Positions 1 to 64,000 of a stretch of 64,000 nucleotides of DNA are shown here, in pieces. The position numbers and the translations under genes were made by a program. Source of the DNA: Candidatus Heimdallarchaeum aukensis (GTDB lineage: Archaea > Asgardarchaeota > Heimdallarchaeia > Heimdallarchaeales > Heimdallarchaeaceae). Each line of letters starts with the position of its first letter. Within the stretch, counting starts at the first letter, position 1. The notes under the pieces were generated by a model. The model saw nothing but the letters and a program-made list of their open reading frames with translations. It did not search any database and was not told the DNA's origin. The stretch is from positions 1,696,001 to 1,760,000 of the forward strand of contig CP084166.1 in the NCBI GenBank assembly GCA_021513695.1, written 5' to 3'.

Positions 1-380
1 ATATAAATATCAATTGTCGTTCTTGGAAAATCCTTGGTAAGGATCACAGAATTTAAAGCATCTGATATGACTTTTGATATTTCTCTTTCCCTTCTTGAGG
101 GAGCAGGGCTTTTTCTTTCAGCTACAGAAAAAGTCGACATTCTATAATAACACTGAACCAATGCTCTATCGGGTAAAGCTAAATGTTTTGGATGAAGTTC
201 TCTTGGTCCATAAACTGCAGCTAGAATTTTATTATTTCCCATATATATGAGAGCACTACCATCAGCATTATTTAAAACACCTACTTCTATTTTCGTAGGA
301 CGAAGTTCATTAAATTTTCTTCCATCAGTTCTTTTTCCTGTTTTTTCATCAATTAATTTTACTGAACCATCACCGGCCAT
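1..380 (-). CDS. rrp41: Exosome complex exonuclease Rrp41 (RNase PH domain), N-terminal part; gene continues beyond the window start
   Basis: Reverse-strand translation from the ATG at 380 gives MAGDGSVKLIDEKTGKRTDGRKFNELRPTKIEVGVLNNADGSALIYMGNNKILAAVYGPRELHP..., typical of archaeal Rrp41. It lies immediately downstream of rrp4 in the conserved Rrp4-Rrp41 order. It is absent from the ORF track because it is truncated. Confidence 0.8.
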   Translation of the reverse strand, partial: MAGDGSVKLIDEKTGKRTDGRKFNELRPTKIEVGVLNNADGSALIYMGNNKILAAVYGPRELHPKHLALPDRALVQCYYRMSTFSVAERKSPAPSRREREISKVISDALNSVILTKDFPRTTIDIY

Positions 381-384
381 ATAA

Positions 385-1071
385 TCACCTTTTTGAGTTT
401 AAAAATTCATTAATTCTATTCGTTAGATTTTGTGTATGAGCTTCTCGCTCAATTTTCTTAATTGCTTCAATAGCACGTAATTCGTCTTGAATTTTTTTTC
501 CTTGAACCCATATTCTTCCGTTTTGCCCTGTTATAATTTGGCATCTTGTTAATCTTTTTATCATATTTATCATACTACCTTTCTTTCCTATCACTCTTGG
601 AATATGAGCAGCTTCAATTTCTATTACTCTCCCTCCTTTTAATTTTCCAAGTCCACGCTCTTTGGTTGAAAGGTTAGGATCTTTTGTTCTATCAAAAGCA
701 ATTATTTTTGCTAAAACGATATCTCCAACATCGAAAATTTTTCTTGCGTCAGCCATTATTGGGTCAAAACGTTTTGTTACAGCATTCATACTTGTGAGAA
801 CACCAACATATGGAGAACCAATGTCTAGTATCCAGTTTGTTAATCCAACATCTATAACTAATCCAATTACTAGATCTCCTGCTCTTGGCAGATATTTACC
901 TTTTAATGATTTTACAGAGATATAATCTCCTCGATCTCTAAATAATCCAACAACAGTAGCATAGTAATTGTTGTCTTGTCTTACGACTCCACTACCATAC
1001 TTAAAATGACCGGTCGCAAGTTTATCTCCCGGTACAACTATGGCATGATTTTCAAAAAATATTTCATTCAT
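385..1071 (-). CDS. rrp4: Exosome complex RNA-binding subunit Rrp4 (S1 + KH domains)
   Basis: 228 aa with S1-like and KH-like regions (IPRVIGKKGSMINMIKRLTRCQIITGQNGRIWV). The canonical neighbours SBDS and Rrp41 are adjacent. Confidence 0.85.
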   Translation of the reverse strand: MNEIFFENHAIVVPGDKLATGHFKYGSGVVRQDNNYYATVVGLFRDRGDYISVKSLKGKYLPRAGDLVIGLVIDVGLTNWILDIGSPYVGVLTSMNAVTKRFDPIMADARKIFDVGDIVLAKIIAFDRTKDPNLSTKERGLGKLKGGRVIEIEAAHIPRVIGKKGSMINMIKRLTRCQIITGQNGRIWVQGKKIQDELRAIEAIKKIEREAHTQNLTNRINEFLNSKR

Positions 1072-1117
1072 ATTTTTTCACAACTCCTAATAATAATTGT
1101 TTCTTTACACCATTTCT

Positions 1118-1870
1118 TTATTCGGATAATCGCTCTAACACTTTTACTTGCGATTTTCCTTTTGACTTTGTCATTATTTCATCTAAGAAGTCTGCTTGTA
1201 ATCCAGCGGGTATTTGAATAACAGCAACTAGTGAACCGTCATCAAGCCATTCTTCCTGTAACAATTCTCCTTTACCGTGCAAAACTCCATAAATTGGTCC
1301 GGTATAGCTAGGAGGTATTTTTACAGCTAATTTTACAGTTTCTAGCCTAATTGGCATGACGGGTTTTAATAGTTTAATAATTTCATGAGCTTGATCTTTA
1401 ACTGGTTCATTAAACTTTATATTCACTCCAAGATCCAAAATGGCTTTTTCTAATCGATCCTTTGGAATTGGGGTATTTGTACGAGGATTTATACAATGTA
1501 GATGAATATAATCAACAATTTCTGCTCTCTTTTCTTTTTGGATTTCTTGTCTTTGCTCTTGTGTGAGCTGTAAATTTCCTTCTTTAAGTATTTTTACTGC
1601 TATTTCCCGTTCTGTTAGATCTCCAAAAACAGCTATAATGTCATCTTCACTTGCTTTTTCTCCTCTTGAAAGATTTTCATAGACGGTATATGACTCAAAA
1701 ATATCATCAACAGGAACATCTTCTCCTTGCCTAAACAACCAAGCAGGTTCAGGATTAACCAATAATTCAAACCTTCTACCATGTGTTTGCAATCGAACTA
1801 TCGATTTTCCTCTCAAATCAATACGTCTATCAATAGTGCTGCCAGTATATCCATGACCCATTTTTTTCAC
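1118..1870 (-). CDS. sdo1: SBDS/Sdo1 family ribosome maturation protein
   Basis: 250 aa. N-terminal FYSH-like segment (VRLQTHGRRFELLVNPEPAW). Conserved position upstream of rrp4 in the archaeal exosome superoperon. Confidence 0.8.
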   Translation of the reverse strand: MKKMGHGYTGSTIDRRIDLRGKSIVRLQTHGRRFELLVNPEPAWLFRQGEDVPVDDIFESYTVYENLSRGEKASEDDIIAVFGDLTEREIAVKILKEGNLQLTQEQRQEIQKEKRAEIVDYIHLHCINPRTNTPIPKDRLEKAILDLGVNIKFNEPVKDQAHEIIKLLKPVMPIRLETVKLAVKIPPSYTGPIYGVLHGKGELLQEEWLDDGSLVAVIQIPAGLQADFLDEIMTKSKGKSQVKVLERLSE

Positions 1871-2023
1871 ACTCTAAAATGTCAAAGTTGAAATTTTCCT
1901 TTTTAATAAGATATTCAACACCTAATTTATAAGGCTTATTAAGATTGAGAATAAACAAATATTATATCAATACTTAAAAAAAGTAGAGGAACAGACACAT
2001 AAATAAGAAAGTAGTTGAAATAT

Positions 2024-2863
2024 ATGCCTGAGGGTCCCGAAGTAGAATGTGTAAAAAATGCATTACAAAAACTTGTAGGTGAAAAAATCAAAAAAATAGG
2101 ATTAACAGAGCAATCACAAAAATATAAGAAATATCAAGGAAAAAGTAAACAATTTGAATATTTTATTGGAAAAACTATCAGAAAAATCACTAGATATGGA
2201 AAATATCTTGTTTGGGAATTCGACTCCAAAAAAGTGATCCTTAATCATCTAGGGATGACAGGAATGTGGTATTTAAGTAATAATGGAGAGGATATAAAAA
2301 GTGCAACTCATCCTAAACTATTTATAGAAACAGTATCTGGAATCAATGCTGTTTTTAGTGATATTAGAAATTTTGGTCAATTAAGAATTTTTAACAATCT
2401 TTCGGAAATAAAGAAATATTCTCCCATAAAGGATCTTGGGATAGATGGATTAACTCTGCCCTTTCCAACTGAACTTTTTATTAAAAAATTAGATGAGAAA
2501 AAGTATGTGAATAAACAGATTGCTAACATTCTACTTGATCAGAAATTAGTTGCAGGAATAGGTAATATCTATAAATCTGAATCCTTACATCTAGCAAAAA
2601 TAGATCCCCGTAAAATTGTAAAGAATCTTTCATTAGAAGAGAAAAAAAGATTAGCTAGTGCTATTTCACAAATACTTCAAAAGGCAGTAAAAAGTGGTGG
2701 AAGCTCAATAAGTACTTATAGATTGCCATCAGGAGAAGAAGGTAGTGGACAACAATGGCATCAGGTATATCGAAAGCAATATTGCGCAAACTGTAACTCA
2801 AAAATCGAAAAAATAATTCAAAACAAAAGAACAACATACTTTTGTCCAAAATGTCAAAAGTAA
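2024..2863 (+). CDS. Fpg/Nei family DNA glycosylase/AP lyase (formamidopyrimidine-DNA glycosylase / endonuclease VIII-like)
   Basis: N-terminal catalytic MPEGPEVE (Pro2 after Met). C-terminal zinc finger CANCNSKIEKIIQNKRTTYFCPKCQK. The ORF-track start at 2015 is a TTG; the ATG at 2024 gives the canonical MPE start. Confidence 0.8.
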   Translation: MPEGPEVECVKNALQKLVGEKIKKIGLTEQSQKYKKYQGKSKQFEYFIGKTIRKITRYGKYLVWEFDSKKVILNHLGMTGMWYLSNNGEDIKSATHPKLFIETVSGINAVFSDIRNFGQLRIFNNLSEIKKYSPIKDLGIDGLTLPFPTELFIKKLDEKKYVNKQIANILLDQKLVAGIGNIYKSESLHLAKIDPRKIVKNLSLEEKKRLASAISQILQKAVKSGGSSISTYRLPSGEEGSGQQWHQVYRKQYCANCNSKIEKIIQNKRTTYFCPKCQK

Positions 2864-2937
2864 TTTAGAAGTCCAAACCTAGACAATCACGAAGTTACTC
2901 CAAAACAGTTAAATCTGTAATAACAAAGTTAGTCTTA

Positions 2938-4908
2938 ATGAGTCTGGAGAATTTAATAGAAATTGTTTCAAAAGAATTATCTGGTGAACGTGCAAAAAGA
3001 TACACAGCAAAAGTTTCTAGCTATCATAGAATACAAGCTAGTTCAGGATTTTTTGATGCAATAGAATTTATAAGAAGTGAACTTGAGAGATTAGGAGATA
3101 AAAATTATAAAATTGAAGAATTTATCGCTGATGGGAAAAAAAATAATTATTCTTGGTATTCACCAATTTCTTGGGAAATTAACGATGGTTTTCTAAGAAT
3201 GATAGAACCTGAAAATCTTTACTTATGTAGGTTTAATGAAACACCAGAAAGCATTGCAACACATTCAAAAGAAACAGATATTAAAGCAGAATTAGTTGAT
3301 ATTGAGGATGCAACCAATAAAGAACTCCTCAAAAAAGAAAATATTGAAGGGAAGATTGTATTAACAAGTGCCTCTGTTAAAAACATAAAAGAAAAAATTT
3401 ACAAATTAGGTGCTCTAGGAGTAATAATTTATCCTTCAGAAAAACGAGCAGTGGGAAAAGAAAATTTAATTCAATATGTTGGATTGTGGCCAAATGAATC
3501 AGATGCGGAAATGACAACATTTGGTTTTTCAATATCTAGAAAACAAGCAATAATGCTGAAGAACTATCTTAAAAAAGAAAAAGTGCTTCTTCATGCAAAA
3601 ATTGATTCTAAGCTTTATGCTGGAAAGCTCCACGTTTTGACAACAAAAATAGATGGAAATAGAGAAAGTGATGAAGAAATCGTTCTAATAGCCCACATTT
3701 GTCATCCCTACCCTTCTGCTAATGATAATGCATCAGGAAGTGGACTGCTATTAGAGATATATAGAACATTAAAAAAACTAATAGAAAAAAAGATTGTTGT
3801 TCCTAAAAGATCAATCAGATTTTTATGGGTACCAGAATTTAATGGAACAATTCCTTGGATAAAAAAACAAATAGAAAAAGGTACGTGGAATCCTGTTTTC
3901 TGCATTAATTTAGATATGGTAGGAGAACATCCAGGAATAATTGGAGAACCATTTACTGTAAGTCAATCAAGTGTTTCCACACCATTTTTTCTTAATGATT
4001 TAATAGCAGAATTAATAGAAAAATGCAAGGATAACCCATTATTAATTGAACAATCAGGTTGGAGCCACCCCTGGAATTGCAGAATGAAACCTTTTGCAGG
4101 AGGTTCTGATCACATCTTATTTACTGATGAACCAGTTAGAATTCCTTCTGTGATGTTTGGGCATGAAGACAGATTTTGGCATACAAACTTAGATACGATA
4201 GAGAAGGTTGATCCAACAGAACTAAAACGAGTTGGTGTCCTGGCAGCTTCTACAGTTTTGTCATCCTTAAATGAAACACAATTCAGTAATGAAATTCTAT
4301 TATCATATCTTACAGGATTTCTTAACAGAAAAAGTCAAGTTATTAAATTTTTACAGACTGAATTAAAAAAATTACAGAAAAGAAGTAACAATAATCTTGA
4401 AATGAAAATATTAGAAAGAGTGGGTGATTCCTTTTTCTTTAATGAGAAAGAAAAGGTAAGAAGTATTAAAACCAATTTTAAAAATTTTAATAAAGAATTG
4501 TTGGATTTTATAGAGTCAGAGCTAAAACACACAAAAAATGAATTAAACAAATTAACATTAAAAAATAAGGTAGACAATAATTTTGAGATTGATGAATTGT
4601 ACTTGAAAAAAGTTGAAAGAAGATGGGAAGGGCCATTTAACATTAGCGAGATTTTTTCTTTGTTAAACGAAGAGAAGAAAGAACAAGATATTCTCACAAA
4701 AGAAGAAAAAACCTTGATTAAGAAGTTTATTCAATCATCTTATTTTGGTGGTTCAGTTCTTGAACTAATAAATTTAATTAATAACGAGAGAACATTACTT
4801 AATATTTTAGTAGAGTATACTTTAACCTTTTACAATATTCCAGAGTTAAATGTAATAGAAAATTTCTTTAAATACCTAAAATCTAAGGAACTTATTAGAT
4901 TAGTATAA
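2938..4908 (+). CDS. M28 family metallopeptidase-like protein with PA-like region and ~200-aa C-terminal helical extension (TfR/GCPII-like architecture)
   Basis: M28 zinc-ligand signature HICHPYPSANDNASGSGLLLEI (H..D / NDNASG). 656 aa. Lys/Glu-rich helical tail. Confidence 0.5.
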   Translation: MSLENLIEIVSKELSGERAKRYTAKVSSYHRIQASSGFFDAIEFIRSELERLGDKNYKIEEFIADGKKNNYSWYSPISWEINDGFLRMIEPENLYLCRFNETPESIATHSKETDIKAELVDIEDATNKELLKKENIEGKIVLTSASVKNIKEKIYKLGALGVIIYPSEKRAVGKENLIQYVGLWPNESDAEMTTFGFSISRKQAIMLKNYLKKEKVLLHAKIDSKLYAGKLHVLTTKIDGNRESDEEIVLIAHICHPYPSANDNASGSGLLLEIYRTLKKLIEKKIVVPKRSIRFLWVPEFNGTIPWIKKQIEKGTWNPVFCINLDMVGEHPGIIGEPFTVSQSSVSTPFFLNDLIAELIEKCKDNPLLIEQSGWSHPWNCRMKPFAGGSDHILFTDEPVRIPSVMFGHEDRFWHTNLDTIEKVDPTELKRVGVLAASTVLSSLNETQFSNEILLSYLTGFLNRKSQVIKFLQTELKKLQKRSNNNLEMKILERVGDSFFFNEKEKVRSIKTNFKNFNKELLDFIESELKHTKNELNKLTLKNKVDNNFEIDELYLKKVERRWEGPFNISEIFSLLNEEKKEQDILTKEEKTLIKKFIQSSYFGGSVLELINLINNERTLLNILVEYTLTFYNIPELNVIENFFKYLKSKELIRLV

Positions 4909-5078
4909 AAACTAAGGAATGATTATATTCCTTAGCATTTTTTGAAACAACAGATTGAGTATAGAAGTAAAAGCATTGGATAGATTATCCACATAAGAGT
5001 TTTAAGATATATTATTTCAGAAACGAAATTATTTTAATATATGAAAGGTATACACCTTTAAGGAATTTAATTATATAG

Positions 5079-5999
5079 TTGGAGAAAAATAAAATGTCTA
5101 AAGATCAAATAAAAAGTTTAGTTAATTCAGTAGCTGTATTAAAAGAAATGGTAGAAAATATTGTCAAAGTCGTACAAAAAAGATTTGAAGAGTTTGAGAA
5201 AGAAATTACAGCAATAAAAAATGAACTCCAAGAGATCCGAACAGGAACTAGTGTAGAAAGTTCTTATGATTATACAGCATTAGAAAAGAAGTTAAACAAA
5301 TTAGAAACTCGATTCGAAAAATTAAATGAAAAGTTCCTTCTATCAATCGCTGCAAAAACTGTTGAAAAAAGAGAAACAGAAGTAATTCCTAAAACTCCAG
5401 CAGTAGAACCTAAACCAGCACCACAAGTAACAACTCCAGTAGCAGAATCTAAACCAGCACCACAAGTAACAACTCCAGTAGCAGAATCTAAACCAGCACC
5501 ACAAGTAACAACTCCAGTAGCAGAATCTAAACCAGCACCACAAGTAACAACTCCAGCAGCAGAATCTAAACCAGCACCACAAGTAACAACTCCAGTAGTA
5601 GAACCAAAACCAACTCCTCAAGTAACAACTCCAGCACCACAAGTAACAACACCGCCACCAGAACCAAAACCAACTCCTCAAGTAACAACTCCAGCACCAC
5701 AAGTAACAACACCGCCACCAGAACCAAAACCAACTCCACAAGTAACAGCACCAGCTACAAAACCCGTCCCCTCTAGTGAGAGAGATGTTAGTCCAATAGC
5801 TAAAGAAGCGCCTAGTGCACCAATACCTGCTCCTCCAAAGCTTGAACAACCAACCTCACCTCAATCGTTTAGTCCATCACGCATTGACACTGTAGCAAGA
5901 TCATTAGAAAAAAAAGAAACACCAAGTACAGCAGAGGAACCAGCTTCAGGAGACAAAGCTGAATTGCTAAAAGCGTTAAAGAAATTAGAAGAGTTATAA
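5079..5999 (+). CDS. Hypothetical coiled-coil protein with Pro/Thr-rich repetitive linker (KPAPQVTTPVAES repeats)
   Basis: N-terminal ~100 aa heptad-like coiled coil, then 5x 13-aa and ~2.5x 20-aa P/T/Q/V repeats, ending in the acidic helix KAELLKALKKLEEL. No signal peptide or TM. N-terminus is a paralog of 61565..62398. Confidence 0.5.
   Translation: MEKNKMSKDQIKSLVNSVAVLKEMVENIVKVVQKRFEEFEKEITAIKNELQEIRTGTSVESSYDYTALEKKLNKLETRFEKLNEKFLLSIAAKTVEKRETEVIPKTPAVEPKPAPQVTTPVAESKPAPQVTTPVAESKPAPQVTTPVAESKPAPQVTTPAAESKPAPQVTTPVVEPKPTPQVTTPAPQVTTPPPEPKPTPQVTTPAPQVTTPPPEPKPTPQVTAPATKPVPSSERDVSPIAKEAPSAPIPAPPKLEQPTSPQSFSPSRIDTVARSLEKKETPSTAEEPASGDKAELLKALKKLEEL
5412..5750 (+). repeat. In-frame tandem repeats: about 5 x 39 bp (aaaccagcaccacaagtaacaactccagtagcagaatct) followed by about 2.5 x 60 bp (ccaactcctcaagtaacaactccagcaccacaagtaacaacaccgccaccagaaccaaaa)
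   Basis: Near-perfect direct repeats readable in the sequence from 5412 to ~5750. They generate the shadow ORFs 5343..5849 and 5566..5751 on the opposite strand. Confidence 0.85.
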
Positions 6000-6058
6000 T
6001 CTTTATTTTTTAAAGTAAAAATTATAATAAGAAAAAATTCTTTAATGCTTGAAAATCA

Positions 6059-7105
6059 TTGTATTTAATGATTTTTCCTTTTATAATTTATCTATTAGCA
6101 TTTGTTTTACCAGCATTAATTTCTCTAGCCATATTTCCAATTTTTATAAGAAAAATGTTATCTATAGGTAAATATGGGATTGATATTCACAAGAAAGAAC
6201 AACCGAAAGTCGCCGAAATGGGGGGTATAGTTACTTTATCTGCAATAATTATTAGTTCAGTAATTCTAATATTATTGATTCAAGATCAGTCAATAAAATT
6301 AGAGATTATGATATTTACCATAACTTTAACTATTGCAGGAATTATAGGTATAGTTGATGATATTCGTCCATTAGGAGCGATTACAAAACCCATACTTTTA
6401 TTATTTGCAGCATTACCAATAATAATTTCTGGATATTTTACTCCGCAACCAGTATTACCGTTTGTTGGAAAAACTAGGCTAACAATTGTTTATTATCTAT
6501 TACTCCCATTTGTAATCTCTGTTACATCTAATGCGGTTAACATGATTGATGTTTATAATGGTTCTATGGCTTCAACTACAATAATTATTTTAATATGCAT
6601 TTTTATCTCAAATGGAATAATAAATGGTTTCCAATTTACTACTCTTAGCACAACCAACATTTACATTTTAATTATGATAGCTGCAGCTTTTTCTTTTTGG
6701 ATTTTCAATCGGTATCCTGCAAAAGTTTTTGCGGGAGATACTGGCAGTTTAATTTTTGGAGCATCACTTGGTGCAATAGCTGTACTAGGTAAGTTAGAAA
6801 TAGTCGTTATTATTGCAATGATTCCTTTAATAATGAACTCTTTTGGAATAATAAGTAGTGTAAAAGGATTGAAAGAAAGAAGAGAAATTAAAGTACGTCC
6901 AACTTCGATGACTGAAGATTGGAAGCTTCAAGCAACAAGAGATTCCCAAGCCCCAATCACATTAGCAGGACTAGTATTACAAAAAGGGCCGCTACGTGAA
7001 GATGATGTAGTTAAAGCTTTTAATATCTTAGTCATCATCAGTGGATTTTTGTCCATAATTACAGCGATATTAATCTGGGTAACAGAAACTTTTTTGGTGA
7101 ATTAA
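6059..7105 (+). CDS. aglH: UDP-GlcNAc:dolichyl-phosphate GlcNAc-1-phosphate transferase (GPT/MraY-WecA family; AglH/Alg7-like)
   Basis: Polytopic membrane protein with family motifs IVDDIRPL, VNMIDVYNG and FAGDTGSLIFGASLG. Confidence 0.75.
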   Translation: MYLMIFPFIIYLLAFVLPALISLAIFPIFIRKMLSIGKYGIDIHKKEQPKVAEMGGIVTLSAIIISSVILILLIQDQSIKLEIMIFTITLTIAGIIGIVDDIRPLGAITKPILLLFAALPIIISGYFTPQPVLPFVGKTRLTIVYYLLLPFVISVTSNAVNMIDVYNGSMASTTIIILICIFISNGIINGFQFTTLSTTNIYILIMIAAAFSFWIFNRYPAKVFAGDTGSLIFGASLGAIAVLGKLEIVVIIAMIPLIMNSFGIISSVKGLKERREIKVRPTSMTEDWKLQATRDSQAPITLAGLVLQKGPLREDDVVKAFNILVIISGFLSIITAILIWVTETFLVN

Positions 7106-7378
7106 ATGAAGTATTATAAAATAGTTCCAAGATTGAAGAATATAATAGGATTAGAATTTTTTGTCTTTATAAGTTTTTTAGCTATCTGTGAATTAATCAA
7201 TATATTGATAGTGAATCTTGTTCCAAATACTAGTAATACATTCTGGGCTTTTGTATACGGAATTTTAGAAATAGGAGGAAGTGCAGTCCTAGTAGGAATT
7301 TGGTTGATAATTTGGTACGTTTTGACAAAAAAACTAATGAAAAATGATAACGAAACCGAATCTATAGAAGAGGAATAA
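7106..7378 (+). CDS. Small 2-TM membrane protein, translationally coupled to aglH (TAAATG overlap)
   Basis: The stop of 6059..7105 is followed directly by the ATG at 7106. Two hydrophobic helices, acidic C-terminus. No recognisable family. Confidence 0.35.
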   Translation: MKYYKIVPRLKNIIGLEFFVFISFLAICELINILIVNLVPNTSNTFWAFVYGILEIGGSAVLVGIWLIIWYVLTKKLMKNDNETESIEEE

Positions 7379-7407
7379 AAACAGAAAGAAAAATAAATAC
7401 ATAAAAG

Positions 7408-8073
7408 TTATGAAGAAACTTTTTGTGATTCTAAAAGATATAATCTTTTCTTTAATGAATGATACTTTTTAGCAAATTCTAGGCTAGAGACTTCATAATC
7501 CTCAAACTGTTGTTCAAGTGCAAATAATTCATTCTCAACTTTTAATATTTCATCCTCAAGTAGTTTTGATTTCTCTTGAGCAATAACATTTTCAGAAACA
7601 CTGCTTCTCTCTTTTCGCTCGATCTCTGCTAATTCCCTCTTTTTCTGTTCTAATATTCGAACTAATTGAGATTTTTGATTATTTAACATCGCAATTTCTG
7701 ATGTTGGATCTTCCCATGTAGTTTCAGCATATGAAACCATTTTTGCTCTTACTCTTTGAAACAGACGCTTTACTTCTGCAATTACTTGAAAAATATGATA
7801 AGTTGGCCTCCACCGAGCTAACATTCTCATAGAAAGGATTCCATCTTCGACATTTGGATGTTCCATGGGAGTATTGACATAGATAGTTGGAGGAACATTT
7901 GGAAAATCATTAGGAATAACAATTTCTATTTCAGCATTTTTGGTGCCATTATAGGTTTGAACTGGAACAAAACCTTTCCATATTCTTAAATTGCCATCTT
8001 TAGGTTCAAAACCATAAGCTCTTTCATAAATAAATTGGGCCTCTCGACTTAGAATTTCATCGGAAATGGTCAT
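7408..8073 (-). CDS. UEV (ubiquitin E2 variant, catalytically inactive UBC fold) + C-terminal coiled coil; TSG101/Vps23-like (ESCRT-I) candidate
   Basis: UBC-fold motif HPNVEDGILSMRMLARWRPTYHIFQV retains HPN and Trp, but the catalytic Cys position is Ser. Followed by ~90 aa coiled coil (stalk/steadiness-box-like). Confidence 0.5.
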   Translation of the reverse strand: MTISDEILSREAQFIYERAYGFEPKDGNLRIWKGFVPVQTYNGTKNAEIEIVIPNDFPNVPPTIYVNTPMEHPNVEDGILSMRMLARWRPTYHIFQVIAEVKRLFQRVRAKMVSYAETTWEDPTSEIAMLNNQKSQLVRILEQKKRELAEIERKERSSVSENVIAQEKSKLLEDEILKVENELFALEQQFEDYEVSSLEFAKKYHSLKKRLYLLESQKVSS

Positions 8074-8278
8074 ATTTAATCAACGCTCCTTGAATCTAAA
8101 TAGCGAATCCACTATAAATAGCTTCCTTTTTAACTTTAAAGAATTCTATTTTATTTACAATATCAAATATTTCATTTCTAAAACTTTGTTTTTGATAATA
8201 GCTAAATATTTTCTCAAAATTAGGTATCTCTAACTTTAAAAATAAAATAGTTTGAGTTAGATTCAAACAGTGGAAAAA

Positions 8279-10114
8279 ATGAGAATCGCTATCATCGATA
8301 TAGAAAAATGTAAACCTTCAAAGTGTGGCAAAGTGTGTTACAAATACTGCCCTCCAGTTAGAATGGGACAGGAAACTATTACATTTGATGGACCAGAAAA
8401 TAAAGCAATAATACATGAAGAACTGTGTACTGGTTGTGGTATTTGCATTAAAAAATGTCCTTTCCATTGTATAAAGATCATAAATTTGCCTGAAGAGCTG
8501 GATGATCAAGTCACACACAGATATAGCATTAATGGCTTCAAATTACATCGACTACCAATGCCTGCATTTGGAAGTGTGATTGGATTAGTGGGTCAAAATG
8601 GTTCAGGAAAAACTACAACCCTTAATATTCTATCAGGAGAGTTAAAACCAAATCTTGGTAATTACGAGAATCCTCCTGAATGGGACGAAGTAATAGAACA
8701 TTACAGAGGAACAATAATACAAGATTACTTTTCAAAGCTAGTAAATAAAGAATTAAGAGTAGTAAAAAAACCACAAAGCGTTGACAGACTACCAAGAGTA
8801 GTTAAAGGAAAAGTCTTCGAATTGTTGAAAAAAGTCGACGAAAGGGGAATTATAGACGAAATAAAAACAGAGTTTTCTTTAGAAAATGTATGGAACAGAG
8901 AGATTTCTAAACTTAGTGGAGGAGAACTTCAACGACTTGCGATTGCTGCCACAGTGGCAAGAGATGCTGATGTATACATGTTTGATGAACCAACAAGTTA
9001 CTTAGATATAAATGAAAGAGTTCGTATTTCTAAATATATTAATGATATGCAAGCAGCAAATAGAACAATTATTGTAGTTGAACATGACTTAGCAATGCTG
9101 GATTATGTAAGTGAAAATATTCATATTTATTATGGACAAGCGGGAGCTTATGGAATTGTAAGTCAACCAATGAGTGTCCGTGAGGGAATAAATGTTTTCT
9201 TAGATGGCTATATACCCTCAGAAAACATGCGATTCAGAGATACAAGTATAGTTTTTAGAAAAGCTTCACTTGCTTCAACAAGCTTATCACATAGAATTGC
9301 AATTAGATATGGAGATATAACAAAAGAATTCGATACATTTAAACTACAAGTAAAAGGAGGAGAAATACATAAGGGAGAAGTTGTAGGAATAATAGGTCCG
9401 AATGGTATTGGTAAAACAACTTTTGTCAAGATACTAGCAGGAGTTCTAGAACCCACTACAATGTCTCAACCTGTTGAATTATTAAGTGAAATCCTTGAAA
9501 TAGATAAGAAACAAGCAGATGATGAAGAGAGAAAAGTTATTGTTAGTCATAAACCCCAATACCTCTACACTGAATCAGAAGAAACAGTCGAAAGCTATCT
9601 AGGAAAAATAAGCCCTGAAATTTTTACGGGGGCATGGTTCAGAACAGAAATAGTTAGACCACTAGATATAGAGAAATTAAAAGATCAACCATTAAGTGAA
9701 TTGTCAGGGGGAGAACTTCAAAGAGTCTCTATTGCAGCGTGTCTATCTAGAAAAGCACATTTATATCTGTTAGATGAACCATCAGCATATATTTCTGCAG
9801 AAGATAGAGTAAGCACTGCAAGAGTGATAAAAAGAGTAATCAGTCATTATGAAGCAACAGCACTAGTAGTAGAACACGATGTTATGATGCTTAATTTTCT
9901 AAGTGATAATCTCATTGTCTTTGACGGAACTCCAGGAAGAGAAGGAAAAAGCACTTCTATTATGTCTCTACAACAAGGAATGAATAAGTTTCTCAAAAAA
10001 ATGGAAATAACTTTCAGACAAGACCCAAAAACCCTTCGACCACGCGTTAATAAGAAAGATTCTCAATTGGATAAAAAACAAAAAGCTGAAGGAAAATATT
10101 TTGTTGCTCTTTAA
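8279..10114 (+). CDS. abcE1: ABCE1/RLI (RNase L inhibitor) ribosome recycling factor: N-terminal 2x[4Fe-4S] + two ABC ATPase domains
   Basis: CKPSKCGKVCYKYCP and CTGCGICIKKCP Fe-S motifs. Two Walker A (GQNGSGKTT, GPNGIGKTT), two LSGGELQR signatures. The ATG at 8279 gives the typical MRIAIID start. Confidence 0.9.
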   Translation: MRIAIIDIEKCKPSKCGKVCYKYCPPVRMGQETITFDGPENKAIIHEELCTGCGICIKKCPFHCIKIINLPEELDDQVTHRYSINGFKLHRLPMPAFGSVIGLVGQNGSGKTTTLNILSGELKPNLGNYENPPEWDEVIEHYRGTIIQDYFSKLVNKELRVVKKPQSVDRLPRVVKGKVFELLKKVDERGIIDEIKTEFSLENVWNREISKLSGGELQRLAIAATVARDADVYMFDEPTSYLDINERVRISKYINDMQAANRTIIVVEHDLAMLDYVSENIHIYYGQAGAYGIVSQPMSVREGINVFLDGYIPSENMRFRDTSIVFRKASLASTSLSHRIAIRYGDITKEFDTFKLQVKGGEIHKGEVVGIIGPNGIGKTTFVKILAGVLEPTTMSQPVELLSEILEIDKKQADDEERKVIVSHKPQYLYTESEETVESYLGKISPEIFTGAWFRTEIVRPLDIEKLKDQPLSELSGGELQRVSIAACLSRKAHLYLLDEPSAYISAEDRVSTARVIKRVISHYEATALVVEHDVMMLNFLSDNLIVFDGTPGREGKSTSIMSLQQGMNKFLKKMEITFRQDPKTLRPRVNKKDSQLDKKQKAEGKYFVAL

Positions 10115-10118
10115 ACCT

Positions 10119-10580
10119 TCACTTTTTATCTTTTAAATGATTAAACCATTCTGGAAGTTTAATTTCATCTATTGGTACACTATCTCCAGGTAAATATGGT
10201 TTGATATCCAACACTGGAGTTCCATCTATGGCATCAATTCTATCGATAAATATCTTATTTTCCTCTATTTTCAGAACTTTAACCTTAGTCAATCCAATAG
10301 GGTTAGGTCTAGCAGGACTACGACAAGCGAAAACTCCTGTTTCCACTTCCATATCGAGATTTGGAGGATGAGCTAACACTTGTGAACGATCTTTTGGTGT
10401 ATCCCTCATTGAAATCCACCATAATACAAAAATATAATTGAAAAATTGGAGATGCCTTAATCCTGGAGAATAATGTTTAGACAATTCAATAAAACAAGAA
10501 TCTTCTTCAACTCTAACTTTCCCAATTTGCTGTACTTTGAAATATGACATAATGTCACTTTTTTTCTCATTTCTTATCAA
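10119..10580 (-). CDS. TsaA/YaeB/TrmO-family tRNA methyltransferase-like protein
   Basis: CRSPARPNPIGLTKVKVLKIE....IDAIDGTPVLDIKPY signature of the TsaA-like fold. True start possibly the internal Met (MSYFKVQQIGKV) at 10550. Confidence 0.7.
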   Translation of the reverse strand: MIRNEKKSDIMSYFKVQQIGKVRVEEDSCFIELSKHYSPGLRHLQFFNYIFVLWWISMRDTPKDRSQVLAHPPNLDMEVETGVFACRSPARPNPIGLTKVKVLKIEENKIFIDRIDAIDGTPVLDIKPYLPGDSVPIDEIKLPEWFNHLKDKK

Positions 10581-10697
10581 ACTTTCTCTTTAAATTAAGA
10601 TTATGACTATTTATCTGAAATGAGTATTACAAAAGTATATAGTAAAAAAAGACTATTCTAGTCTATTATTTTGAAAAAAGAATAGGAGACGGATTAT

Positions 10698-10928
10698 TTG
10701 AAAATAACAAGTAACCAATATTTAAATGATAGATATGATATTAATCACAGCCAATCATTCAATGAAAAGCAAACTAAAGAAACACTTATTGTTTTTCAAT
10801 GTGCAGAATGTGGAACAAACTATTTTTTTCCACCGACAAGATGTAAGCAAGCAAATTGCAAAAATATTCACTTTAAGCCTATTATAGTCTCAGGAATAGA
10901 AAAAGAAAAAATCTATAGCGGGTTTTAA
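10698..10928 (+). CDS. Small zinc-ribbon protein (hypothetical)
   Basis: 76 aa with CAECG...C..ANC four-Cys arrangement. No other support. Confidence 0.25.
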   Translation: MKITSNQYLNDRYDINHSQSFNEKQTKETLIVFQCAECGTNYFFPPTRCKQANCKNIHFKPIIVSGIEKEKIYSGF

Positions 10929-11068
10929 ATATACTTTTTAATTATAAAATTGAATAATTTTTTTGTTTCAGAGGTGTTGTAAAAATAAACATAAATAATA
11001 AGCTTTAAAATTTAACTTCAAAATTTGCATTAACAACGAGATGTCGAAAGGAATCGTTGGTGAGTATA

Positions 11069-11698
11069 ATGGCAAAAAGTATGTACAGATATATCGGTGA
11101 TTTTTGGAAGAAAAGAAACAGTCCAGAATTCAAGGAATTAATGCGAACAAGGATTATCGCATGGAGAAGAGAAGGAACACTTCAAAGAGTAGAAAGACCA
11201 ACAAGAATAGATAGAGCAAGAGCTCTAGGCTATAAAGCAAAACAAGGATATATTGTTGTTCGTTCAAGAGTAAGAAGAGGAGGAAGAAGAAAGAAGCGAC
11301 CTGTTCGAGGAAGAAAGTCAAGAAACTTAGGTGTAAACAAAATCACTCCAAAAAAGAGCATAAAATTAATTGCTGAAGAACGTGCTGCAAGAAAATATCC
11401 AAACTTAGAAGTTCTGAATAGCTATTGGGTTGGACAAGATGGAAGACACAAATGGTTTGAAATAATCATGGTTGATCCTCAACACCCAGCAATAGCAAAA
11501 GATCATCGAACTTCCTGGCTATCAGACTTTGAATACAGAGGAGACAAAAAATATTACTTAAAACGTGGTAACCAGAGAGGAAGAGTATTCAGAGGAAAAA
11601 CTAGCGCAGGAAAGAAGATGAGAGGACAAAGGAAAAAAGGTAAAGGAACAGAAAAGAACAGACCTTCTTTAAGAAGACATCGCCGAAGAGGAAATTAA
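11069..11698 (+). CDS. rpl15e: 50S ribosomal protein L15e
   Basis: [15 protein letters not shown]...[46 protein letters not shown], canonical L15e. The ORF-track TTG at 11057 is probably upstream of the real ATG at 11069. Confidence 0.9.
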
Positions 11699-11755
11699 AG
11701 ACCTTTTTTCTACTTTATCATTTTTTCTTTTAAACCAGTTAATTGAGGGAAACAA

Positions 11756-12214
11756 TTGACCATTGAAATAAATAGAATTGAACTCATTATGTCAGTTCAC
11801 GCAACTGAAAGCATGAAAAAAAATGACCAAGCCTTGACAAATATTATTTCTGAAGAGTTATTAAAAAAGAATAAAATAATTACTGAAGAATTTGAGGGAG
11901 GATATGGAAATCCAATAATCATAAAGAAAGTTGAACTAGCAAGAAAAAAAGACATAGAGGAATTTATTACTTTTTTCTCAGAAAGGTTGACTGAAGAAAG
12001 CAAGAAAAAACTTTTTTCAGAATTTGAAGAAAGATTTGATGAAAACAAAAATAGATTCTATATAAGAATAGAAAAAGAAGAAGCGTATAAAGGAATTTTA
12101 AAAACAGAAAATAGCCCAAGAAATGTAAAAATTGAGTTAAGACTAAAAACTTTTGATATCAATCCCGATTATAAAAAATTCCTAACAAACAAAGGAATAT
12201 TAAAAGAGAATTAA
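11756..12214 (+). CDS. Conserved archaeal hypothetical protein, possibly small RNA-binding (exosome-superoperon-neighbour type)
   Basis: 152 aa with FEGGYGNPIIIKKVE motif. Acidic/lysine-rich. Position between L15e and IleRS. Start may be the internal ATG at 11789. Confidence 0.3.
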   Translation: MTIEINRIELIMSVHATESMKKNDQALTNIISEELLKKNKIITEEFEGGYGNPIIIKKVELARKKDIEEFITFFSERLTEESKKKLFSEFEERFDENKNRFYIRIEKEEAYKGILKTENSPRNVKIELRLKTFDINPDYKKFLTNKGILKEN

Positions 12215-12248
12215 AAAAGGAAATAATAGATAAAAACTTTAGAAAAAG

Positions 12249-15200
12249 TTAGACTTTGTCTATTCCTATCGTAATTTTGTGATTATCAAATTCCCAATCT
12301 TTGACAAATTCAGATTTGGCGGTACCAAAAGTAAGCTCGGTTGCTAGTGTTTCTTCCATTATATAATCCTTGAACTGAGTGATAGATTCTTTGCCAAAAC
12401 CATCAGTGGTTATAGTTAGTTTTATTTTTTGTGTATATTCTAGATTCATATCTTTACGCATGGTTTGAATACGGCGTACAACATCACGAACATAACCTTC
12501 ACGTCGTAATTCATCTGTAAGTTCGGTATTTAGAAGTATCTGGTAACTACCAACTTCTTGACCTTCAAATCCCTCACTAACCTTTATCTGATAGATTATA
12601 TCATCAGGAGTGAGAACATAGTCGACACCGTCAACAGTTATTGTAACATTTTCTCCAGAACTAAATTTCTCCACATAACCGCGAGCAACAGAAGAATCGA
12701 GAGCTTCAAGATACTGCTTTATTTTAGAGATAGCACCTTTAACCTTCTTGGCAAGAACTTTGAAATTAGGTTTGAGAGTATAGCTTATCAGTTCCTCAGA
12801 ACCTGTTTTTACAGTTAATTGTTTAACATTTAACTCTTCAAGTATTACTTTTTCATATTTTGTCAAGATAGGATCTTTCTCGTGGGGAGTTACTACTATA
12901 AGTTCAGATAAAGGTTGGCGCATCTTTATATTTGCACTAGAACGAAGGCTTCGTCCTGCAGTTACAATCTTCAACACTATATCCATTTCTGATGAAAGCT
13001 GCTCATTAACATATTCCTTTTTGAAGGCAGGAAAGTCACATAAATGAACGCTTTCTGGGGCAGAACTGTCAACATTAAGAACTAGATTCTGGTACATTCG
13101 TTCAGTTAAGAAGGGGATAAATGGAGCTAGAAGCTTAATTAAGGTAACTAAAACTTCGTAAGTAGTAGAATAAGCAGACTTTTTGTCTTTATCGAGTTCC
13201 TCTTTCCAGAAACGACGGCGAGATTGACGAAGATACCAGTTTGAAAAATTGTCTACAAAAGACTCGAAAGCTTTTACCGCTAAATGAACAGAAAGATCAT
13301 CCATAGCCTTAGTAACTTTATCAACCAAATATTCTAATTCACTAAGTAACCAACGATCTAACTCCGGACGTTCAGAGAAGGAAACATTGAATTTAGAGGG
13401 AGAAAAGTTATCGACATTGGCATTGGAAACAAAGAATGAGTAACTATTCCACAAAGTAAGGATAAATTTACGCAAAGACTCTTGAACTAAACGATCAGAA
13501 AAGCGTGCATCACTCCAAGTAGGAGATGAGTAAAGATACCAACGTATAGCATCAGCTCCATGTACATTTATTATCTCCTCAGGAGCGATATAGTTACCCA
13601 AACGCTTACTAAGCTTACGACCAGTTTCATCTAAGATAAGACCCATAGTCAAGACAGACTTATAGGCAGAGGTGTCAAAAAGAAGGGTACTGATAGCCAA
13701 AAGACTGTAAAACCACCCTCTTGTCTGGTCAATAGCCTCGGTTATGAAATCAAACGGAAAATATTTCTTAAACATATCATTGGATTTTTCGAATGGGTAG
13801 TGGAATTGAGCAAAAGGTGCAGCTCCACTATCGTACCAGCAATCTATTACATAAGGTACTCTTTCTGCTTCTTCTTCACATTCTGGGCATTTGAATTTTA
13901 TTTCATCCACCCATGGTCTATGTAAGTTAAAATCTTTTGCAAATTCTTTTCCATATAGTTCTCTTAATTCTGCTTTGCTTCCTACAAATGTTCTATGCCC
14001 ATTTTTACATATCCATATTGGTAATGGTGTTCCCCAATATCTGTTTCTTGATAGCGCCCAATCTCTCACGTTCTCTATGAAATTCCCAAATCGTCCATGT
14101 TTCAAATATTCTGGTTTCCAGAATATCTTTTCGTTGTTTTCTATTAATTTTTCTTTCATTTTTGTCATTTCTATGTACCAAGTTGGTGTCGAGTAGTATA
14201 GTAGTGGCGAATCACATCTTGGGCAGAATGGATACGTATGTTTATATTTCTCTTTTTTCCATAACAGTCCTCTCTCTCTCAATTGTTCTATTATTTTTGG
14301 GTCAGCTTTTTTCACGTGTAATCCTTTAAAATCAGTTATTCTTTCATCAAATGTTCCATCTTCCAGCACTGGATTGAGAACTGGTAATTTGTATTTTCTT
14401 CCTGTTTCTGCGTCATCTTCTCCAAATGCTGGTGCAGAATGTACTATTCCTGTTCCTTCTGTTGTTGTTACATAATCAGCTAGTGTTACATAAAATGCTT
14501 TTTTCTTTGGTTTTATATATGGAAATAGTTGCTCATACTTTTTCTTTTCTAGTTCTTTTCCTTTGAATTTCTTTAATACTTTATATTCTTCTTTTAGAAG
14601 TACTTTTGCTCTTTCTTCTGCTAGTATCAATTTTTCTCCATTATACTCTATCCACACATAATCTATTTCTGGATGAGCTGTTAGACATACATTGCTTATT
14701 AAAGTCCATGGAGTTGTTGTCCAAGCTAGGAAATATGTGTCTTCAAAATCTTTGGCTTTAAACTTTACAAATATTGCAGGATCAGTTGTTTCTTTCATCC
14801 CTTGTCCTGCTTCGTGAGTAGATAATGGTGTTCCGCATCTTGTACAGTAAGGAACTACTTTATGTCCTAGATATATCAACCCTTTTTTCCATATTTCTTT
14901 TAATGACCACCATACGCTTTCTATGTAATTTTCATCTAGAGTTATATAGGGGTGGTCCATATCTAGCCAAAAGCCTATTCTGTTTGTCATATCTCGCCAA
15001 GCTTTTTCGTATTTGAACACACTCTCTTTGCATTCTTGGTTAAATTCTTTTATTCCATACTTTTCTATCTCGTTCTTATCTTTTATACCAAGGGCTTTTT
15101 CTACTTCTCTTTCAACTGGTAAACCGTGTGTATCCCAACCAGCTATTCTAGGTTGAACATCATAACCTTTCATTGTCTTATATCGTAAGAACACATCTTT

Positions 15201-15407
15201 AATAGAACGAGTTAATACGTGACCCATATGAGGTTGACCATTTGCTGTTGGAGGGCCTTCTAACCATCTGAACAGTTCTTTTCCTTTATTTTTCTCTCTT
15301 GATTTTTCAAATACTTTCTTTTCTTTCCAGAATTTTAGTACATTTTCTTCTTCTTTTGCAAACTCTTGTGTCGTTTTCACAGGTTCAAAAACGTTACCAC
15401 TACTCAT
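12249..15407 (-). CDS. ileS: Isoleucyl-tRNA synthetase (class I, archaeal/eukaryotic type)
   Basis: 1052 aa. HIGH motif PPTANGQPHMGHV, KMSKS motif KLSKRLGN, CP1 editing region, C-terminal Zn region. Confidence 0.95.
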   Translation of the reverse strand: MSSGNVFEPVKTTQEFAKEEENVLKFWKEKKVFEKSREKNKGKELFRWLEGPPTANGQPHMGHVLTRSIKDVFLRYKTMKGYDVQPRIAGWDTHGLPVEREVEKALGIKDKNEIEKYGIKEFNQECKESVFKYEKAWRDMTNRIGFWLDMDHPYITLDENYIESVWWSLKEIWKKGLIYLGHKVVPYCTRCGTPLSTHEAGQGMKETTDPAIFVKFKAKDFEDTYFLAWTTTPWTLISNVCLTAHPEIDYVWIEYNGEKLILAEERAKVLLKEEYKVLKKFKGKELEKKKYEQLFPYIKPKKKAFYVTLADYVTTTEGTGIVHSAPAFGEDDAETGRKYKLPVLNPVLEDGTFDERITDFKGLHVKKADPKIIEQLRERGLLWKKEKYKHTYPFCPRCDSPLLYYSTPTWYIEMTKMKEKLIENNEKIFWKPEYLKHGRFGNFIENVRDWALSRNRYWGTPLPIWICKNGHRTFVGSKAELRELYGKEFAKDFNLHRPWVDEIKFKCPECEEEAERVPYVIDCWYDSGAAPFAQFHYPFEKSNDMFKKYFPFDFITEAIDQTRGWFYSLLAISTLLFDTSAYKSVLTMGLILDETGRKLSKRLGNYIAPEEIINVHGADAIRWYLYSSPTWSDARFSDRLVQESLRKFILTLWNSYSFFVSNANVDNFSPSKFNVSFSERPELDRWLLSELEYLVDKVTKAMDDLSVHLAVKAFESFVDNFSNWYLRQSRRRFWKEELDKDKKSAYSTTYEVLVTLIKLLAPFIPFLTERMYQNLVLNVDSSAPESVHLCDFPAFKKEYVNEQLSSEMDIVLKIVTAGRSLRSSANIKMRQPLSELIVVTPHEKDPILTKYEKVILEELNVKQLTVKTGSEELISYTLKPNFKVLAKKVKGAISKIKQYLEALDSSVARGYVEKFSSGENVTITVDGVDYVLTPDDIIYQIKVSEGFEGQEVGSYQILLNTELTDELRREGYVRDVVRRIQTMRKDMNLEYTQKIKLTITTDGFGKESITQFKDYIMEETLATELTFGTAKSEFVKDWEFDNHKITIGIDKV

Positions 15408-15764
15408 TCATTTTTCCTCTCCTAAAAAATTATTAGTAAATCTTCGATGGACTGCGCTAAGAGTACGTGTAAAAAATGTTTCCTTAGTGAATTTCGCGAT
15501 CCATCCTTTTTTTTACCTCAACAGTCTATTTTTATCCTTTATTTTAAATCTTTCTTTTCTTCTTACCTTATATTTTACTTTGAAGTCAATTTTTCTCACT
15601 TTTCTAGAATTCTCACTTTTCCCTTATTTAGGAATTTATTCTATGCTTTTATCCTTACACATCAATTTTTTCAAACAAGCATTGTAAAATAATGAAAAAG
15701 TAAAAATTATTGGATCTTAGTTTTTCAAAAGTATAAGAATATAAAAAGCACTTTCATCCTTTTT

Positions 15765-15923
15765 TTAACGTATAAAAATACTTAATATTGTCGTAATTAT
15801 CAACACTGTTACCCCAGCAACCACTAACCAAAACACTATATCAAACAGATAAATCATTTTTGGAACTTTTACTTTTTCCCATTTCCTTACTACAGTTTTG
15901 TTTAAATTCTTTTCTGAGCTCAT
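15765..15923 (-). CDS. Small tail-anchored membrane protein, possible Sec61-beta/SecG-like
   Basis: Basic N-terminus and single C-terminal TM (IVFWLVVAGVTVLIITTILSIFI). The ORF-track start at 15977 overlaps the upstream gene; the internal Met at 15923 is preferred. Similarity to Sec61-beta is weak. Confidence 0.25.
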   Translation of the reverse strand: MSSEKNLNKTVVRKWEKVKVPKMIYLFDIVFWLVVAGVTVLIITTILSIFIR

Positions 15924-15946
15924 TTTTCCACCTTTCTCCTTATTAT

Positions 15947-16465
15947 CTATACCTTTCCTATTCCACTTTTCTCCCATTTCTGAAATTGTTCAAGTAAGTT
16001 TTCTATTTCCCCGGATACACCTTTTTTGTCTACGAAAACAGTTTTTCCTTTAATTCGTATATTGTCTGTTGGTAAATCTAGCAAAAACTTCTGCAATGCT
16101 AGTTCATCAGTAAATCCTAACAGTTCAGCCATTGTCTCTATTTCTATTTCTTCATATTTCATTAATATTTGTTCAAATTTTGCTTTTCTTTCTTCCTCTG
16201 TTAATTCCTTAATTATTTTTTCTCCTTTCTTCTTTATTTTGACAAATCTGTCTTCTTTTAGCTCGCCCTCTATTTTTCTTTTTTCTATTAGTGATTGAAT
16301 TATAGCTCTTACTTCATCTTCTTCTATACCTGTGATTTCAGTTATTTTATTTACTTCTCTAACCATTTCAAGTTGAGTTAAAATTGTTTGTTCTTTTATT
16401 TGTCTCTGTATTTTTGGAATTTTCTTTTTTATATAATATCTTGAAAATGGACCTATGATTTTCAT
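15947..16465 (-). CDS. Tandem winged-helix protein (hypothetical; ESCRT-II Vps25-like architecture possible)
   Basis: 172 aa. Two predicted wH units (ITEITGIEEDEVRAIIQSLIEKRKIEGEL... and IETMAELLGFTDELALQKFLLDLPTDNIRIKGKTVFV). Confidence 0.35.
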   Translation of the reverse strand: MKIIGPFSRYYIKKKIPKIQRQIKEQTILTQLEMVREVNKITEITGIEEDEVRAIIQSLIEKRKIEGELKEDRFVKIKKKGEKIIKELTEEERKAKFEQILMKYEEIEIETMAELLGFTDELALQKFLLDLPTDNIRIKGKTVFVDKKGVSGEIENLLEQFQKWEKSGIGKV

Positions 16466-16599
16466 TTTATTCTTTTAATACTTGGTTGCTTTGACTATTT
16501 AATTTTTCTTAGAATTTTCTAATATTATTATAACAACAAGAGTAATGTTAAAAAGCTCCTTTCCTTTTTTTTATATGACTACATTATATGTAGTCGTTC

Positions 16600-16664
16600 G
16601 TGGCGATGACTTAACCGTCCCAGTCTGACTATTCAAATGATGACCCTACGACACAATGAGCCAC
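16600..16664 (+). ncRNA. Candidate C/D box sRNA (2'-O-methylation guide)
   Basis: GC-richer island in an AT-rich intergenic region. Terminal stem GUGGC(16600-16604)/GCCAC(16660-16664). C-like box GCGAUGA (16603-16609). D' CUGA (16625-16628). 8-nt spacer. Perfect C' AUGAUGA (16637-16643). Exactly 12 nt to the D-position AUGA (16656-16659). Confidence 0.4.
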
Positions 16665-16789
16665 ATTAATTAGTTCTTTTCGCTTTTTGCAGCAGTTTAC
16701 ATTTCTTTTTTCGTAATTGTAACTTGTTAATTGAACATTCTCTTTTAAAAAAGCAATATTTAATTAATTATTCAGTATTTTTTTCTTTA

Positions 16790-18370
16790 ATGAGTAACTC
16801 TTCTACTTTTCAAATTGTTATCCCTCAATCAGGACATCATGAACCAATTACTGTAATTAAGGAAATAAATAGATTAATTTTCACTGGAGATGCCTCAGGT
16901 AAAATTTGTATTTGGAATACATCTTTTGATTCTGAATTAGGTTTTATTAAAGCTCATTCCTCTTCTATTACTGATATTGAATGGTTCCCTTTTTCACCTT
17001 CTATTATCACATCATCACAGGGTTTAGATATTCGCTTATGGTCATGGGATAACTTTTCATTACTGCAATCGCAACAAGTTCATGGGTCCGTTGTTATTAA
17101 CATTGACTTTCTTGGTGACTATATTATCACAGGAGGACGTGACAGATTACTAAAGAAATGGTCTTTTTCTGAGGGAAAATTTCATCTTGTAAAACAGGTT
17201 AAAATTCCTTATTTAGAAGAGTTTTTTGTTTTTGACGATAAAATTCTTATTTCTTGTTCTGACGGATCAATTTCTATTTACGATTCAGATTTTAACCCCT
17301 TATCTTATTTAACCTTGAAAAGAAATAAACTTGTATCTGCAATTAGGAAATCAGGAAAATACCTTTCTACATACAAGAAAGACCCTTATACTGTTATTGG
17401 ACATTTGGAGGGTGTTCGAGGTCTTTCTGTTACTTGTTTCACTTTTGATGAAAAATTTCTTTATTTAGGACACTTCTATGGCATCATTACAGTATGGAAA
17501 AAGAAGGATTTCAAGCTTTCACATATTTTTGTTTCTCACGACAAAAATATTACGTCTATTCATATATTTAAAGGAAAAGTTGTAACAATTGCTCTTGATT
17601 CTAAGGTTGCAGTTTTTGATATAGCCAAAGAAAAACATCATTCCTATGAATTGCCTTATCGTCCTCTATGTTTAATTCAATTAAAAAATGAAAATTTTGT
17701 TATTGGGTTTGATAATGGTTTAATTGGAGTTTATGATAGTAATTTTAATGAAATCAAAAAAAGAGTTCCTGTTCAAAATATTAATTGTTGTTCAATTTCT
17801 CCTGAATTTATTTTAATAGGTACTAATAATGGGTATGTTAAACGATACACTATTCCAAATCTTGAAGAAATAGCACACTTCCATATTAATTCATCAATTC
17901 TAGGAATTTTCTACTATGATAGTATGATAGCTATTATTGATAGTGATAGTAATCTTAGAATATATGAAGCAAATTTAGCTTTTTCAGAGATTAAGCAATT
18001 ATTAATTCCTTTGAGAAAAGAAGAACTAACACTACAAGGATATAATAGATACATTGTTTTGTCTCCCAATTTGATCTTTGATTTTGAAAAGATGGAAATT
18101 ATGAAGGGAGAAGTCTCCTCTTCAACGAAAAAGAAATATTCAGAGTCAATAGTATACTCTTTTTCTTTTGAAACAGGAAATATTATTCTTAACATTGATG
18201 AAAATAAATTAAACATGTTTCTTGAAAAAGGAGACTACTCTGTCTATCCTGAAGGCATTTTGAGAAGTTTGAAAAAACTGATTCACAATGTTTCCTCACC
18301 TTTAAGACAGATTGGTGAATCTACTTGGATTAACATTGACATTCTTGAACAAGCAAGAAAACTCAGATGA
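16790..18370 (+). CDS. WD40 repeat beta-propeller protein (probably two propellers)
   Basis: Repeated GDASGKICIWN / DIRLWSW / GGRDRLLKKWS / GHFYGIITVWK type WD blades across ~525 aa. The ORF-track TTG start at 16724 is upstream of the first ATG at 16790. Confidence 0.75.
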   Translation: MSNSSTFQIVIPQSGHHEPITVIKEINRLIFTGDASGKICIWNTSFDSELGFIKAHSSSITDIEWFPFSPSIITSSQGLDIRLWSWDNFSLLQSQQVHGSVVINIDFLGDYIITGGRDRLLKKWSFSEGKFHLVKQVKIPYLEEFFVFDDKILISCSDGSISIYDSDFNPLSYLTLKRNKLVSAIRKSGKYLSTYKKDPYTVIGHLEGVRGLSVTCFTFDEKFLYLGHFYGIITVWKKKDFKLSHIFVSHDKNITSIHIFKGKVVTIALDSKVAVFDIAKEKHHSYELPYRPLCLIQLKNENFVIGFDNGLIGVYDSNFNEIKKRVPVQNINCCSISPEFILIGTNNGYVKRYTIPNLEEIAHFHINSSILGIFYYDSMIAIIDSDSNLRIYEANLAFSEIKQLLIPLRKEELTLQGYNRYIVLSPNLIFDFEKMEIMKGEVSSSTKKKYSESIVYSFSFETGNIILNIDENKLNMFLEKGDYSVYPEGILRSLKKLIHNVSSPLRQIGESTWINIDILEQARKLR

Positions 18371-18415
18371 CTGCATCTTCGATTTCTTTAATAATCTAAA
18401 CTATAACTCTTTGAT

Positions 18416-18997
18416 ATGCATAACATATTATTTATTACCCACAATAAACATAAATTCGAAGAAGCGTATGAAAAGGCTAAATTATTTAATATTAACTTGC
18501 AGTGGATTAACGTAGAGTACGAAGAAATTCAAGATGATAGTCTTGAAGAGATTGCTCGTTCAAGTTGTTTAAAAATCCTAGAACTTAGACCAGACTTAAA
18601 GGACAAATCTTTCTTCATTGAAGATGCTGGTTTGTTTATTGATTATCTGAAAGGTTTCCCTGGTCCTTATTCTTCATATGTATTCCGTACAATAGGTAAT
18701 CATGGCATTCTAAAATTGCTTTATGATGTTCCAGATAATAAACGTTCTGCTTTTTTTAAGTCAGTGATAGCTTATTACAACGCTGGACAAATTGAACTGT
18801 TCTCAGGGATAGCTCAAGGCAAAATAATCAAAGAATTAAGAGGAACACAGGGATTTGGTTTTGATCCTATTTTTATGCCAGTAGGGAGTAACAAAACTTT
18901 CGCTCAAATGAATAAAGAATCAAAGAATTTAAAAGGACACAGAGGAAAAAGTCTTCAAGAACTCTTCACGTCCCTATCAAACCGCCTTCGTCTCTAA
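18416..18997 (+). CDS. Non-canonical purine NTP pyrophosphatase (Ham1/ITPase/RdgB family)
   Basis: ILFITHNKHKFEEA..., FGFDPIFMPVGSNKTFAQM, KNLKGHRGKSLQEL family motifs. Confidence 0.85.
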   Translation: MHNILFITHNKHKFEEAYEKAKLFNINLQWINVEYEEIQDDSLEEIARSSCLKILELRPDLKDKSFFIEDAGLFIDYLKGFPGPYSSYVFRTIGNHGILKLLYDVPDNKRSAFFKSVIAYYNAGQIELFSGIAQGKIIKELRGTQGFGFDPIFMPVGSNKTFAQMNKESKNLKGHRGKSLQELFTSLSNRLRL

Positions 18998-19014
18998 AAG
19001 ATAGGTGATAAATT

Positions 19015-19467
19015 ATGGCAAGAATGCATGCAAGAACAAAAGGAAAAGCTGGATCTACAAGACCTTATCGTAATGAAGCTCCAGATTGGTTGGAATATGA
19101 TAAAGAATTTATCTTAAAGAAGATAGAAGAACTTAGAAGGCAAGGTTTACCATCTGCAATGATTGGTGTAATATTGAGAGATCAATATGGAGTTCCTTCA
19201 GTTAAAGAAGTGTTAGGAAAAAAACTCGTTAAAATCTTAGAAGAAAAAGATTTGAAACCAAAGTATCCTGAAGATTTAACCGCACTAGTACGTAAAGCTG
19301 TTAACATCCGAAGGCATTTGGAAGAAAATCCAAAGGACTTACATAATCGTAGAGGACTTATGTTAGTCGAATCTAAGATTAGACGATTAGTTAAATACTA
19401 CAAGAGAAAAGGTGTATTTCCACCAAACTTCAAATATCAGCCAGATAAAGCTGGGTTATTGCTTTAG
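19015..19467 (+). CDS. rps15: 30S ribosomal protein S15 (eukaryotic S13e-type)
   Basis: [20 protein letters not shown]-terminus and S15 C-terminal fold region. Confidence 0.9.
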
Positions 19468-19521
19468 GAACCAATTTTTCCTTTCGATAGTCTTTTATTT
19501 TTCTTTTTTTATGTTCAATAA

Positions 19522-20976
19522 GTGGAAAAGATGAGTGAAGAGGTCACTGAAGAGATTTATACAAACTTAAAAAATATGGCAAAAGAATTTTCATCTCTAA
19601 TCCAAAATACTCTTGGAACACATTTAATTTTAACAAATCCTACAATTGATGGGTTGTGTTCGTCATCAATTATATTTGACTTGTTATCAGATAAAAAAAG
19701 CGGAGTGCAAGTTTCTTTTAAAAAAACAACACGAAATTTACAGAAACTAAAAGAAAAAAAATTTGATAATATTTGGCTTATAAATTTTAAACTAACAAAA
19801 GAAGATATTGAGGTATTGAAAGAGAGCAATAAAACAATTTTTATTATAAATTATAGGATGAATAAAGAAGTTTTTTCAATGTTCAATAAGAATGAAATGA
19901 TGCATGTCTTATCTTCAGTGTCTCTAAATTTAAATGAAAGATTCCTTACTTCATCAGGGTTATTATATTTTGTAGCAAAAGCATATAAAGAGGACTATTA
20001 TAAATATGGAATTCAAGCTCTTTTAGGTGCTCTAGCTGAAGGGCAGATAGAAACATCAAATCAAGAGTTTATGGGTTTTAACAGATTTATTCTTAATGAA
20101 TTAATAGATGCAAATATTCTTTCTCTTGTTCATGGTACTAGAATAAGGGGTAGAGAAACAAAACCTATTCATTTAGCTCTTATGCACTCAATTGACCCAT
20201 ACTTTCCAGGTTTAACTGGAAATGAGGAAGCTTGTACTGCTTTCATTTCTAGAATTGGAATAACAATGAAAGATCAAAATAATGAATGGAGAAAAATAAG
20301 TGATCTCACAAAAAAAGAGATGCAAACATTAAATGATGCTTTAATTTCACTAATTGTTAGCGAAGGTAAAAATGTTAATGACATAAGTAAACTTATTGGA
20401 CCTATTTATGTTTTGAAAAATGAACAAAAAGAGACCTATACTAGAAACTTAGATGAGTTTTTACTCTTAATTGAGGGCGCTGTAAACCTTGAACTTTATG
20501 GTCTTGCTTTCGCTGTGCTATTAGGAAATAGAACATACCAATACAATCAAATTGTATATGAAATAGATAATTATTATGGAGAATCGAGCCAAATCATCGG
20601 TGAGATAGAGAATAATCAGATTACGTTAGAAGATAGAAAATATTTCACAGTAATCAAGGGGTTATCATCTCCAAACAACTATAATGTGTTGAAAAAACTT
20701 TGTCAAAGTGGAAAATTTGACCTTGATAAACCAATATTTTTCCTGTTTAAAAAACGAAAATACAGCGAAATCTTTGTTTACGAATCGTCTGTCCAAAAAA
20801 TCAAAGGATATCTAATATATCCTATCTTTGCAAAGTTAAAAGAAGAGAAAATTATAGAAGAAATTTCCGATAAAGATGACTTTTTTACCATAAAAATACT
20901 AAACGATTCCTTAGATAAAGCTTATTCTGAAATTGAGAATAAAATGGATTATCACTATCACGGAGAAAAGCAATGA
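19522..20976 (+). CDS. DHH-superfamily-like protein with degenerate catalytic motifs (inactivated RecJ/Cdc45-like candidate)
   Basis: N-terminal HLILTNPTIDGLCSSSII resembles DHH motif I, but Asp/His positions are substituted. The DHH motif III position is NYR. 484 aa. Located directly after rps15. Confidence 0.35.
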   Translation: MEKMSEEVTEEIYTNLKNMAKEFSSLIQNTLGTHLILTNPTIDGLCSSSIIFDLLSDKKSGVQVSFKKTTRNLQKLKEKKFDNIWLINFKLTKEDIEVLKESNKTIFIINYRMNKEVFSMFNKNEMMHVLSSVSLNLNERFLTSSGLLYFVAKAYKEDYYKYGIQALLGALAEGQIETSNQEFMGFNRFILNELIDANILSLVHGTRIRGRETKPIHLALMHSIDPYFPGLTGNEEACTAFISRIGITMKDQNNEWRKISDLTKKEMQTLNDALISLIVSEGKNVNDISKLIGPIYVLKNEQKETYTRNLDEFLLLIEGAVNLELYGLAFAVLLGNRTYQYNQIVYEIDNYYGESSQIIGEIENNQITLEDRKYFTVIKGLSSPNNYNVLKKLCQSGKFDLDKPIFFLFKKRKYSEIFVYESSVQKIKGYLIYPIFAKLKEEKIIEEISDKDDFFTIKILNDSLDKAYSEIENKMDYHYHGEKQ

Positions 20977-21025
20977 TGCCATTGACACTAAATATAAACT
21001 GATTATCCAATGGAGGATATTATAT

Positions 21026-21292
21026 ATGAAAAAAGTAAATAAAACAAAAACAAAGATCACCATAATTTGTAAAGATTCTCAAACTGCAAAAATAATAAAA
21101 GAGTGTTTAGAACCAGAAAACGATATTTTAGGCAATCGAACTCAAATTACATCGATTCTGAGAGAGAATAATTTAGAGATAACTATTAATTCTACAGCTT
21201 CAATTTCGTCCTTAAGAAATACTATAGATGATATTTTTCATACTATAAGATTAACAGAGAGTGTTTTATTAAAGACAGAACGAGAGGCATAA
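21026..21292 (+). CDS. pcc1: KEOPS complex subunit Pcc1
   Basis: ~88 aa: ITIICKDSQTAKIIKECLEPEN...LEITINSTASISSLRNTIDDIFHTIRL matches the Pcc1 beta-alpha pattern. The ORF-track start at 20933 is likely spurious upstream extension; the ATG at 21026 is preferred. Confidence 0.55.
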   Translation: MKKVNKTKTKITIICKDSQTAKIIKECLEPENDILGNRTQITSILRENNLEITINSTASISSLRNTIDDIFHTIRLTESVLLKTEREA

Positions 21293-21391
21293 AAGATTTG
21301 TAAGCATTCACAAGCTTTAAAATACCTTGCTCTGAATTGAAAATGTTCAGAAAATAGTGAGGAAAATCTGAAGTAATAGGAAGGTACAGCG

Positions 21392-22027
21392 ATGTCATCA
21401 AGTAGTAGACGTAAAAGAGCACAAAGAAAAGTCGTTGATAAGTTTAAATTAAAATCTTGGTATCAAGTACAAGCAGCGCCATATATCACAGATCAGGTTT
21501 TAGGAGAAACCATAGCAGATGATCCACAAAAACTATATGGCCGAGTCATTGAAATGGCTAAATTGGGGATACTAGATGATATTATTGCAGATTTAAATTT
21601 AAAGGTTAGATTCAAAATTGTTAATGTCGAAGGTACAGTCTGTAGGACAGAATTTGTTGGACACGAAATCTCTAAAGAACAAATTCGTTCTCTTATCAGG
21701 AGAAATCGTAGTAGAGTAGAAAGCATACAAAATGTTACTACAAAAGACAAAGCTAAACTCAGGATTAGTACCATTATTGTTACTCCAATGAGATGTGGAA
21801 CAAGCACACAAAAAGTAATAAGAAAAGCAATACAAGAGTATATTGATAAGAAAGCTAAAGAAGAAACTTTTCAAACATTTGCTTTAAACTTAGTAAATAG
21901 AAGCATAGCTTCAGAAGTTGAAGCAATTGTAAATAAGATTTATCCAACTATTCTTGTAGAAATTAGAAAAAGCAAGGTATTAGCTTTTCCAGGTGGAAAA
22001 ACATTAGATAAGATTATTTCCGCCTAG
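21392..22027 (+). CDS. rps3ae: 30S ribosomal protein S3Ae (S1e)
   Basis: RKVVDKFKLKSWYQVQAAPYI.. and overall S3Ae length and composition. Confidence 0.9.
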   Translation: MSSSSRRKRAQRKVVDKFKLKSWYQVQAAPYITDQVLGETIADDPQKLYGRVIEMAKLGILDDIIADLNLKVRFKIVNVEGTVCRTEFVGHEISKEQIRSLIRRNRSRVESIQNVTTKDKAKLRISTIIVTPMRCGTSTQKVIRKAIQEYIDKKAKEETFQTFALNLVNRSIASEVEAIVNKIYPTILVEIRKSKVLAFPGGKTLDKIISA

Positions 22028-22170
22028 TTTTATATTTATTTATTATTTTGTTTCTTTTTCATTAAGTTAATTTTTATTCAACTGACTTTTCTAAATAAAT
22101 CAGTAATGTCAACTTTTAAAAATAAACTTGTATCATCTGACAATAGTAAAGGAAAAGGTGAATACTAACT

Positions 22171-22566
22171 TTGTCCCAAGCACTAGAATTCAAATTAAAT
22201 ATTGGAGATAAAAAGGGTAAAGCTTATGTTAAAATTGTCAAAGAAGAACAGGCTAATGCATTAATTGGTTATAAAATCGGACAAACAGTTCAAGGAAGCC
22301 TTATTGGATTAGAGGACTGGACTTTTATTATAACTGGTGGAAGTGATAGATCAGGGTTCCCCATGAGAAAAAGTGTAGATGGTCCTGGAAGAAAAAAACA
22401 TCTTCTACGTGGTGGTGTAGGATATCACCCTCCTCGTAAAGGAAGAAGAGCTCGAAAGAGTGTTCGAGGAAATACAATTTCAGAAGCAATTTACCAAATT
22501 AACCTTAAGGTGGAAAAAGAAGGGAAAAAGCCTTTAGAAGAGCTTATAGGTGAAACCTCTTCATAA
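22171..22566 (+). CDS. rps6e: 30S ribosomal protein S6e
   Basis: ITGGSDRSGFPMRKSVDGPGRKKHLLRGGVGYHPPRKGRRARKSVRG, canonical S6e. TTG start in the track. Confidence 0.85.
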   Translation: MSQALEFKLNIGDKKGKAYVKIVKEEQANALIGYKIGQTVQGSLIGLEDWTFIITGGSDRSGFPMRKSVDGPGRKKHLLRGGVGYHPPRKGRRARKSVRGNTISEAIYQINLKVEKEGKKPLEELIGETSS

Positions 22567-22645
22567 TTTTTACCGAAACACTATTTTAATTACAATTTTT
22601 TAGTTCTGAAAAAACTTATATTTTTACAAAAATTTGAGCTAAATA

Positions 22646-23128
22646 ATGAAAAAAAGAGATTCTTGGAATGAATATTTCTTAAAAATCGCTGACTTAGTAT
22701 CAACGAGATCTACGTCTCCTCATAGAAGGGTAGGTGCAGTACTAGTTAAAGACACACGGATTATCGCCACAGGTTATAACGGTACCCCAAGGGGTTTTCC
22801 ACATGAAATAGACACGGGCTGCCCTCGTGAAGAATTAAAACGTCAAGGAAAAATTAAATCAGGAGAGAGATATGAACTTTGTTCAGAAGTGCATGCAGAA
22901 ATAAATGCAATTATCCAATGCGCATTATATGGAGTATCATGTGAAAATGCAACTTTATATTGCTCTACTGTTCCTTGTAAACTTTGTGCTCGTGCATTAG
23001 TGAATGCAAAAATAAAGGAAGTTTTTGTTTTAGAGGATAACATGGGGGTAGACGGTCGAGACATTCTAAAAACAGCTAATATCCCAGTATATGTTTTAGA
23101 AAAAGAAAAGTTTAAGCAACTTGTTTAA
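22646..23128 (+). CDS. dCMP deaminase (cytidine/deoxycytidylate deaminase family)
   Basis: HAEINAI zinc-binding motif and PCKLCARAL second motif. Confidence 0.85.
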   Translation: MKKRDSWNEYFLKIADLVSTRSTSPHRRVGAVLVKDTRIIATGYNGTPRGFPHEIDTGCPREELKRQGKIKSGERYELCSEVHAEINAIIQCALYGVSCENATLYCSTVPCKLCARALVNAKIKEVFVLEDNMGVDGRDILKTANIPVYVLEKEKFKQLV

Positions 23129-23142
23129 ATGAAGTTAAACAC

Positions 23143-23469
23143 TTATTCAATTGCACTTTTTGCTTTTTTTATTGTTCCTGAAATATAAACGGGGAATATT
23201 ATTACTGGAATAGAATTAATTTCGTTAATCAAGGCCATTGTTATAAGAGTGTTTTTAAGTGATTTTTGAGTACAACGCAACAATCCTTTTCCATCTTGTT
23301 CTCTATATTCTTCAAAAAAAAGACCAGCTTCAGTTGTTTTAGTAATTCCAAACAAGAGCTGATATTTTTGCCAAAATATCCTCTTAATGTCAGATAACTT
23401 TAATACTTCTTTTGCAATGGTTTTATAAACAATGTATCTGTCACGTATATTATCAATCATTTTTCTCAC
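23143..23469 (-). CDS. rnp2: RNase P protein component 2 (Pop5/Rnp2 family) candidate
   Basis: 108 aa. RDRYIVYKTIAKEV...LLFG...AGLFFEE...GKGLLRC..., ends with IFPVYISGTIKK (Pop5-like SGTI tail). Overlaps and is co-directional with the rpp30 candidate. Confidence 0.5.
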   Translation of the reverse strand: MRKMIDNIRDRYIVYKTIAKEVLKLSDIKRIFWQKYQLLFGITKTTEAGLFFEEYREQDGKGLLRCTQKSLKNTLITMALINEINSIPVIIFPVYISGTIKKAKSAIE

Positions 23470-24301
23470 CTACTATTTCAACCCCATCAAAAACATATTT
23501 TTCACTTAGTCTAGTTAAGTTTGAAATAAGAATTGTTAATTGTTCATTAAAAACTGCATTTTTTGATTTATTAAAGGGTATTCCAATTAATTCTCCAAGA
23601 TAGCGTAATTGTTGCGATGTTCTTAGATGATAAGGTGTCATTGGTCTAACTGTAAGAATAAACTTATTTTTTTTGGCTATCAAATTTGTAATTTTTTTTG
23701 CTGAACGTATAGTCAAACTTAATTGTTTTGTATCGTTAGATTGAATTAAATGGTCTAAACATAATTCAAAGGTCATATTATGTTGTTTCGCTAGCGATAT
23801 CAGTCCTTCATCAACTGCTTTTTTATTGGAAATATCTATCGTCAAATAGTCGACTCTTCGATCATGGGTAGCCCACTTCGCTACCTCCAAATTATTACAA
23901 AAAACACTAATAATTTCAAACTTTTTTCGATATTTATTTAGTTCATTTTTTAAATTAACTATAGACTCTCCTCTCAAAGTTTTTCTAGAGAAAAGGAAAG
24001 TAGTATTTGGGGAGTTTCTTATTTCTTTAACAGCGCATTTTATTCTATCGTCATCTGTTTCACATTCTTGAATTTGTGAGAATATTGATGAGATGGCTTT
24101 TACTTTTTCACGTGAATCTTTTATTTTCTCTTGTATAAACTGATCAATCTTTTTTCTCTCATAATTTTCTATGCCCAAGAGCTTAATACCTAGTTTTTTA
24201 GAAAAAACAATGAATTCTAGCAATCTATCGTTATCTTTTACCTCAATAAAATTTTCACATGATAGAATTGAGAGTTTATTTTTTGTCTCACCAATTAACA
24301 T
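23453..24301 (-). CDS. rnp3: RNase P protein component 3 (Rpp30/Rnp3, TIM-barrel) candidate
   Basis: 282 aa. Region WATHDRRVDYLTIDISNKKAVDEGLISLAKQHNMTFELCLDHLI resembles the Rpp30 core. Classical Pop5-Rpp30 pairing. Confidence 0.45.
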   Translation of the reverse strand: MLIGETKNKLSILSCENFIEVKDNDRLLEFIVFSKKLGIKLLGIENYERKKIDQFIQEKIKDSREKVKAISSIFSQIQECETDDDRIKCAVKEIRNSPNTTFLFSRKTLRGESIVNLKNELNKYRKKFEIISVFCNNLEVAKWATHDRRVDYLTIDISNKKAVDEGLISLAKQHNMTFELCLDHLIQSNDTKQLSLTIRSAKKITNLIAKKNKFILTVRPMTPYHLRTSQQLRYLGELIGIPFNKSKNAVFNEQLTILISNLTRLSEKYVFDGVEIVGEKND

Positions 24302-24462
24302 TTTTTCATAACCATATAATCAAAAACTTCAGAATTCAAAAACGTTTTTTTAGACTAAAATTCAAAAAAAATAAGCCAACCTAAATAGCTAACCAATTAA
24401 TTTATAAGTAGTATATTGATTTCCATCAAGAAGTAACCTCAATTAAGAATGGTGATATAAAT

Positions 24463-24927
24463 ATGAGTATTTATCAAACATTTTGGAAAGATAAAAGAAA
24501 TCGTACTGCACTAGTATCCTCTATTATAGCTATTGCAATGCTCATTTTAGTCATTTTCCTAGCATCTTTAAAGCAGGACTTTGTCCCTGATTGGTTAAAG
24601 TGGATGTATACACCTGGAGAATATAATATTGGTTTGACAATTATTACTTTTGTTTGCTTGGCAATCCTTTATTTATTTACATTAATAGCCATTGCAACAA
24701 TAAATGAAATAAGAGCAAACCTACCAGGTTGGGGAAGTATCATTTTAAGTACGATTATTACATTTCTCATTGGAATAATGGCCACATTCATAAAACCTGA
24801 AGAAGCAGAAAAATACTGGAATTATACAGCAGGAATGAGATGGACAATTTTTGGTTCTTTGTTTGCATTTGTAATTTTAAGCGTAGTTTACTTGTTTTTC
24901 ACAGAAACCCCAGAAGAAACAAACTAA
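24463..24927 (+). CDS. Hypothetical 4-TM membrane protein
   Basis: Four hydrophobic helices. No recognised family. Confidence 0.4.
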   Translation: MSIYQTFWKDKRNRTALVSSIIAIAMLILVIFLASLKQDFVPDWLKWMYTPGEYNIGLTIITFVCLAILYLFTLIAIATINEIRANLPGWGSIILSTIITFLIGIMATFIKPEEAEKYWNYTAGMRWTIFGSLFAFVILSVVYLFFTETPEETN

Positions 24928-25038
24928 CATTTTTCTTATTTTTTTGTCGCTTATTATTATTAAATCAGAATTTAGTATCATTTTTCATTAAATAATTACT
25001 CATTAAAAAAATAAACTTCAGGCGTTTATTTATGGAGG

Positions 25039-25464
25039 TTAAGCGTTTACTTCACTTAATACTATTTCTTTTATTTCTGGAATCTCTTTTAATATAAGTT
25101 TAATTTCTTCAGCTGTTTTGCTTAAATCTTTCTTCTGGAAAAACCCTTCCCAAAGACACTTATTCTCCATAAGGCATAAGCCAGTGCTATAAATAACTTT
25201 ACTTGCAAATTCTGAGATTTTAGTCATGACCTTTGCTACAATCTCTGGTGTGAGTGGATATATCGAAATGGATAGTCTAAGTATTGAACTAGTTACAGGG
25301 AAAAAGTATAATGCTCTTGCATTTTTTGCATATATACTTAAGATTGGTCCATCTTTAGTCATTTTAGATAGTTCTTCTTTTATATCCTCTGAAATTTCAA
25401 CATCCATCGCATTCTCGTAAACTTTTGAATATGTCAACATAGATGTTTTGTTCATAGAAATCAC
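25039..25464 (-). CDS. Hypothetical protein
   Basis: 141 aa, mixed alpha/beta. No motif recognised. Confidence 0.3.
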   Translation of the reverse strand: MISMNKTSMLTYSKVYENAMDVEISEDIKEELSKMTKDGPILSIYAKNARALYFFPVTSSILRLSISIYPLTPEIVAKVMTKISEFASKVIYSTGLCLMENKCLWEGFFQKKDLSKTAEEIKLILKEIPEIKEIVLSEVNA

Positions 25465-25639
25465 TTTTTAGATATTCAAGCTAACATAACATGAACTAGT
25501 TATTAACTTTAATGCTGTTAAAAACTATTAATTTCCATATATTAGTTTTTCTTTTTTTTTAATGAAATCTTTTTTTAATTCTTCTAGTATAATCACCCAA
25601 TTGTTTAAAAATAATTTTGAAAGAAGTAATACGGTTAAA

Positions 25640-26854
25640 ATGAATTTCGCTATAATTAATGGAGTAATATATACTGTCAATAAAAAAAATGCAGTTATTA
25701 AAAATGGTACAATTCTTGTAAAAGACGGTAAAATAGAAAAAATATCTCCTGAAATAATAAAGCCAGAAGGATATGAAGTAATTGATGCCGCAGGAGGACA
25801 CATTCTTCCTGGTTTCATTGATTCTCACACTCATCAAGGGCTATTTGATGGTTCTGTAGGTTGGGCTGGTTTTGATGGAAATGAAATGACTGACCCTGCA
25901 ACGCCTTATGTAAGAGCTATTGATGCTATTAATCCTGAGGATCCAGCATTAGTTGAAGCAAGAATTGGTGGAGTTACCACTATTCAAACAGGTCCAGGAT
26001 CAGGAAATGTAATAGGGGGAACGGATACTATTATTAAAACTTGGTCTGAAAGCAAAATAATAGATGATATGATATTAAAGGAACCATCGTGTTTAAAGTC
26101 AGCCCTAGGTGAAAACCCAAAAAGAGTCTATGGGACAGATAAGAAACTTCCTTCAACAAGAATGGGAAATGCTGCAGTATTTAGAAAAGCTTTTGTTGAA
26201 GCTCAAAACTATGCTAAAAAATGGGAAGAATATGAAACAAAGAAGAAGCTTGCTCTTGAAAAAGGAGATAAGGACAAAATACCTTCTGAACCTGAACGAG
26301 ACATAGGCAAAGAGGTACTTGTGAAAGTATTACGTAAAGAAATTCCTTTAAACATGCATTGCCATCAAGCAAACGATATTGTCACAGCAATTAGGTTAGC
26401 TGAAGAATTTGATATAAACCTTGTCTTAATTCACGCTACTGAAGGACATAAGATTGCAGATTACATTGCAAAGAAAGGAGTATCAGCTTCTGTCGGACCT
26501 TCATTAGTGGGTTTTGAGAAAGTAGAACTTAGAGATATAACATTTAAAACACCAGCTATTCTTTGGAAAGCTGGAGTAAAAATTTCAATACAAAGTGATT
26601 CATTTACAAGACTATGCTATTTTCCGATTTTGCCATGTATGGCTATAAAAGAAGGATTACCAGTGGATGAAGCATTAAGAGCTGTTACAATAAATGCTGC
26701 AGAGATGATAGGTGTTAGTGATCGAATTGGTAGTTTAGAGGAAGGAAAAGATGCTGACCTTGTAATTTGGTCTGATCATCCTCTAAAGAATTTCTATGCT
26801 CAAAACAAACTTACCATGATTAATGGAAGTATAGCCTACAAAAAAGAAGAGTAA
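25640..26854 (+). CDS. Amidohydrolase family metal-dependent hydrolase
   Basis: ILPGFIDSHTHQGLFDG HxH metal-binding motif. ~400 aa TIM-barrel hydrolase pattern. Start taken at the internal ATG (MNFAIINGVIYTV) rather than the ORF-track 25562. Confidence 0.75.
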   Translation: MNFAIINGVIYTVNKKNAVIKNGTILVKDGKIEKISPEIIKPEGYEVIDAAGGHILPGFIDSHTHQGLFDGSVGWAGFDGNEMTDPATPYVRAIDAINPEDPALVEARIGGVTTIQTGPGSGNVIGGTDTIIKTWSESKIIDDMILKEPSCLKSALGENPKRVYGTDKKLPSTRMGNAAVFRKAFVEAQNYAKKWEEYETKKKLALEKGDKDKIPSEPERDIGKEVLVKVLRKEIPLNMHCHQANDIVTAIRLAEEFDINLVLIHATEGHKIADYIAKKGVSASVGPSLVGFEKVELRDITFKTPAILWKAGVKISIQSDSFTRLCYFPILPCMAIKEGLPVDEALRAVTINAAEMIGVSDRIGSLEEGKDADLVIWSDHPLKNFYAQNKLTMINGSIAYKKEE

Positions 26855-26861
26855 GTATTAA

Positions 26862-27215
26862 TTAAGCTCGTTCATAATAACCTGGAGTTCTATGAGGACC
26901 AAAAGATTCTAGTCCCTCTTCTTTCAATTGCAACAATAACTCCTCTTTCTCTTTTTCTGATATTTCATTTCTTTTAAACAAAAAATTAATTATCTCTATT
27001 GCCTCATCAACTGTCTTGCATCGACATATAAAATCTACAACTCCTGGCTCATAACCTCTGAATTTTCTTATTTTTTTTGTTCCTTTGCTTGTTCTTGCCT
27101 CGTGTTCAGCTAGAATCTGTTCACTTTCTTTTAGTTCTCTATAAATTGCTGGAAAAAATTCTTTGATGTTTTCCTCCAAATCTCCAGAGTTAGCTTTTTT
27201 TTGCTTATCTTCCAT
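26862..27215 (-). CDS. Hypothetical conserved protein
   Basis: 117 aa, charged, with CRCK and FGPHRTPGYYER C-terminal motif. Family not recognised. Confidence 0.3.
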   Translation of the reverse strand: MEDKQKKANSGDLEENIKEFFPAIYRELKESEQILAEHEARTSKGTKKIRKFRGYEPGVVDFICRCKTVDEAIEIINFLFKRNEISEKEKEELLLQLKEEGLESFGPHRTPGYYERA

Positions 27216-27311
27216 AATTAAAGATAAAATTTACTAATTAAAAGACTTATGATTTATAATTTTGAAGTTTAATTTCTAATATTGACGATTTAAACTTTGT
27301 TTTTTTGAAAC

Positions 27312-28112
27312 TTAATTAACAGTGAGATCTACTGCAATATGCGCGATATTTGGCGATAAAGAGCGTATTTTTCTTGTAAATTGTATACTAATTTTATTTG
27401 TTAAGCTATTTTCTCTAACTACCTTCTCCAATCTTTCTTTAGCAATCTTTTCAATATCATTTTTATTTTCCTTTTTTCCTATATATCCAGAAATTTGCCA
27501 GTGTATAGTCCCCTTTTCATCAGACAAAGCTTTTATTGCTAACGAAAGAGCTCTGTCAGCGAGCATTGGAAGAGGTAAAATTATTCTATCAGCATAATTG
27601 ATAAATTGTTTTTTCACTATTTCAAAAGCATCTCCTAAGTAAGGAATTACATTATTTTTACATTTATTAGCTTCAATATTTTTGATCATATACTGATAAG
27701 CAACAGGATTTAACTCGATACTATGAATCACTGAAGAAGGCTTTTTTCTTGCTATGCAAATAGAAAAAGGTCCAACCCCTGAAAAAAAGTTTATTATTTT
27801 CTCATTTTCCTGCACCTTGCTTGCAATACGTTGCCTTTCAAAGCTTAGCCTAGGGGAGAAGAATACTTTTGCCGGATTGAGATAAAATTTGCAACCATAT
27901 TCTCTATGAATTGTATCAAATTTTTTTTCTCCCATAAAGTATCTTAAAGAGGGAACTCTTTCTTCATTGGAGACTTTATTAGTTTGCAAGAGAACTGTTC
28001 GTATATACTTTTTTTTTGATAATTGCTCTTCTGCAAATCTTTTTAAGTCTTTTAAATTCCCCTTTGACCTAATAATTAGTATATGACCTATTTGCTCAGA
28101 AATAACATTCAT
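27312..28112 (-). CDS. Trm5/TYW2-family class I SAM-dependent tRNA methyltransferase/aminocarboxypropyltransferase
   Basis: FFSGVGPFSICIA...IHSIELNP motif typical of Met-10+/Trm5/Taw2. Confidence 0.7.
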   Translation of the reverse strand: MNVISEQIGHILIIRSKGNLKDLKRFAEEQLSKKKYIRTVLLQTNKVSNEERVPSLRYFMGEKKFDTIHREYGCKFYLNPAKVFFSPRLSFERQRIASKVQENEKIINFFSGVGPFSICIARKKPSSVIHSIELNPVAYQYMIKNIEANKCKNNVIPYLGDAFEIVKKQFINYADRIILPLPMLADRALSLAIKALSDEKGTIHWQISGYIGKKENKNDIEKIAKERLEKVVRENSLTNKISIQFTRKIRSLSPNIAHIAVDLTVN

Positions 28113-28171
28113 AGTTTCTTGTAAAATGTATTACAGAATAGTTTAAAATCTTAATTGTATATTAACCAATA

Positions 28172-29335
28172 ATGAAAAGAGTTTTTGTTATTGGAGTAGG
28201 TCTAACTAAGTTTGGAAAGCATGAACACTTAAGTACAAGAGATCTTTTTTTTCATGCTTCAAAAAAAGCCATCGCAGATGCAAAAATAGATATTAACGAT
28301 GTAGATGGGATATACTTTGGTAATCTCTCTTCTGACAGATTTGAACATCAAGCACATACAGCAGCAATTAATGCTTCAAATTTTTCCTCACGTAATTTTC
28401 CTTCTACAAGGATAGAAGACGCTTGTGCTTCTGGAGGAGTAGCGGTAGCTCAAGCATATTTAGCGATAAAATCGGGTCTTCACGACACAATTCTTGTAGG
28501 CGGAGCAGAAAAGATGACAAATCTAAGTACTCCAGAAGTTACAGATGTTTTAGGTACATGTGCAGATAATATTTTTGAACTCCCACACGGTATAACATTT
28601 CCTGGATTATATGCGTTAATGGCCAGAGCTCATATGCATAAGTACGGAACTACAAAGGAGCATTTGTCAATGGTTGCTGTAAAGAATCACTTTAACGCTT
28701 TAAAGAATCCTTATGCTCAATTTCACAAAGAAATAACTTTAGAAAAAGCGATGAACTCTGTAATTGTTTCAGACCCATTAAATTTGTATGATTGTTCGCC
28801 CATCACTGACGGAGGTGCTGCACTTATATTAACTACAGAGGAAAAAATAAAAAATCTTGACGTCACACCCGTAGAAATTGTAGGTGTGGGGCAAGCTTCT
28901 GATTCTATTAGTTTAGCGAACAGAAAATCACTTACAAGCATTGAAGCAAACAAAATTGCATCAAAACGAGCTTATAATATGGCTGAAATTACTCCAAAAA
29001 ACATAGATGTTGCAGAAGTACATGATTGTTTTACGATTGCGGAAATAATTACCACTGAAGATTTAGGCTTTTTTGAAGAAGGAAAAGGAGGAAAAGCGGT
29101 TGAGGAAGGGATAACGTCTATAGATGGAGATTTACCAATAAATACAGACGGGGGATTAAAAGCCAAAGGTCATCCTATTGGAGCTACAGGAGTTGCTCAG
29201 ATAATTGAACTAGTTCACCAGATCAGAGGAACAGCAGGAGATAGGCAATTAAATGGAGTAAAATACGGACTTGCTCAAAACATGGGCGGTTCTGGGGCAA
29301 CTAGCGTGGTACATATTCTTAAGGAGGTTGATTAA
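28172..29335 (+). CDS. Thiolase (acetyl-CoA C-acetyltransferase, archaeal SCP-x-like type)
   Basis: 387 aa. MKRVFVIGVGLTKFGK N-terminus. Thiolase fold with catalytic Cys region. Followed by the DUF35 partner. Confidence 0.85.
   Translation: MKRVFVIGVGLTKFGKHEHLSTRDLFFHASKKAIADAKIDINDVDGIYFGNLSSDRFEHQAHTAAINASNFSSRNFPSTRIEDACASGGVAVAQAYLAIKSGLHDTILVGGAEKMTNLSTPEVTDVLGTCADNIFELPHGITFPGLYALMARAHMHKYGTTKEHLSMVAVKNHFNALKNPYAQFHKEITLEKAMNSVIVSDPLNLYDCSPITDGGAALILTTEEKIKNLDVTPVEIVGVGQASDSISLANRKSLTSIEANKIASKRAYNMAEITPKNIDVAEVHDCFTIAEIITTEDLGFFEEGKGGKAVEEGITSIDGDLPINTDGGLKAKGHPIGATGVAQIIELVHQIRGTAGDRQLNGVKYGLAQNMGGSGATSVVHILKEVD
29321..29327 (+). promoter_or_regulatory. Shine-Dalgarno-like AAGGAGG, 9 nt upstream of the GTG start of the DUF35 gene, inside the 3' end of the thiolase gene
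   Basis: aaggaggttgattaaaGTG read directly in the sequence. Implies translational coupling of thiolase and DUF35. Confidence 0.4.
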
Positions 29336-29336
29336 A

Positions 29337-29708
29337 GTGGATTCAATTCTAAATAGTTTTATTGACGGACTAAAAAACGAGAAAATTCTATACAATCGGT
29401 GCAATCAGTGTGAAAAAGATTTTCTTCCACCAGCATACCATTGTCCCACTTGTGGTAACGACAAACTAGAAATTAAGGAGGCCAAAAAAGAAGGCACAAT
29501 CGAAACCTTTACTGTTGTTCATGTTGCTCCAACAGATTTTATTGAAGAAGCCCCATATATCGTAGGGATAGTTCAACTCAATAATAATCTAAGAATAATG
29601 GCGCGTATTAAAACTACACAAATTGAGAATATAAGAATAGGAGACAAAGTAAAAGCGGCATTTGATAAAAACAAGCAAGATGTGTCTATTCTTTTCTTTA
29701 CTTTTTAG
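29337..29708 (+). CDS. DUF35 OB-fold/zinc-ribbon protein (thiolase/HMG-CoA synthase scaffold partner)
   Basis: VDSILNSF... with CNQCEKDFLPPAYHCPTCG zinc ribbon followed by OB-fold region. GTG start immediately after the thiolase stop. Confidence 0.7.
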   Translation: MDSILNSFIDGLKNEKILYNRCNQCEKDFLPPAYHCPTCGNDKLEIKEAKKEGTIETFTVVHVAPTDFIEEAPYIVGIVQLNNNLRIMARIKTTQIENIRIGDKVKAAFDKNKQDVSILFFTF

Positions 29709-29712
29709 TTTT

Positions 29713-30111
29713 TTATATTTCTCCTACAAGTTTCAATTGTTTTTTTCCAACTAACGTAATGCACAAAATCCCTTCTTTATGCAACCTTTTTCTCAGATTT
29801 ACATCCGTTGTTGCTACAATTCCATTATATTGTTTGGCCAGACGAATCAATTCATCATCAGTGTGCTCTTCAGTTTTTGATGGTAGAATTTCATATTTTT
29901 GAGCTATTGATAAAGCTAGTTTTGCTTTTTTTTGTACAGCTGATTTTCCGTTATTTATCAAGTTTTGTAGTTCTTTTATCACGACTTCTGGTATGACTAC
30001 TTTTAAAGAAAAAGGGAGAGTTTCTAATTGTCCTAAGTTTACTTTTTTCTCTGCTGGTAACATCAAGATACAACTATCTAGAAGTATTAACCGTTTTTTT
30101 GTTGAGATCAT
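29713..30111 (-). CDS. PIN-domain nuclease (Fcf1/Utp24-like), conserved downstream partner of aIF2-gamma
   Basis: LILLDSCILM...VATTDVNLRKRL acidic PIN residues. 4-bp overlap with the aIF2-gamma gene. Confidence 0.6.
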   Translation of the reverse strand: MISTKKRLILLDSCILMLPAEKKVNLGQLETLPFSLKVVIPEVVIKELQNLINNGKSAVQKKAKLALSIAQKYEILPSKTEEHTDDELIRLAKQYNGIVATTDVNLRKRLHKEGILCITLVGKKQLKLVGEI

Positions 30112-31391
30112 TTGTCATCAATTATTTCTCCAACTCCAATTAGACGGAATCTTCTTTGAATCCTTCGGGATATAGCAACTTTTTCTTTAACTCGTGAAGC
30201 TATTTCTCTTGTTAACTTAACTTTTACCCAATCCCCTTTAATATCTGTAATTACACCAGCAGTTTTAGCCGTCCCAACATTTAACATTAAAGTTTCATTT
30301 TTAGCTAATGGTTGAACCTCTGTAATTTCTTCAGAACCCACAACATATTTCATCAGTTGAACTTTCATTGTTAACTCGCTAAGTATTGGTGGCGAATGAC
30401 CTGGAGAAGTTACAATGTTTCCAGACATTTTGTCAGCTCTAGCAAAAGATGGATCCAAATCTGTTCCTAATCCAACTAATCCACCAGGATGAGCAATGTC
30501 TGTAAATCCTTGGTCTCCAATTGCAATACTTACCACTTTGGTCTTTATTGGAACATATTCGGTTTTTTTACCTCTTTTAAGAGAAAGACCAGGTACAATC
30601 TCAATTTCATCACCAACTCTTACCACTCCACTCTTAATAGAGCCACCTAACACTGCTCCCTTGAGTTTTTTGGGTTTTGTCCCTGGCCGATTGATATCAA
30701 AAGAACGTGCAACATGCATTTCAAATGGGCTTTCTTCATCTACTTTAGGACTTGGTATAGTTTCCTCAATTGCTTTAATTAGTAGATCTAAATTTGCTTT
30801 ATGCATTGCACTAATTGGAATAATAGGAGCATTTTCAGCGATTGTTCCTTTTATAAAATCCTTTATCTGTTGATAGTTTTTCTTTGCTTGTTCCTCTGAT
30901 ACAAGTTCAATTTTATTTTGAGCTATTACAATATTTGAGATACCTAAAATTTCCATAGCAGCTAGATGCTCACGAGTTTGAGGTTGAGGACACTCTGTAT
31001 TAGCTGCAATAAGTAGAATTGCACCATCCATTATATTTGCTCCAGAAAGGAGTGTTGCCATGAGTATTTCATGACCAGGACAATCAACAAAAGAGACTTT
31101 TCGTAATAATTCTGTCTCAACTTTATGAATAGGACATATTTTCTCTGTGGTGTAACACTCAGGGTCACTACATTGAGGACACTTTCTAAATTCAGCATCT
31201 GCATACCCAAGTCTTATGGAAATTCCTCTTTTTAATTCTTCTGAGTGGGTATCAGGAAATTTTCCAGAAAGAGCTTGAACTAGCGTTGATTTACCATTAT
31301 CTACATGTCCAATTGTCCCGATATTTACTTCAGCTTGGATAATAGGCTCACTCTTTTTATTAGACGGTGTGTTCTTTTGTTCTTTGCTCAT
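30108..31391 (-). CDS. eif2g: Translation initiation factor aIF2 gamma subunit
   Basis: GHVDNGKST G1 motif, zinc knuckle CPQCSDPECY...C, EF-Tu-like domains II/III. Confidence 0.95.
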   Translation of the reverse strand: MSKEQKNTPSNKKSEPIIQAEVNIGTIGHVDNGKSTLVQALSGKFPDTHSEELKRGISIRLGYADAEFRKCPQCSDPECYTTEKICPIHKVETELLRKVSFVDCPGHEILMATLLSGANIMDGAILLIAANTECPQPQTREHLAAMEILGISNIVIAQNKIELVSEEQAKKNYQQIKDFIKGTIAENAPIIPISAMHKANLDLLIKAIEETIPSPKVDEESPFEMHVARSFDINRPGTKPKKLKGAVLGGSIKSGVVRVGDEIEIVPGLSLKRGKKTEYVPIKTKVVSIAIGDQGFTDIAHPGGLVGLGTDLDPSFARADKMSGNIVTSPGHSPPILSELTMKVQLMKYVVGSEEITEVQPLAKNETLMLNVGTAKTAGVITDIKGDWVKVKLTREIASRVKEKVAISRRIQRRFRLIGVGEIIDDK

Positions 31392-31883
31392 CTTAAGTCT
31401 TTATTATCTACTGGATTAATATAGTTAATGGTGTTTAACCATGCTAAATTTTTGTTTACATATTTTATAGGATAGTTGCATACAAAAAAATAGGAAAATA
31501 CATGAAAAGAAAAAAAAATAATACGTATTAAATAATGATTTCTAATTATCATGCAAAAACAGCAACAAAAAAAATAAACAACTCATTTTTTGAACTAATA
31601 CAGAGATATTCATTAATTTTTAATCAACTATTTAATAGATAGTTGGTTTGTTTTTCAGTCCATCACACCGAAATAGAACAATTTTACAAATTTCCTGCAA
31701 AAATTTAAACATCAAGAATAATTATTATTTTTTTCTTGTAAAAAATAGATGCAAGATAAAAAATTTCACGAGTTATGCCATTTTCACTAGTTTAAACTAT
31801 TTAAACCAGCGTTTTTGGTAAAAGGATTTAAAAAGACAACTGAAAACGTTAATTTAACCTACAAAAAGGGATGTATCTGAAAA

Positions 31884-32144
31884 ATGGCAATTTCTTCAGG
31901 AACAACAAACCTAAATTTAGATACGCAGAAAATTGAACTGCTAGAAAAACTACCTCCAAGCGCAAGAAGAGTTTTTAAGATCGTGAAAGAAAAAGGCCCA
32001 ATTACGAGTGCTGAAATTGTAGAAATCTGCAATTTGGCGCCACGAACTGTTAGACATGGACTTAAGCTACTTGTAAGAGCTGGCCTAATAGAGAAACTAC
32101 CTCACTTATTAGATATGAGATCAAGTAAATTTTATTGTGAATAA
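31884..32144 (+). CDS. Small winged-helix DNA-binding protein (MarR/TrmB-like)
   Basis: 86 aa, PITSAEIVEICNLAPRTVRHGLKLLVRAGLIEK HTH. Confidence 0.5.
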   Translation: MAISSGTTNLNLDTQKIELLEKLPPSARRVFKIVKEKGPITSAEIVEICNLAPRTVRHGLKLLVRAGLIEKLPHLLDMRSSKFYCE

Positions 32145-32290
32145 ATCCATCAAACTATTTATTTTAATTTTTAAAATATCTATTTTTGTTTTCTCTTTTA
32201 GAAATACACTTACGGATACTCAAAAATTTTTTTCAATTTAGATGTTTGATTTTTTCAAAAAGCTTTAATTTGATTAAATTTCAATTGAAA

Positions 32291-33496
32291 ATGAATATCA
32301 TGTTAATAGGAATTGTAGGAAAACCAAGTGCTGGAAAAAGTACATTTCTCAATGCACTTACCATGGTTGGAGCTAAAACTGGCTCTTACCCTTTTACGAC
32401 TATTGAACCAAATAGAGGAACTGCTTATGTAAGAACAAAATGTAAATGTACAGAATTAGGTGTCAAAGATAATCCAAAAAATAGCATCTGTGAAAATGGT
32501 TTTCGTTTTTTACCTATTCAATTTTTAGATGTTGCGGGTCTTGTTCCAGGTGCATCTGAAGGGAGGGGATTAGGAAATAAATTCTTGGACGATTTACGTC
32601 AAGCTGATTTGTTGATTCATGTTGTTGATGCAAGTGGATCGTTAGATGCCGAAGGGAATCAAGTGGATAAAGGTAGCTGGGATCCATTGAAGGATGTTGA
32701 GTTTTTGGAAAAAGAAATCGATTCTTGGATTAAGAACATAATTACTCGTGATTATGTAGGAATGAAAAAAAAGGCTGAAGCAGAAAAGATAAGGCTATCA
32801 AAGTTATTAACTGAAAAACTTTCTGGATTAAAAATTTCTCCTTCTGATATTTCATCAGCTATCCTCGAATCAGACATCGTTGATGATGACCCTAAAACAT
32901 GGGATGAAAATCTGGATAATCTTGTTACTATAATTCGAAAAAAATCCAAACCTATAATCGTAGTAGCGAACAAGATTGATCAAGAAACAGCACACAAAAA
33001 CTATGAAAGAATGAAAGAAATTCTAAAAGAAGATGTTTTTCCTGCTTCTGCACTTTCTGAGGTCGTATTGAGATCAGAGCAAGAAAAGGGTACTATTAGT
33101 TATACCCCTGGAGATTCGGATTTTAAAATATTAGATGAAGAAAAGTTGGGGAAGAAAAAAGAAATTTTGTTAAAGATAAAACATGAAATTTTAGAGAGAT
33201 ATGGATCAACTGGCATTCAAAAAATACTAAATTATATCGTATTTGATAAAATGAAAATGATTGTTGTATATCCTGTTGAGGACTTAACAAAGTACACTGA
33301 CAAAGATGGAAATGTCCTACCTGATGCTTTTTTAGTTCCGAAAGGTACTACAACTATTGAGTTTGCAGGAAAAATACATTCTGACTTTGCAAAAAACTTC
33401 ATCAATGGACAACTAGCCCCCTCGGGAAGAAGAGTTGGAGCAGATTATGAATTACAAAACAACGATATTATAAAGATAAATGCAGCAGTAAAATAA
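32291..33496 (+). CDS. Obg-family P-loop GTPase/ATPase (YchF/OLA1/Ygr210-like) with C-terminal TGS domain
   Basis: GIVGKPSAGKSTFLNALT, FLDVAGLVPGASEGRGLGNKFLDDLRQADLLIHVVDASG. C-terminal TGS-like GDIIKINAAVK. The ORF-track start at 32186 precedes the real ATG (MNIMLIGIVGKPS). Confidence 0.8.
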   Translation: MNIMLIGIVGKPSAGKSTFLNALTMVGAKTGSYPFTTIEPNRGTAYVRTKCKCTELGVKDNPKNSICENGFRFLPIQFLDVAGLVPGASEGRGLGNKFLDDLRQADLLIHVVDASGSLDAEGNQVDKGSWDPLKDVEFLEKEIDSWIKNIITRDYVGMKKKAEAEKIRLSKLLTEKLSGLKISPSDISSAILESDIVDDDPKTWDENLDNLVTIIRKKSKPIIVVANKIDQETAHKNYERMKEILKEDVFPASALSEVVLRSEQEKGTISYTPGDSDFKILDEEKLGKKKEILLKIKHEILERYGSTGIQKILNYIVFDKMKMIVVYPVEDLTKYTDKDGNVLPDAFLVPKGTTTIEFAGKIHSDFAKNFINGQLAPSGRRVGADYELQNNDIIKINAAVK

Positions 33497-33560
33497 ACTT
33501 ATTGCAATATAACAAGTAAATAAGGAATAAATAAGAAAAAATGACTATAAGTTAAAATCT

Positions 33561-35858
33561 TTAAAGTTCATAATCATGGGTATGAAACATTACATCGCGG
33601 TTTACAGCTGCTTTAAACATCTGTAGAAGTAATTCATTGTCTGTTCTAATTGCTACAGGCACAGCATCTGGCACCAAAAATGCAAAGATTGCTTCGTCAA
33701 AACCATCCTTAATACCACAGAAAACATCCTTTTTATCGTATTGTCTTAATTTCAAACCTACAAATCGTTCTTTCAAGTTAATTAGAGCATTTCTAAATTT
33801 TCCAGAAGAAAAATCAGAAACAAGTGTTACTCTATTTGCTTTGGTGAACATTGCCATTTCTTCTAACAATGATTCTTCCAGATACGGTGTTATTACTAAC
33901 AACTCTCTACTAGCTCGCATACTTAAATCAGTTAAACTTGCAAGAATTGCTTCTTCCCCAACAATCACTGATACATTGTGATGTCCTCGAATGTTAATAG
34001 AATTTGCTGCTTTATCAATCTGCTTTAACTCACCCTCTCTTGTATTTATTATTTGATAATAGGCTGATGCTTTTTCTTGTAACAAAGCGAGTGTTTCCAT
34101 TATTGCTTCATCAACATCCTTGATAACAGAAGCTACTTGAGCAACAATAGTATCTATTTGTACTTCTTCTGCCTCAATTATTTTAGATGTCAGTTGTTCC
34201 TTTATTTCTTCTGTTTTTTCTTCCATAATTTTTATATCATTGTTTATATGATTCGCAATTTTGTCTTTAGTCTTTAACACTTTGCTTGAAAAGTCTTTAT
34301 CAAACATGGCCAATTTTTCTTTGAAATCTCCACCAATTTTTTTAATATCATCTTTTGTTTTATTTAACTCTGTATTCACTTCATTCTTGAAATCTATCAT
34401 TGTTTTTGAATGCTCATCATGGAACTGCTGGACATTTCCTATAATGTTCGACGAAGTGTTGTCCATACTTTCGGAAATAGTCTTGATTAAATTTGAACTA
34501 ACATCTCTACATGATTCGTAAGAAGAGGTTACATATTTCTCGACTTCATTTTGGATTTTGTTCAGAAGTTCATCAGGGAGGAGTTCTATTTTTTCAGTTG
34601 TTTCTGCTATTATTTTACTCTTTTTTGTTTTAATACTTGTTACTCCACTTAGTTGAAAATGATCAATTTTTTCACGTAGTTTATCTTTTGTTTCGTTAAT
34701 TTTTAAGACGTGTTGATCTACTATTTGGAGACCACTTTCTGAAAAATTATTAGCAAGCAACCTCATTCCATCTCTTACTTCCTGTAGTTTCTCGATTAAC
34801 GGGCTTGCTTTCTTTTTCTTCAGATCTTCTGCGAGATGTAAAGCATCAACTATAGTAGAAGAAAGTTTGTTTATGTTTCTATCAATTTGTTCTACAGATC
34901 TTCTTAGTTCTTGTGTTTGGCGAGTTTGTTCTGTTAAGATGAGATTAATATCTTGCTGCAAGGATTCAGCCAGGTTACGACTCTCCTTAATCCAAGCTTC
35001 AAAAGTATCTTCCCATATTCTTCTATATTCTTTTAGAAACTCTTGTTGTAATTCATTTGCATAGTTTAAATGTTCCTTCAAGACATTATCAAGTTCTGGT
35101 GCAAACTTATCTAAAAAATCTTTATGATTCTCCGTATGTGACTCAAGACCATTCTTTAAGATTTTAAATAATTCTGAAAAATTAGCTGAAAGCTGTTGTT
35201 CTATATTTTTTTTGTTTAATTCACTTCTTTTTTTTGCAGAATGTTCAAACTGTTTTATGAAAGCATCTAATTCTTGCAAATAAGACTCCATTCTGAGAGA
35301 TATGGCAATAGATTGGTTCTGAGCTTCTGCAATTTCTTTAGAAATCAAATTAACTGTTTCATCAAGGATATTAAATGATTCATTTTCTATTGCTTCAGTC
35401 ATTTCTACAAATTGAGAATTAACAGAATCAGTAAGTTGCTTTATTAACCCACTTACAATATGGATATCAAATATGTGCTCATCACTTGAAGTATCTAGTT
35501 TACCACCAAATTGCTTTCGTTTTTCTTTATAAGATGCTGCGTCATTCTTTAAACTATTTATTATTCCTTCAATTGCATATAATGTATCACGTTCTACTGT
35601 TATATATTGTTTCAAAAAAGGAAAAACAGCGAGATATTGTGGAGTTAAACCTTGAATTTTTTTAAGAAAACCGATCTCTTCCAGATTTCTTACTGACTGA
35701 ACTGTTGATAGAGCATCTAGTTGAGTTATAACCATGATTTCGCCTATCGTCGCTTTTCCTAAGCCAAGTATTGTTGTATATATTTTTATATCATTTTCAT
35801 TTAGACCAATTCTGGTTAATAATGGAGGTAATATGTTAACATCACTCATTTGTTTCAC
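33561..35858 (-). CDS. Large coiled-coil protein with N-terminal TrmB-type winged helix and C-terminal globular domain
   Basis: N-terminus LLTRIGLNENDIKIYTTILGLGKATIGEIMVITQLDALSTVQSVRNLEEIGFL..PQYLAVFP closely follows the TrmB wHTH pattern. ~500 aa of heptad-rich sequence. ~130 aa non-repetitive C-terminus. Confidence 0.5.
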   Translation of the reverse strand: MKQMSDVNILPPLLTRIGLNENDIKIYTTILGLGKATIGEIMVITQLDALSTVQSVRNLEEIGFLKKIQGLTPQYLAVFPFLKQYITVERDTLYAIEGIINSLKNDAASYKEKRKQFGGKLDTSSDEHIFDIHIVSGLIKQLTDSVNSQFVEMTEAIENESFNILDETVNLISKEIAEAQNQSIAISLRMESYLQELDAFIKQFEHSAKKRSELNKKNIEQQLSANFSELFKILKNGLESHTENHKDFLDKFAPELDNVLKEHLNYANELQQEFLKEYRRIWEDTFEAWIKESRNLAESLQQDINLILTEQTRQTQELRRSVEQIDRNINKLSSTIVDALHLAEDLKKKKASPLIEKLQEVRDGMRLLANNFSESGLQIVDQHVLKINETKDKLREKIDHFQLSGVTSIKTKKSKIIAETTEKIELLPDELLNKIQNEVEKYVTSSYESCRDVSSNLIKTISESMDNTSSNIIGNVQQFHDEHSKTMIDFKNEVNTELNKTKDDIKKIGGDFKEKLAMFDKDFSSKVLKTKDKIANHINNDIKIMEEKTEEIKEQLTSKIIEAEEVQIDTIVAQVASVIKDVDEAIMETLALLQEKASAYYQIINTREGELKQIDKAANSINIRGHHNVSVIVGEEAILASLTDLSMRASRELLVITPYLEESLLEEMAMFTKANRVTLVSDFSSGKFRNALINLKERFVGLKLRQYDKKDVFCGIKDGFDEAIFAFLVPDAVPVAIRTDNELLLQMFKAAVNRDVMFHTHDYEL

Positions 35859-36061
35859 TCACATATAAATTAAATTTTATTTATTCTTTTATCTCTAATG
35901 TCATATTAAGCAGTATAGATTTTAAATTTTTGTTCTCAAAAACAGAAAGCAGTTATAAAAAATACTGATTATATCTTGCCCTCTTTTAACTTACTATCAG
36001 CTATAAATATGTTATTTAGAAATACACTATAGTTATAGTAAAAAGTGGGATAAAAAGAAAA

Positions 36062-36625
36062 TTAAGCATATAGTTTCTCATAGAAAAGTACAATGTTTTT
36101 TAGCAGAGTTTTAAATGCTTCGTCCACGTTTTCACCAGTCTTTGCTGAAGTTTCAATATATGGAACTGCAAAACCTGACCAAGCTGATAACGATCTTGCA
36201 TATTCTTCTGCTTGTTCCCGTAAAATGGGGTCTTTTGCTGTGTCCCTTAAATCAGATTTATTTCCAATTAAAACAATTGGAACAACACGATTATGATTAT
36301 TTTTTAATAGTTCTGCAATCCACGCAGGTATGTTCTCAAAAGATGACCTACGAGATATATCAAAAACAAGCAGGCAACCAGATGTTCCACGATAATATAC
36401 CTCCCGTACTGCTGAAAATCTTTGTTGCCCAGCTAAATCCCATATTTGTGCTACAAAATCCTGTTGATCTATTTTCAATCTTTTTACCGCAAAATCTGCA
36501 CCTATTGTCATACTATATCCTTCTTTAAACCCCTCACCTAGGTATGTTTTTCTGAGTGATGTTTTTCCTACAGCACCGTCACCGAGTAATGTTACTTTGA
36601 AAATTTTTCGCTGTGATGAACTCAT
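36062..36625 (-). CDS. Ras/Rab-like small GTPase
   Basis: G1 GDGAVGKTS, switch II WDLAGQQRF (DxxGQ), G4 GNKSDL, G5 ETSAKTG. 187 aa. No CaaX. Confidence 0.8.
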   Translation of the reverse strand: MSSSQRKIFKVTLLGDGAVGKTSLRKTYLGEGFKEGYSMTIGADFAVKRLKIDQQDFVAQIWDLAGQQRFSAVREVYYRGTSGCLLVFDISRRSSFENIPAWIAELLKNNHNRVVPIVLIGNKSDLRDTAKDPILREQAEEYARSLSAWSGFAVPYIETSAKTGENVDEAFKTLLKNIVLFYEKLYA

Positions 36626-36835
36626 TATTTATTCCCCAATTAACTCCAATTAGTAATGACTAAATTAACACTATAAATTAATTACTTTGTAATGCTTTAA
36701 ATATTTTGCTTACTAGGAAAAGTTTTTTCAAACAATTGTAAAAAAAACAAAAATTCAAGTTTCAAAAACCATGACTGAAAAAAATAAGAAATTTTGTGAG
36801 GACAAGATAATTAAGCTTAAAAGTTTCTGAAAAAT

Positions 36836-37522
36836 ATGAAAAATATGAACAAGTTAGCTAATGTCGTTCTTGAAAGACTTTTAGAACACTATGACATCAA
36901 AAAAAAGGAATTTTTGAATAATTATTCAACTCCCTTTCAGTTACTAGTTGCAGCATTATTAAGTGCTCAAAGCACTGACAAACAAGTGAACACTGTTACT
37001 AACCAACTCTTTAAAAGATATCCAGATCCCCAATCTTTTGCACAATCATCTCCAGAAGAGATAGAACAATATATTAAAAGCGTGGGACTTTACAAGACTA
37101 AAGCCCGAAATATCCATAATCTTTCTAAAGTTTTACTAAGTGAATATAACTCTTCGGTACCTAAAACAATTTCAGAACTAATAAAATTGCCAGGAATTGG
37201 AAGAAAAACAGCTAATGTTGTTTTAAATGATTGGTTTCAAATAAATGAAGGAATAGCAGTAGATACTCATGTGCAAAGAATTAGTTATCGTATAGGCTTA
37301 ACAAAGCATACCAATCCAGAAAAAATAGAAAAAGACTTGATGCTTCTTTTTCCAAAAAATAGTTGGGGTATATTGACTCGTTTATTTATTTCACATGGAA
37401 GAGAAATTTGCTTAGCTCGCAATCCAAAGTGTGATAATTGTTTTTTAAGTGATATTTGTAAAAAAAACATTATCAGAAAAAACAAATCAAGTAAAAGAGA
37501 GAAAAATAATATTACTAAATAA
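36836..37522 (+). CDS. nth: Endonuclease III (Nth) HhH-GPD DNA glycosylase with 4Fe-4S cluster
   Basis: LPGIGRKTANVVL HhH-GPD motif. C-terminal CLARNPKCDNCFLSDIC cluster ligands. Confidence 0.9.
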   Translation: MKNMNKLANVVLERLLEHYDIKKKEFLNNYSTPFQLLVAALLSAQSTDKQVNTVTNQLFKRYPDPQSFAQSSPEEIEQYIKSVGLYKTKARNIHNLSKVLLSEYNSSVPKTISELIKLPGIGRKTANVVLNDWFQINEGIAVDTHVQRISYRIGLTKHTNPEKIEKDLMLLFPKNSWGILTRLFISHGREICLARNPKCDNCFLSDICKKNIIRKNKSSKREKNNITK

Positions 37523-38273
37523 CTGTTGTATCAAAATTTGGATCTAGTTCTACGGTATCATCCTCTTTAAGTTGTACTATCTTTATTTTTTCTAATTCCT
37601 TAAGGTATTGTTTTGTTTGACTTAGAGAGATACCTAATACAAAAGATAACTGCATTTGAGAAATTGATTGTAACTGTTTTAACATACTTATTATTTTATA
37701 TCTTGGATCTGTAGAAACTAGTTTTTGTGTTATCTCCTTGACTTTATTCCACTGTTCTTTTTCTTCTTTTAGATTCTTCAATTCTTTTTCAATTTCAGAT
37801 TTTTTTACAGAAAGAGCAACTACTTGATCAGATAATTCATATATTAGTTGTTCTCGTTCTTCTAACATGCTAATAAGTCTAGAAATGTATTCTTTTTGTT
37901 CTTCGACAATGGAAATCTGTTCTTCTTGATTTTCAGTTTCTTCTTGTTTTTTGTACTTCTGTCTATCAAAATCTAATTCTTTTAACAATTTTTCTTTTTC
38001 ATCGACATCAGAAGAACTATAGAATAGTGTAATTAGTCTATAAAACTCTGATTTTATTTCGCTCAAAAGAAATTTGGTGGAACCGTCAATTTGCTCTTTA
38101 ATCATATCAACAATTGAAGTAATTTCAAAAGGAAGATCTTTACTTGTACTTGTTTGTAAAATAGGTGGATATTTTGTTAAACTCTCTTTTAAAGCTTGTA
38201 TTTCATTTGATAATTTTATAATTTCAGTAAGTATTCTCTCTTTTTCATTGTTTTTATTTTCATCTATTGTCAT
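37515..38273 (-). CDS. Coiled-coil protein with C-terminal winged helix (third gene of the Roadblock operon)
   Basis: 252 aa. Central Glu/Lys heptads. C-terminal MQLSFVLGISLSQTKQYLKELEKIKIVQL wHTH. Confidence 0.4.
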   Translation of the reverse strand: MTIDENKNNEKERILTEIIKLSNEIQALKESLTKYPPILQTSTSKDLPFEITSIVDMIKEQIDGSTKFLLSEIKSEFYRLITLFYSSSDVDEKEKLLKELDFDRQKYKKQEETENQEEQISIVEEQKEYISRLISMLEEREQLIYELSDQVVALSVKKSEIEKELKNLKEEKEQWNKVKEITQKLVSTDPRYKIISMLKQLQSISQMQLSFVLGISLSQTKQYLKELEKIKIVQLKEDDTVELDPNFDTTVI

Positions 38274-38281
38274 TTTTCACC

Positions 38282-39112
38282 CTATATCTTTGAGGTTGAT
38301 TCGATCTTGAATCCTTCTTCTTCTGATGGAGATACATCCAAAACTTCACTTATATATGCAACACCCATTAATTTACTTATAGAAAATGTATCTCTTAACC
38401 TTGAACCAATTCTATCTCTTGTAAAATAGAAAATTCCTTGAGCATAATTTAAAATAATTTGTTCTGCTACAGGATTCAGAATATTTTGAGGGAGTAAAAA
38501 AAAGTGCACTCCACCTATTTTTGAAAACATCTGAATTATCTCTTTCATAAAACTAATTAATGTGTTATGATCGTCATCCAATTGATCTTCCTTTAGCCAT
38601 AGAAGGTCATCGAAAACACTAAAACAATTCTTTTTCTGTGTTTCTTTAACATGCATAATCTTTTCTATAATACGTTTAACGTATGTTCTTCTTTTTACCT
38701 CAATTCGCCCTATTTTTAATGAAGTAGTTGTGCTGCTAGCCATATCATACATATTTTCAAAGAAAAAAGATTTGTCCTTTACACTCATTATATCCCAGTT
38801 GTATGCCGTATATGATTGTTTTACAAGCTCAAATGGTTTACTACTATGCACATAAAAAACACGGTTAAGATCAGTTTTTTGAGCCCAGTTAAGAACAATA
38901 CGTTGTACAAATAACAGAGGAATTACTGAAGATGCAGGGTAAGAAACGACAATTACAGAACCAGAAGGAATACCTTGTCTTGCAGACATCTCCATACCAA
39001 GCTTTTGATCTAAAGAACGAATTCCAGTTTTAATTAATCCTGTGGAAAGTGTAGATTCAGCGCCTACTTTACCTATTCTTTCTATATTTCCTCTTGTATT
39101 GTTGAAACTCAT
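38282..39112 (-). CDS. KaiC/RecA-superfamily (COG0467-like) protein with degenerate Walker A (predicted pseudo-ATPase)
   Basis: TGIRSLDQKLGMEMSARQGIPSGSVIVVSYPASS follows the KaiC-like TGIxxLDxxLGGGxPxGSxxLxxGxPGxGKT pattern, but GKT is replaced by SYPASS. Confidence 0.55.
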   Translation of the reverse strand: MSFNNTRGNIERIGKVGAESTLSTGLIKTGIRSLDQKLGMEMSARQGIPSGSVIVVSYPASSVIPLLFVQRIVLNWAQKTDLNRVFYVHSSKPFELVKQSYTAYNWDIMSVKDKSFFFENMYDMASSTTTSLKIGRIEVKRRTYVKRIIEKIMHVKETQKKNCFSVFDDLLWLKEDQLDDDHNTLISFMKEIIQMFSKIGGVHFFLLPQNILNPVAEQIILNYAQGIFYFTRDRIGSRLRDTFSISKLMGVAYISEVLDVSPSEEEGFKIESTSKI

Positions 39113-39138
39113 CTTCTAACCCCGCATAGAGTAATTAT

Positions 39139-39666
39139 TTAGAATTCTTCTAGTTCTTTTAGTGCGAGTTCAAGATCAGATAAATACTCTTCTTGAACAG
39201 ATTCAACTTTTGGAGTTGGTTCAGCAGTTGAAACTTGTGTTGGTGTACTAACGGGTTGTTTTGCTTCTATGGGTTTTGTTTCAACATCCAATATTGCTCT
39301 GATATTTTCAGACTGTATTTTCATAGTTCGTCTAACCAAACCTAGTTGAATGCCTGCATCTGTTATAAGACAGAGTACAGAGCTACCACAACTAGCAACT
39401 AAAATAAATCCATCTTCAAATTCTGAGATAATAATATCCAAATTTTCTAGACCAACATTTGTTCCTTGTTGTTCAGAAGCTAAATATACTGCACTTGCTA
39501 TTGCTCCTAGAGCTTCTGTTTCAAACTCATCGAAAGCAAATCTTGAAGAATATGCCAGTGTCAACCCTGTTTTATCAGCTAAAATAACATGGTTTATTAA
39601 AGGATCACTTGTAATAATTTCATGGAGAATACTGTTTATCTTATCTACACCGATAATTCTTATCAC
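39139..39666 (-). CDS. Roadblock/LC7 (MglB-like) domain protein with Pro/Thr linker and acidic C-terminal helix
   Basis: LINHVILADKTGLTLAYSS...ALGAIASAVY...FEDGFILVASCGSSVLCLITDAG Roadblock fold signature. C-terminus PVSTPTQVSTAEPTPKVESVQEEYLSDLELALKELEEF. Confidence 0.7.
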   Translation of the reverse strand: MIRIIGVDKINSILHEIITSDPLINHVILADKTGLTLAYSSRFAFDEFETEALGAIASAVYLASEQQGTNVGLENLDIIISEFEDGFILVASCGSSVLCLITDAGIQLGLVRRTMKIQSENIRAILDVETKPIEAKQPVSTPTQVSTAEPTPKVESVQEEYLSDLELALKELEEF

Positions 39667-39709
39667 CTTTACTAACTAATCATAGTTATTATATACTATT
39701 AATAATTAG

Positions 39710-39717
39710 TTATATAA
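39710..39717 (-). promoter_or_regulatory. TATA-box-like TTATATAA ~44 bp upstream of the Roadblock operon start codon
   Basis: Palindromic ttatataa at 39710-39717 in the divergent intergenic region shared with tpiA. Position is compatible with an archaeal TATA at about -27 and a short leader. Confidence 0.25.
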
Positions 39718-39838
39718 GCGTTAGTCTCAGAAGAATAAAAATTTTACCAAAATAACGAGAAAGCTAGACATAAATTTAGAAAAAGCACATTTAAAATCCT
39801 AGAGCAAGATTTTTATTGGATTTACTATTGTATAATAT

Positions 39839-40519
39839 ATGAGAAAATTAGAATACCCAATCATTATTTTAAATTTTAAAAATTACAGTGAAGGAACAGG
39901 AGAAAAAGCATTAAAACTTGCAAAAATTGCAGAAGAAGTCTCAAAAAATAAAAATGTAAATATTGCTATTTGCCCTCAGACTGTCGATATTAGAATGATT
40001 TCACAAAATGTAGACTTACCTGTTTTAGCCCAACATGTGGATTCTAACAATCCAGGTAGTCATACTGGAAACAATCTAATTGATGCTATTATTGAAGCTG
40101 GTGCAGTGGGAACACTGGTCAACCACTCAGAACATCAACTAAAGATTTCAGAAATAGAAGCAATAATTGAAAAATCAAAAGAGAAAGGCTTCTTAACTTG
40201 TGTTTGTGCAAATAACATAAAAACAAGTATATCTTTAGCCGCGTTAGATCCAACTTGTTGTGCAATGGAACCTCCAGAGTTAATTGGGGGAGATGTTTCG
40301 GTTACAACAAAACCAGACTTGGTTAGAAAAACAGTAGAATCTATAAAAAATATTAATCCTAATGTAATTCCTTTAGTTGGAGCAGGAGTAAAAACAAGAG
40401 AGGATATAGAAAAAGCAATAAAATTAGGAGCTAAAGGTGTACTACTTGCTTCAGGTTTCGTTAAGGCAAAAAACCCAAAACAAGCTCTAGAAGAAATGGC
40501 AGAAGGAATTTTAAGTTGA
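39839..40519 (+). CDS. tpiA: Triosephosphate isomerase (short archaeal type)
   Basis: 226 aa. IIILNFKNY N-terminus, NHSEHQL catalytic region, AMEPPELIGG phosphate-binding loop. Confidence 0.85.
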   Translation: MRKLEYPIIILNFKNYSEGTGEKALKLAKIAEEVSKNKNVNIAICPQTVDIRMISQNVDLPVLAQHVDSNNPGSHTGNNLIDAIIEAGAVGTLVNHSEHQLKISEIEAIIEKSKEKGFLTCVCANNIKTSISLAALDPTCCAMEPPELIGGDVSVTTKPDLVRKTVESIKNINPNVIPLVGAGVKTREDIEKAIKLGAKGVLLASGFVKAKNPKQALEEMAEGILS

Positions 40520-40552
40520 TAAAAAAAGATAATATAAAAAATTCTCTTTTTT

Positions 40553-41017
40553 CTAATTTCTTTTCCACATTAATTTTCCATTTTGCTCGATTTTGCTTAA
40601 TACTCCGGCTTTCTCCATCTCTGAAAGAGTCTTTGTAAATTCTTCCTTCGATAAAGGTTGTTCTCCTTTCTTCATTCTAGAGAAAACACATGCCGTATAT
40701 AGCGCATCTTCATACATAAATTTGCTAGAGGAAAATGATTCTAGTATTAGGTTCATATTGGGAATTTTATGCTCTTTGACTACTGTTTCTACTTTTTGTA
40801 CAGATGGTGTAATTGTACTAATTTTTGAACTGAAAATATCTGTTAACAAATCTGAAAGTTTTTTTCCTGTTATGGTCTCTGAAAAACCATACAACTCAGC
40901 AAGACCAGACACTGCATGAAGGATAAAATGTTCAATAGATGTGAATTTACCCTCCTCAACTTTCTTTTCTATAAAACTATACAGTTCATCTGGTATGTTC
41001 AAGTTAAATTGTTTCAA
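40553..41017 (-). CDS. Hypothetical protein with N-terminal RHH-like and C-terminal wH-like segments
   Basis: NLNIPDELYSFIEKKVEEGKFTSIEHFILHAV then LSKEEFTKTLSEMEKAGVLSKIEQNGKL. No confident family. Confidence 0.3.
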   Translation of the reverse strand: MKQFNLNIPDELYSFIEKKVEEGKFTSIEHFILHAVSGLAELYGFSETITGKKLSDLLTDIFSSKISTITPSVQKVETVVKEHKIPNMNLILESFSSSKFMYEDALYTACVFSRMKKGEQPLSKEEFTKTLSEMEKAGVLSKIEQNGKLMWKRN

Positions 41018-41312
41018 TGTTATTACCTCATAAATTATTAGAATCTATTATTAAAAACTCTTTCGCGAGTAAAATATTTTTTGAAATAACTGTCTCTTAA
41101 TTTAAAAAAAAAGATATTTGTATCTATTTTTTAACACAATTTCCTTTTATAACTTAACAAAAATAAAAAAAAGAATATTTAGCGGCATCATCCGGCTATC
41201 TTCTATCATTCAAGGAGTCTACGCCGTCTCATTTCATTCATTTGCCAATAAAAAACTAATGTTTAACCTAATAAACTTTTACAAAACATACAAAGAGGAA
41301 AGAGTAGATAAT

Positions 41313-41480
41313 TTAACTAAATTTACGACCACGTTTATACTGTGTGAAACCACATTTCCCACAAGTCCATCTGTCTTTGTGTTCCGCCATATATGTAGCT
41401 CCACCACATCTTTCACATACTTTTTTTATTCTTACTAACTTATCTCCTTCAATTTTATAATATTTATGAGCTTGAGTCAT
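41313..41480 (-). CDS. rps27ae: 30S ribosomal protein S27ae (zinc ribbon); not in the ORF track because it is <60 aa
   Basis: Hand translation of the reverse strand: MTQAHKYYKIEGDKLVRIKKVCERCGGATYMAEHKDRWTCGKCGFTQYKRGRKFS (C..C...C..C). Directly downstream of rps24e, as in the conserved cluster. Confidence 0.75.
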   Translation of the reverse strand: MTQAHKYYKIEGDKLVRIKKVCERCGGATYMAEHKDRWTCGKCGFTQYKRGRKFS

Positions 41481-41490
41481 TTTTTCTCAC

Positions 41491-41790
41491 CTATTCTTCT
41501 TTTTCATCTTTAACTATGCCAGAACGTTTTAGCAAGTGAGGTCGCTCTACTTTTAGAGCGCGTTCTGCAGAATCGTATACATGAAATAGAGCATCTGATT
41601 GTCCAATACCATATTGAGCTTCCATTTTTATGAGAACAACTTGATTCCTTTCTTTGTTAAGTAAAGCAGCAAGTTTTGATAATACAGCATCCCTTGTAGG
41701 TACGGCTTCACCATGATGCTTAATTAATGCATAAACTTCTGTACGTTCTAGCAATTTATTGTTAATTTGTTTTTGTATTTCAATCTCCAT
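41491..41790 (-). CDS. rps24e: 30S ribosomal protein S24e
   Basis: 99 aa, ...VVLIKMEAQYGIGQSDALFHVYDSAERALKVERPHLLKR pattern of S24e. Confidence 0.8.
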   Translation of the reverse strand: MEIEIQKQINNKLLERTEVYALIKHHGEAVPTRDAVLSKLAALLNKERNQVVLIKMEAQYGIGQSDALFHVYDSAERALKVERPHLLKRSGIVKDEKEE

Positions 41791-42334
41791 TTTTTTTCAC
41801 CAGATATTTTTCTACTAATTTTTTTACAAATTGTTTTCTTTCCTCAGTAACGGATACGACTACTAGTCCTTCTTTTGGTTGCCCATATAAGACTTTTGAA
41901 TTCGTACTTACTTCAAATACTACTGGTAACACTAGTAAGTCTTCCTCTCCATCTATTTTTATAATAGTTTTGATTGAATCTAACTTTAATGCATCACGAA
42001 TTTTTTGACATGCACCTAGAGTTATCTCTCCAGGGGGATTAATTGCATCAACAATTTTATAATCATTAACTTCAATAATTGAAGTTTCCTTTCTTTCTAT
42101 TTGACCATCAATTATTATTAAGCGGGGATAGATTTTATTTTCTAACAATTTTTTTGTTGTTGCATCCCCTACAGATATTAATTCATTTTCTATATTGTTT
42201 TCTTTTATAAAATCAAAAAAAGAATTGATTTCAGAGTCTGTCTTCAACAGCTTCCCAAGTGGCTTTTTAAAAAAAGATCTATTTTTTGTTGGTAGAAAGT
42301 AATTTGTAGAAAAAAGAGAACACAACTTTTTCAC
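41780..42334 (-). CDS. DUF359/COG1909 protein (GTP-dependent dephospho-CoA kinase family) in the Spt4-S24e cluster
   Basis: LISVGDATTKKLLENKIYPRLIIIDGQIER....NPPGEITLGA motifs. Conserved position between spt4 and rps24e. Confidence 0.6.
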   Translation of the reverse strand: MKKLCSLFSTNYFLPTKNRSFFKKPLGKLLKTDSEINSFFDFIKENNIENELISVGDATTKKLLENKIYPRLIIIDGQIERKETSIIEVNDYKIVDAINPPGEITLGACQKIRDALKLDSIKTIIKIDGEEDLLVLPVVFEVSTNSKVLYGQPKEGLVVVSVTEERKQFVKKLVEKYLVKKNGD

Positions 42335-42519
42335 CGAACTCGTAGTGCATATCTTCCAGGAGTTGTAATATTCATTCTTTTCGCTATTTCGCTTCCTTCA
42401 ACGTTTAATATGAACACTTCACCAGTGTATTCTGAAGACAAATCTTGGACTCTGCAATGAGGGCAGATATTTACATTGTCTTCAACGATTATATGACATA
42501 CTCTACATGCTTTTGCCAT
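42331..42519 (-). CDS. spt4: Transcription elongation factor Spt4 / RNA polymerase subunit E''
   Basis: 62 aa. Zn ribbon CRVCHIIVED..CPHC. Confidence 0.75.
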   Translation of the reverse strand: MAKACRVCHIIVEDNVNICPHCRVQDLSSEYTGEVFILNVEGSEIAKRMNITTPGRYALRVR

Positions 42520-42524
42520 TTAAA

Positions 42525-43118
42525 TCACTTTTTTTCTTCTTCAGGTTTCTTATCGAAACTCTGTTTCCATTCTTCAATCCACTCATATGCGCCTAGAGCG
42601 TCTTGCTTCATTGTCAATCCTACCTGAATTTCTGTTTTTCTTACATTAACTGCGATTATTCGAGCTCGTACTCGTGTATTTACAACGAGATCTCTTTTAG
42701 TTTTATCTCCCCTAAGAAGGGCGTTTTTTGGAACATATCTAAAGTAATCGTCAGCTATTTGGGAAACATGACACAAAGCATCGATTGTTCCAATTCTGCA
42801 AAATGCTCCAAAATCTGTACATTCAATTACTATTCCTTCTACTATTTCATTAATTTCTGGGAGGTAAGTTAATAGATCAATGTCACATTCATAATATACA
42901 GCTCCATCATTCGGGACAATTTTCCCTCTATATACCTTATCAATTCTCGAAACTGCAACAATAATTCCTAATTCTGGATCAATCTTACCTTCAATACTTT
43001 CTCTTGCTATTTGAACAAGTACTTCCCTCAAATCTTCGCCAAAACGATTTGGAGGAACACGCAATGTTTCCCTGATTTTCGTATCATAGTAAATAAAAAT
43101 CACCCACTTTACAAACAA
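42525..43118 (-). CDS. rpoE: DNA-directed RNA polymerase subunit E' (Rpb7 homolog, S1 domain)
   Basis: YYDTKIRETLRVPPNRFGEDL N-terminal Rpb7-like fold and C-terminal S1 domain. Start codon assignment uncertain. Confidence 0.8.
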   Translation of the reverse strand: MFVKWVIFIYYDTKIRETLRVPPNRFGEDLREVLVQIARESIEGKIDPELGIIVAVSRIDKVYRGKIVPNDGAVYYECDIDLLTYLPEINEIVEGIVIECTDFGAFCRIGTIDALCHVSQIADDYFRYVPKNALLRGDKTKRDLVVNTRVRARIIAVNVRKTEIQVGLTMKQDALGAYEWIEEWKQSFDKKPEEEKK

Positions 43119-43300
43119 TCCTTCTAAAGAAGTAGTTTAGCTTTGCTTTAAAAATAAATCGCTTTTTGACTATTAAAAACAATATGAATTCTGCTGAAAG
43201 ATAAAGGCATAATCATTAAAATTTCAAAAATCTGTTTCAAATACAAAACAGTTAAAGTTAAAAACAGCATTATATTTATCGTTATGTCGAGGAATTACAG

Positions 43301-43999
43301 ATGAAGAAAAAGTTAAACTTTATTTCAATTGTAATCTTATTAACACTAGTAAATGTTTTTGTTCAACATTCAGTAGCGTATGTACCAGAGAACACCATTA
43401 TTGTCAATCAAATTGTTGACAAATATGAAGGCCCAGTTAATAGTAATATTTCAATGTCAATATCAGTAAAGAACTACATGAATTTCACTCTAACTAATAT
43501 TACTATTTCTCTTAATCTTTCTTCAAATACTGACCTTGAATCGGTAAAGTTTACCTCATGTGATTTCGGTCAACTATCAGGAGATAATGTAACACTTAAC
43601 GAAACAATATTATCTTCATCTGAGGGAATTTTCACTCCATTAAATATTACAGAGGGATACTTAACAGAAAAATATTTTGAAGTTAAAGTTGATAAAATGG
43701 AAAATGGAACAAAATTTTTAGTGAACTTAAACATAACAGCAGAAGAAGAAGGAGATTATACTATTCCCCGTGTTAAGGTTACATATTTGGACAATTGGGG
43801 AGATAAAAAGAAAACTGAATCTTCTAGAAATGTCCAATTATCATTTAAGAAAATAGAAAGTTGGTCAGAAGATGTTCCATATTGGAAAGGTGGAAAAAAA
43901 CTAACCCCTACAGTGGCTACTGTGATTTTTGCTTTAGCTCCAGTTTTAATAGCTATAGCTTCATCATACATTTTTACAATCAAAATAAGACGATACTAG
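43301..43999 (+). CDS. Predicted surface glycoprotein: signal peptide + sequon-rich ectodomain + C-terminal TM anchor
   Basis: MKKKLNFISIVILLTLVNVFVQHSVA signal. At least 8 N-x-S/T sequons. C-terminal LTPTVATVIFALAPVLIAIASSYIF. Confidence 0.5.
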   Translation: MKKKLNFISIVILLTLVNVFVQHSVAYVPENTIIVNQIVDKYEGPVNSNISMSISVKNYMNFTLTNITISLNLSSNTDLESVKFTSCDFGQLSGDNVTLNETILSSSEGIFTPLNITEGYLTEKYFEVKVDKMENGTKFLVNLNITAEEEGDYTIPRVKVTYLDNWGDKKKTESSRNVQLSFKKIESWSEDVPYWKGGKKLTPTVATVIFALAPVLIAIASSYIFTIKIRRY

Positions 44000-44161
44000 C
44001 CTTTTTTTCTCTTTTTCTTCTTAATTTGAAATAAGTGACCCAAAAATCAAGTTAATATAAAATACATACGTAAAGTTTACTTGGTCTAATTCTTTAAGAA
44101 TATTTAAAACAACTTTTTAATATAACAAAATCTTTATTTTTCCTCAAAATAACCAAAATAT

Positions 44162-44596
44162 ATGAGAAAACAACTTAAACCTCGTTCTACTATTGCAATC
44201 TATACAATGCAATATTCTTTAATTGTTATAGCTTCAATCTTTTTTATCATAGGAATTATGAGAGTAAAAGCGACTGAAACTATGGACGTTATTTCTTTGG
44301 TTTGGCTTCTTTCTGGAGCTTTTCTGTATGTTGCTTCATATATTTATGCAAAGAAAGGTGTTAAAATTATACAAACTGCTTGTCCTTATTGTTATGGAAC
44401 AGGATATATTGATATGGGTACAGGAAAAAATAAGAGACAAGAAACCTGTCCCGTCTGTCATGGGACTGGAAAAATGTTGGATAAAGCAACAATTGAACTA
44501 GAAAAAGAGAGAGAAAGAATTAAAAAAGAAAAAAAAGAGGAGAAAAAGTTACAAAACCCAGTACCCAAAGAAGAACAACAAAATAATAGCCCATGA
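44162..44596 (+). CDS. Membrane protein (2 TM) with DnaJ-type CxxCxGxG zinc-finger repeats
   Basis: CPYCYGTGYIDMGTGKNKRQETCPVCHGTGKM after two hydrophobic helices. Lys/Glu-rich tail. Confidence 0.45.
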   Translation: MRKQLKPRSTIAIYTMQYSLIVIASIFFIIGIMRVKATETMDVISLVWLLSGAFLYVASYIYAKKGVKIIQTACPYCYGTGYIDMGTGKNKRQETCPVCHGTGKMLDKATIELEKERERIKKEKKEEKKLQNPVPKEEQQNNSP

Positions 44597-45169
44597 TATC
44601 ATTAGTAGAGCATTAACAACAAACCATGTACGAGTAGCTTTTTTGTTAAGTGTATTTTTTCCTTTAATACTAAAGGGATAAAAGTGTATTAGATAAGTCC
44701 CTTTTAATTTTGAATAAAGTTCTCTTCCTGATAAACCTGTTGTTAACCAAGCCATGGCATGAGCATCATCTTTTATTTTTCCATCTTTTTCTTCTTTCCA
44801 ACTTGGAAATAGGTCCAACAACAAATGAGATGCATTACCTATCAAAAAGAAACCAAAAACAGGTAAAAGGAAGTTAGTTCTTTCCGAAACAGCAATTACA
44901 GGTAGAGTTAAGATTGCTGGTAGTATTGCTGAATGAGTAAGGAAATATCTGTGATGAAAGACTTCTTTCCAAATTATGTCAAAATCTGGGAATTCAGCTC
45001 CGATTATGCATATCAAAGCAGATATAACAATCCATAACGAATTGTCCCAACTTGCGAAAAGATCTTTTTCCACGAAATAAAGAATAATAATAGTAACAAC
45101 CCAAAAAAAGAATCCACCAATTATATGATTTTTTCTATTCATATATATATATTCTAAAAAGATATACAA
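44549..45169 (-). CDS. Membrane-bound metal-dependent hydrolase (DUF457/YdjM-like)
   Basis: Multi-TM with HHRYFLTHSAILP motif typical of DUF457. 3' end overlaps the convergent zinc-finger gene by 48 bp. Confidence 0.5.
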   Translation of the reverse strand: MYIFLEYIYMNRKNHIIGGFFFWVVTIIILYFVEKDLFASWDNSLWIVISALICIIGAEFPDFDIIWKEVFHHRYFLTHSAILPAILTLPVIAVSERTNFLLPVFGFFLIGNASHLLLDLFPSWKEEKDGKIKDDAHAMAWLTTGLSGRELYSKLKGTYLIHFYPFSIKGKNTLNKKATRTWFVVNALLMISWAIILLFFFGYWVL

Positions 45170-45266
45170 TAAGTTTTTGCATCACTTGACTTTTTCTTTT
45201 TTTACACAACAGTATTTTTCAAGTATTACATCGCTTTTTTTAAATTAAGAAAAATCGAGTGATGAG

Positions 45267-45824
45267 ATGGGAAAGGATATTGAAGTCAAATTTAGAGACT
45301 ATGAAGTGTACAAACTGAGTATCTGCGGACCAGGTCAAGCAGGAAAGACAAGTTTATGTAAAAGACTTGTACATAACAAATTTACCAAATCCTATAAAGA
45401 AACAGTGGGGGCAGAATTTTTTAGCTATAAATTTAACACAAAGAAAGGAAAAAATGTTGGCTTATTTTACGATTTTGCGGGACAACAACGATTTGTAAGT
45501 GTACGTAATGTTCTTTATCCTGGCACAGATGCTGCAGCAGTTGTATTTGATGTTACAAAAAGGGATTCTTTTCGTTCTGTTGCCCAATACATTAGAGAGT
45601 TAAGGACGAAACTTAAAGATGTTGAAATAACAATTGTTGGAAACAAAATTGATTCTAAAAAAAGAGAGATTTCATTTGAAGATGCAAAGAGAATAGCAGA
45701 AAAACTAGGTTGTAAGTACGTTGAAACCTCTGCTGCAACTGGTGAAGGATTAGGAGAATTTTTCAAAACATTAATACATTCTGCAATTTCATATAAAAAG
45801 AAAAAAATAAGTGTTGTAGAATGA
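45267..45824 (+). CDS. Ras/Rab-like small GTPase (second copy)
   Basis: G1 GPGQAGKTS, switch II YDFAGQQRF, G4 GNKID, G5 ETSAATG. 185 aa. Confidence 0.8.
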   Translation: MGKDIEVKFRDYEVYKLSICGPGQAGKTSLCKRLVHNKFTKSYKETVGAEFFSYKFNTKKGKNVGLFYDFAGQQRFVSVRNVLYPGTDAAAVVFDVTKRDSFRSVAQYIRELRTKLKDVEITIVGNKIDSKKREISFEDAKRIAEKLGCKYVETSAATGEGLGEFFKTLIHSAISYKKKKISVVE

Positions 45825-45919
45825 ACAACTACTATCACTAAAACGCTTCATAGTTTTTAATTTATCAGAAAGATTATATCTTTACACAAATACTTTTTAA
45901 ATTAAAAAATAACAAAAAT

Positions 45920-46783
45920 TTGATTACTATGAGTCATCAGATTTCAAAAGTTGCGGTTATTGGAGCAGGAACAATGGGTGCGGGTATAGCACAAGTCCTA
46001 GCTCAAAAAGGATTACAGATATCATTAGTGGATATAAAGCAAGAATTCATAGATAAAGGCATTGAAAGAATCAAAAAATTTCTAGCAAGATCTGTAGAAA
46101 AAGGCAAAATCTCTGCCGAAGAGATGGATAATACAATTTCTAATATATCTCCTTTTGTTAATATTGAAGATGCGGTAAATGGAGTCGAACTTGTTATTGA
46201 AGCAATTGTGGAAAATGAAGAAATAAAGAAGGACCTTTTTAAAAAGCTCGACGATATTTGTTCTCCTGAAGTAATATTGGCAAGTAATACATCAGCTATT
46301 AGTATTACCGCGCTGAGTGAAGTAACAAATAGACCAGATAAGGTTCTAGGATTACACTTTTTCAACCCTCCGGCAATCATGAAACTTGTAGAAATAATTA
46401 AAGGAGAAAAAACAAGTGAAGAAACTATCCAGAAAGCTATTAAGTTCTGTGAATATCTTGGAAAAACTCCGGTACCATCCAATGAGGCACCCGGATTTAT
46501 AGTAAACAGGCTGTTATGGAAATTCCTTAATGAAGCATACAAGCTACTAGAAAATGGCGTAGCATCAAAAGAAGGAATTGATCAAGCCGTGAAACTTGGA
46601 TTAAACCATCCGATGGGGCCCTTTGAACTAAGTGACTACATTGGTTTAGATGTAATGCTTAACATTGGTGATTATATTGCATCAAAGTTAGGTGACGAAT
46701 ATAAGCCGTGTGATATTTTAAGAAATCTTGTTGAGCAAGGTAAGCTAGGTCGAAAAACTGGGGAAGGTTTTTACAAATATTGA
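45920..46783 (+). CDS. hbd: 3-hydroxyacyl-CoA (3-hydroxybutyryl-CoA) dehydrogenase
   Basis: KVAVIGAGTMGAGIAQV Rossmann motif. ~285 aa with the HCDH C-terminal domain (GFIVNRLL). Confidence 0.85.
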   Translation: MITMSHQISKVAVIGAGTMGAGIAQVLAQKGLQISLVDIKQEFIDKGIERIKKFLARSVEKGKISAEEMDNTISNISPFVNIEDAVNGVELVIEAIVENEEIKKDLFKKLDDICSPEVILASNTSAISITALSEVTNRPDKVLGLHFFNPPAIMKLVEIIKGEKTSEETIQKAIKFCEYLGKTPVPSNEAPGFIVNRLLWKFLNEAYKLLENGVASKEGIDQAVKLGLNHPMGPFELSDYIGLDVMLNIGDYIASKLGDEYKPCDILRNLVEQGKLGRKTGEGFYKY

Positions 46784-46803
46784 ATTATTTCTTTTTTATT
46801 TTA

Positions 46804-46813
46804 GGATAGAACT
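46804..46813 (+). repeat. Left copy of 10-bp target-site duplication GGATAGAACT flanking the IS element
   Basis: Identical 10-mer at 46804-46813 and 47576-47585, immediately outside the terminal inverted repeats. Confidence 0.6.
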
Positions 46814-47575
46814 GGTAGTGTCTAGTTTTTATACCACCTCCTAGGTAAAAAGGAACTAAGGGGAGGATGTCCTAAGCTCTGATGAGGACGAACGAAATTA
46901 TAATAGAGCATAAAGAGAGTAAGAAAACCAGAAAGATGAGTAGAGCCATAGACGGCACGGATAGGACAAGTGCAGTGGAGAATAGAATGAAACCAACGAT
47001 AACTCTTAAGAGTAGCATTAAAACGTTCAATATAGGAGCGTAAACCACCTTTGATAACGGAGATTTTAATACCGAGACGAAGTAAGACAGGATACCATAC
47101 CCCTGCATCTGTAACGACAATACGAGGCTTAGAACCCCAACATTTGAACCAATAACGAAAAGTTAGTAAACATTCAAGATTACTCCGTCCTTTAGTAATA
47201 CTAAAACCCAGTAAAGTCTTGTTGTAAGGATCTAACGCGAACCACATGTACATTGAGCCTTGAGAGGTCTTAATCTCTGTTTCATCTACTACTATAATCT
47301 CTGGTATTCCCCCTCTCTCTGCTACAACTCTATGTAAACTTTCCCTAAAGAGGCTGAATTTCTTTACCCAATACCATAGTGCCTGGTGTGTTAAACCATT
47401 CTTCCATGCTACTGTCCTCAACCCATTCTTTGAACCGATATATTCATAAATAGCTCTTATGATTATTTTCTTGGGGATTCTGCTCCCTTTAAAAAGGGAG
47501 TATATTCTTAGTTTGTTCATATTTTCACATTAGAATCCCCAATAATATTTTTGTCGGGAGAAACTAGACACCACC
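46814..47575 (-). mobile_element. IS6-family insertion sequence (762 bp) with ~15-bp terminal inverted repeats
   Basis: IRL ggtagtgtctagttt (46814-46828) vs IRR aaactagacaccacc (47561-47575): 14/15 complementary. Single 232-aa DDE transposase. Visibly GC-richer than surroundings. Flanked by direct repeats. Confidence 0.8.
46822..47520 (-). CDS. tnp: IS6-family DDE transposase
   Basis: D (IIVVDETEIK), D ~61 aa later (RIVVTDAGVWY), E 34 aa later (YIERFNATLK), giving DD(34)E spacing. YNFVRPHQSL integrase-core motif. N-terminal HTH. Confidence 0.8.
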   Translation of the reverse strand: MNKLRIYSLFKGSRIPKKIIIRAIYEYIGSKNGLRTVAWKNGLTHQALWYWVKKFSLFRESLHRVVAERGGIPEIIVVDETEIKTSQGSMYMWFALDPYNKTLLGFSITKGRSNLECLLTFRYWFKCWGSKPRIVVTDAGVWYPVLLRLGIKISVIKGGLRSYIERFNATLKSYRWFHSILHCTCPIRAVYGSTHLSGFLTLFMLYYNFVRPHQSLGHPPLSSFLPRRWYKN

Positions 47576-47585
47576 GGATAGAACT
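47576..47585 (+). repeat. Right copy of 10-bp target-site duplication GGATAGAACT
   Basis: See left copy. Lies ~10 bp upstream of the putative tfb TATA box (cttatata, 47596-47603). Confidence 0.6.
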
Positions 47586-47623
47586 ATAAGTCAAACTTAT
47601 ATAGTGGTCAGTTTTATATATCA

Positions 47624-48580
47624 ATGAAGAATATGCCCTACGATACTATTAACATATCTGGCGAGAATAAGACATCTTTACGACGTTGTCCAGATTGTAA
47701 CAGTACAAAATTAAATTTTGATTCACAACGAGGTGAAACAAGTTGTGCTATGTGTGGACTTGTAATTGAAGAAGGATTTATTGATACAAGTCAAGAGTGG
47801 CGGGCATACAACCATGATCAATTTGAAAAGCGAGCAAGAACAGGTTCTCCTAAAAACTTACTGACCTATGACAATTATGGGACTGTAATCAGTTATTCAA
47901 ATAAAGATATTTTTGGTAATAAAATTTCAGTTAAAAAAGCAAGTCAAATGTTTCGACTTCGAACATTACAAAGGAGAGCAGTTTTTCAGTATGGAACAGA
48001 AAGAAATCTACTATTTGCATTAAGCGAAATCAAGCGAATAGGAAGCCAATTAAATCTTCCACAGAAAATTCAAGAAACAGGTTCTATAATATATCGTAAA
48101 ATTCTGAAGACTGGACTAATTAGGGGGAGATCCACTGAATCTTTAGTTGCAGCCAGTGTATACTTAGCTTGTAGGTTAAATAAACAACCAGAGACACTAG
48201 ATGATGTAGCAAAAAAAACAAGACTATCTCGTAAAAAATTAGCAAGGAATTATCGTCTTTTATTGAAAAATCTAGATATAAAGATTCCTCTTGCTACTCC
48301 AGACACAAAATTAGAGAAATATGCTAGTATTCTTAATTTTCCTCCAGAAGTCGTTAATGAAGCCAAAGACATATTAGTCAAAGCAAAAGAAAAGAAGATA
48401 ACAGTAGGTAAAAACCCTAATTCTCTCGTTGCTGCTGCGTTGTACATATCTGCAATTAAAAATGGACATACTTGTGCACAAAAAACTATTTCTGAAGTTT
48501 GTCAAATTACCGAAGTAACGTTAAGAAATAGGTATAAACAGTTTCTTAAGACGCTAAAGATTAAGATTGTCTTGAAATAG
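47624..48580 (+). CDS. tfb: Transcription initiation factor TFB (TFIIB homolog)
   Basis: N-terminal Zn ribbon CPDCNSTKLNFDSQRGETSCAMCGLV, B-finger/linker, two cyclin-like repeats. Confidence 0.95.
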   Translation: MKNMPYDTINISGENKTSLRRCPDCNSTKLNFDSQRGETSCAMCGLVIEEGFIDTSQEWRAYNHDQFEKRARTGSPKNLLTYDNYGTVISYSNKDIFGNKISVKKASQMFRLRTLQRRAVFQYGTERNLLFALSEIKRIGSQLNLPQKIQETGSIIYRKILKTGLIRGRSTESLVAASVYLACRLNKQPETLDDVAKKTRLSRKKLARNYRLLLKNLDIKIPLATPDTKLEKYASILNFPPEVVNEAKDILVKAKEKKITVGKNPNSLVAAALYISAIKNGHTCAQKTISEVCQITEVTLRNRYKQFLKTLKIKIVLK

Positions 48581-48671
48581 CTTTTAATTTTTAGTAAAAA
48601 GAGTTTTAATAAGTAGAATTTGTAAAACCATATAAAGTAGAGTTTTTATAATCAATTATTTTTATTACTCA

Positions 48672-49010
48672 GTGAGTATAATGAGTCTAAAAGAACGACT
48701 AGAGCAATTTGCTCAAGAAATGAAAGATTGGGAAACTCGAAAAACATCTATAATGGGAGTCGAAATTGCAAAGCTTCCCTCTAAAGAGGGAGAATTGAAT
48801 CTCGCCCTAAAAATAATTCCAACTGATGAAGAAGGAAAACCACTTAAAAGAAAAGGTGTTTTTATTACCAGTTTAGAACAATGGGATTCTATGAAACGTA
48901 TCTTTAATGACGAAAAAGCTACAGAGCTCATAGAGAATATAGAAAAAATGAGACAAAAACGAGAAATAAAAGAGGATAAAGAAGATACTGGAGAAGTATT
49001 TGAACTGTAA
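48672..49010 (+). CDS. Hypothetical protein
   Basis: 112 aa, charged. No motif recognised. Confidence 0.3.
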   Translation: MSIMSLKERLEQFAQEMKDWETRKTSIMGVEIAKLPSKEGELNLALKIIPTDEEGKPLKRKGVFITSLEQWDSMKRIFNDEKATELIENIEKMRQKREIKEDKEDTGEVFEL

Positions 49011-49036
49011 TTTCTTTTTTTTCTTGAGGGTTTTAA

Positions 49037-50338
49037 ATGAAGGCTGTTATTCTCGCTGCAGGAAAAGGGGAAAGGCTAAGACCTTTAACAGAAACTACCC
49101 CAAAACCTATGTTAAAGCTTTTAGGAAAAACGATTATTGAGCGTCAATTTCTTGCTTTAGCAGAAGCTGGGGTAAAAGAATTCATTGTTGTTACAAATTA
49201 CATGGAAGAAAAAATACAAGAACATATTGCTTCAATTGCTCCACCCTACACATCTATAATTTTTGTTCATCAAAAGAAAGTTAGGGGGACTGCTGACGCA
49301 TTTCTAAGCGTGAAGCATTATCTTGATGAGGACTTCTTTATAGGTTTGAATGGGGACTGTGTATACTCGCCACAAACAATAGAAAAAGCTGTAAACATCC
49401 TGAAAGACAAGAAAATTGGATTAGGGGGCAGATTAGTAAAGGACACTCATAATTATGGAATAATACAGCTAGATGATGAATATCCTACCGCAATTATTGA
49501 GAAGCCTCCAAAAGGAGAAATAGAGGAAGGGTATGCAAATATCGGTATTTATGTATTACCAACTGGAATAATAGATATTTTAGAAGATATGATCAAACAA
49601 AAGGAAATCTCTTCAAGAGGAGAATATGAATTTCCAACAGCCATAAACAAGCTTATTTCCTATAGTGACTACAAAACTGCATTAATAAAGGTAGAAGAAA
49701 ACGATTATTGGTTTGATATTGGATTACCTTGGACTTTACTGGAAGCTAATCAGAAACTCCTTTCTTTATGTGAAGAAGAAAAAGAAGGAAAAATAGAAGA
49801 TAATGTTCATATTGAAGGAAAAGTTATCATAAAAAAAGGTGCTATTGTTAGAAGTGGAGCATATATACAAGGGCCAGTATTTATTGATGAAGGAGCAGAT
49901 ATTGGTCCAAATTGCTACATACGTAAATACACCTACTTAGGAAAAAACACTAGAATAGGAAATGCTTGTGAAGTGAAGAATTCTATTATCTATGATGGAA
50001 CACATGCAGGACACTTGTCTTATATTGGCGATAGCATAATTGGAGAAAATTCTAATTTCGGAGCTGGAACAATAACTGCTAATTTAAGACTGGACGATAG
50101 AACGGTTAAAATGTTTATCAAAAACGAGAGAGTCGACAGTCAAAGAAGAAAGCTAGGGGCAATCATAGGTGACAATGTAAAAACGGGTATTGGAGCATTG
50201 TTTATGCCTGGTGTAAAAATAGGACATGACACATGGATCGGAGCAGGAACAATCGTTAATGAAGATGTAGAATCTAAAATGATATATTATTCAAAACCTA
50301 AAAATATACAAAAAGGAAAAGAATCTAATGTTGGTTAG
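49037..50338 (+). CDS. Bifunctional sugar-1-phosphate nucleotidyltransferase / left-handed beta-helix acyltransferase (GlmU-like)
   Basis: MKAVILAAGKGERLRPLTETTPKPM NTP-transferase signature. C-terminal hexapeptide repeats (IGDNVKTGIGALFMPGVKIGHDTWIGAGTIV). Confidence 0.75.
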   Translation: MKAVILAAGKGERLRPLTETTPKPMLKLLGKTIIERQFLALAEAGVKEFIVVTNYMEEKIQEHIASIAPPYTSIIFVHQKKVRGTADAFLSVKHYLDEDFFIGLNGDCVYSPQTIEKAVNILKDKKIGLGGRLVKDTHNYGIIQLDDEYPTAIIEKPPKGEIEEGYANIGIYVLPTGIIDILEDMIKQKEISSRGEYEFPTAINKLISYSDYKTALIKVEENDYWFDIGLPWTLLEANQKLLSLCEEEKEGKIEDNVHIEGKVIIKKGAIVRSGAYIQGPVFIDEGADIGPNCYIRKYTYLGKNTRIGNACEVKNSIIYDGTHAGHLSYIGDSIIGENSNFGAGTITANLRLDDRTVKMFIKNERVDSQRRKLGAIIGDNVKTGIGALFMPGVKIGHDTWIGAGTIVNEDVESKMIYYSKPKNIQKGKESNVG

Positions 50339-51938
50339 AGAACAAAACGCAATAAAGAAAGAGTGGAACGAGGAAAAAATCAAAATCGGTTTAGTATATC
50401 CTCAAACTTATCGCGTGGCTATGACCTCATTAGCGATACAATTACTTTATTTTCTTTTTAATAGTTGGGATAATTTCATCTGCGAAAGAATATTTAAACC
50501 CTTAAACCCTACTCAAAACCCTTATTCTTTAGAAAGTCAGAAAAATATGAAAGATTTTGATATTATAGCTATTTCATGTCAATTTGAATTTGATTATATT
50601 TATGCAATAGAGATGCTTCAAAAAGCGGGAATAGAACCTGATGTGAGGAAAAGAAAAGAAAGTGATCCTCTCATTATGATAGGAGGACCATCTGTAACTG
50701 TAAACCCCTTCCCTATATTGTTTGTACCTGATATTTTTTTCTTAGGCGATTTTGAACCAGTTGAAAGACTATTCAGAAACGCGCTCAGCGAAAAGTCAAA
50801 GAGATTAAGAATTGAATCATTGTTAGATATCCCTGGTGTCATTGGCTATAATCATTCTTATGATAAAAATGGTAAATGGATAGGACAAAAAGCTAGATCG
50901 GTAAAGATTAAAGATTTCTCAAATACTTTTTACCCAATAAAGCAAATTATTCCTGAAAATGTTCAAGGAACAAAAAATGAACCTGTATTTGGAAAAGCAT
51001 ATTATTTAGAAACAGATAGAGGATGCAACCAAAGATGTAACTTTTGTATGGTTGGCCATTGCCGCTTTCCTAGAGTTGGTCGAACTCTGGAACAATTAAC
51101 TGAAATTATAGATCTTGCTTCAGAACAAAATGATTTTGATAAAGTTATAATTTACGGGAGTGCAGTAGCGCAATCAGGAAATTTGGACAAATTACTAGAG
51201 CATATTGTTAATTTAGGATACGAAGTCTCTTGTTCTTCATTCAGAGCTGACTATATAACAGAGGAACTACTCACAATTTTGAAGAATGGTGGCCAAAGAA
51301 CTTTAACTTTAGCTCCAGAAACAGGAGATGAAGAATTAAGATTAGACATAAACAAAATTATGTACGATGAAGATATTTTTAATGCTGTTGATATTGCATG
51401 GAAAACAGGATTTAGGCAATTAAAGCTATATATGATCTATGGTTTCCCCTTTGAAGACGAAATAGTAGAACAAAGAAATATTGATTTTGTTAAAAATATA
51501 AGAAAAAAATATTTTCCCACTGGAAAAATTTCAGTTTCAATTAATCAGTTTATTTCTAAAGCAAACACACCATTTCAATTTGCGCCAATGCTCACAATTA
51601 AAGATTCCAAGATGAAACAACAAAAGTACAAGAAAGAGATTTACCAAATAAAAAATACCACCCCTGGATTCTATGAACCAGAGTGGGCAGCTATCCAAAA
51701 GATACTATCATTAAGAGATCAAACTTACTTTCCATTTTTATTAGAAATAGCACAATTGAAGAATACTATTGGCAATTGGAAGAGATTATTAAAGAAAAAC
51801 AATAACAGTTTTGATAAAGAATTACTCTGGCATCCAGAAATAAAAGACGAACTGCCTTGGGACAACATAACACACAATCTGTCCAAAAAAACAGTAGTAG
51901 CAGCATATCTAAAATATCGGGACAAAAGAGCAAAATAG
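50328..51938 (+). CDS. Radical SAM protein with N-terminal B12-binding-like domain
   Basis: TDRGCNQRCNFCMVGHC CxxxCxxC cluster motif at ~residue 235 within a ~536-aa protein. 11-bp overlap with the upstream GlmU-like gene. Confidence 0.7.
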   Translation: MLVREQNAIKKEWNEEKIKIGLVYPQTYRVAMTSLAIQLLYFLFNSWDNFICERIFKPLNPTQNPYSLESQKNMKDFDIIAISCQFEFDYIYAIEMLQKAGIEPDVRKRKESDPLIMIGGPSVTVNPFPILFVPDIFFLGDFEPVERLFRNALSEKSKRLRIESLLDIPGVIGYNHSYDKNGKWIGQKARSVKIKDFSNTFYPIKQIIPENVQGTKNEPVFGKAYYLETDRGCNQRCNFCMVGHCRFPRVGRTLEQLTEIIDLASEQNDFDKVIIYGSAVAQSGNLDKLLEHIVNLGYEVSCSSFRADYITEELLTILKNGGQRTLTLAPETGDEELRLDINKIMYDEDIFNAVDIAWKTGFRQLKLYMIYGFPFEDEIVEQRNIDFVKNIRKKYFPTGKISVSINQFISKANTPFQFAPMLTIKDSKMKQQKYKKEIYQIKNTTPGFYEPEWAAIQKILSLRDQTYFPFLLEIAQLKNTIGNWKRLLKKNNNSFDKELLWHPEIKDELPWDNITHNLSKKTVVAAYLKYRDKRAK

Positions 51939-52300
51939 TAAATAGAGCAAGCATAGAACTTTCTCGAGAGCAAGATTGGTGTACAATCATTTTTACAAAA
52001 ATCAAGTGGATAGTAATACAGATGTTTATAAAGAGAATGCAGTATCTTGCGTTAAGGTGGGGTTATTAGATGAGTGTCTTTACAAGAAGCACTTATCTTT
52101 TAGGCAGAGGAAGTTACCTTTTTGTCTACTGGAGAAACGATAATTATTCTCTCTTAAGGTAATATTTAAAAAAATACTCTATTCGTTTCTTTTAGAGGAT
52201 AAAAAGACAGTATAACAAATCAATAATTCGTCGGTTTATCCATTGAAACGCGAAGCTCGATTAATAATATCATTAATGTCGAGCGCCACGAAGAAAGATC

Positions 52301-52783
52301 GTGGGATCAAAAAAAAAGGTGATTAAGATTTCGCATGAATCTGGATTTAGGTATTTAGTACGTGTAATGAGCACTGATATAAAAGGTGATTTACCAATCC
52401 ATATAGGATTGACAAGAATAAAAGGAGTTAACAGGCGTTTAGCGACTCTTATTGCTAATAAACTTGAGATCTCTTTAGATACTAGAATTGGGACGCTTAC
52501 TGAAAAATCAATCAAAGATATTGAAGCTATTTTAGCGAACCCATTAGAATATAATATTCCTCCTTATCTGTTAAATCGTCGAAAAGATCGTTTTTCTGGT
52601 GAGGATAGGCATATTACTGAAGCACAGTTGGTCTTAACAACTAAACAAGATATCGAGAGGTATATTAGAACTCGTTCTCGTCGTGGAATTAGACACCAAT
52701 ATGGTTTGAAGGTTAGAGGTCAACGAACTAGAACACATGGTAAGAAAGGTACCACTGTGGGTGTTTCAAAGAAGAAAAAATAA
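52301..52783 (+). CDS. rps13: 30S ribosomal protein S13 (S18e)
   Basis: FRYLVRVMSTDIKGDLPIHIGLTRIKGVNRRLA canonical S13 N-terminus. First gene of the S13-S4-S11 cluster. Confidence 0.9.
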   Translation: MGSKKKVIKISHESGFRYLVRVMSTDIKGDLPIHIGLTRIKGVNRRLATLIANKLEISLDTRIGTLTEKSIKDIEAILANPLEYNIPPYLLNRRKDRFSGEDRHITEAQLVLTTKQDIERYIRTRSRRGIRHQYGLKVRGQRTRTHGKKGTTVGVSKKKK

Positions 52784-52797
52784 GGAAGGTGTAGATA

Positions 52798-53439
52798 ATG
52801 GGTGGAATTCGTAGACACAGAAAGAAGATTGTAACTCCTGGTCATCCTTATGACAGTGAGAGATTGATTAATGAGCTTGTATTTGTTGGAGAGTATGGTC
52901 TCAGGAATAAGAGAGAATTGTGGAAAGCCAGAACTATTCTTTCTACAGCTAGAGCTCAAGCTAGAAGGCTCTTAGCCCAACCAGCTGATATTCGAGAACA
53001 AAGAGAAAAAGAATTGCTTTCAAGATTAACTCGTTTAGGTTTACTCCCTCCAGGAGCAGATTTAGATACTGTTCTAGCTCTTGATGTTAGATCAGTACTT
53101 AATCGTCGGTTACAAACTATTGTATTTAACAAAGGTTTAGCTCGTTCACCTTATCAAGCGAGACAATTTGTTGTACATCGCCATATTGCTTTAAACGGTA
53201 GAGTAGTTACTTCTCCAGGAAGATTAATTACTGTTGAAGAAGAAGATTTAATATCTTATGCACCCCGTTCACCTCTCAACAAAGATGATCATCCAGCAAG
53301 ACCTCAAGCAACTCCAGCTTTTGAAGAAAAAGGTAAAACTAAACCTGGTAGGTCTAAAGACAATATAAAAAATAATGATGAAAGTGCAGGACCAGAAAAC
53401 GCTGAGGAAGTAGAAACTCTAGAAAAAATTGAAGGATAA
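52798..53439 (+). CDS. rps4: 30S ribosomal protein S4 (S9e)
   Basis: GHPYDSERLINELVFVGEYGLRNKRELWKARTIL and S4 domain. Confidence 0.9.
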   Translation: MGGIRRHRKKIVTPGHPYDSERLINELVFVGEYGLRNKRELWKARTILSTARAQARRLLAQPADIREQREKELLSRLTRLGLLPPGADLDTVLALDVRSVLNRRLQTIVFNKGLARSPYQARQFVVHRHIALNGRVVTSPGRLITVEEEDLISYAPRSPLNKDDHPARPQATPAFEEKGKTKPGRSKDNIKNNDESAGPENAEEVETLEKIEG

Positions 53440-53458
53440 AGGAGACGAGGTGTAAGAA

Positions 53459-53854
53459 ATGAGTAAGAAAAATATCAGATTTGGCATAGCTCATATTTAC
53501 AGCAGCTATAATGACACAATTGTTCATATAACTGATCTATCAGGAGCAGAAACATTTAGTAGAAAAAGCGGAGGAATGTTTGTAAAAGCAGATAGAAACG
53601 AGTCAAGCCCATATGCTGCAATGAAAGCTGCTAGTGAAGCGGCAAATGAAGCAATGGATAAGGGAATAACTGGTTTATATGTTCGCTATAGAGCACCTGG
53701 TGGTCATAAAAATAGAACTCCAGGACCAGGAGTTCAAGCTGCATTAAGAGCTTTAAAAAGAGCAGGAATGAGAATAGTTAGATTAGAAGATGTTACTCCT
53801 CTTCCAACTGATGGTACCAGAAGAAAAGGTGGCCGTCGAGGAAGAAGAATGTAA
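53459..53854 (+). CDS. rps11: 30S ribosomal protein S11 (S14e)
   Basis: [48 protein letters not shown] canonical S11. Confidence 0.9.
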
Positions 53855-53962
53855 GACTTTTTTTCTTTCTTTATTTTTCATTTATTTTGAATTTACAAAT
53901 ACTATTTTAGACAGAATTTTTTCTAAATATTTATAATTTAGTTTTTAATAACTTTCTTCATA

Positions 53963-54847
53963 ATGGGTTTTCTAAAAGTGAGTGACAATTGTATCTTATG
54001 TGGAAGATGTGTAGATATATGCCCTAGATACATTTTTCAAATCGATAAAACAAAATCTAAGAAAGTAATAATTAATGAGAATGTTCAATATTGTCACGAT
54101 TGTGGACATTGTGTTGCAATCTGTCCCCAAGATGCAATAGTTAATACTAGAATGGGAGATAATCTGGATGTAGATTTTCCTTTAGTTCCTTCAAATATTG
54201 ATTATGAAAAAGCTTTATCTTTTATTCGCTTAAGAAGATCAATAAGGAAATTTAAATCAGAACTTATCTCTGAGGAAAAGGTTAAGCAACTCTTAGAATT
54301 TAGTAGATTTGCGCCTACTGGCCACAATACTAACGCAGTTGAGTATACGATAATTATTGGAAGAGACAAAATTGATGTCTTATGGGGAGAAACAATACAA
54401 TTGATGAAGGAAGTGATACGCAAAATTAACAATCCATTTTGGGTTGGAATAGCCTTTTTAGCTGGAAAAAAGAATTTTGTAAATGAAGCTAAAAAAAACG
54501 AATATAGATTAAATAGCCATATTATTAACTTTGAGAATAAGAAGGATACTATTTTCCATGGAGCACCTATGTTGATTTTACTGCACACAGGAAAAAAAGC
54601 TGCAAGCCCTATTGAAGATTGCGCGATCGCTTCAGAAAACATCATGCTAGGAGCGAATACATTGGGGTTAGGAGCAACAATTATTGGTTATTTTGTTAGA
54701 GCTTGGAAACATTCAAAAAAGATAAAAAAACTTGTAAACCTGCCAAAAGGCCATATTCTCCATTCTTGTTTAAGCGTGGGTGTTCCAACTTACAATTTTA
54801 GAAGACTAGTTCCGCGACCAGAGCCAAATATCTCTTTTATAAAATAG
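53963..54847 (+). CDS. Nitroreductase-family flavoprotein with N-terminal 2x[4Fe-4S] ferredoxin domain
   Basis: CILCGRCVDICP and CHDCGHCVAICP clusters, followed by nitroreductase-like fold (RRSIRKF, GHNTNAVEY). Confidence 0.7.
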   Translation: MGFLKVSDNCILCGRCVDICPRYIFQIDKTKSKKVIINENVQYCHDCGHCVAICPQDAIVNTRMGDNLDVDFPLVPSNIDYEKALSFIRLRRSIRKFKSELISEEKVKQLLEFSRFAPTGHNTNAVEYTIIIGRDKIDVLWGETIQLMKEVIRKINNPFWVGIAFLAGKKNFVNEAKKNEYRLNSHIINFENKKDTIFHGAPMLILLHTGKKAASPIEDCAIASENIMLGANTLGLGATIIGYFVRAWKHSKKIKKLVNLPKGHILHSCLSVGVPTYNFRRLVPRPEPNISFIK

Positions 54848-54864
54848 AAATTAACAAAAGATGC

Positions 54865-55548
54865 TTAATATAGTTGTTCCAAGAGCCTATCAAGATGTTT
54901 TATCATTTCTTTTCTTAATACTTCTTTAGGTGGTTTTTCTAGAGTTTTAATAGCTGTCAAATCTTGTTCTAATATAATATGAGCTGCTATAGTACGAAGT
55001 ATATCATTGTACACACTTTCTGGAAGTTGATGTTCAACACTTGCTATAGGTTCTGCTTTGATCGTTTTTTTCTTTGCTCTAACCGTAGATTTAACAACAG
55101 CTTTTTCTTTTGGAACAATCATTTTTTCTCCAGAGACTAGTGCTCTTTCTTGTTCTTCTATTGCTTGAAAGGTTGTTTTTTCTGTCTTAATGTCTACTGG
55201 CTTCATTACCTCCCGTATTGTTTCTTTACCAAAATCTTCTAATTTTCCTGCAAATATCTCTTGCAATTTTTCTTCTGATTCTTCGTGCTCGATATTTACA
55301 ATCTTATACTTAGAAGAAAAGAATCTTGCATTTAGATTAGTTGCAGCTCTCCCTGCAGCATAAGCTAATGATCTGGTTATACCTGGTTTTCTGTATATCC
55401 AGATCTTTTTTGGTTCCCGAGCTAAAATTAAATATGCCCCATTACCTTTCTCCAAACTTGAAATATCAGCACCTACCTCTGAATAACTCCCATCTTTTTT
55501 TACCGAGAAGATTCTTATTGTCATTGGATCCCCCTTAAAATTACACAC
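54865..55548 (-). CDS. Gelsolin-domain protein with unrelated C-terminal extension (Asgard gelsolin-like candidate)
   Basis: N-terminal ~90 aa (from MTIRIFSV): IRIFSVKKDG..EVGADISSLEKGNGAYLILAREPKKIWIYRKPGITRSLAYAAGRAA parallels the gelsolin G1 core ([50 protein letters not shown]). Confidence 0.4.
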   Translation of the reverse strand: MCNFKGDPMTIRIFSVKKDGSYSEVGADISSLEKGNGAYLILAREPKKIWIYRKPGITRSLAYAAGRAATNLNARFFSSKYKIVNIEHEESEEKLQEIFAGKLEDFGKETIREVMKPVDIKTEKTTFQAIEEQERALVSGEKMIVPKEKAVVKSTVRAKKKTIKAEPIASVEHQLPESVYNDILRTIAAHIILEQDLTAIKTLEKPPKEVLRKEMIKHLDRLLEQLY

Positions 55549-55607
55549 TAGTAATATAATCAGAAGGGAATACTAAAATTTTTCCTTTTTTCTTCAAACT
55601 AAATGTA

Positions 55608-56327
55608 CTATTCTGCATAAAGAGTTTTATCTTCTATATTTGCATTTGAAAACGCTCTTTTTCTTCGTAAACAGCTTTCACATTTTCCGCAATGAATTGG
55701 TCTTCTATCTTTAGTCCATCCAGTAAGTCTGTAACATGAAGACGAAAACTCATATTTTGCACTTTTTTCATTTAGAAACAACACAATATCCTTTTTATCA
55801 GAAGCAATAAAAGGAGAAATAACTTTTACTTCATTCATACAACCAAGTTTCATAGCGGCATTCATTCGTTCAACAAAATCTTTGGTGTTGTCAGGAAAGG
55901 TTTCTCCCTCTTCTATATTTGCACCAAAGATGATATCTACTGTATTTTTTTCGCTGTCTGCTGCCGATGCAGCTATAGACAAAAATAGTAAATTTCTACC
56001 TGGAACCCACACTTTTTTTGCAGAATCTATGGTTATATCCTTGTCATCTAGTTTTTCAAATTCTTTAAATTCAGGGAGTTCTTCTACAGATTGAGAGAGA
56101 TTGGAACCTGCTTTAGCAGTAAACTCCTTTAGAAATGGCAGAGAGATAATTTTTGATTCTATAGAGAAAAAATCTGCAAATGTCTTATTAGTTCTCTCTA
56201 TTACTTCATCTTCTTTACTCCCATACAAGAATGATAGTAAAGAGACTGAATCATATTTTTCTAATGCCCAATACAAGCAAGCTGTAGAATCTAATCCTCC
56301 TGAAAATAATACTATGGCTTTTTTCAT
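55608..56327 (-). CDS. queC: 7-cyano-7-deazaguanine synthase QueC
   Basis: PP-loop SGGLDST. C-terminal Zn site CGKCESC. Confidence 0.85.
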   Translation of the reverse strand: MKKAIVLFSGGLDSTACLYWALEKYDSVSLLSFLYGSKEDEVIERTNKTFADFFSIESKIISLPFLKEFTAKAGSNLSQSVEELPEFKEFEKLDDKDITIDSAKKVWVPGRNLLFLSIAASAADSEKNTVDIIFGANIEEGETFPDNTKDFVERMNAAMKLGCMNEVKVISPFIASDKKDIVLFLNEKSAKYEFSSSCYRLTGWTKDRRPIHCGKCESCLRRKRAFSNANIEDKTLYAE

Positions 56328-56366
56328 TGTGAAACAAGAATGGAAGATGTTTTTTTATTTTTCTGT

Positions 56367-57710
56367 TTAATCCTTTCTCAATTTTACTATGAAAAAGCCT
56401 TCTGTATTATGTAAGCTAGGAGTTAACATTTGTGCTTTATTTTCAAGTGATTCTATTCTTATCCCTATCATCGGTTCCATTTTTTCGATACTAAAATTTG
56501 TGTTCTTGGAGAGAAACTCCTCTATTACATATACATTTTCATCTTTAAATATTGAACAAGTTGAGTAGGTAATTTCTCCTCCGTCCTTAAGTACTCTTGC
56601 TGATTCATCCAACAACTTCTTTTGAATAGCTGTATAAAATTTCAGATCTCTCTTTTCCAATCGAAATTTCGTTTCAGGCCGGGTAGAATAAGTCCCAGAA
56701 CCTGTACATGGCGGATCAAGAAGTATTTTGTTAAACTTATTATTGAATAAACTTGATATCATTCTTGAATCAGTGTTTATAATCTCAATTCCATTAACTC
56801 CTAGAAGATCCATTCTCTTTTTTAAGATAGATACTCTTCGTTCATTTAACTCACAAGCAAAAATATTGTTTCCTGAATTATTTAGTGCAGCTAAATGAGA
56901 AGTTTTTTGTCCTGGTGCAGCACATACATCTAGAATAAGATCATGAGGCTTTGGTTTTACGATTAAAGAAACCAATGCTGAAGATTTTTGTTGAATTACT
57001 ATTTTTCCATTTTTGAAAATATCTAATCTAGGAAGAGCTACTGGAGACTTTTTAATTTGTATTAAGTTTGGTATATCCTTATCAACTTCATATTCAATGT
57101 CAAAAGAGGTTAATACTTGCTCTATTTCCTTCATTTCAGATTTTAAGGTGTTTACCCTTATGTATGTCGGAAGAACAGTTTGGATAGAATTAAGAAAATC
57201 CAGTGAAAAGTTCTCTCCCCATTGAGAAAATAACTTTCTGATGATCCATGTTGGAGTGTAATATTTCAGGGATAATAGGCTGATTTCATCTTTATTTCTT
57301 TCTAACATCTGCATTGACACAGATTCAATATTCTTCACAATGCCTTCAAAATCAAAATTTTTGTTGTTATTGAAGAGAGTGTTGAACTCTTTTTTTATGT
57401 CTCCTAACATCGAACTGTACACTTGAGCATATTTAACAATAAAAGTGATTAAACGTAACAATGCCTTTTTTTCGAATGAGAGTTTCTTTAGTGAGAAATA
57501 AGAAGAACTTTCTTTTATATAAAGATCTATCACATTTAATTTCCCAATAATATTAAAAACGAAGTAGTATATCCTTGCTTCTTCATCTTTGTTCAATGTA
57601 TATTCAGATCTAACCCTATTCATTGCGTTTCGAATAGAATCTCCCTTTTCTACTTGAACCAATGCAGAAAGAATGGGTTTTATGATTATGTTCATGTCGC
57701 TCCCTCTCAT
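56367..57710 (-). CDS. NOL1/NOP2/Sun-family RNA cytosine-C5 methyltransferase
   Basis: SAM motif DLILDVCAAPGQKTSHLA, catalytic ILLDPPCTGSGT and TYSTCSI motifs. N-terminal NusB-like region. Confidence 0.85.
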   Translation of the reverse strand: MRGSDMNIIIKPILSALVQVEKGDSIRNAMNRVRSEYTLNKDEEARIYYFVFNIIGKLNVIDLYIKESSSYFSLKKLSFEKKALLRLITFIVKYAQVYSSMLGDIKKEFNTLFNNNKNFDFEGIVKNIESVSMQMLERNKDEISLLSLKYYTPTWIIRKLFSQWGENFSLDFLNSIQTVLPTYIRVNTLKSEMKEIEQVLTSFDIEYEVDKDIPNLIQIKKSPVALPRLDIFKNGKIVIQQKSSALVSLIVKPKPHDLILDVCAAPGQKTSHLAALNNSGNNIFACELNERRVSILKKRMDLLGVNGIEIINTDSRMISSLFNNKFNKILLDPPCTGSGTYSTRPETKFRLEKRDLKFYTAIQKKLLDESARVLKDGGEITYSTCSIFKDENVYVIEEFLSKNTNFSIEKMEPMIGIRIESLENKAQMLTPSLHNTEGFFIVKLRKD

Positions 57711-57734
57711 TTTCAGCTTTTGTCTTAATTTACA

Positions 57735-58544
57735 TTAGTATTGGTCATAATCATGAGGAGTTTTTAATTTTATTGAATCTTGAGGGAGAAATAGCGTTGG
57801 TATCTCAACATCCAGCTGAATTGTTTGTGCAAGTTTTCTAAGTAATATATTCAAATAGTCAATGTGGTTCAAATATATTAGGTTTAAGTTTGCCTTTTTG
57901 TACAAAGGCAACTTTTGTGAATTTATATGAAAAGAGATTACAGTATCCACACCCGAATCCTTTATTACAAATATATCATCTATGGTAAATGGAGCAGAAG
58001 GATTTTCTACAATTAGTTTGGAGTTATCATCTTTCAAATCTAAAGACACCCAATTTTTTGAGAGATGAGAGAGAGATGTCATGAATTCGTCAAAAGAAAT
58101 AGGTGATACAGAGAATATTGTACTATTAGAATTATGTAAAGTGATAGGTTCTTCATCGAGATAATTCATCCCAATTGTATTTAGAAAATACTGAAAACCA
58201 GTTTTAAACAGCCAACTACGTGAAATATTGATTGTAATAATATTGTTAATTGCTAATGTCCTTATTAATTCATATTCTTTATCAATAAGCTGACCTTTCT
58301 CAGCCTTTGCAAAAGGTATAGACTCTGCTTTTAATACAAGATTCAATTTGTTTTCTAACATAAAACCGATATTGCTATTCGAAAAATAAGGAGTAACTAA
58401 TATACCAGATACATGAAGAGCTTTCAATCTTTCTTCATTAGTTGGAGCAAACTCAACAATAAAAGCTTGAGAGGACATATTATCAGTAATAAATGTTCTC
58501 TTGAGCTGTTTAAGAAATTGATAGAGTGAAGTGACCATGAACAA
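57735..58544 (-). CDS. Hypothetical protein embedded in the preQ0 cluster
   Basis: 269 aa. No motif recognised. Confidence 0.3.
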   Translation of the reverse strand: MFMVTSLYQFLKQLKRTFITDNMSSQAFIVEFAPTNEERLKALHVSGILVTPYFSNSNIGFMLENKLNLVLKAESIPFAKAEKGQLIDKEYELIRTLAINNIITINISRSWLFKTGFQYFLNTIGMNYLDEEPITLHNSNSTIFSVSPISFDEFMTSLSHLSKNWVSLDLKDDNSKLIVENPSAPFTIDDIFVIKDSGVDTVISFHINSQKLPLYKKANLNLIYLNHIDYLNILLRKLAQTIQLDVEIPTLFLPQDSIKLKTPHDYDQY

Positions 58545-58590
58545 CGAATCATAAGAATGAATAAAAAAGATTTGGATAAAAATGGTTTTT

Positions 58591-59052
58591 TTATTCAGAA
58601 AAAACAGCTATACTTGTTGGAGTTTCCGATATAGAAACTGTGATTTTTAATTCTGGATAATTTTCTTTAATTAGATTATGGATATATCTTGCTAACAATT
58701 CTGCAGTAGTAGCTTCAATAGGAAGAATCAGCACATCTTCTTTTGGAAAACGATAATATTTATTTTCTGTAGTTAAAATTTTTACTTCCCGTTCATCAGT
58801 GGTTATATTAAATTCTTTACTATGTAAAGGCACTAGTACCTTATGATCAAATTGTTTTACGATGTTCTTAACTTTAGTTTTAAATTCTCCAAAATCTACC
58901 ACCATCTTTTTTTCATTTAACTGACCTTCGGCCTCAACCTTTAATCTATAGTTGTGCCCATGCAATCTAGAGCACTTATCATGGTGAGACAATATATGAG
59001 CTGCTGAAAACGAAAGTTTATCTCCTGAAATTTGTATCTTCATTTTTATCAC
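58591..59052 (-). CDS. queD: 6-carboxy-5,6,7,8-tetrahydropterin synthase QueD (PTPS family)
   Basis: FSAAHILSHHDKCSRLHGHNYRLKVE zinc/catalytic motif. Confidence 0.85.
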   Translation of the reverse strand: MIKMKIQISGDKLSFSAAHILSHHDKCSRLHGHNYRLKVEAEGQLNEKKMVVDFGEFKTKVKNIVKQFDHKVLVPLHSKEFNITTDEREVKILTTENKYYRFPKEDVLILPIEATTAELLARYIHNLIKENYPELKITVSISETPTSIAVFSE

Positions 59053-59672
59053 TTGATTACTCTTGTTTTAACAATGTCATGTTTAACTTTATCTATTTCT
59101 TGAACATATTTTTTTGCTACAGAAATCGCGAATGACAATAGCTCTTCCTCTGAGAAACCTATTTCTTTTAAGCCTATTGCTTGAACATGGTTAGGCACTC
59201 CATCACTTGAGATGTTTATTCCAAAATGAATTTTTCCGCTATTTCCTCCTATTGTTGCAATACCCACATTTAGTTTTTTTCCATTAACGTAAATATCAGT
59301 TCCTTTACGTTGAATTAAGTTAACACCTTTTTCAACTAATGATTCTATAACAACAATTGTTAAAATTCTAAGTCTATAATACATAATTTCTAGATTTGGT
59401 GGCTGAACATCAAATTCTTCAACTATAAAATGAATTGCATCATCAGAACTAATTAGAACTTTAGCTAAATGAAATTCATTTAAAATATCTTTTAGATCAA
59501 GCATTTCTTTTGGGGTTAGTTTCATATCACCTCTAAATATAAGTACACTATTTCCAGGAACATTATAGTGTTCATATGTGTATAGAGACTGAATCTGTGA
59601 ACCATCGTAGCATATCTTTTCATTGAAATCCAGATATTTGATTGTATAATCTTCTAGTTTTTCTTCACTCAT
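59049..59672 (-). CDS. Hypothetical protein embedded in the preQ0 cluster
   Basis: 207 aa. Overlaps queD by 4 bp and folE2 by 8 bp (operonic). No motif recognised. Confidence 0.3.
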   Translation of the reverse strand: MSEEKLEDYTIKYLDFNEKICYDGSQIQSLYTYEHYNVPGNSVLIFRGDMKLTPKEMLDLKDILNEFHLAKVLISSDDAIHFIVEEFDVQPPNLEIMYYRLRILTIVVIESLVEKGVNLIQRKGTDIYVNGKKLNVGIATIGGNSGKIHFGINISSDGVPNHVQAIGLKEIGFSEEELLSFAISVAKKYVQEIDKVKHDIVKTRVIK

Positions 59673-60627
59673 CTTTTTTTTCCTCCAAGAGCTCTTTCTT
59701 CAAGTCTCCAATAGTTGTGCAAACTTCAGCTACTGCATCATGTTGGTGAATACTTTCATAATTAATCTGTTTTGCATATACTTGTACTTCATCGGGTAAA
59801 TGCCCAAACTTGAAAACTACATTCTGTAATAATGTTCTGATTACGTCTTCTACGAAACCAGGTTTTTTGTGAGCGTATAACACTACTGCTTGTTCATCTT
59901 TTCTTTTTAACACTTCATGAATTGGAGCGCTCATACTTATTTCCATTAGTGCTATAATATCATCTAACTCAATTCTCGGAGAGTCTTCAGGTAATTCAAA
60001 AAGAAGTATTGCTTTTGATCTTTGATTGTGTGCAGCAAGTGGAATTATATCCAAAATTTCATTAATTTGTTCATCTGAATAACCTTTTTTCTTTAATTGT
60101 TCTTTAGCAAAATCACGCGATAATTCCTCTGAACAGGGACAAACTGTAGTTCCTTGTACTTCAGCGCCTATAATTTTTTTAATTCTGATTTCTCCATTAA
60201 TAACTTCAGCTTTTGCTCCAGCTTTTAATTTATGAACACTTGATTTTTTCTTAAGCAAAGGTTCAGAAAAAGTTTCAGCTTCATAATCAGCTTCAAGTTT
60301 CACTTCTGAAAATTTAGCTCCATCTTGTATTTCTATAACTTTTCTTGCTATTCGGGAGCATAATACTTCTGTATCTGAAATAACTTCGCTCAGTAGTTCT
60401 GCCGTCACTTCATTTATTGCTTCAATATTTCGTGACATGTGTATTCCTCTTTGTGTAGAAACAAGGTCTACATACACATCTATTTTAGCTGATAACTCAT
60501 TATACGAGTTCTTCCATTTTCTTCTAATTATTTTAGGTATATTACTAACACCTACTCGCTGTAAACTTAACTTTATTAGTGCTTTATCAGCTTGCACATC
60601 AGAAATAATTTCACTATTTAAACTCAT
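59665..60627 (-). CDS. folE2: GTP cyclohydrolase FolE2/MptA family (GCYH-IB type)
   Basis: LVSTQRGIHMSR and TTVCPCSEELS signature motifs of the DUF198 GTP cyclohydrolase family. Confidence 0.75.
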   Translation of the reverse strand: MSLNSEIISDVQADKALIKLSLQRVGVSNIPKIIRRKWKNSYNELSAKIDVYVDLVSTQRGIHMSRNIEAINEVTAELLSEVISDTEVLCSRIARKVIEIQDGAKFSEVKLEADYEAETFSEPLLKKKSSVHKLKAGAKAEVINGEIRIKKIIGAEVQGTTVCPCSEELSRDFAKEQLKKKGYSDEQINEILDIIPLAAHNQRSKAILLFELPEDSPRIELDDIIALMEISMSAPIHEVLKRKDEQAVVLYAHKKPGFVEDVIRTLLQNVVFKFGHLPDEVQVYAKQINYESIHQHDAVAEVCTTIGDLKKELLEEKKDE

Positions 60628-60635
60628 TTTTTCAC

Positions 60636-61460
60636 CTACAAGATATTGATTAATTTATGAACTTGAACTGAAAGTCCGATTTTTTCTGAAGAAAGATATT
60701 CACCTGCTATCTCGGTAAAAGACCTAATTTTTTTCCATGCGGGAGGTTGAATTTCAAGTCCTTTCTTTGGAGTAACAGGTTGAATTACTAAAGGGATTTG
60801 ATGCTTACCACACATACTAGAAATATAACGAAAATCTTCTTCAGTTGATTTGTTAGAGATTACAACTTTTGCAAATACTTTTACGCCATTTTTTTGAAGA
60901 ATTCTGCACATTTTGAGTTCTTGTTCAGCTAGTTTTTTCCAATCTTTAGCTGACTGTGCACTCCTATCTTTAATATCTACACAAGCGTAATCAATTTTAC
61001 TGGAAACCATCTCTAATTCACTAAGATTTTCAGTATAAGCTGTTTCCAAATATAAAAGATACCCCCGTTTCTTTAATTCATCAATAAGATTTGAGACGAA
61101 ATCAACCTGTAACAAGGGCTCTCCTCCCGTTAAACTAATAGAATGAAGATCTGGTGTTTTTAGGTTTTCTATAATTTCTACTAGTTGAGCGACTGAAATA
61201 GGGTTCTCAACTTTTTTAAATTCTTGCTCTCCAGCCTTCTTTTCAACAAAAAAGATTTTTGGTTTTAATATCTGAGCTTTGGGGCTATCACACCACACGC
61301 AACCTTTTGTTCCACAAGCCCCAAGTGCCAAAGGACAGCCTGCAAAACGGACAAATATCTGTCTTAAACCATAACAGCTACCAGAAAGTGAAGCACCTTC
61401 ACCTTGGAAAGAAGAGAATATTTCTTGTATAAAACCGTATTTAGTTAGCTCTTTTTTCAT
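60636..61460 (-). CDS. queE: 7-carboxy-7-deazaguanine synthase QueE (radical SAM)
   Basis: EIFSSFQGEGASLSG and VRFAGCPLALGACGTKGCVWCDS cluster motif. Confidence 0.8.
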   Translation of the reverse strand: MKKELTKYGFIQEIFSSFQGEGASLSGSCYGLRQIFVRFAGCPLALGACGTKGCVWCDSPKAQILKPKIFFVEKKAGEQEFKKVENPISVAQLVEIIENLKTPDLHSISLTGGEPLLQVDFVSNLIDELKKRGYLLYLETAYTENLSELEMVSSKIDYACVDIKDRSAQSAKDWKKLAEQELKMCRILQKNGVKVFAKVVISNKSTEEDFRYISSMCGKHQIPLVIQPVTPKKGLEIQPPAWKKIRSFTEIAGEYLSSEKIGLSVQVHKLINIL

Positions 61461-61564
61461 TACTAGAAAACATATTTAGGGGTAAATAAAAATTCTCTTT
61501 TAACAGAAGAATAATTTTTCAAATTTACAAATAAAAAAATTAGAAAAGACGAAGGGTAAACAGT

Positions 61565-62398
61565 TCACTCATATTTTCTTTTAATTGCTGACAATACTCT
61601 TTCTTGCCAGTCAACTAGCTTTTCAGCGAGCTCTTTATGTAAATCGGGGTGTAAGGGGGCATCAGCTTTAAGTTTATCTATTTTTTTCAACCAACTATTA
61701 ATTTCATACAACATTGGGCTCATGCCCACGCTCGTTTCTACTTCATCACGCAACTCTTCAAGGTACTTTAGAACAGAGCTAGATATGGATTGTGGACTTA
61801 TCATTTGAGATATGTGTTTAAACTTATTCTTTATTGCGTCCATTGCAACTTGTGCATCAGCAGCAGCAGTAGAGATAACAGGTTCTTCTGCTATTCCGGG
61901 TGAGGTATATTCTGTACTAGTTTCTTTTTGGGGAGCATGTTCTTTTATCTCAAAATCATTGTTAAGTACTTCAGAACTAGATAAAGTAGTTGCAGGGGTA
62001 GGCTCTGAAGGAACTGGTTTAGGTTCAATCTTTTTAGAAATTTCTTGTTTTGATGCAACCTCAACTAATTTTTTATCAAGATTTGCAGTTAATTGCTCAA
62101 TCTTTGTTTCTAAAATTCCTAAAATATTTCGAATTGAAGGTATATCTGTAAGATATTGTAAATTTTCCAAGGAACCATTTGCTAATTTATCACTAACAAG
62201 AGAAAAAGTTTCGATCTTAGTTTTTATGTCATCAACTTTTGCATTCAATTCATTTAAATTAAATCCTGCTATTTGTTTCTCAAAATTTGATAATTGTTCA
62301 GAAAAATGACTTATTGTATTTTGAATTGCGTTTACAGATTCTGCTAGGGTGTTGATTGAATTAACTAATTCTACAAGTTTATTTTCAACATCACTCAT
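61565..62398 (-). CDS. Hypothetical coiled-coil protein with Pro/Thr-rich linker (paralog of 5079..5999)
   Basis: N-terminus KLVELVNSINTLAESVNAIQNTISHFSEQLSNFEKQI aligns with KSLVNSVAVLKEMVENIVKVVQKRFEEFEKEI of the 5079 protein. Then KIEPKPVPSEPTPATTLSS linker and helical C-terminus. Confidence 0.45.
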   Translation of the reverse strand: MSDVENKLVELVNSINTLAESVNAIQNTISHFSEQLSNFEKQIAGFNLNELNAKVDDIKTKIETFSLVSDKLANGSLENLQYLTDIPSIRNILGILETKIEQLTANLDKKLVEVASKQEISKKIEPKPVPSEPTPATTLSSSEVLNNDFEIKEHAPQKETSTEYTSPGIAEEPVISTAAADAQVAMDAIKNKFKHISQMISPQSISSSVLKYLEELRDEVETSVGMSPMLYEINSWLKKIDKLKADAPLHPDLHKELAEKLVDWQERVLSAIKRKYE

Positions 62399-62967
62399 TT
62401 AATTTCACTTACTTGATTTTAATATATATAACTATAAAAAATTTATTGCAAGAGTAATATTTATTTTTTTTAATAACGGTCTATATTCTCACTCGTTTTT
62501 ATAAGAAAATACTTTTTAGATTACAAAAAAAGGCGTAGATTCGATTAAATCTTATTTTTAGGAGAAGTCATAGCTTAAATAAAAATAGAAATAAAGATGA
62601 CTGATCATCTTTTTTGAAGTTCAAGCAGTATTAACAACAAGGCAGCAATTACACCTTTTTCATCACCAGCTAATTTTTTGAATTCATCACGCTCAAGCAT
62701 TTGAGCTACACTTCGCCATTGAATTAGAAGTTGAATAAGTTCTCTTTCCGACATAGCTATCAACGAAATAAATGTACAAATTAAATTGATAAGTTTTGTG
62801 TAAGAAAAAACAAAAAATTAAAAAGTCCTAACAGCTCACCAAAGCACAAAAAGCGTAAGATCTTGTGAATCGCTTTAAAAAATAAAAAAACAGAATTAAC
62901 ATAAAGGATAAAAATAAGAAAGATGTAAAAGAATTATTAATAGAGAAATTATCAAGGAAGAATCAAT

Positions 62968-63438
62968 ATGAGCTTGGATGAAGAAGAATTTTTTGCAAGA
63001 TTAGCTATTGAAGCAAATGAATTAAAACGTGAGCTTCCTACTTTTAAACCAGTTGATGGAGATATGACTCATTTACGTGGATTTATTTTTGGAACAGGAC
63101 TTTATGAAGGAGGAGTATTTGTTTTAGACATAATCATCCCTAGAGAATACCCATTTAAACCACCAAAAGTAGAATGTTTAACAAAAATTTTTCATCCTAA
63201 CTTCTTTAATAGAAGAATTTGTGTAGGGGTTTTAGGCGCAGATTGGACACCAGCAAATAACCTTGTTGATGTAATTGAGAGCATACGATTTTTGCTTGGT
63301 GAACCAAATCCTGACGATCCTTTAAATTCCACGGCAGCCAACTTAATGAAAAGAGATCTTAAAGCATTTGAACAAAAAGCCAGAGAATACGTGGAAAAAT
63401 ACGCATCATTTAGTCAAATACAAGAATATGGTTTATAA
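62968..63438 (+). CDS. Ubiquitin-conjugating enzyme E2 (catalytically competent UBC domain)
   Basis: FHPNFFNRRICVGVLGADWTPANNLVDVIESIRFLLGEPNPDDPLN: HPN, active-site Cys, Trp and PNPDDPL all present. 156 aa. Confidence 0.85.
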   Translation: MSLDEEEFFARLAIEANELKRELPTFKPVDGDMTHLRGFIFGTGLYEGGVFVLDIIIPREYPFKPPKVECLTKIFHPNFFNRRICVGVLGADWTPANNLVDVIESIRFLLGEPNPDDPLNSTAANLMKRDLKAFEQKAREYVEKYASFSQIQEYGL

Positions 63439-63736
63439 AAAAGATTTTTTTGTTCTTCTTTGAAAAACAGATTGGCGTACAAAAAATTGTACAAAAATCA
63501 AGTTGATGTAGTAGACTATTGAGAGCTTGAATAAAGATATCAATTATTTTTTTAATCTACTTACACAAATAAAAAAGTATTTTCAACAACTTGTTTTTCT
63601 TAAATATCCACTGTAATACGTGTGTGTTGTTTCTAATGTTACTTATTTTAAATTGTGTTAAGTACTAAGGTAGTATGAACAACTGTGTTCATAAAATAAT
63701 ATATCGTACAAATAAACTAGTTTAGGAAGTGAAAAA

Positions 63737-64000
63737 TTGAACCTTGATCAAGTAAAAGGAGTAATTGAGATTGCAGGAGTGAAGTTTAGTGCAGCTCAAT
63801 TAATAGAAAGTTTAGTAGATCAAGGTTTTTCAGTTTCTTTTATTAACGGGAATTTACGTGTTGGGCAAAGATTCTTAAAACCAGAAGTTTTTATTGACGA
63901 AGAATATAAAACGTGCCCAATTATTGATATATGTAAAAAGTATGATGAAATTATTAAGGATGCAAAAAGAAAAATTCAATTTCCCCAATATATCAACAAT
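63737..64000 (+). CDS. Hypothetical protein, N-terminal fragment (runs off the window end)
   Basis: TTG-initiated frame LNLDQVKGVIEIAGVKFSAAQLIESLVDQGFSVSFINGNLRVGQRF... No family recognised. Confidence 0.25.
   Translation, partial: MNLDQVKGVIEIAGVKFSAAQLIESLVDQGFSVSFINGNLRVGQRFLKPEVFIDEEYKTCPIIDICKKYDEIIKDAKRKIQFPQYINN

What the first reader, a model, noticed from the sequence alone, without database searches (positions are those of the whole stretch)
54865..55548. Gelsolin-domain protein with a novel C-terminal half
Residues ~10-95 match the gelsolin/villin G-domain core position by position. These are the beta-strand IRIFSVK, the EV..S..S, then hydrophobic xxLIL and IWIY.KPG, and the long helix RSLAYAAGRAA, against human G1 [41 protein letters not shown]. 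Single-domain gelsolins with extra domains ('GelX'-like) are known from Asgard archaea. The ~130-aa Lys/Glu-rich C-terminal half here is unassigned.
Basis: partly seen in the sequence, partly recalled or inferred. Interest (0 to 1): 0.55.

Follow-up and report, generated by a model that had tools for sequence, protein, structure and literature searches.

The report
Divergent gelsolin-domain protein of Heimdallarchaeum
This gene from a Heimdall-group Asgard archaeon encodes a real but highly divergent, so far unannotated gelsolin-type (actin-regulator) domain, joined by a floppy linker to a small helical module with no known relatives; it is a new variant of the known Asgard single-domain gelsolins.

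Summary
The ORF is real. Its likely start is the ATG at 55524, giving 219 aa on the minus strand. It is under purifying selection (dN/dS 0.10 against the Ca. Heimdallarchaeum endolithica orthologue).

Residues 1-93 are a genuine gelsolin domain:
- AlphaFold gives pLDDT 81-93.
- Foldseek agrees.
- A family-only profile aligns with canonical Asgard gelsolin domains, some above the Pfam PF00626 threshold, at 99.3% probability (E 2e-20).

Pfam itself misses the protein. The gelsolin DWG motif is degraded (Ala/Tyr/Lys here), and the positions that align with gelsolin's type II calcium ligands are not acidic.

The rest of the protein is a fast-evolving Lys/Glu-rich disordered linker with a short ΦΦxGE motif, followed by a conserved 54-residue helical module (KPPK, ...LLxxxY-COOH). 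That module has no Pfam or PDB relatives.

The family is tiny: about 20 clusters among 1.8 billion representatives. All named members come from Heimdallarchaeota.

In all 17 Heimdallarchaeaceae-type loci examined, the gene lies directly downstream of queC, despite local rearrangements. I cannot explain this.

Most likely function: a calcium-independent actin regulator of the "1DGelX" architectural class. Actin binding is not shown.

The parts
54865..55524 (-). Coding sequence of the gelsolin-domain protein (219 aa plus TAA stop at 54865-54867). The conserved start is the ATG at 55524, not the GTG at 55548.
   Evidence: ORF list. Orthologue N-termini. dN/dS 0.10 against the Ca. H. endolithica orthologue.
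55246..55524 (-). Gelsolin-type domain, residues 1-93.
55321..55374 (-). Long helix, residues 51-68 (RSLAYAAGRAATNLNARF). This is the most conserved stretch of the family and corresponds to the main helix of gelsolin domains. The R-A-A-x-x-L core is shared with ProGel (TRVAAKL) and with canonical Asgard single-domain gelsolins (ARAAxxL).
   Evidence: Nine of the 21 invariant positions of the family N-domain lie between G48 and N63. Alignments.
55030..55245 (-). Lys/Glu-rich disordered linker, residues 94-165. It varies in length and sequence between orthologues.
   Evidence: pLDDT below 50. 15-22% identity between genera. dN/dS 0.57. Composition.
55120..55140 (-). Short conserved motif inside the linker, residues 129-135 (LVSGEKM; family consensus Φ-Φ-x-G-E-K). 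It is a candidate short linear binding motif.
   Evidence: Present in 22 of 23 distinct Heimdallarchaeaceae-type sequences and absent from the three divergent members.
54868..55029 (-). Conserved C-terminal helical module, residues 166-219. It has helices 169-186, 189-194 and 200-218 and ends in ...LLEQLY-COOH. It has no detectable relatives outside this family.
   Evidence: AF2 pLDDT 67-85. dN/dS 0.073. Profile A6 finds nothing in PDB or Pfam. It matches only family members among all proteins fetched.
54925..54936 (-). KPPK motif (residues 197-200) in the loop before the last helix. P198 is nearly invariant.
   Evidence: Alignments. Motif census.
55530..55534 (-). GGGGG Shine-Dalgarno-like run 5 nt upstream of the ATG. 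GGGG(T/G) lies at the same place in most orthologous loci.
   Evidence: Sequence reading only.
55571..55595 (-). Purine-rich plus A/T-rich stretch in the queC-gel spacer (GAAAAAAGGAAAAATTTTAGTA). It may be an archaeal BRE/TATA element. Comparable purine-rich + TTTTTAT elements occur in the other loci.
   Evidence: Inference from sequence only. No archaeal promoter model was run.
55608..56327 (-). queC (7-cyano-7-deazaguanine synthase). It is the invariant, co-directional upstream neighbour of this gene in Heimdallarchaeaceae-type genomes.
   Evidence: Pfam QueC 1.4e-52. TIGR00364 equivalog above cut-off. Adjacency in 17 of 17 distinct loci across four arrangement classes.

Best explanation
The gene encodes a calcium-independent actin-binding protein of the Asgard 'single gelsolin domain plus extension' type.

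Shown:
- Residues 1-93 are a homologue of the gelsolin domain, structurally closest to Thorarchaeota ProGel.
- The domain and a 54-residue C-terminal helical module are both under strong purifying selection.
- They are joined by a roughly 70-residue disordered, fast-evolving Lys/Glu-rich tether.

Inferred:
- The gelsolin domain docks on actin through its long helix. That helix carries the invariant L-A-Y-x-A-G-R-A-A-T-N-L, with the R-A-A-x-x-L core shared with actin-bound ProGel.
- Binding does not need calcium, because the positions aligned with gelsolin's type II Asp and Glu ligands are Gly29 and Leu53.
- The tethered C-terminal module, and perhaps the ΦΦxGE linker motif, supplies a second contact. 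This could be self-association or binding to the side of an actin filament or to another partner.
- That second contact would turn a weak monovalent binder like ProGel into a capping, severing or bundling factor. Akil et al. proposed the same for domain X of Thor 1DGelX, and it is analogous to villin's headpiece.
For: Fold:
- AF2 N-domain pLDDT 81-93, with the gelsolin order of strands and helices.
- Foldseek puts ProGel first, E 6.8e-4, prob 1.0.

Sequence homology:
- The family profile reaches PF00626-positive Asgard proteins.
- hhalign 99.3%, E 1.8e-20.
- A canonical-only HMM hits this ORF at E 1.1e-12.
- One remote homologue (P0029, Odinarchaeum) is named 'Gelsolin-like domain-containing protein' in UniRef.

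Selection: dN/dS is 0.018 for the N-domain, 0.073 for the C-module and 0.57 for the linker.

The long helix is the most conserved segment.

Biological setting:
- All named homologues are from Heimdallarchaeota.
- Actin, profilin and gelsolins are reported across Asgard phyla, in a paper on the Heimdallarchaeum genomes (PMC8813620).
- Every Asgard gelsolin-domain protein tested so far acts on actin. Thor 1DGelX severs without calcium, and its extension was proposed to bind filaments (PMC7444086).
Against: - Nothing here tests actin binding.
- The gelsolin DWG motif, present in ProGel and 2DGel (PMC7444086), is degraded. The Asp position is Ala35 in this protein (Asp in most orthologues, Ser in two), Trp is replaced by an invariant Tyr44, and Gly by Lys46.
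- Pfam PF00626 gives no hit. The family-only HMM reaches ProGel in the PDB only at E 0.41.
- The C-module shows no similarity to WH2, villin headpiece or any other actin-binding module.
- The only conserved genomic association is with queC, a tRNA/nucleobase-modification gene, not with cytoskeletal genes.
- No actin, profilin or other gelsolin gene lies in the window.
Confidence: 0.6

Rival explanations
1. The gelsolin fold has been recruited away from actin. The protein would be an adaptor or regulator working with QueC and the neighbouring 7-deazaguanine/pterin-type biosynthesis genes, for example by scaffolding or localising preQ0/archaeosine synthesis. That would explain why it stays glued to queC.
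For: - queC→gel are adjacent and co-directional in all 17 distinct Heimdallarchaeaceae-type loci, covering at least 13 species.
- The surrounding blocks (radical-SAM/MptA/DUF366/PTPS and RsmB/ORF269) have been inverted or moved into four different arrangements around them.
- The spacer is only 8-29 nt in L005.
- The DWG motif is lost.
Against: - The three more divergent proteins with the same two-module architecture (P0018, P0019, P0015) are not next to queC.
- Most queC-gel spacers carry their own BRE/TATA-like and SD-like elements, so independent transcription is possible.
- The genomes compared are all from one family-level clade, so synteny may be inherited rather than selected.
- I know of no non-cytoskeletal, non-trafficking role for this fold (my own knowledge).
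Confidence: 0.12
2. It is a gelsolin-fold protein that binds some other, unknown partner (neither actin nor the QueC pathway), as with the gelsolin-like domains of Sec23/Sec24. The C-terminal helical module would act as a C-terminal peptide or helix ligand for another machine, for example as a MIT/ESCRT-type or PCNA-type tail motif.
For: - The invariant C-terminal ...D-x-L-L-x-x-Φ-Y-COOH looks like a terminal docking motif.
- The DWG motif is lost.
Against: - The nearest sequence relatives are Asgard gelsolin-family proteins.
- No profile hit supports any specific alternative.
Confidence: 0.2
3. It is not a functional gene: a chance ORF or a decaying pseudogene whose resemblance to gelsolin is coincidental.
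For: Pairwise similarity to human gelsolin or to ProGel is not significant. No Pfam or NCBIfam family is assigned.
Against: - Full-length orthologues are intact in at least 13 species.
- dN/dS is 0.10 overall and 0.018 in the domain.
- The fold is predicted with confidence.
- Profile-profile E is 1.8e-20.
Confidence: 0.01

Closest known systems
Thorarchaeota ProGel (PDB 7C2F; Akil et al. 2020, PMC7444086)
   Different: ProGel is the domain alone (88-94 aa) and keeps the DWG motif. This protein has lost the W and G, carries a 126-residue extension, and is only 17-18% identical. The family-only HMM reaches ProGel at E 0.41.
Asgard 1DGelX architecture (single gelsolin domain plus 'domain X'; Akil et al. 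2020)
   Same: Same architectural class: one N-terminal gelsolin domain followed by a non-gelsolin extension. Thor 1DGelX severs actin independently of calcium, and its extension is proposed to supply filament binding. That is the model adopted here.
   Different: The C-module profile matches none of the other single-gelsolin-domain Asgard proteins retrieved.
Asgard single-gelsolin-domain proteins with a Pro-rich linker and a different C-terminal domain (P0021-P0035, e.g. Odinarchaeum yellowstonii WEU39881.1 'Gelsolin-like domain-containing protein')
   Same: These are the nearest sequence relatives of the N-domain outside the family (HMM E 1e-4 to 4e-6 in 1.84 billion proteins; hhalign 99.3%). 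The layout is also the same: N-terminal gelsolin domain, low-complexity linker, C-terminal module.
   Different: They keep I-W-K-G and D-x-G-x-E, and several pass the PF00626 threshold. Their C-terminal domain (...VPPG..RE.IIIG..Y.V.E...FFG...) is unrelated to the KPPK/LLDxxY module.
Eukaryotic villin and gelsolin
   Different: The eukaryotic proteins have three to six domains, are calcium-regulated and keep DWG. The villin headpiece (PF02209) and WH2 (PF02205) give no match to the C-module, so the villin resemblance is analogy only.
Heimdallarchaeota and Lokiarchaeota 2DGel (PDB 7WHF, 7WHG; PMC9433394)
   Different: They have two gelsolin domains with type I/II calcium sites and calcium control. 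This protein has one domain, with Gly29 and Leu53 at the positions aligned with the type II ligands.

Membership tests
Gelsolin domain superfamily (gelsolin/villin-type fold) | Fold: a five- to six-stranded mixed sheet packed between a long helix and a short C-terminal helix, in the order β-β-(α)-β-β-αlong-β-αshort. | tested here: met
Gelsolin domain superfamily (gelsolin/villin-type fold) | Statistically supported sequence homology to recognised gelsolin domains. | tested here: met
   hhalign family-only against canonical Asgard gelsolin domains: 99.3%, E 1.8e-20, 94 columns. Canonical-only HMM hits the ORF at E 1.1e-12. The canonical set includes proteins above the PF00626 gathering score.
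Pfam PF00626 (Gelsolin repeat) | Score at or above the curated gathering threshold (21 bits). | tested here: not met
   No PF00626 hit even at E≤10 for this protein, nor for family members P0011, P0013, P0015, P0018, P0019.
Gelsolin family proper (as opposed to cofilin/ADF-H) | DWG motif: Asp hydrogen-bonded to Trp, followed by Gly (Akil et al. 2020; replaced by WP in cofilins). | tested here: not met
   The aligned positions are Ala35 (Asp in most orthologues, Ser in two), Tyr44 (invariant in the family) and Lys46. Motif definition from PMC7444086 and bioRxiv 768580.
Calcium-regulated gelsolins (2DGel, eukaryotic gelsolin/villin) | Type II Ca2+ site: Asp before strand C and Glu at the start of the long helix (D187 and E209 in human G2; residue numbers from my own knowledge). 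| tested here: not met
   The aligned positions are Gly29 and Leu53, non-acidic in nearly all of the family (only P0012 has Asp at 29). Offsets were checked against 2DGel3 and G2 in the alignment and.
Gelsolin family (functional) | Binds actin: monomer sequestering, capping, severing or bundling. | not testable with these tools
   No complex prediction or biochemistry was available. Support is indirect: the long helix is conserved and the R-A-A-x-x-L core is shared with actin-bound ProGel.
Asgard 1DGelX | One N-terminal gelsolin domain followed by a non-gelsolin C-terminal extension. | tested here: met
   Domain at residues 1-93, then a 126-residue extension with no second gelsolin domain.
Asgard 1DGelX | Extension homologous to domain X of Thor 1DGelX. 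| not testable with these tools
   The Thor 1DGelX sequence is not held (no supplement text). The C-module profile matches no other gelsolin-domain protein retrieved and nothing in PDB or Pfam.
Asgard ProGel | Gelsolin/cofilin core alone (about 90 aa), with no extension. | tested here: not met
   219 aa, with a conserved C-terminal module under purifying selection.
Villin-type (gelsolin domains plus headpiece) and WH2-containing actin binders | C-terminal villin headpiece (PF02209) or WH2 motif (PF02205). | tested here: not met
   Neither family hits the full protein or any of 15 C-module sequences at E≤10. The C-module profile gives no headpiece or WH2 chain in the PDB. The Φ-K-x-Φ-x-KPPK stretch only loosely recalls LKKV.
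ADF-H / cofilin | ADF-H fold with extra helices and a WP motif. | tested here: not met

The most novel reading that the evidence does not exclude
In Heimdallarchaeaceae, a gelsolin-fold protein that has lost the DWG signature no longer works on actin. Instead it is a dedicated partner of QueC and 7-deazaguanine (preQ0/archaeosine-type) biosynthesis. That is why queC→gel has stayed a fixed two-gene unit through at least four local rearrangements. This would be the first gelsolin-domain protein tied to nucleobase or tRNA modification.
Probability: 0.08. Interest if true: 0.8.

Novelty: new variant of a known kind. Interest (0 to 1): 0.45.

Why it matters
Heimdall-group archaea are the closest known archaeal relatives of eukaryotes, and their actin regulators are used to reconstruct how the eukaryotic cytoskeleton arose. 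This family is annotated 'hypothetical' wherever a source names it, and Pfam and NCBIfam miss it. Gelsolin counts in Heimdallarchaeaceae genomes are therefore underestimates.

The family adds a third kind of C-terminal partner to the single-domain gelsolin theme. It also shows that the DWG motif is dispensable for keeping the fold.

If it binds actin, the 54-residue C-module would be a new, small module that binds actin or drives self-association, and would be worth characterising. If it does not, it documents functional drift of a hallmark eukaryotic-signature domain inside Asgard archaea.

This extends known biology rather than overturning it.

Tried and rejected
- **Direct family assignment.** Pfam and NCBIfam scans of the protein gave nothing. 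The only Pfam line was TnsA_C at E 0.02, below threshold.
- **Lap adhesin hit.** phmmer against the PDB gave a 'hit' to a Lap adhesin at E 1.4e-5. I rejected it. It is the sum of four repeats matching a 22-24-residue stretch (DGSYS..G.DISSL), each with an individual E of 30-130, in an unrelated repeat protein.
- **Pairwise comparisons.** BLASTP to human gelsolin G2 (E 0.56) and to ProGel (no alignment) showed that pairwise comparison cannot establish the relationship. The family-only HMM against the PDB ranks ProGel first but at E 0.41.
- **WH2 or villin headpiece in the C-module.** No Pfam or PDB support.
- **Terminal docking motifs.** I considered by eye a PIP-box-like (D-x-x-L-x-x-Φ-Y-COOH) or MIM-like C-terminal motif. 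There is no test and no support, so these are left as speculation.
- **Long coiled coil.** The helices are only about 18-19 residues, with 4 of 6 a/d positions hydrophobic. That fits a small helical bundle better than a long coiled coil.
  - The search for homologous proteins with A2 added only P0019.
  - The Foldseek afdb50 library was unavailable.
  - No supplement text is held for Akil et al. 2020, so the Thor 1DGelX sequence could not be compared.
- **Cytoskeletal genes nearby.** I found none in the window.

Full report
**The ORF**

The window holds an ORF at 54865..55548 on the minus strand. All orthologues begin M-x-x-R-(I/V)-F. A GGGGG run lies 5 nt upstream of the ATG at 55524. I therefore take the CDS as 54865..55524 (219 aa).

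It is a real gene:
- Intact full-length orthologues exist in at least 13 species-level genomes.
- Against the 93%-identical orthologue of Ca. Heimdallarchaeum endolithica PR6, dN/dS is 0.10 overall.
- By region, dN/dS is 0.018 for residues 1-93, 0.57 for 94-165 and 0.073 for 166-219.

**Is the gelsolin resemblance more than chance?**

Not as a pairwise comparison:
- BLASTP against ProGel gives no alignment.
- Pfam and NCBIfam assign nothing.
- The human segment is gelsolin domain 2, not G1 (with the 5fae description).

Structure and profiles settle the question:
- AlphaFold2 with 8 and then 17 family sequences gives the N-domain pLDDT 81-93. The element order is β3-8, β14-17, α21-25, β30-35, β40-45, long α51-67, β74-78, α80-91.
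- Foldseek independently ranks ProGel first (E 6.8e-4, prob 1.0, TMt 0.74).

**Sequence bridge to recognised gelsolins**

- A profile of the family, searched against 1.84 billion representative proteins, finds only 30 proteins at E≤1e-3.
- The weaker hits (E 4e-6 to 8e-4) are mostly Asgard proteins of 91-376 aa. Their N-terminal domains carry I-W-K-G and D-x-G-x-E.
- Four of them pass the PF00626 gathering score: P0033 28.8, P0034 23.9, P0032 23.0 and P0029 22.1 bits, against a cut-off of 21. Five more are just below it.
- Named members come from Odinarchaeum ('Gelsolin-like domain-containing protein'), Thorarchaeota, 'Asgardarchaeia' and Wukongarchaeota.
- hhalign of a family-only alignment against a canonical-only alignment gives 99.3% probability, E 1.8e-20, over 94 essentially gap-free columns.
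- An HMM built only from the canonical set hits this ORF, and no other ORF in the window, at E 1.1e-12.

The N-terminal domain is therefore a true, divergent member of the gelsolin domain family.

**How the domain differs from canonical gelsolins**

- The DWG motif, which Akil et al. use to separate gelsolins and ProGel from cofilins, is degraded. The aligned positions are Ala35 (Asp in most orthologues, Ser in two), an invariant Tyr44 and Lys46. This probably explains why Pfam misses the family.
- The positions aligned with the type II calcium ligands (Asp187 and Glu209 of human G2; residue numbers from my own knowledge, offsets checked on the alignment) are Gly29 and Leu53. Calcium control is therefore unlikely, as for ProGel and 1DGelX.
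- The most conserved stretch is the long helix. Nine of the 21 invariant N-domain positions lie between G48 and N63.
- The helix's R-A-A-x-x-L core is shared with canonical Asgard single-domain gelsolins (A-R-A-A-x-x-L) and with ProGel (T-R-V-A-A-K-L), which was crystallised on actin.

**The rest of the protein**

- Residues 94-165 are Lys/Glu-rich (13 K, 11 E of 72) and predicted disordered (pLDDT below 50). They are only 15-22% identical between genera and evolve almost neutrally.
- Inside this linker, a short Φ-Φ-x-G-E-(K) motif (LVSGEKM here) is kept in 22 of 23 distinct Heimdallarchaeaceae-type sequences.
- Residues 166-219 form a conserved helical module: α169-186, α189-194, α200-218, at pLDDT 67-85.
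- The module has a K-P-P-K/R loop and an invariant ...L-L-x-x-x-Y at the very C-terminus.
- A profile of this module finds nothing in the PDB or Pfam, including WH2 and villin headpiece.
- Among all proteins retrieved, the module occurs only in this family. It is absent from the other single-domain Asgard gelsolins, which carry an unrelated C-terminal domain.

**Distribution**

- The core family (193-221 aa) is confined to Heimdallarchaeota MAGs and genomes, including AB_125 and the complete Ca. H. endolithica chromosome.
- Flanking proteins are 82-98% identical to H. endolithica. The two described Heimdallarchaeum species share about 90% AAI (PMC8813620). The window therefore probably comes from Ca. 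H. aukensis or a close congener; this is an inference.
- Three more divergent proteins (P0015, P0018, P0019) share both modules. They keep the Gly of DWG and have a Trp two positions upstream of the usual one. Their taxonomy is undetermined.

**Genomic context**

- In the window, the gene is the last of a co-directional run: radical-SAM (QueE-like), MptA-type GTP cyclohydrolase, DUF366, PTPS/QueD, ORF269, RsmB, QueC, gel. It converges on a nitroreductase gene, with the S13/S4/S11 ribosomal genes beyond.
- Across 17 distinct loci, the neighbourhood behaves as three rigid blocks: [rSAM-MptA-DUF366-PTPS], [QueC-gel] and [ORF269-RsmB].
- These blocks occur in four different relative arrangements. 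queC→gel is adjacent and co-directional in every case, with spacers of 8-85 nt.
- Most spacers contain a purine-rich + TTTTTAT element and a GGGG(T/G) run, so the gene may have its own promoter (reading only).
- The three divergent two-module proteins are not next to queC.
- I therefore treat the queC linkage as a real but unexplained clade-specific feature. It supports a minority rival model (a non-actin role tied to QueC) but does not outweigh the homology evidence.

**Most likely function**

- Every Asgard gelsolin-domain protein tested so far regulates actin (PMC7444086, PMC9433394).
- Actin, profilin and gelsolins are reported across Asgard phyla, in a paper on the Heimdallarchaeum genomes.
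- The best-supported model is a calcium-independent actin regulator. The gelsolin domain supplies one actin contact through its long helix. The tethered C-terminal module, and perhaps the linker motif, supplies a second contact or self-association.
- This is the logic Akil et al. proposed for 1DGelX, and it is analogous, not homologous, to villin's headpiece.
- The fold, the homology, the selection pattern and the architecture are shown. Actin binding, calcium independence and the role of the C-module are inferred.

**Novelty**

- Single-domain gelsolins with extensions are known from Asgard archaea.
- This family is annotated 'hypothetical' wherever a source names it and is missed by Pfam and NCBIfam.
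- I found no description of it in the Asgard gelsolin papers I read or in a 2026 structure-based survey of Asgard proteins.
- It has lost the DWG signature, carries a private C-terminal module, and shows a peculiar fixed linkage to queC.
- I rate it a new variant of a known kind, of moderate interest.

Noticed in passing
window 54865-56327 (-); loci L001, L003, L005-L019: queC and the gelsolin-domain gene form an invariant, co-directional two-gene unit in all 17 distinct Heimdallarchaeaceae-type loci. The neighbouring blocks (rSAM-MptA-DUF366-PTPS and ORF269-RsmB) occur in four different arrangements around it. There is no functional explanation. Three divergent family members lack the linkage.
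   Followed up: yes
window 57735-58544 (-) and 56367-57710 (-): A 269-aa ORF with no Pfam or NCBIfam match is always paired with the RsmB/F-type rRNA methyltransferase gene, directly upstream of it on the same strand (31-38% identity across genera, 82% to H. endolithica). It may be an uncharacterised partner of the methyltransferase.
   Followed up: partly
window 58591-61460 (-): A conserved block holds a radical-SAM protein (QueE-like, below NCBIfam cut-offs), an MptA-type GTP cyclohydrolase (TIGR00294 above cut-off), DUF366 and PTPS/QueD. DUF366 has no assigned function but is fixed inside this GTP-derived deazaguanine/pterin cluster.
   Followed up: partly
window residue 35 of the protein (about 55420-55422): The window protein has Ala at the Asp position of the DWG motif. 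The 93%-identical orthologues (P0001, H. endolithica) and most others have Asp; P0003 and P0008 have Ser.
   Followed up: partly
L001 8001-8651 (P0002): This orthologue runs 10 residues past the otherwise terminal conserved Tyr (…LLDLLYWAIVKVTFLH). That suggests a shifted or lost stop codon in that lineage.
   Followed up: no
window 36062-36625 (-), 45267-45824 (+), 39139-39666 (-), 7408-8073 (-), 62968-63438 (+), 15947-16465 (-), 16724-18370 (+): Several eukaryotic-signature-type genes are scattered among housekeeping genes: two Ras-family small GTPases, a Roadblock/LC7 protein, a UEV/E2-like and a canonical E2 (UQ_con) protein, a PCI-domain protein and a 548-aa WD40 protein.
   Followed up: no
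window 33561-35858 (-); L005 698-2998: A 765-aa protein has an N-terminal TrmB-type HTH and a long apolipoprotein-like helical-repeat region. A 766-aa counterpart lies just upstream of queC-gel in L005.
   Followed up: no
window 46822-47520 (-): A 232-aa ORF has a sub-threshold integrase-core (rve_3) match. It may be a transposase remnant between a 3-hydroxyacyl-CoA dehydrogenase gene and TFIIB.
   Followed up: no
window 61565-62398 (-): A 277-aa ORF with no Pfam hit is conserved near the cluster in most loci (34-58% identity). Its only NCBIfam signal is a far sub-threshold match to 'Sel_Asgard', a putative selenocysteine system protein (23.5 bits against a cut-off of 132).
   Followed up: no
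protein residues 5-30 (window about 55435-55512): The stretch DGSYSEVGADISSL matches a repeated motif in a bacterial Lap adhesin (PDB 6xi3). This gives a misleading whole-sequence E of 1.4e-5 in phmmer. Each repeat match is individually insignificant.
   Followed up: yes
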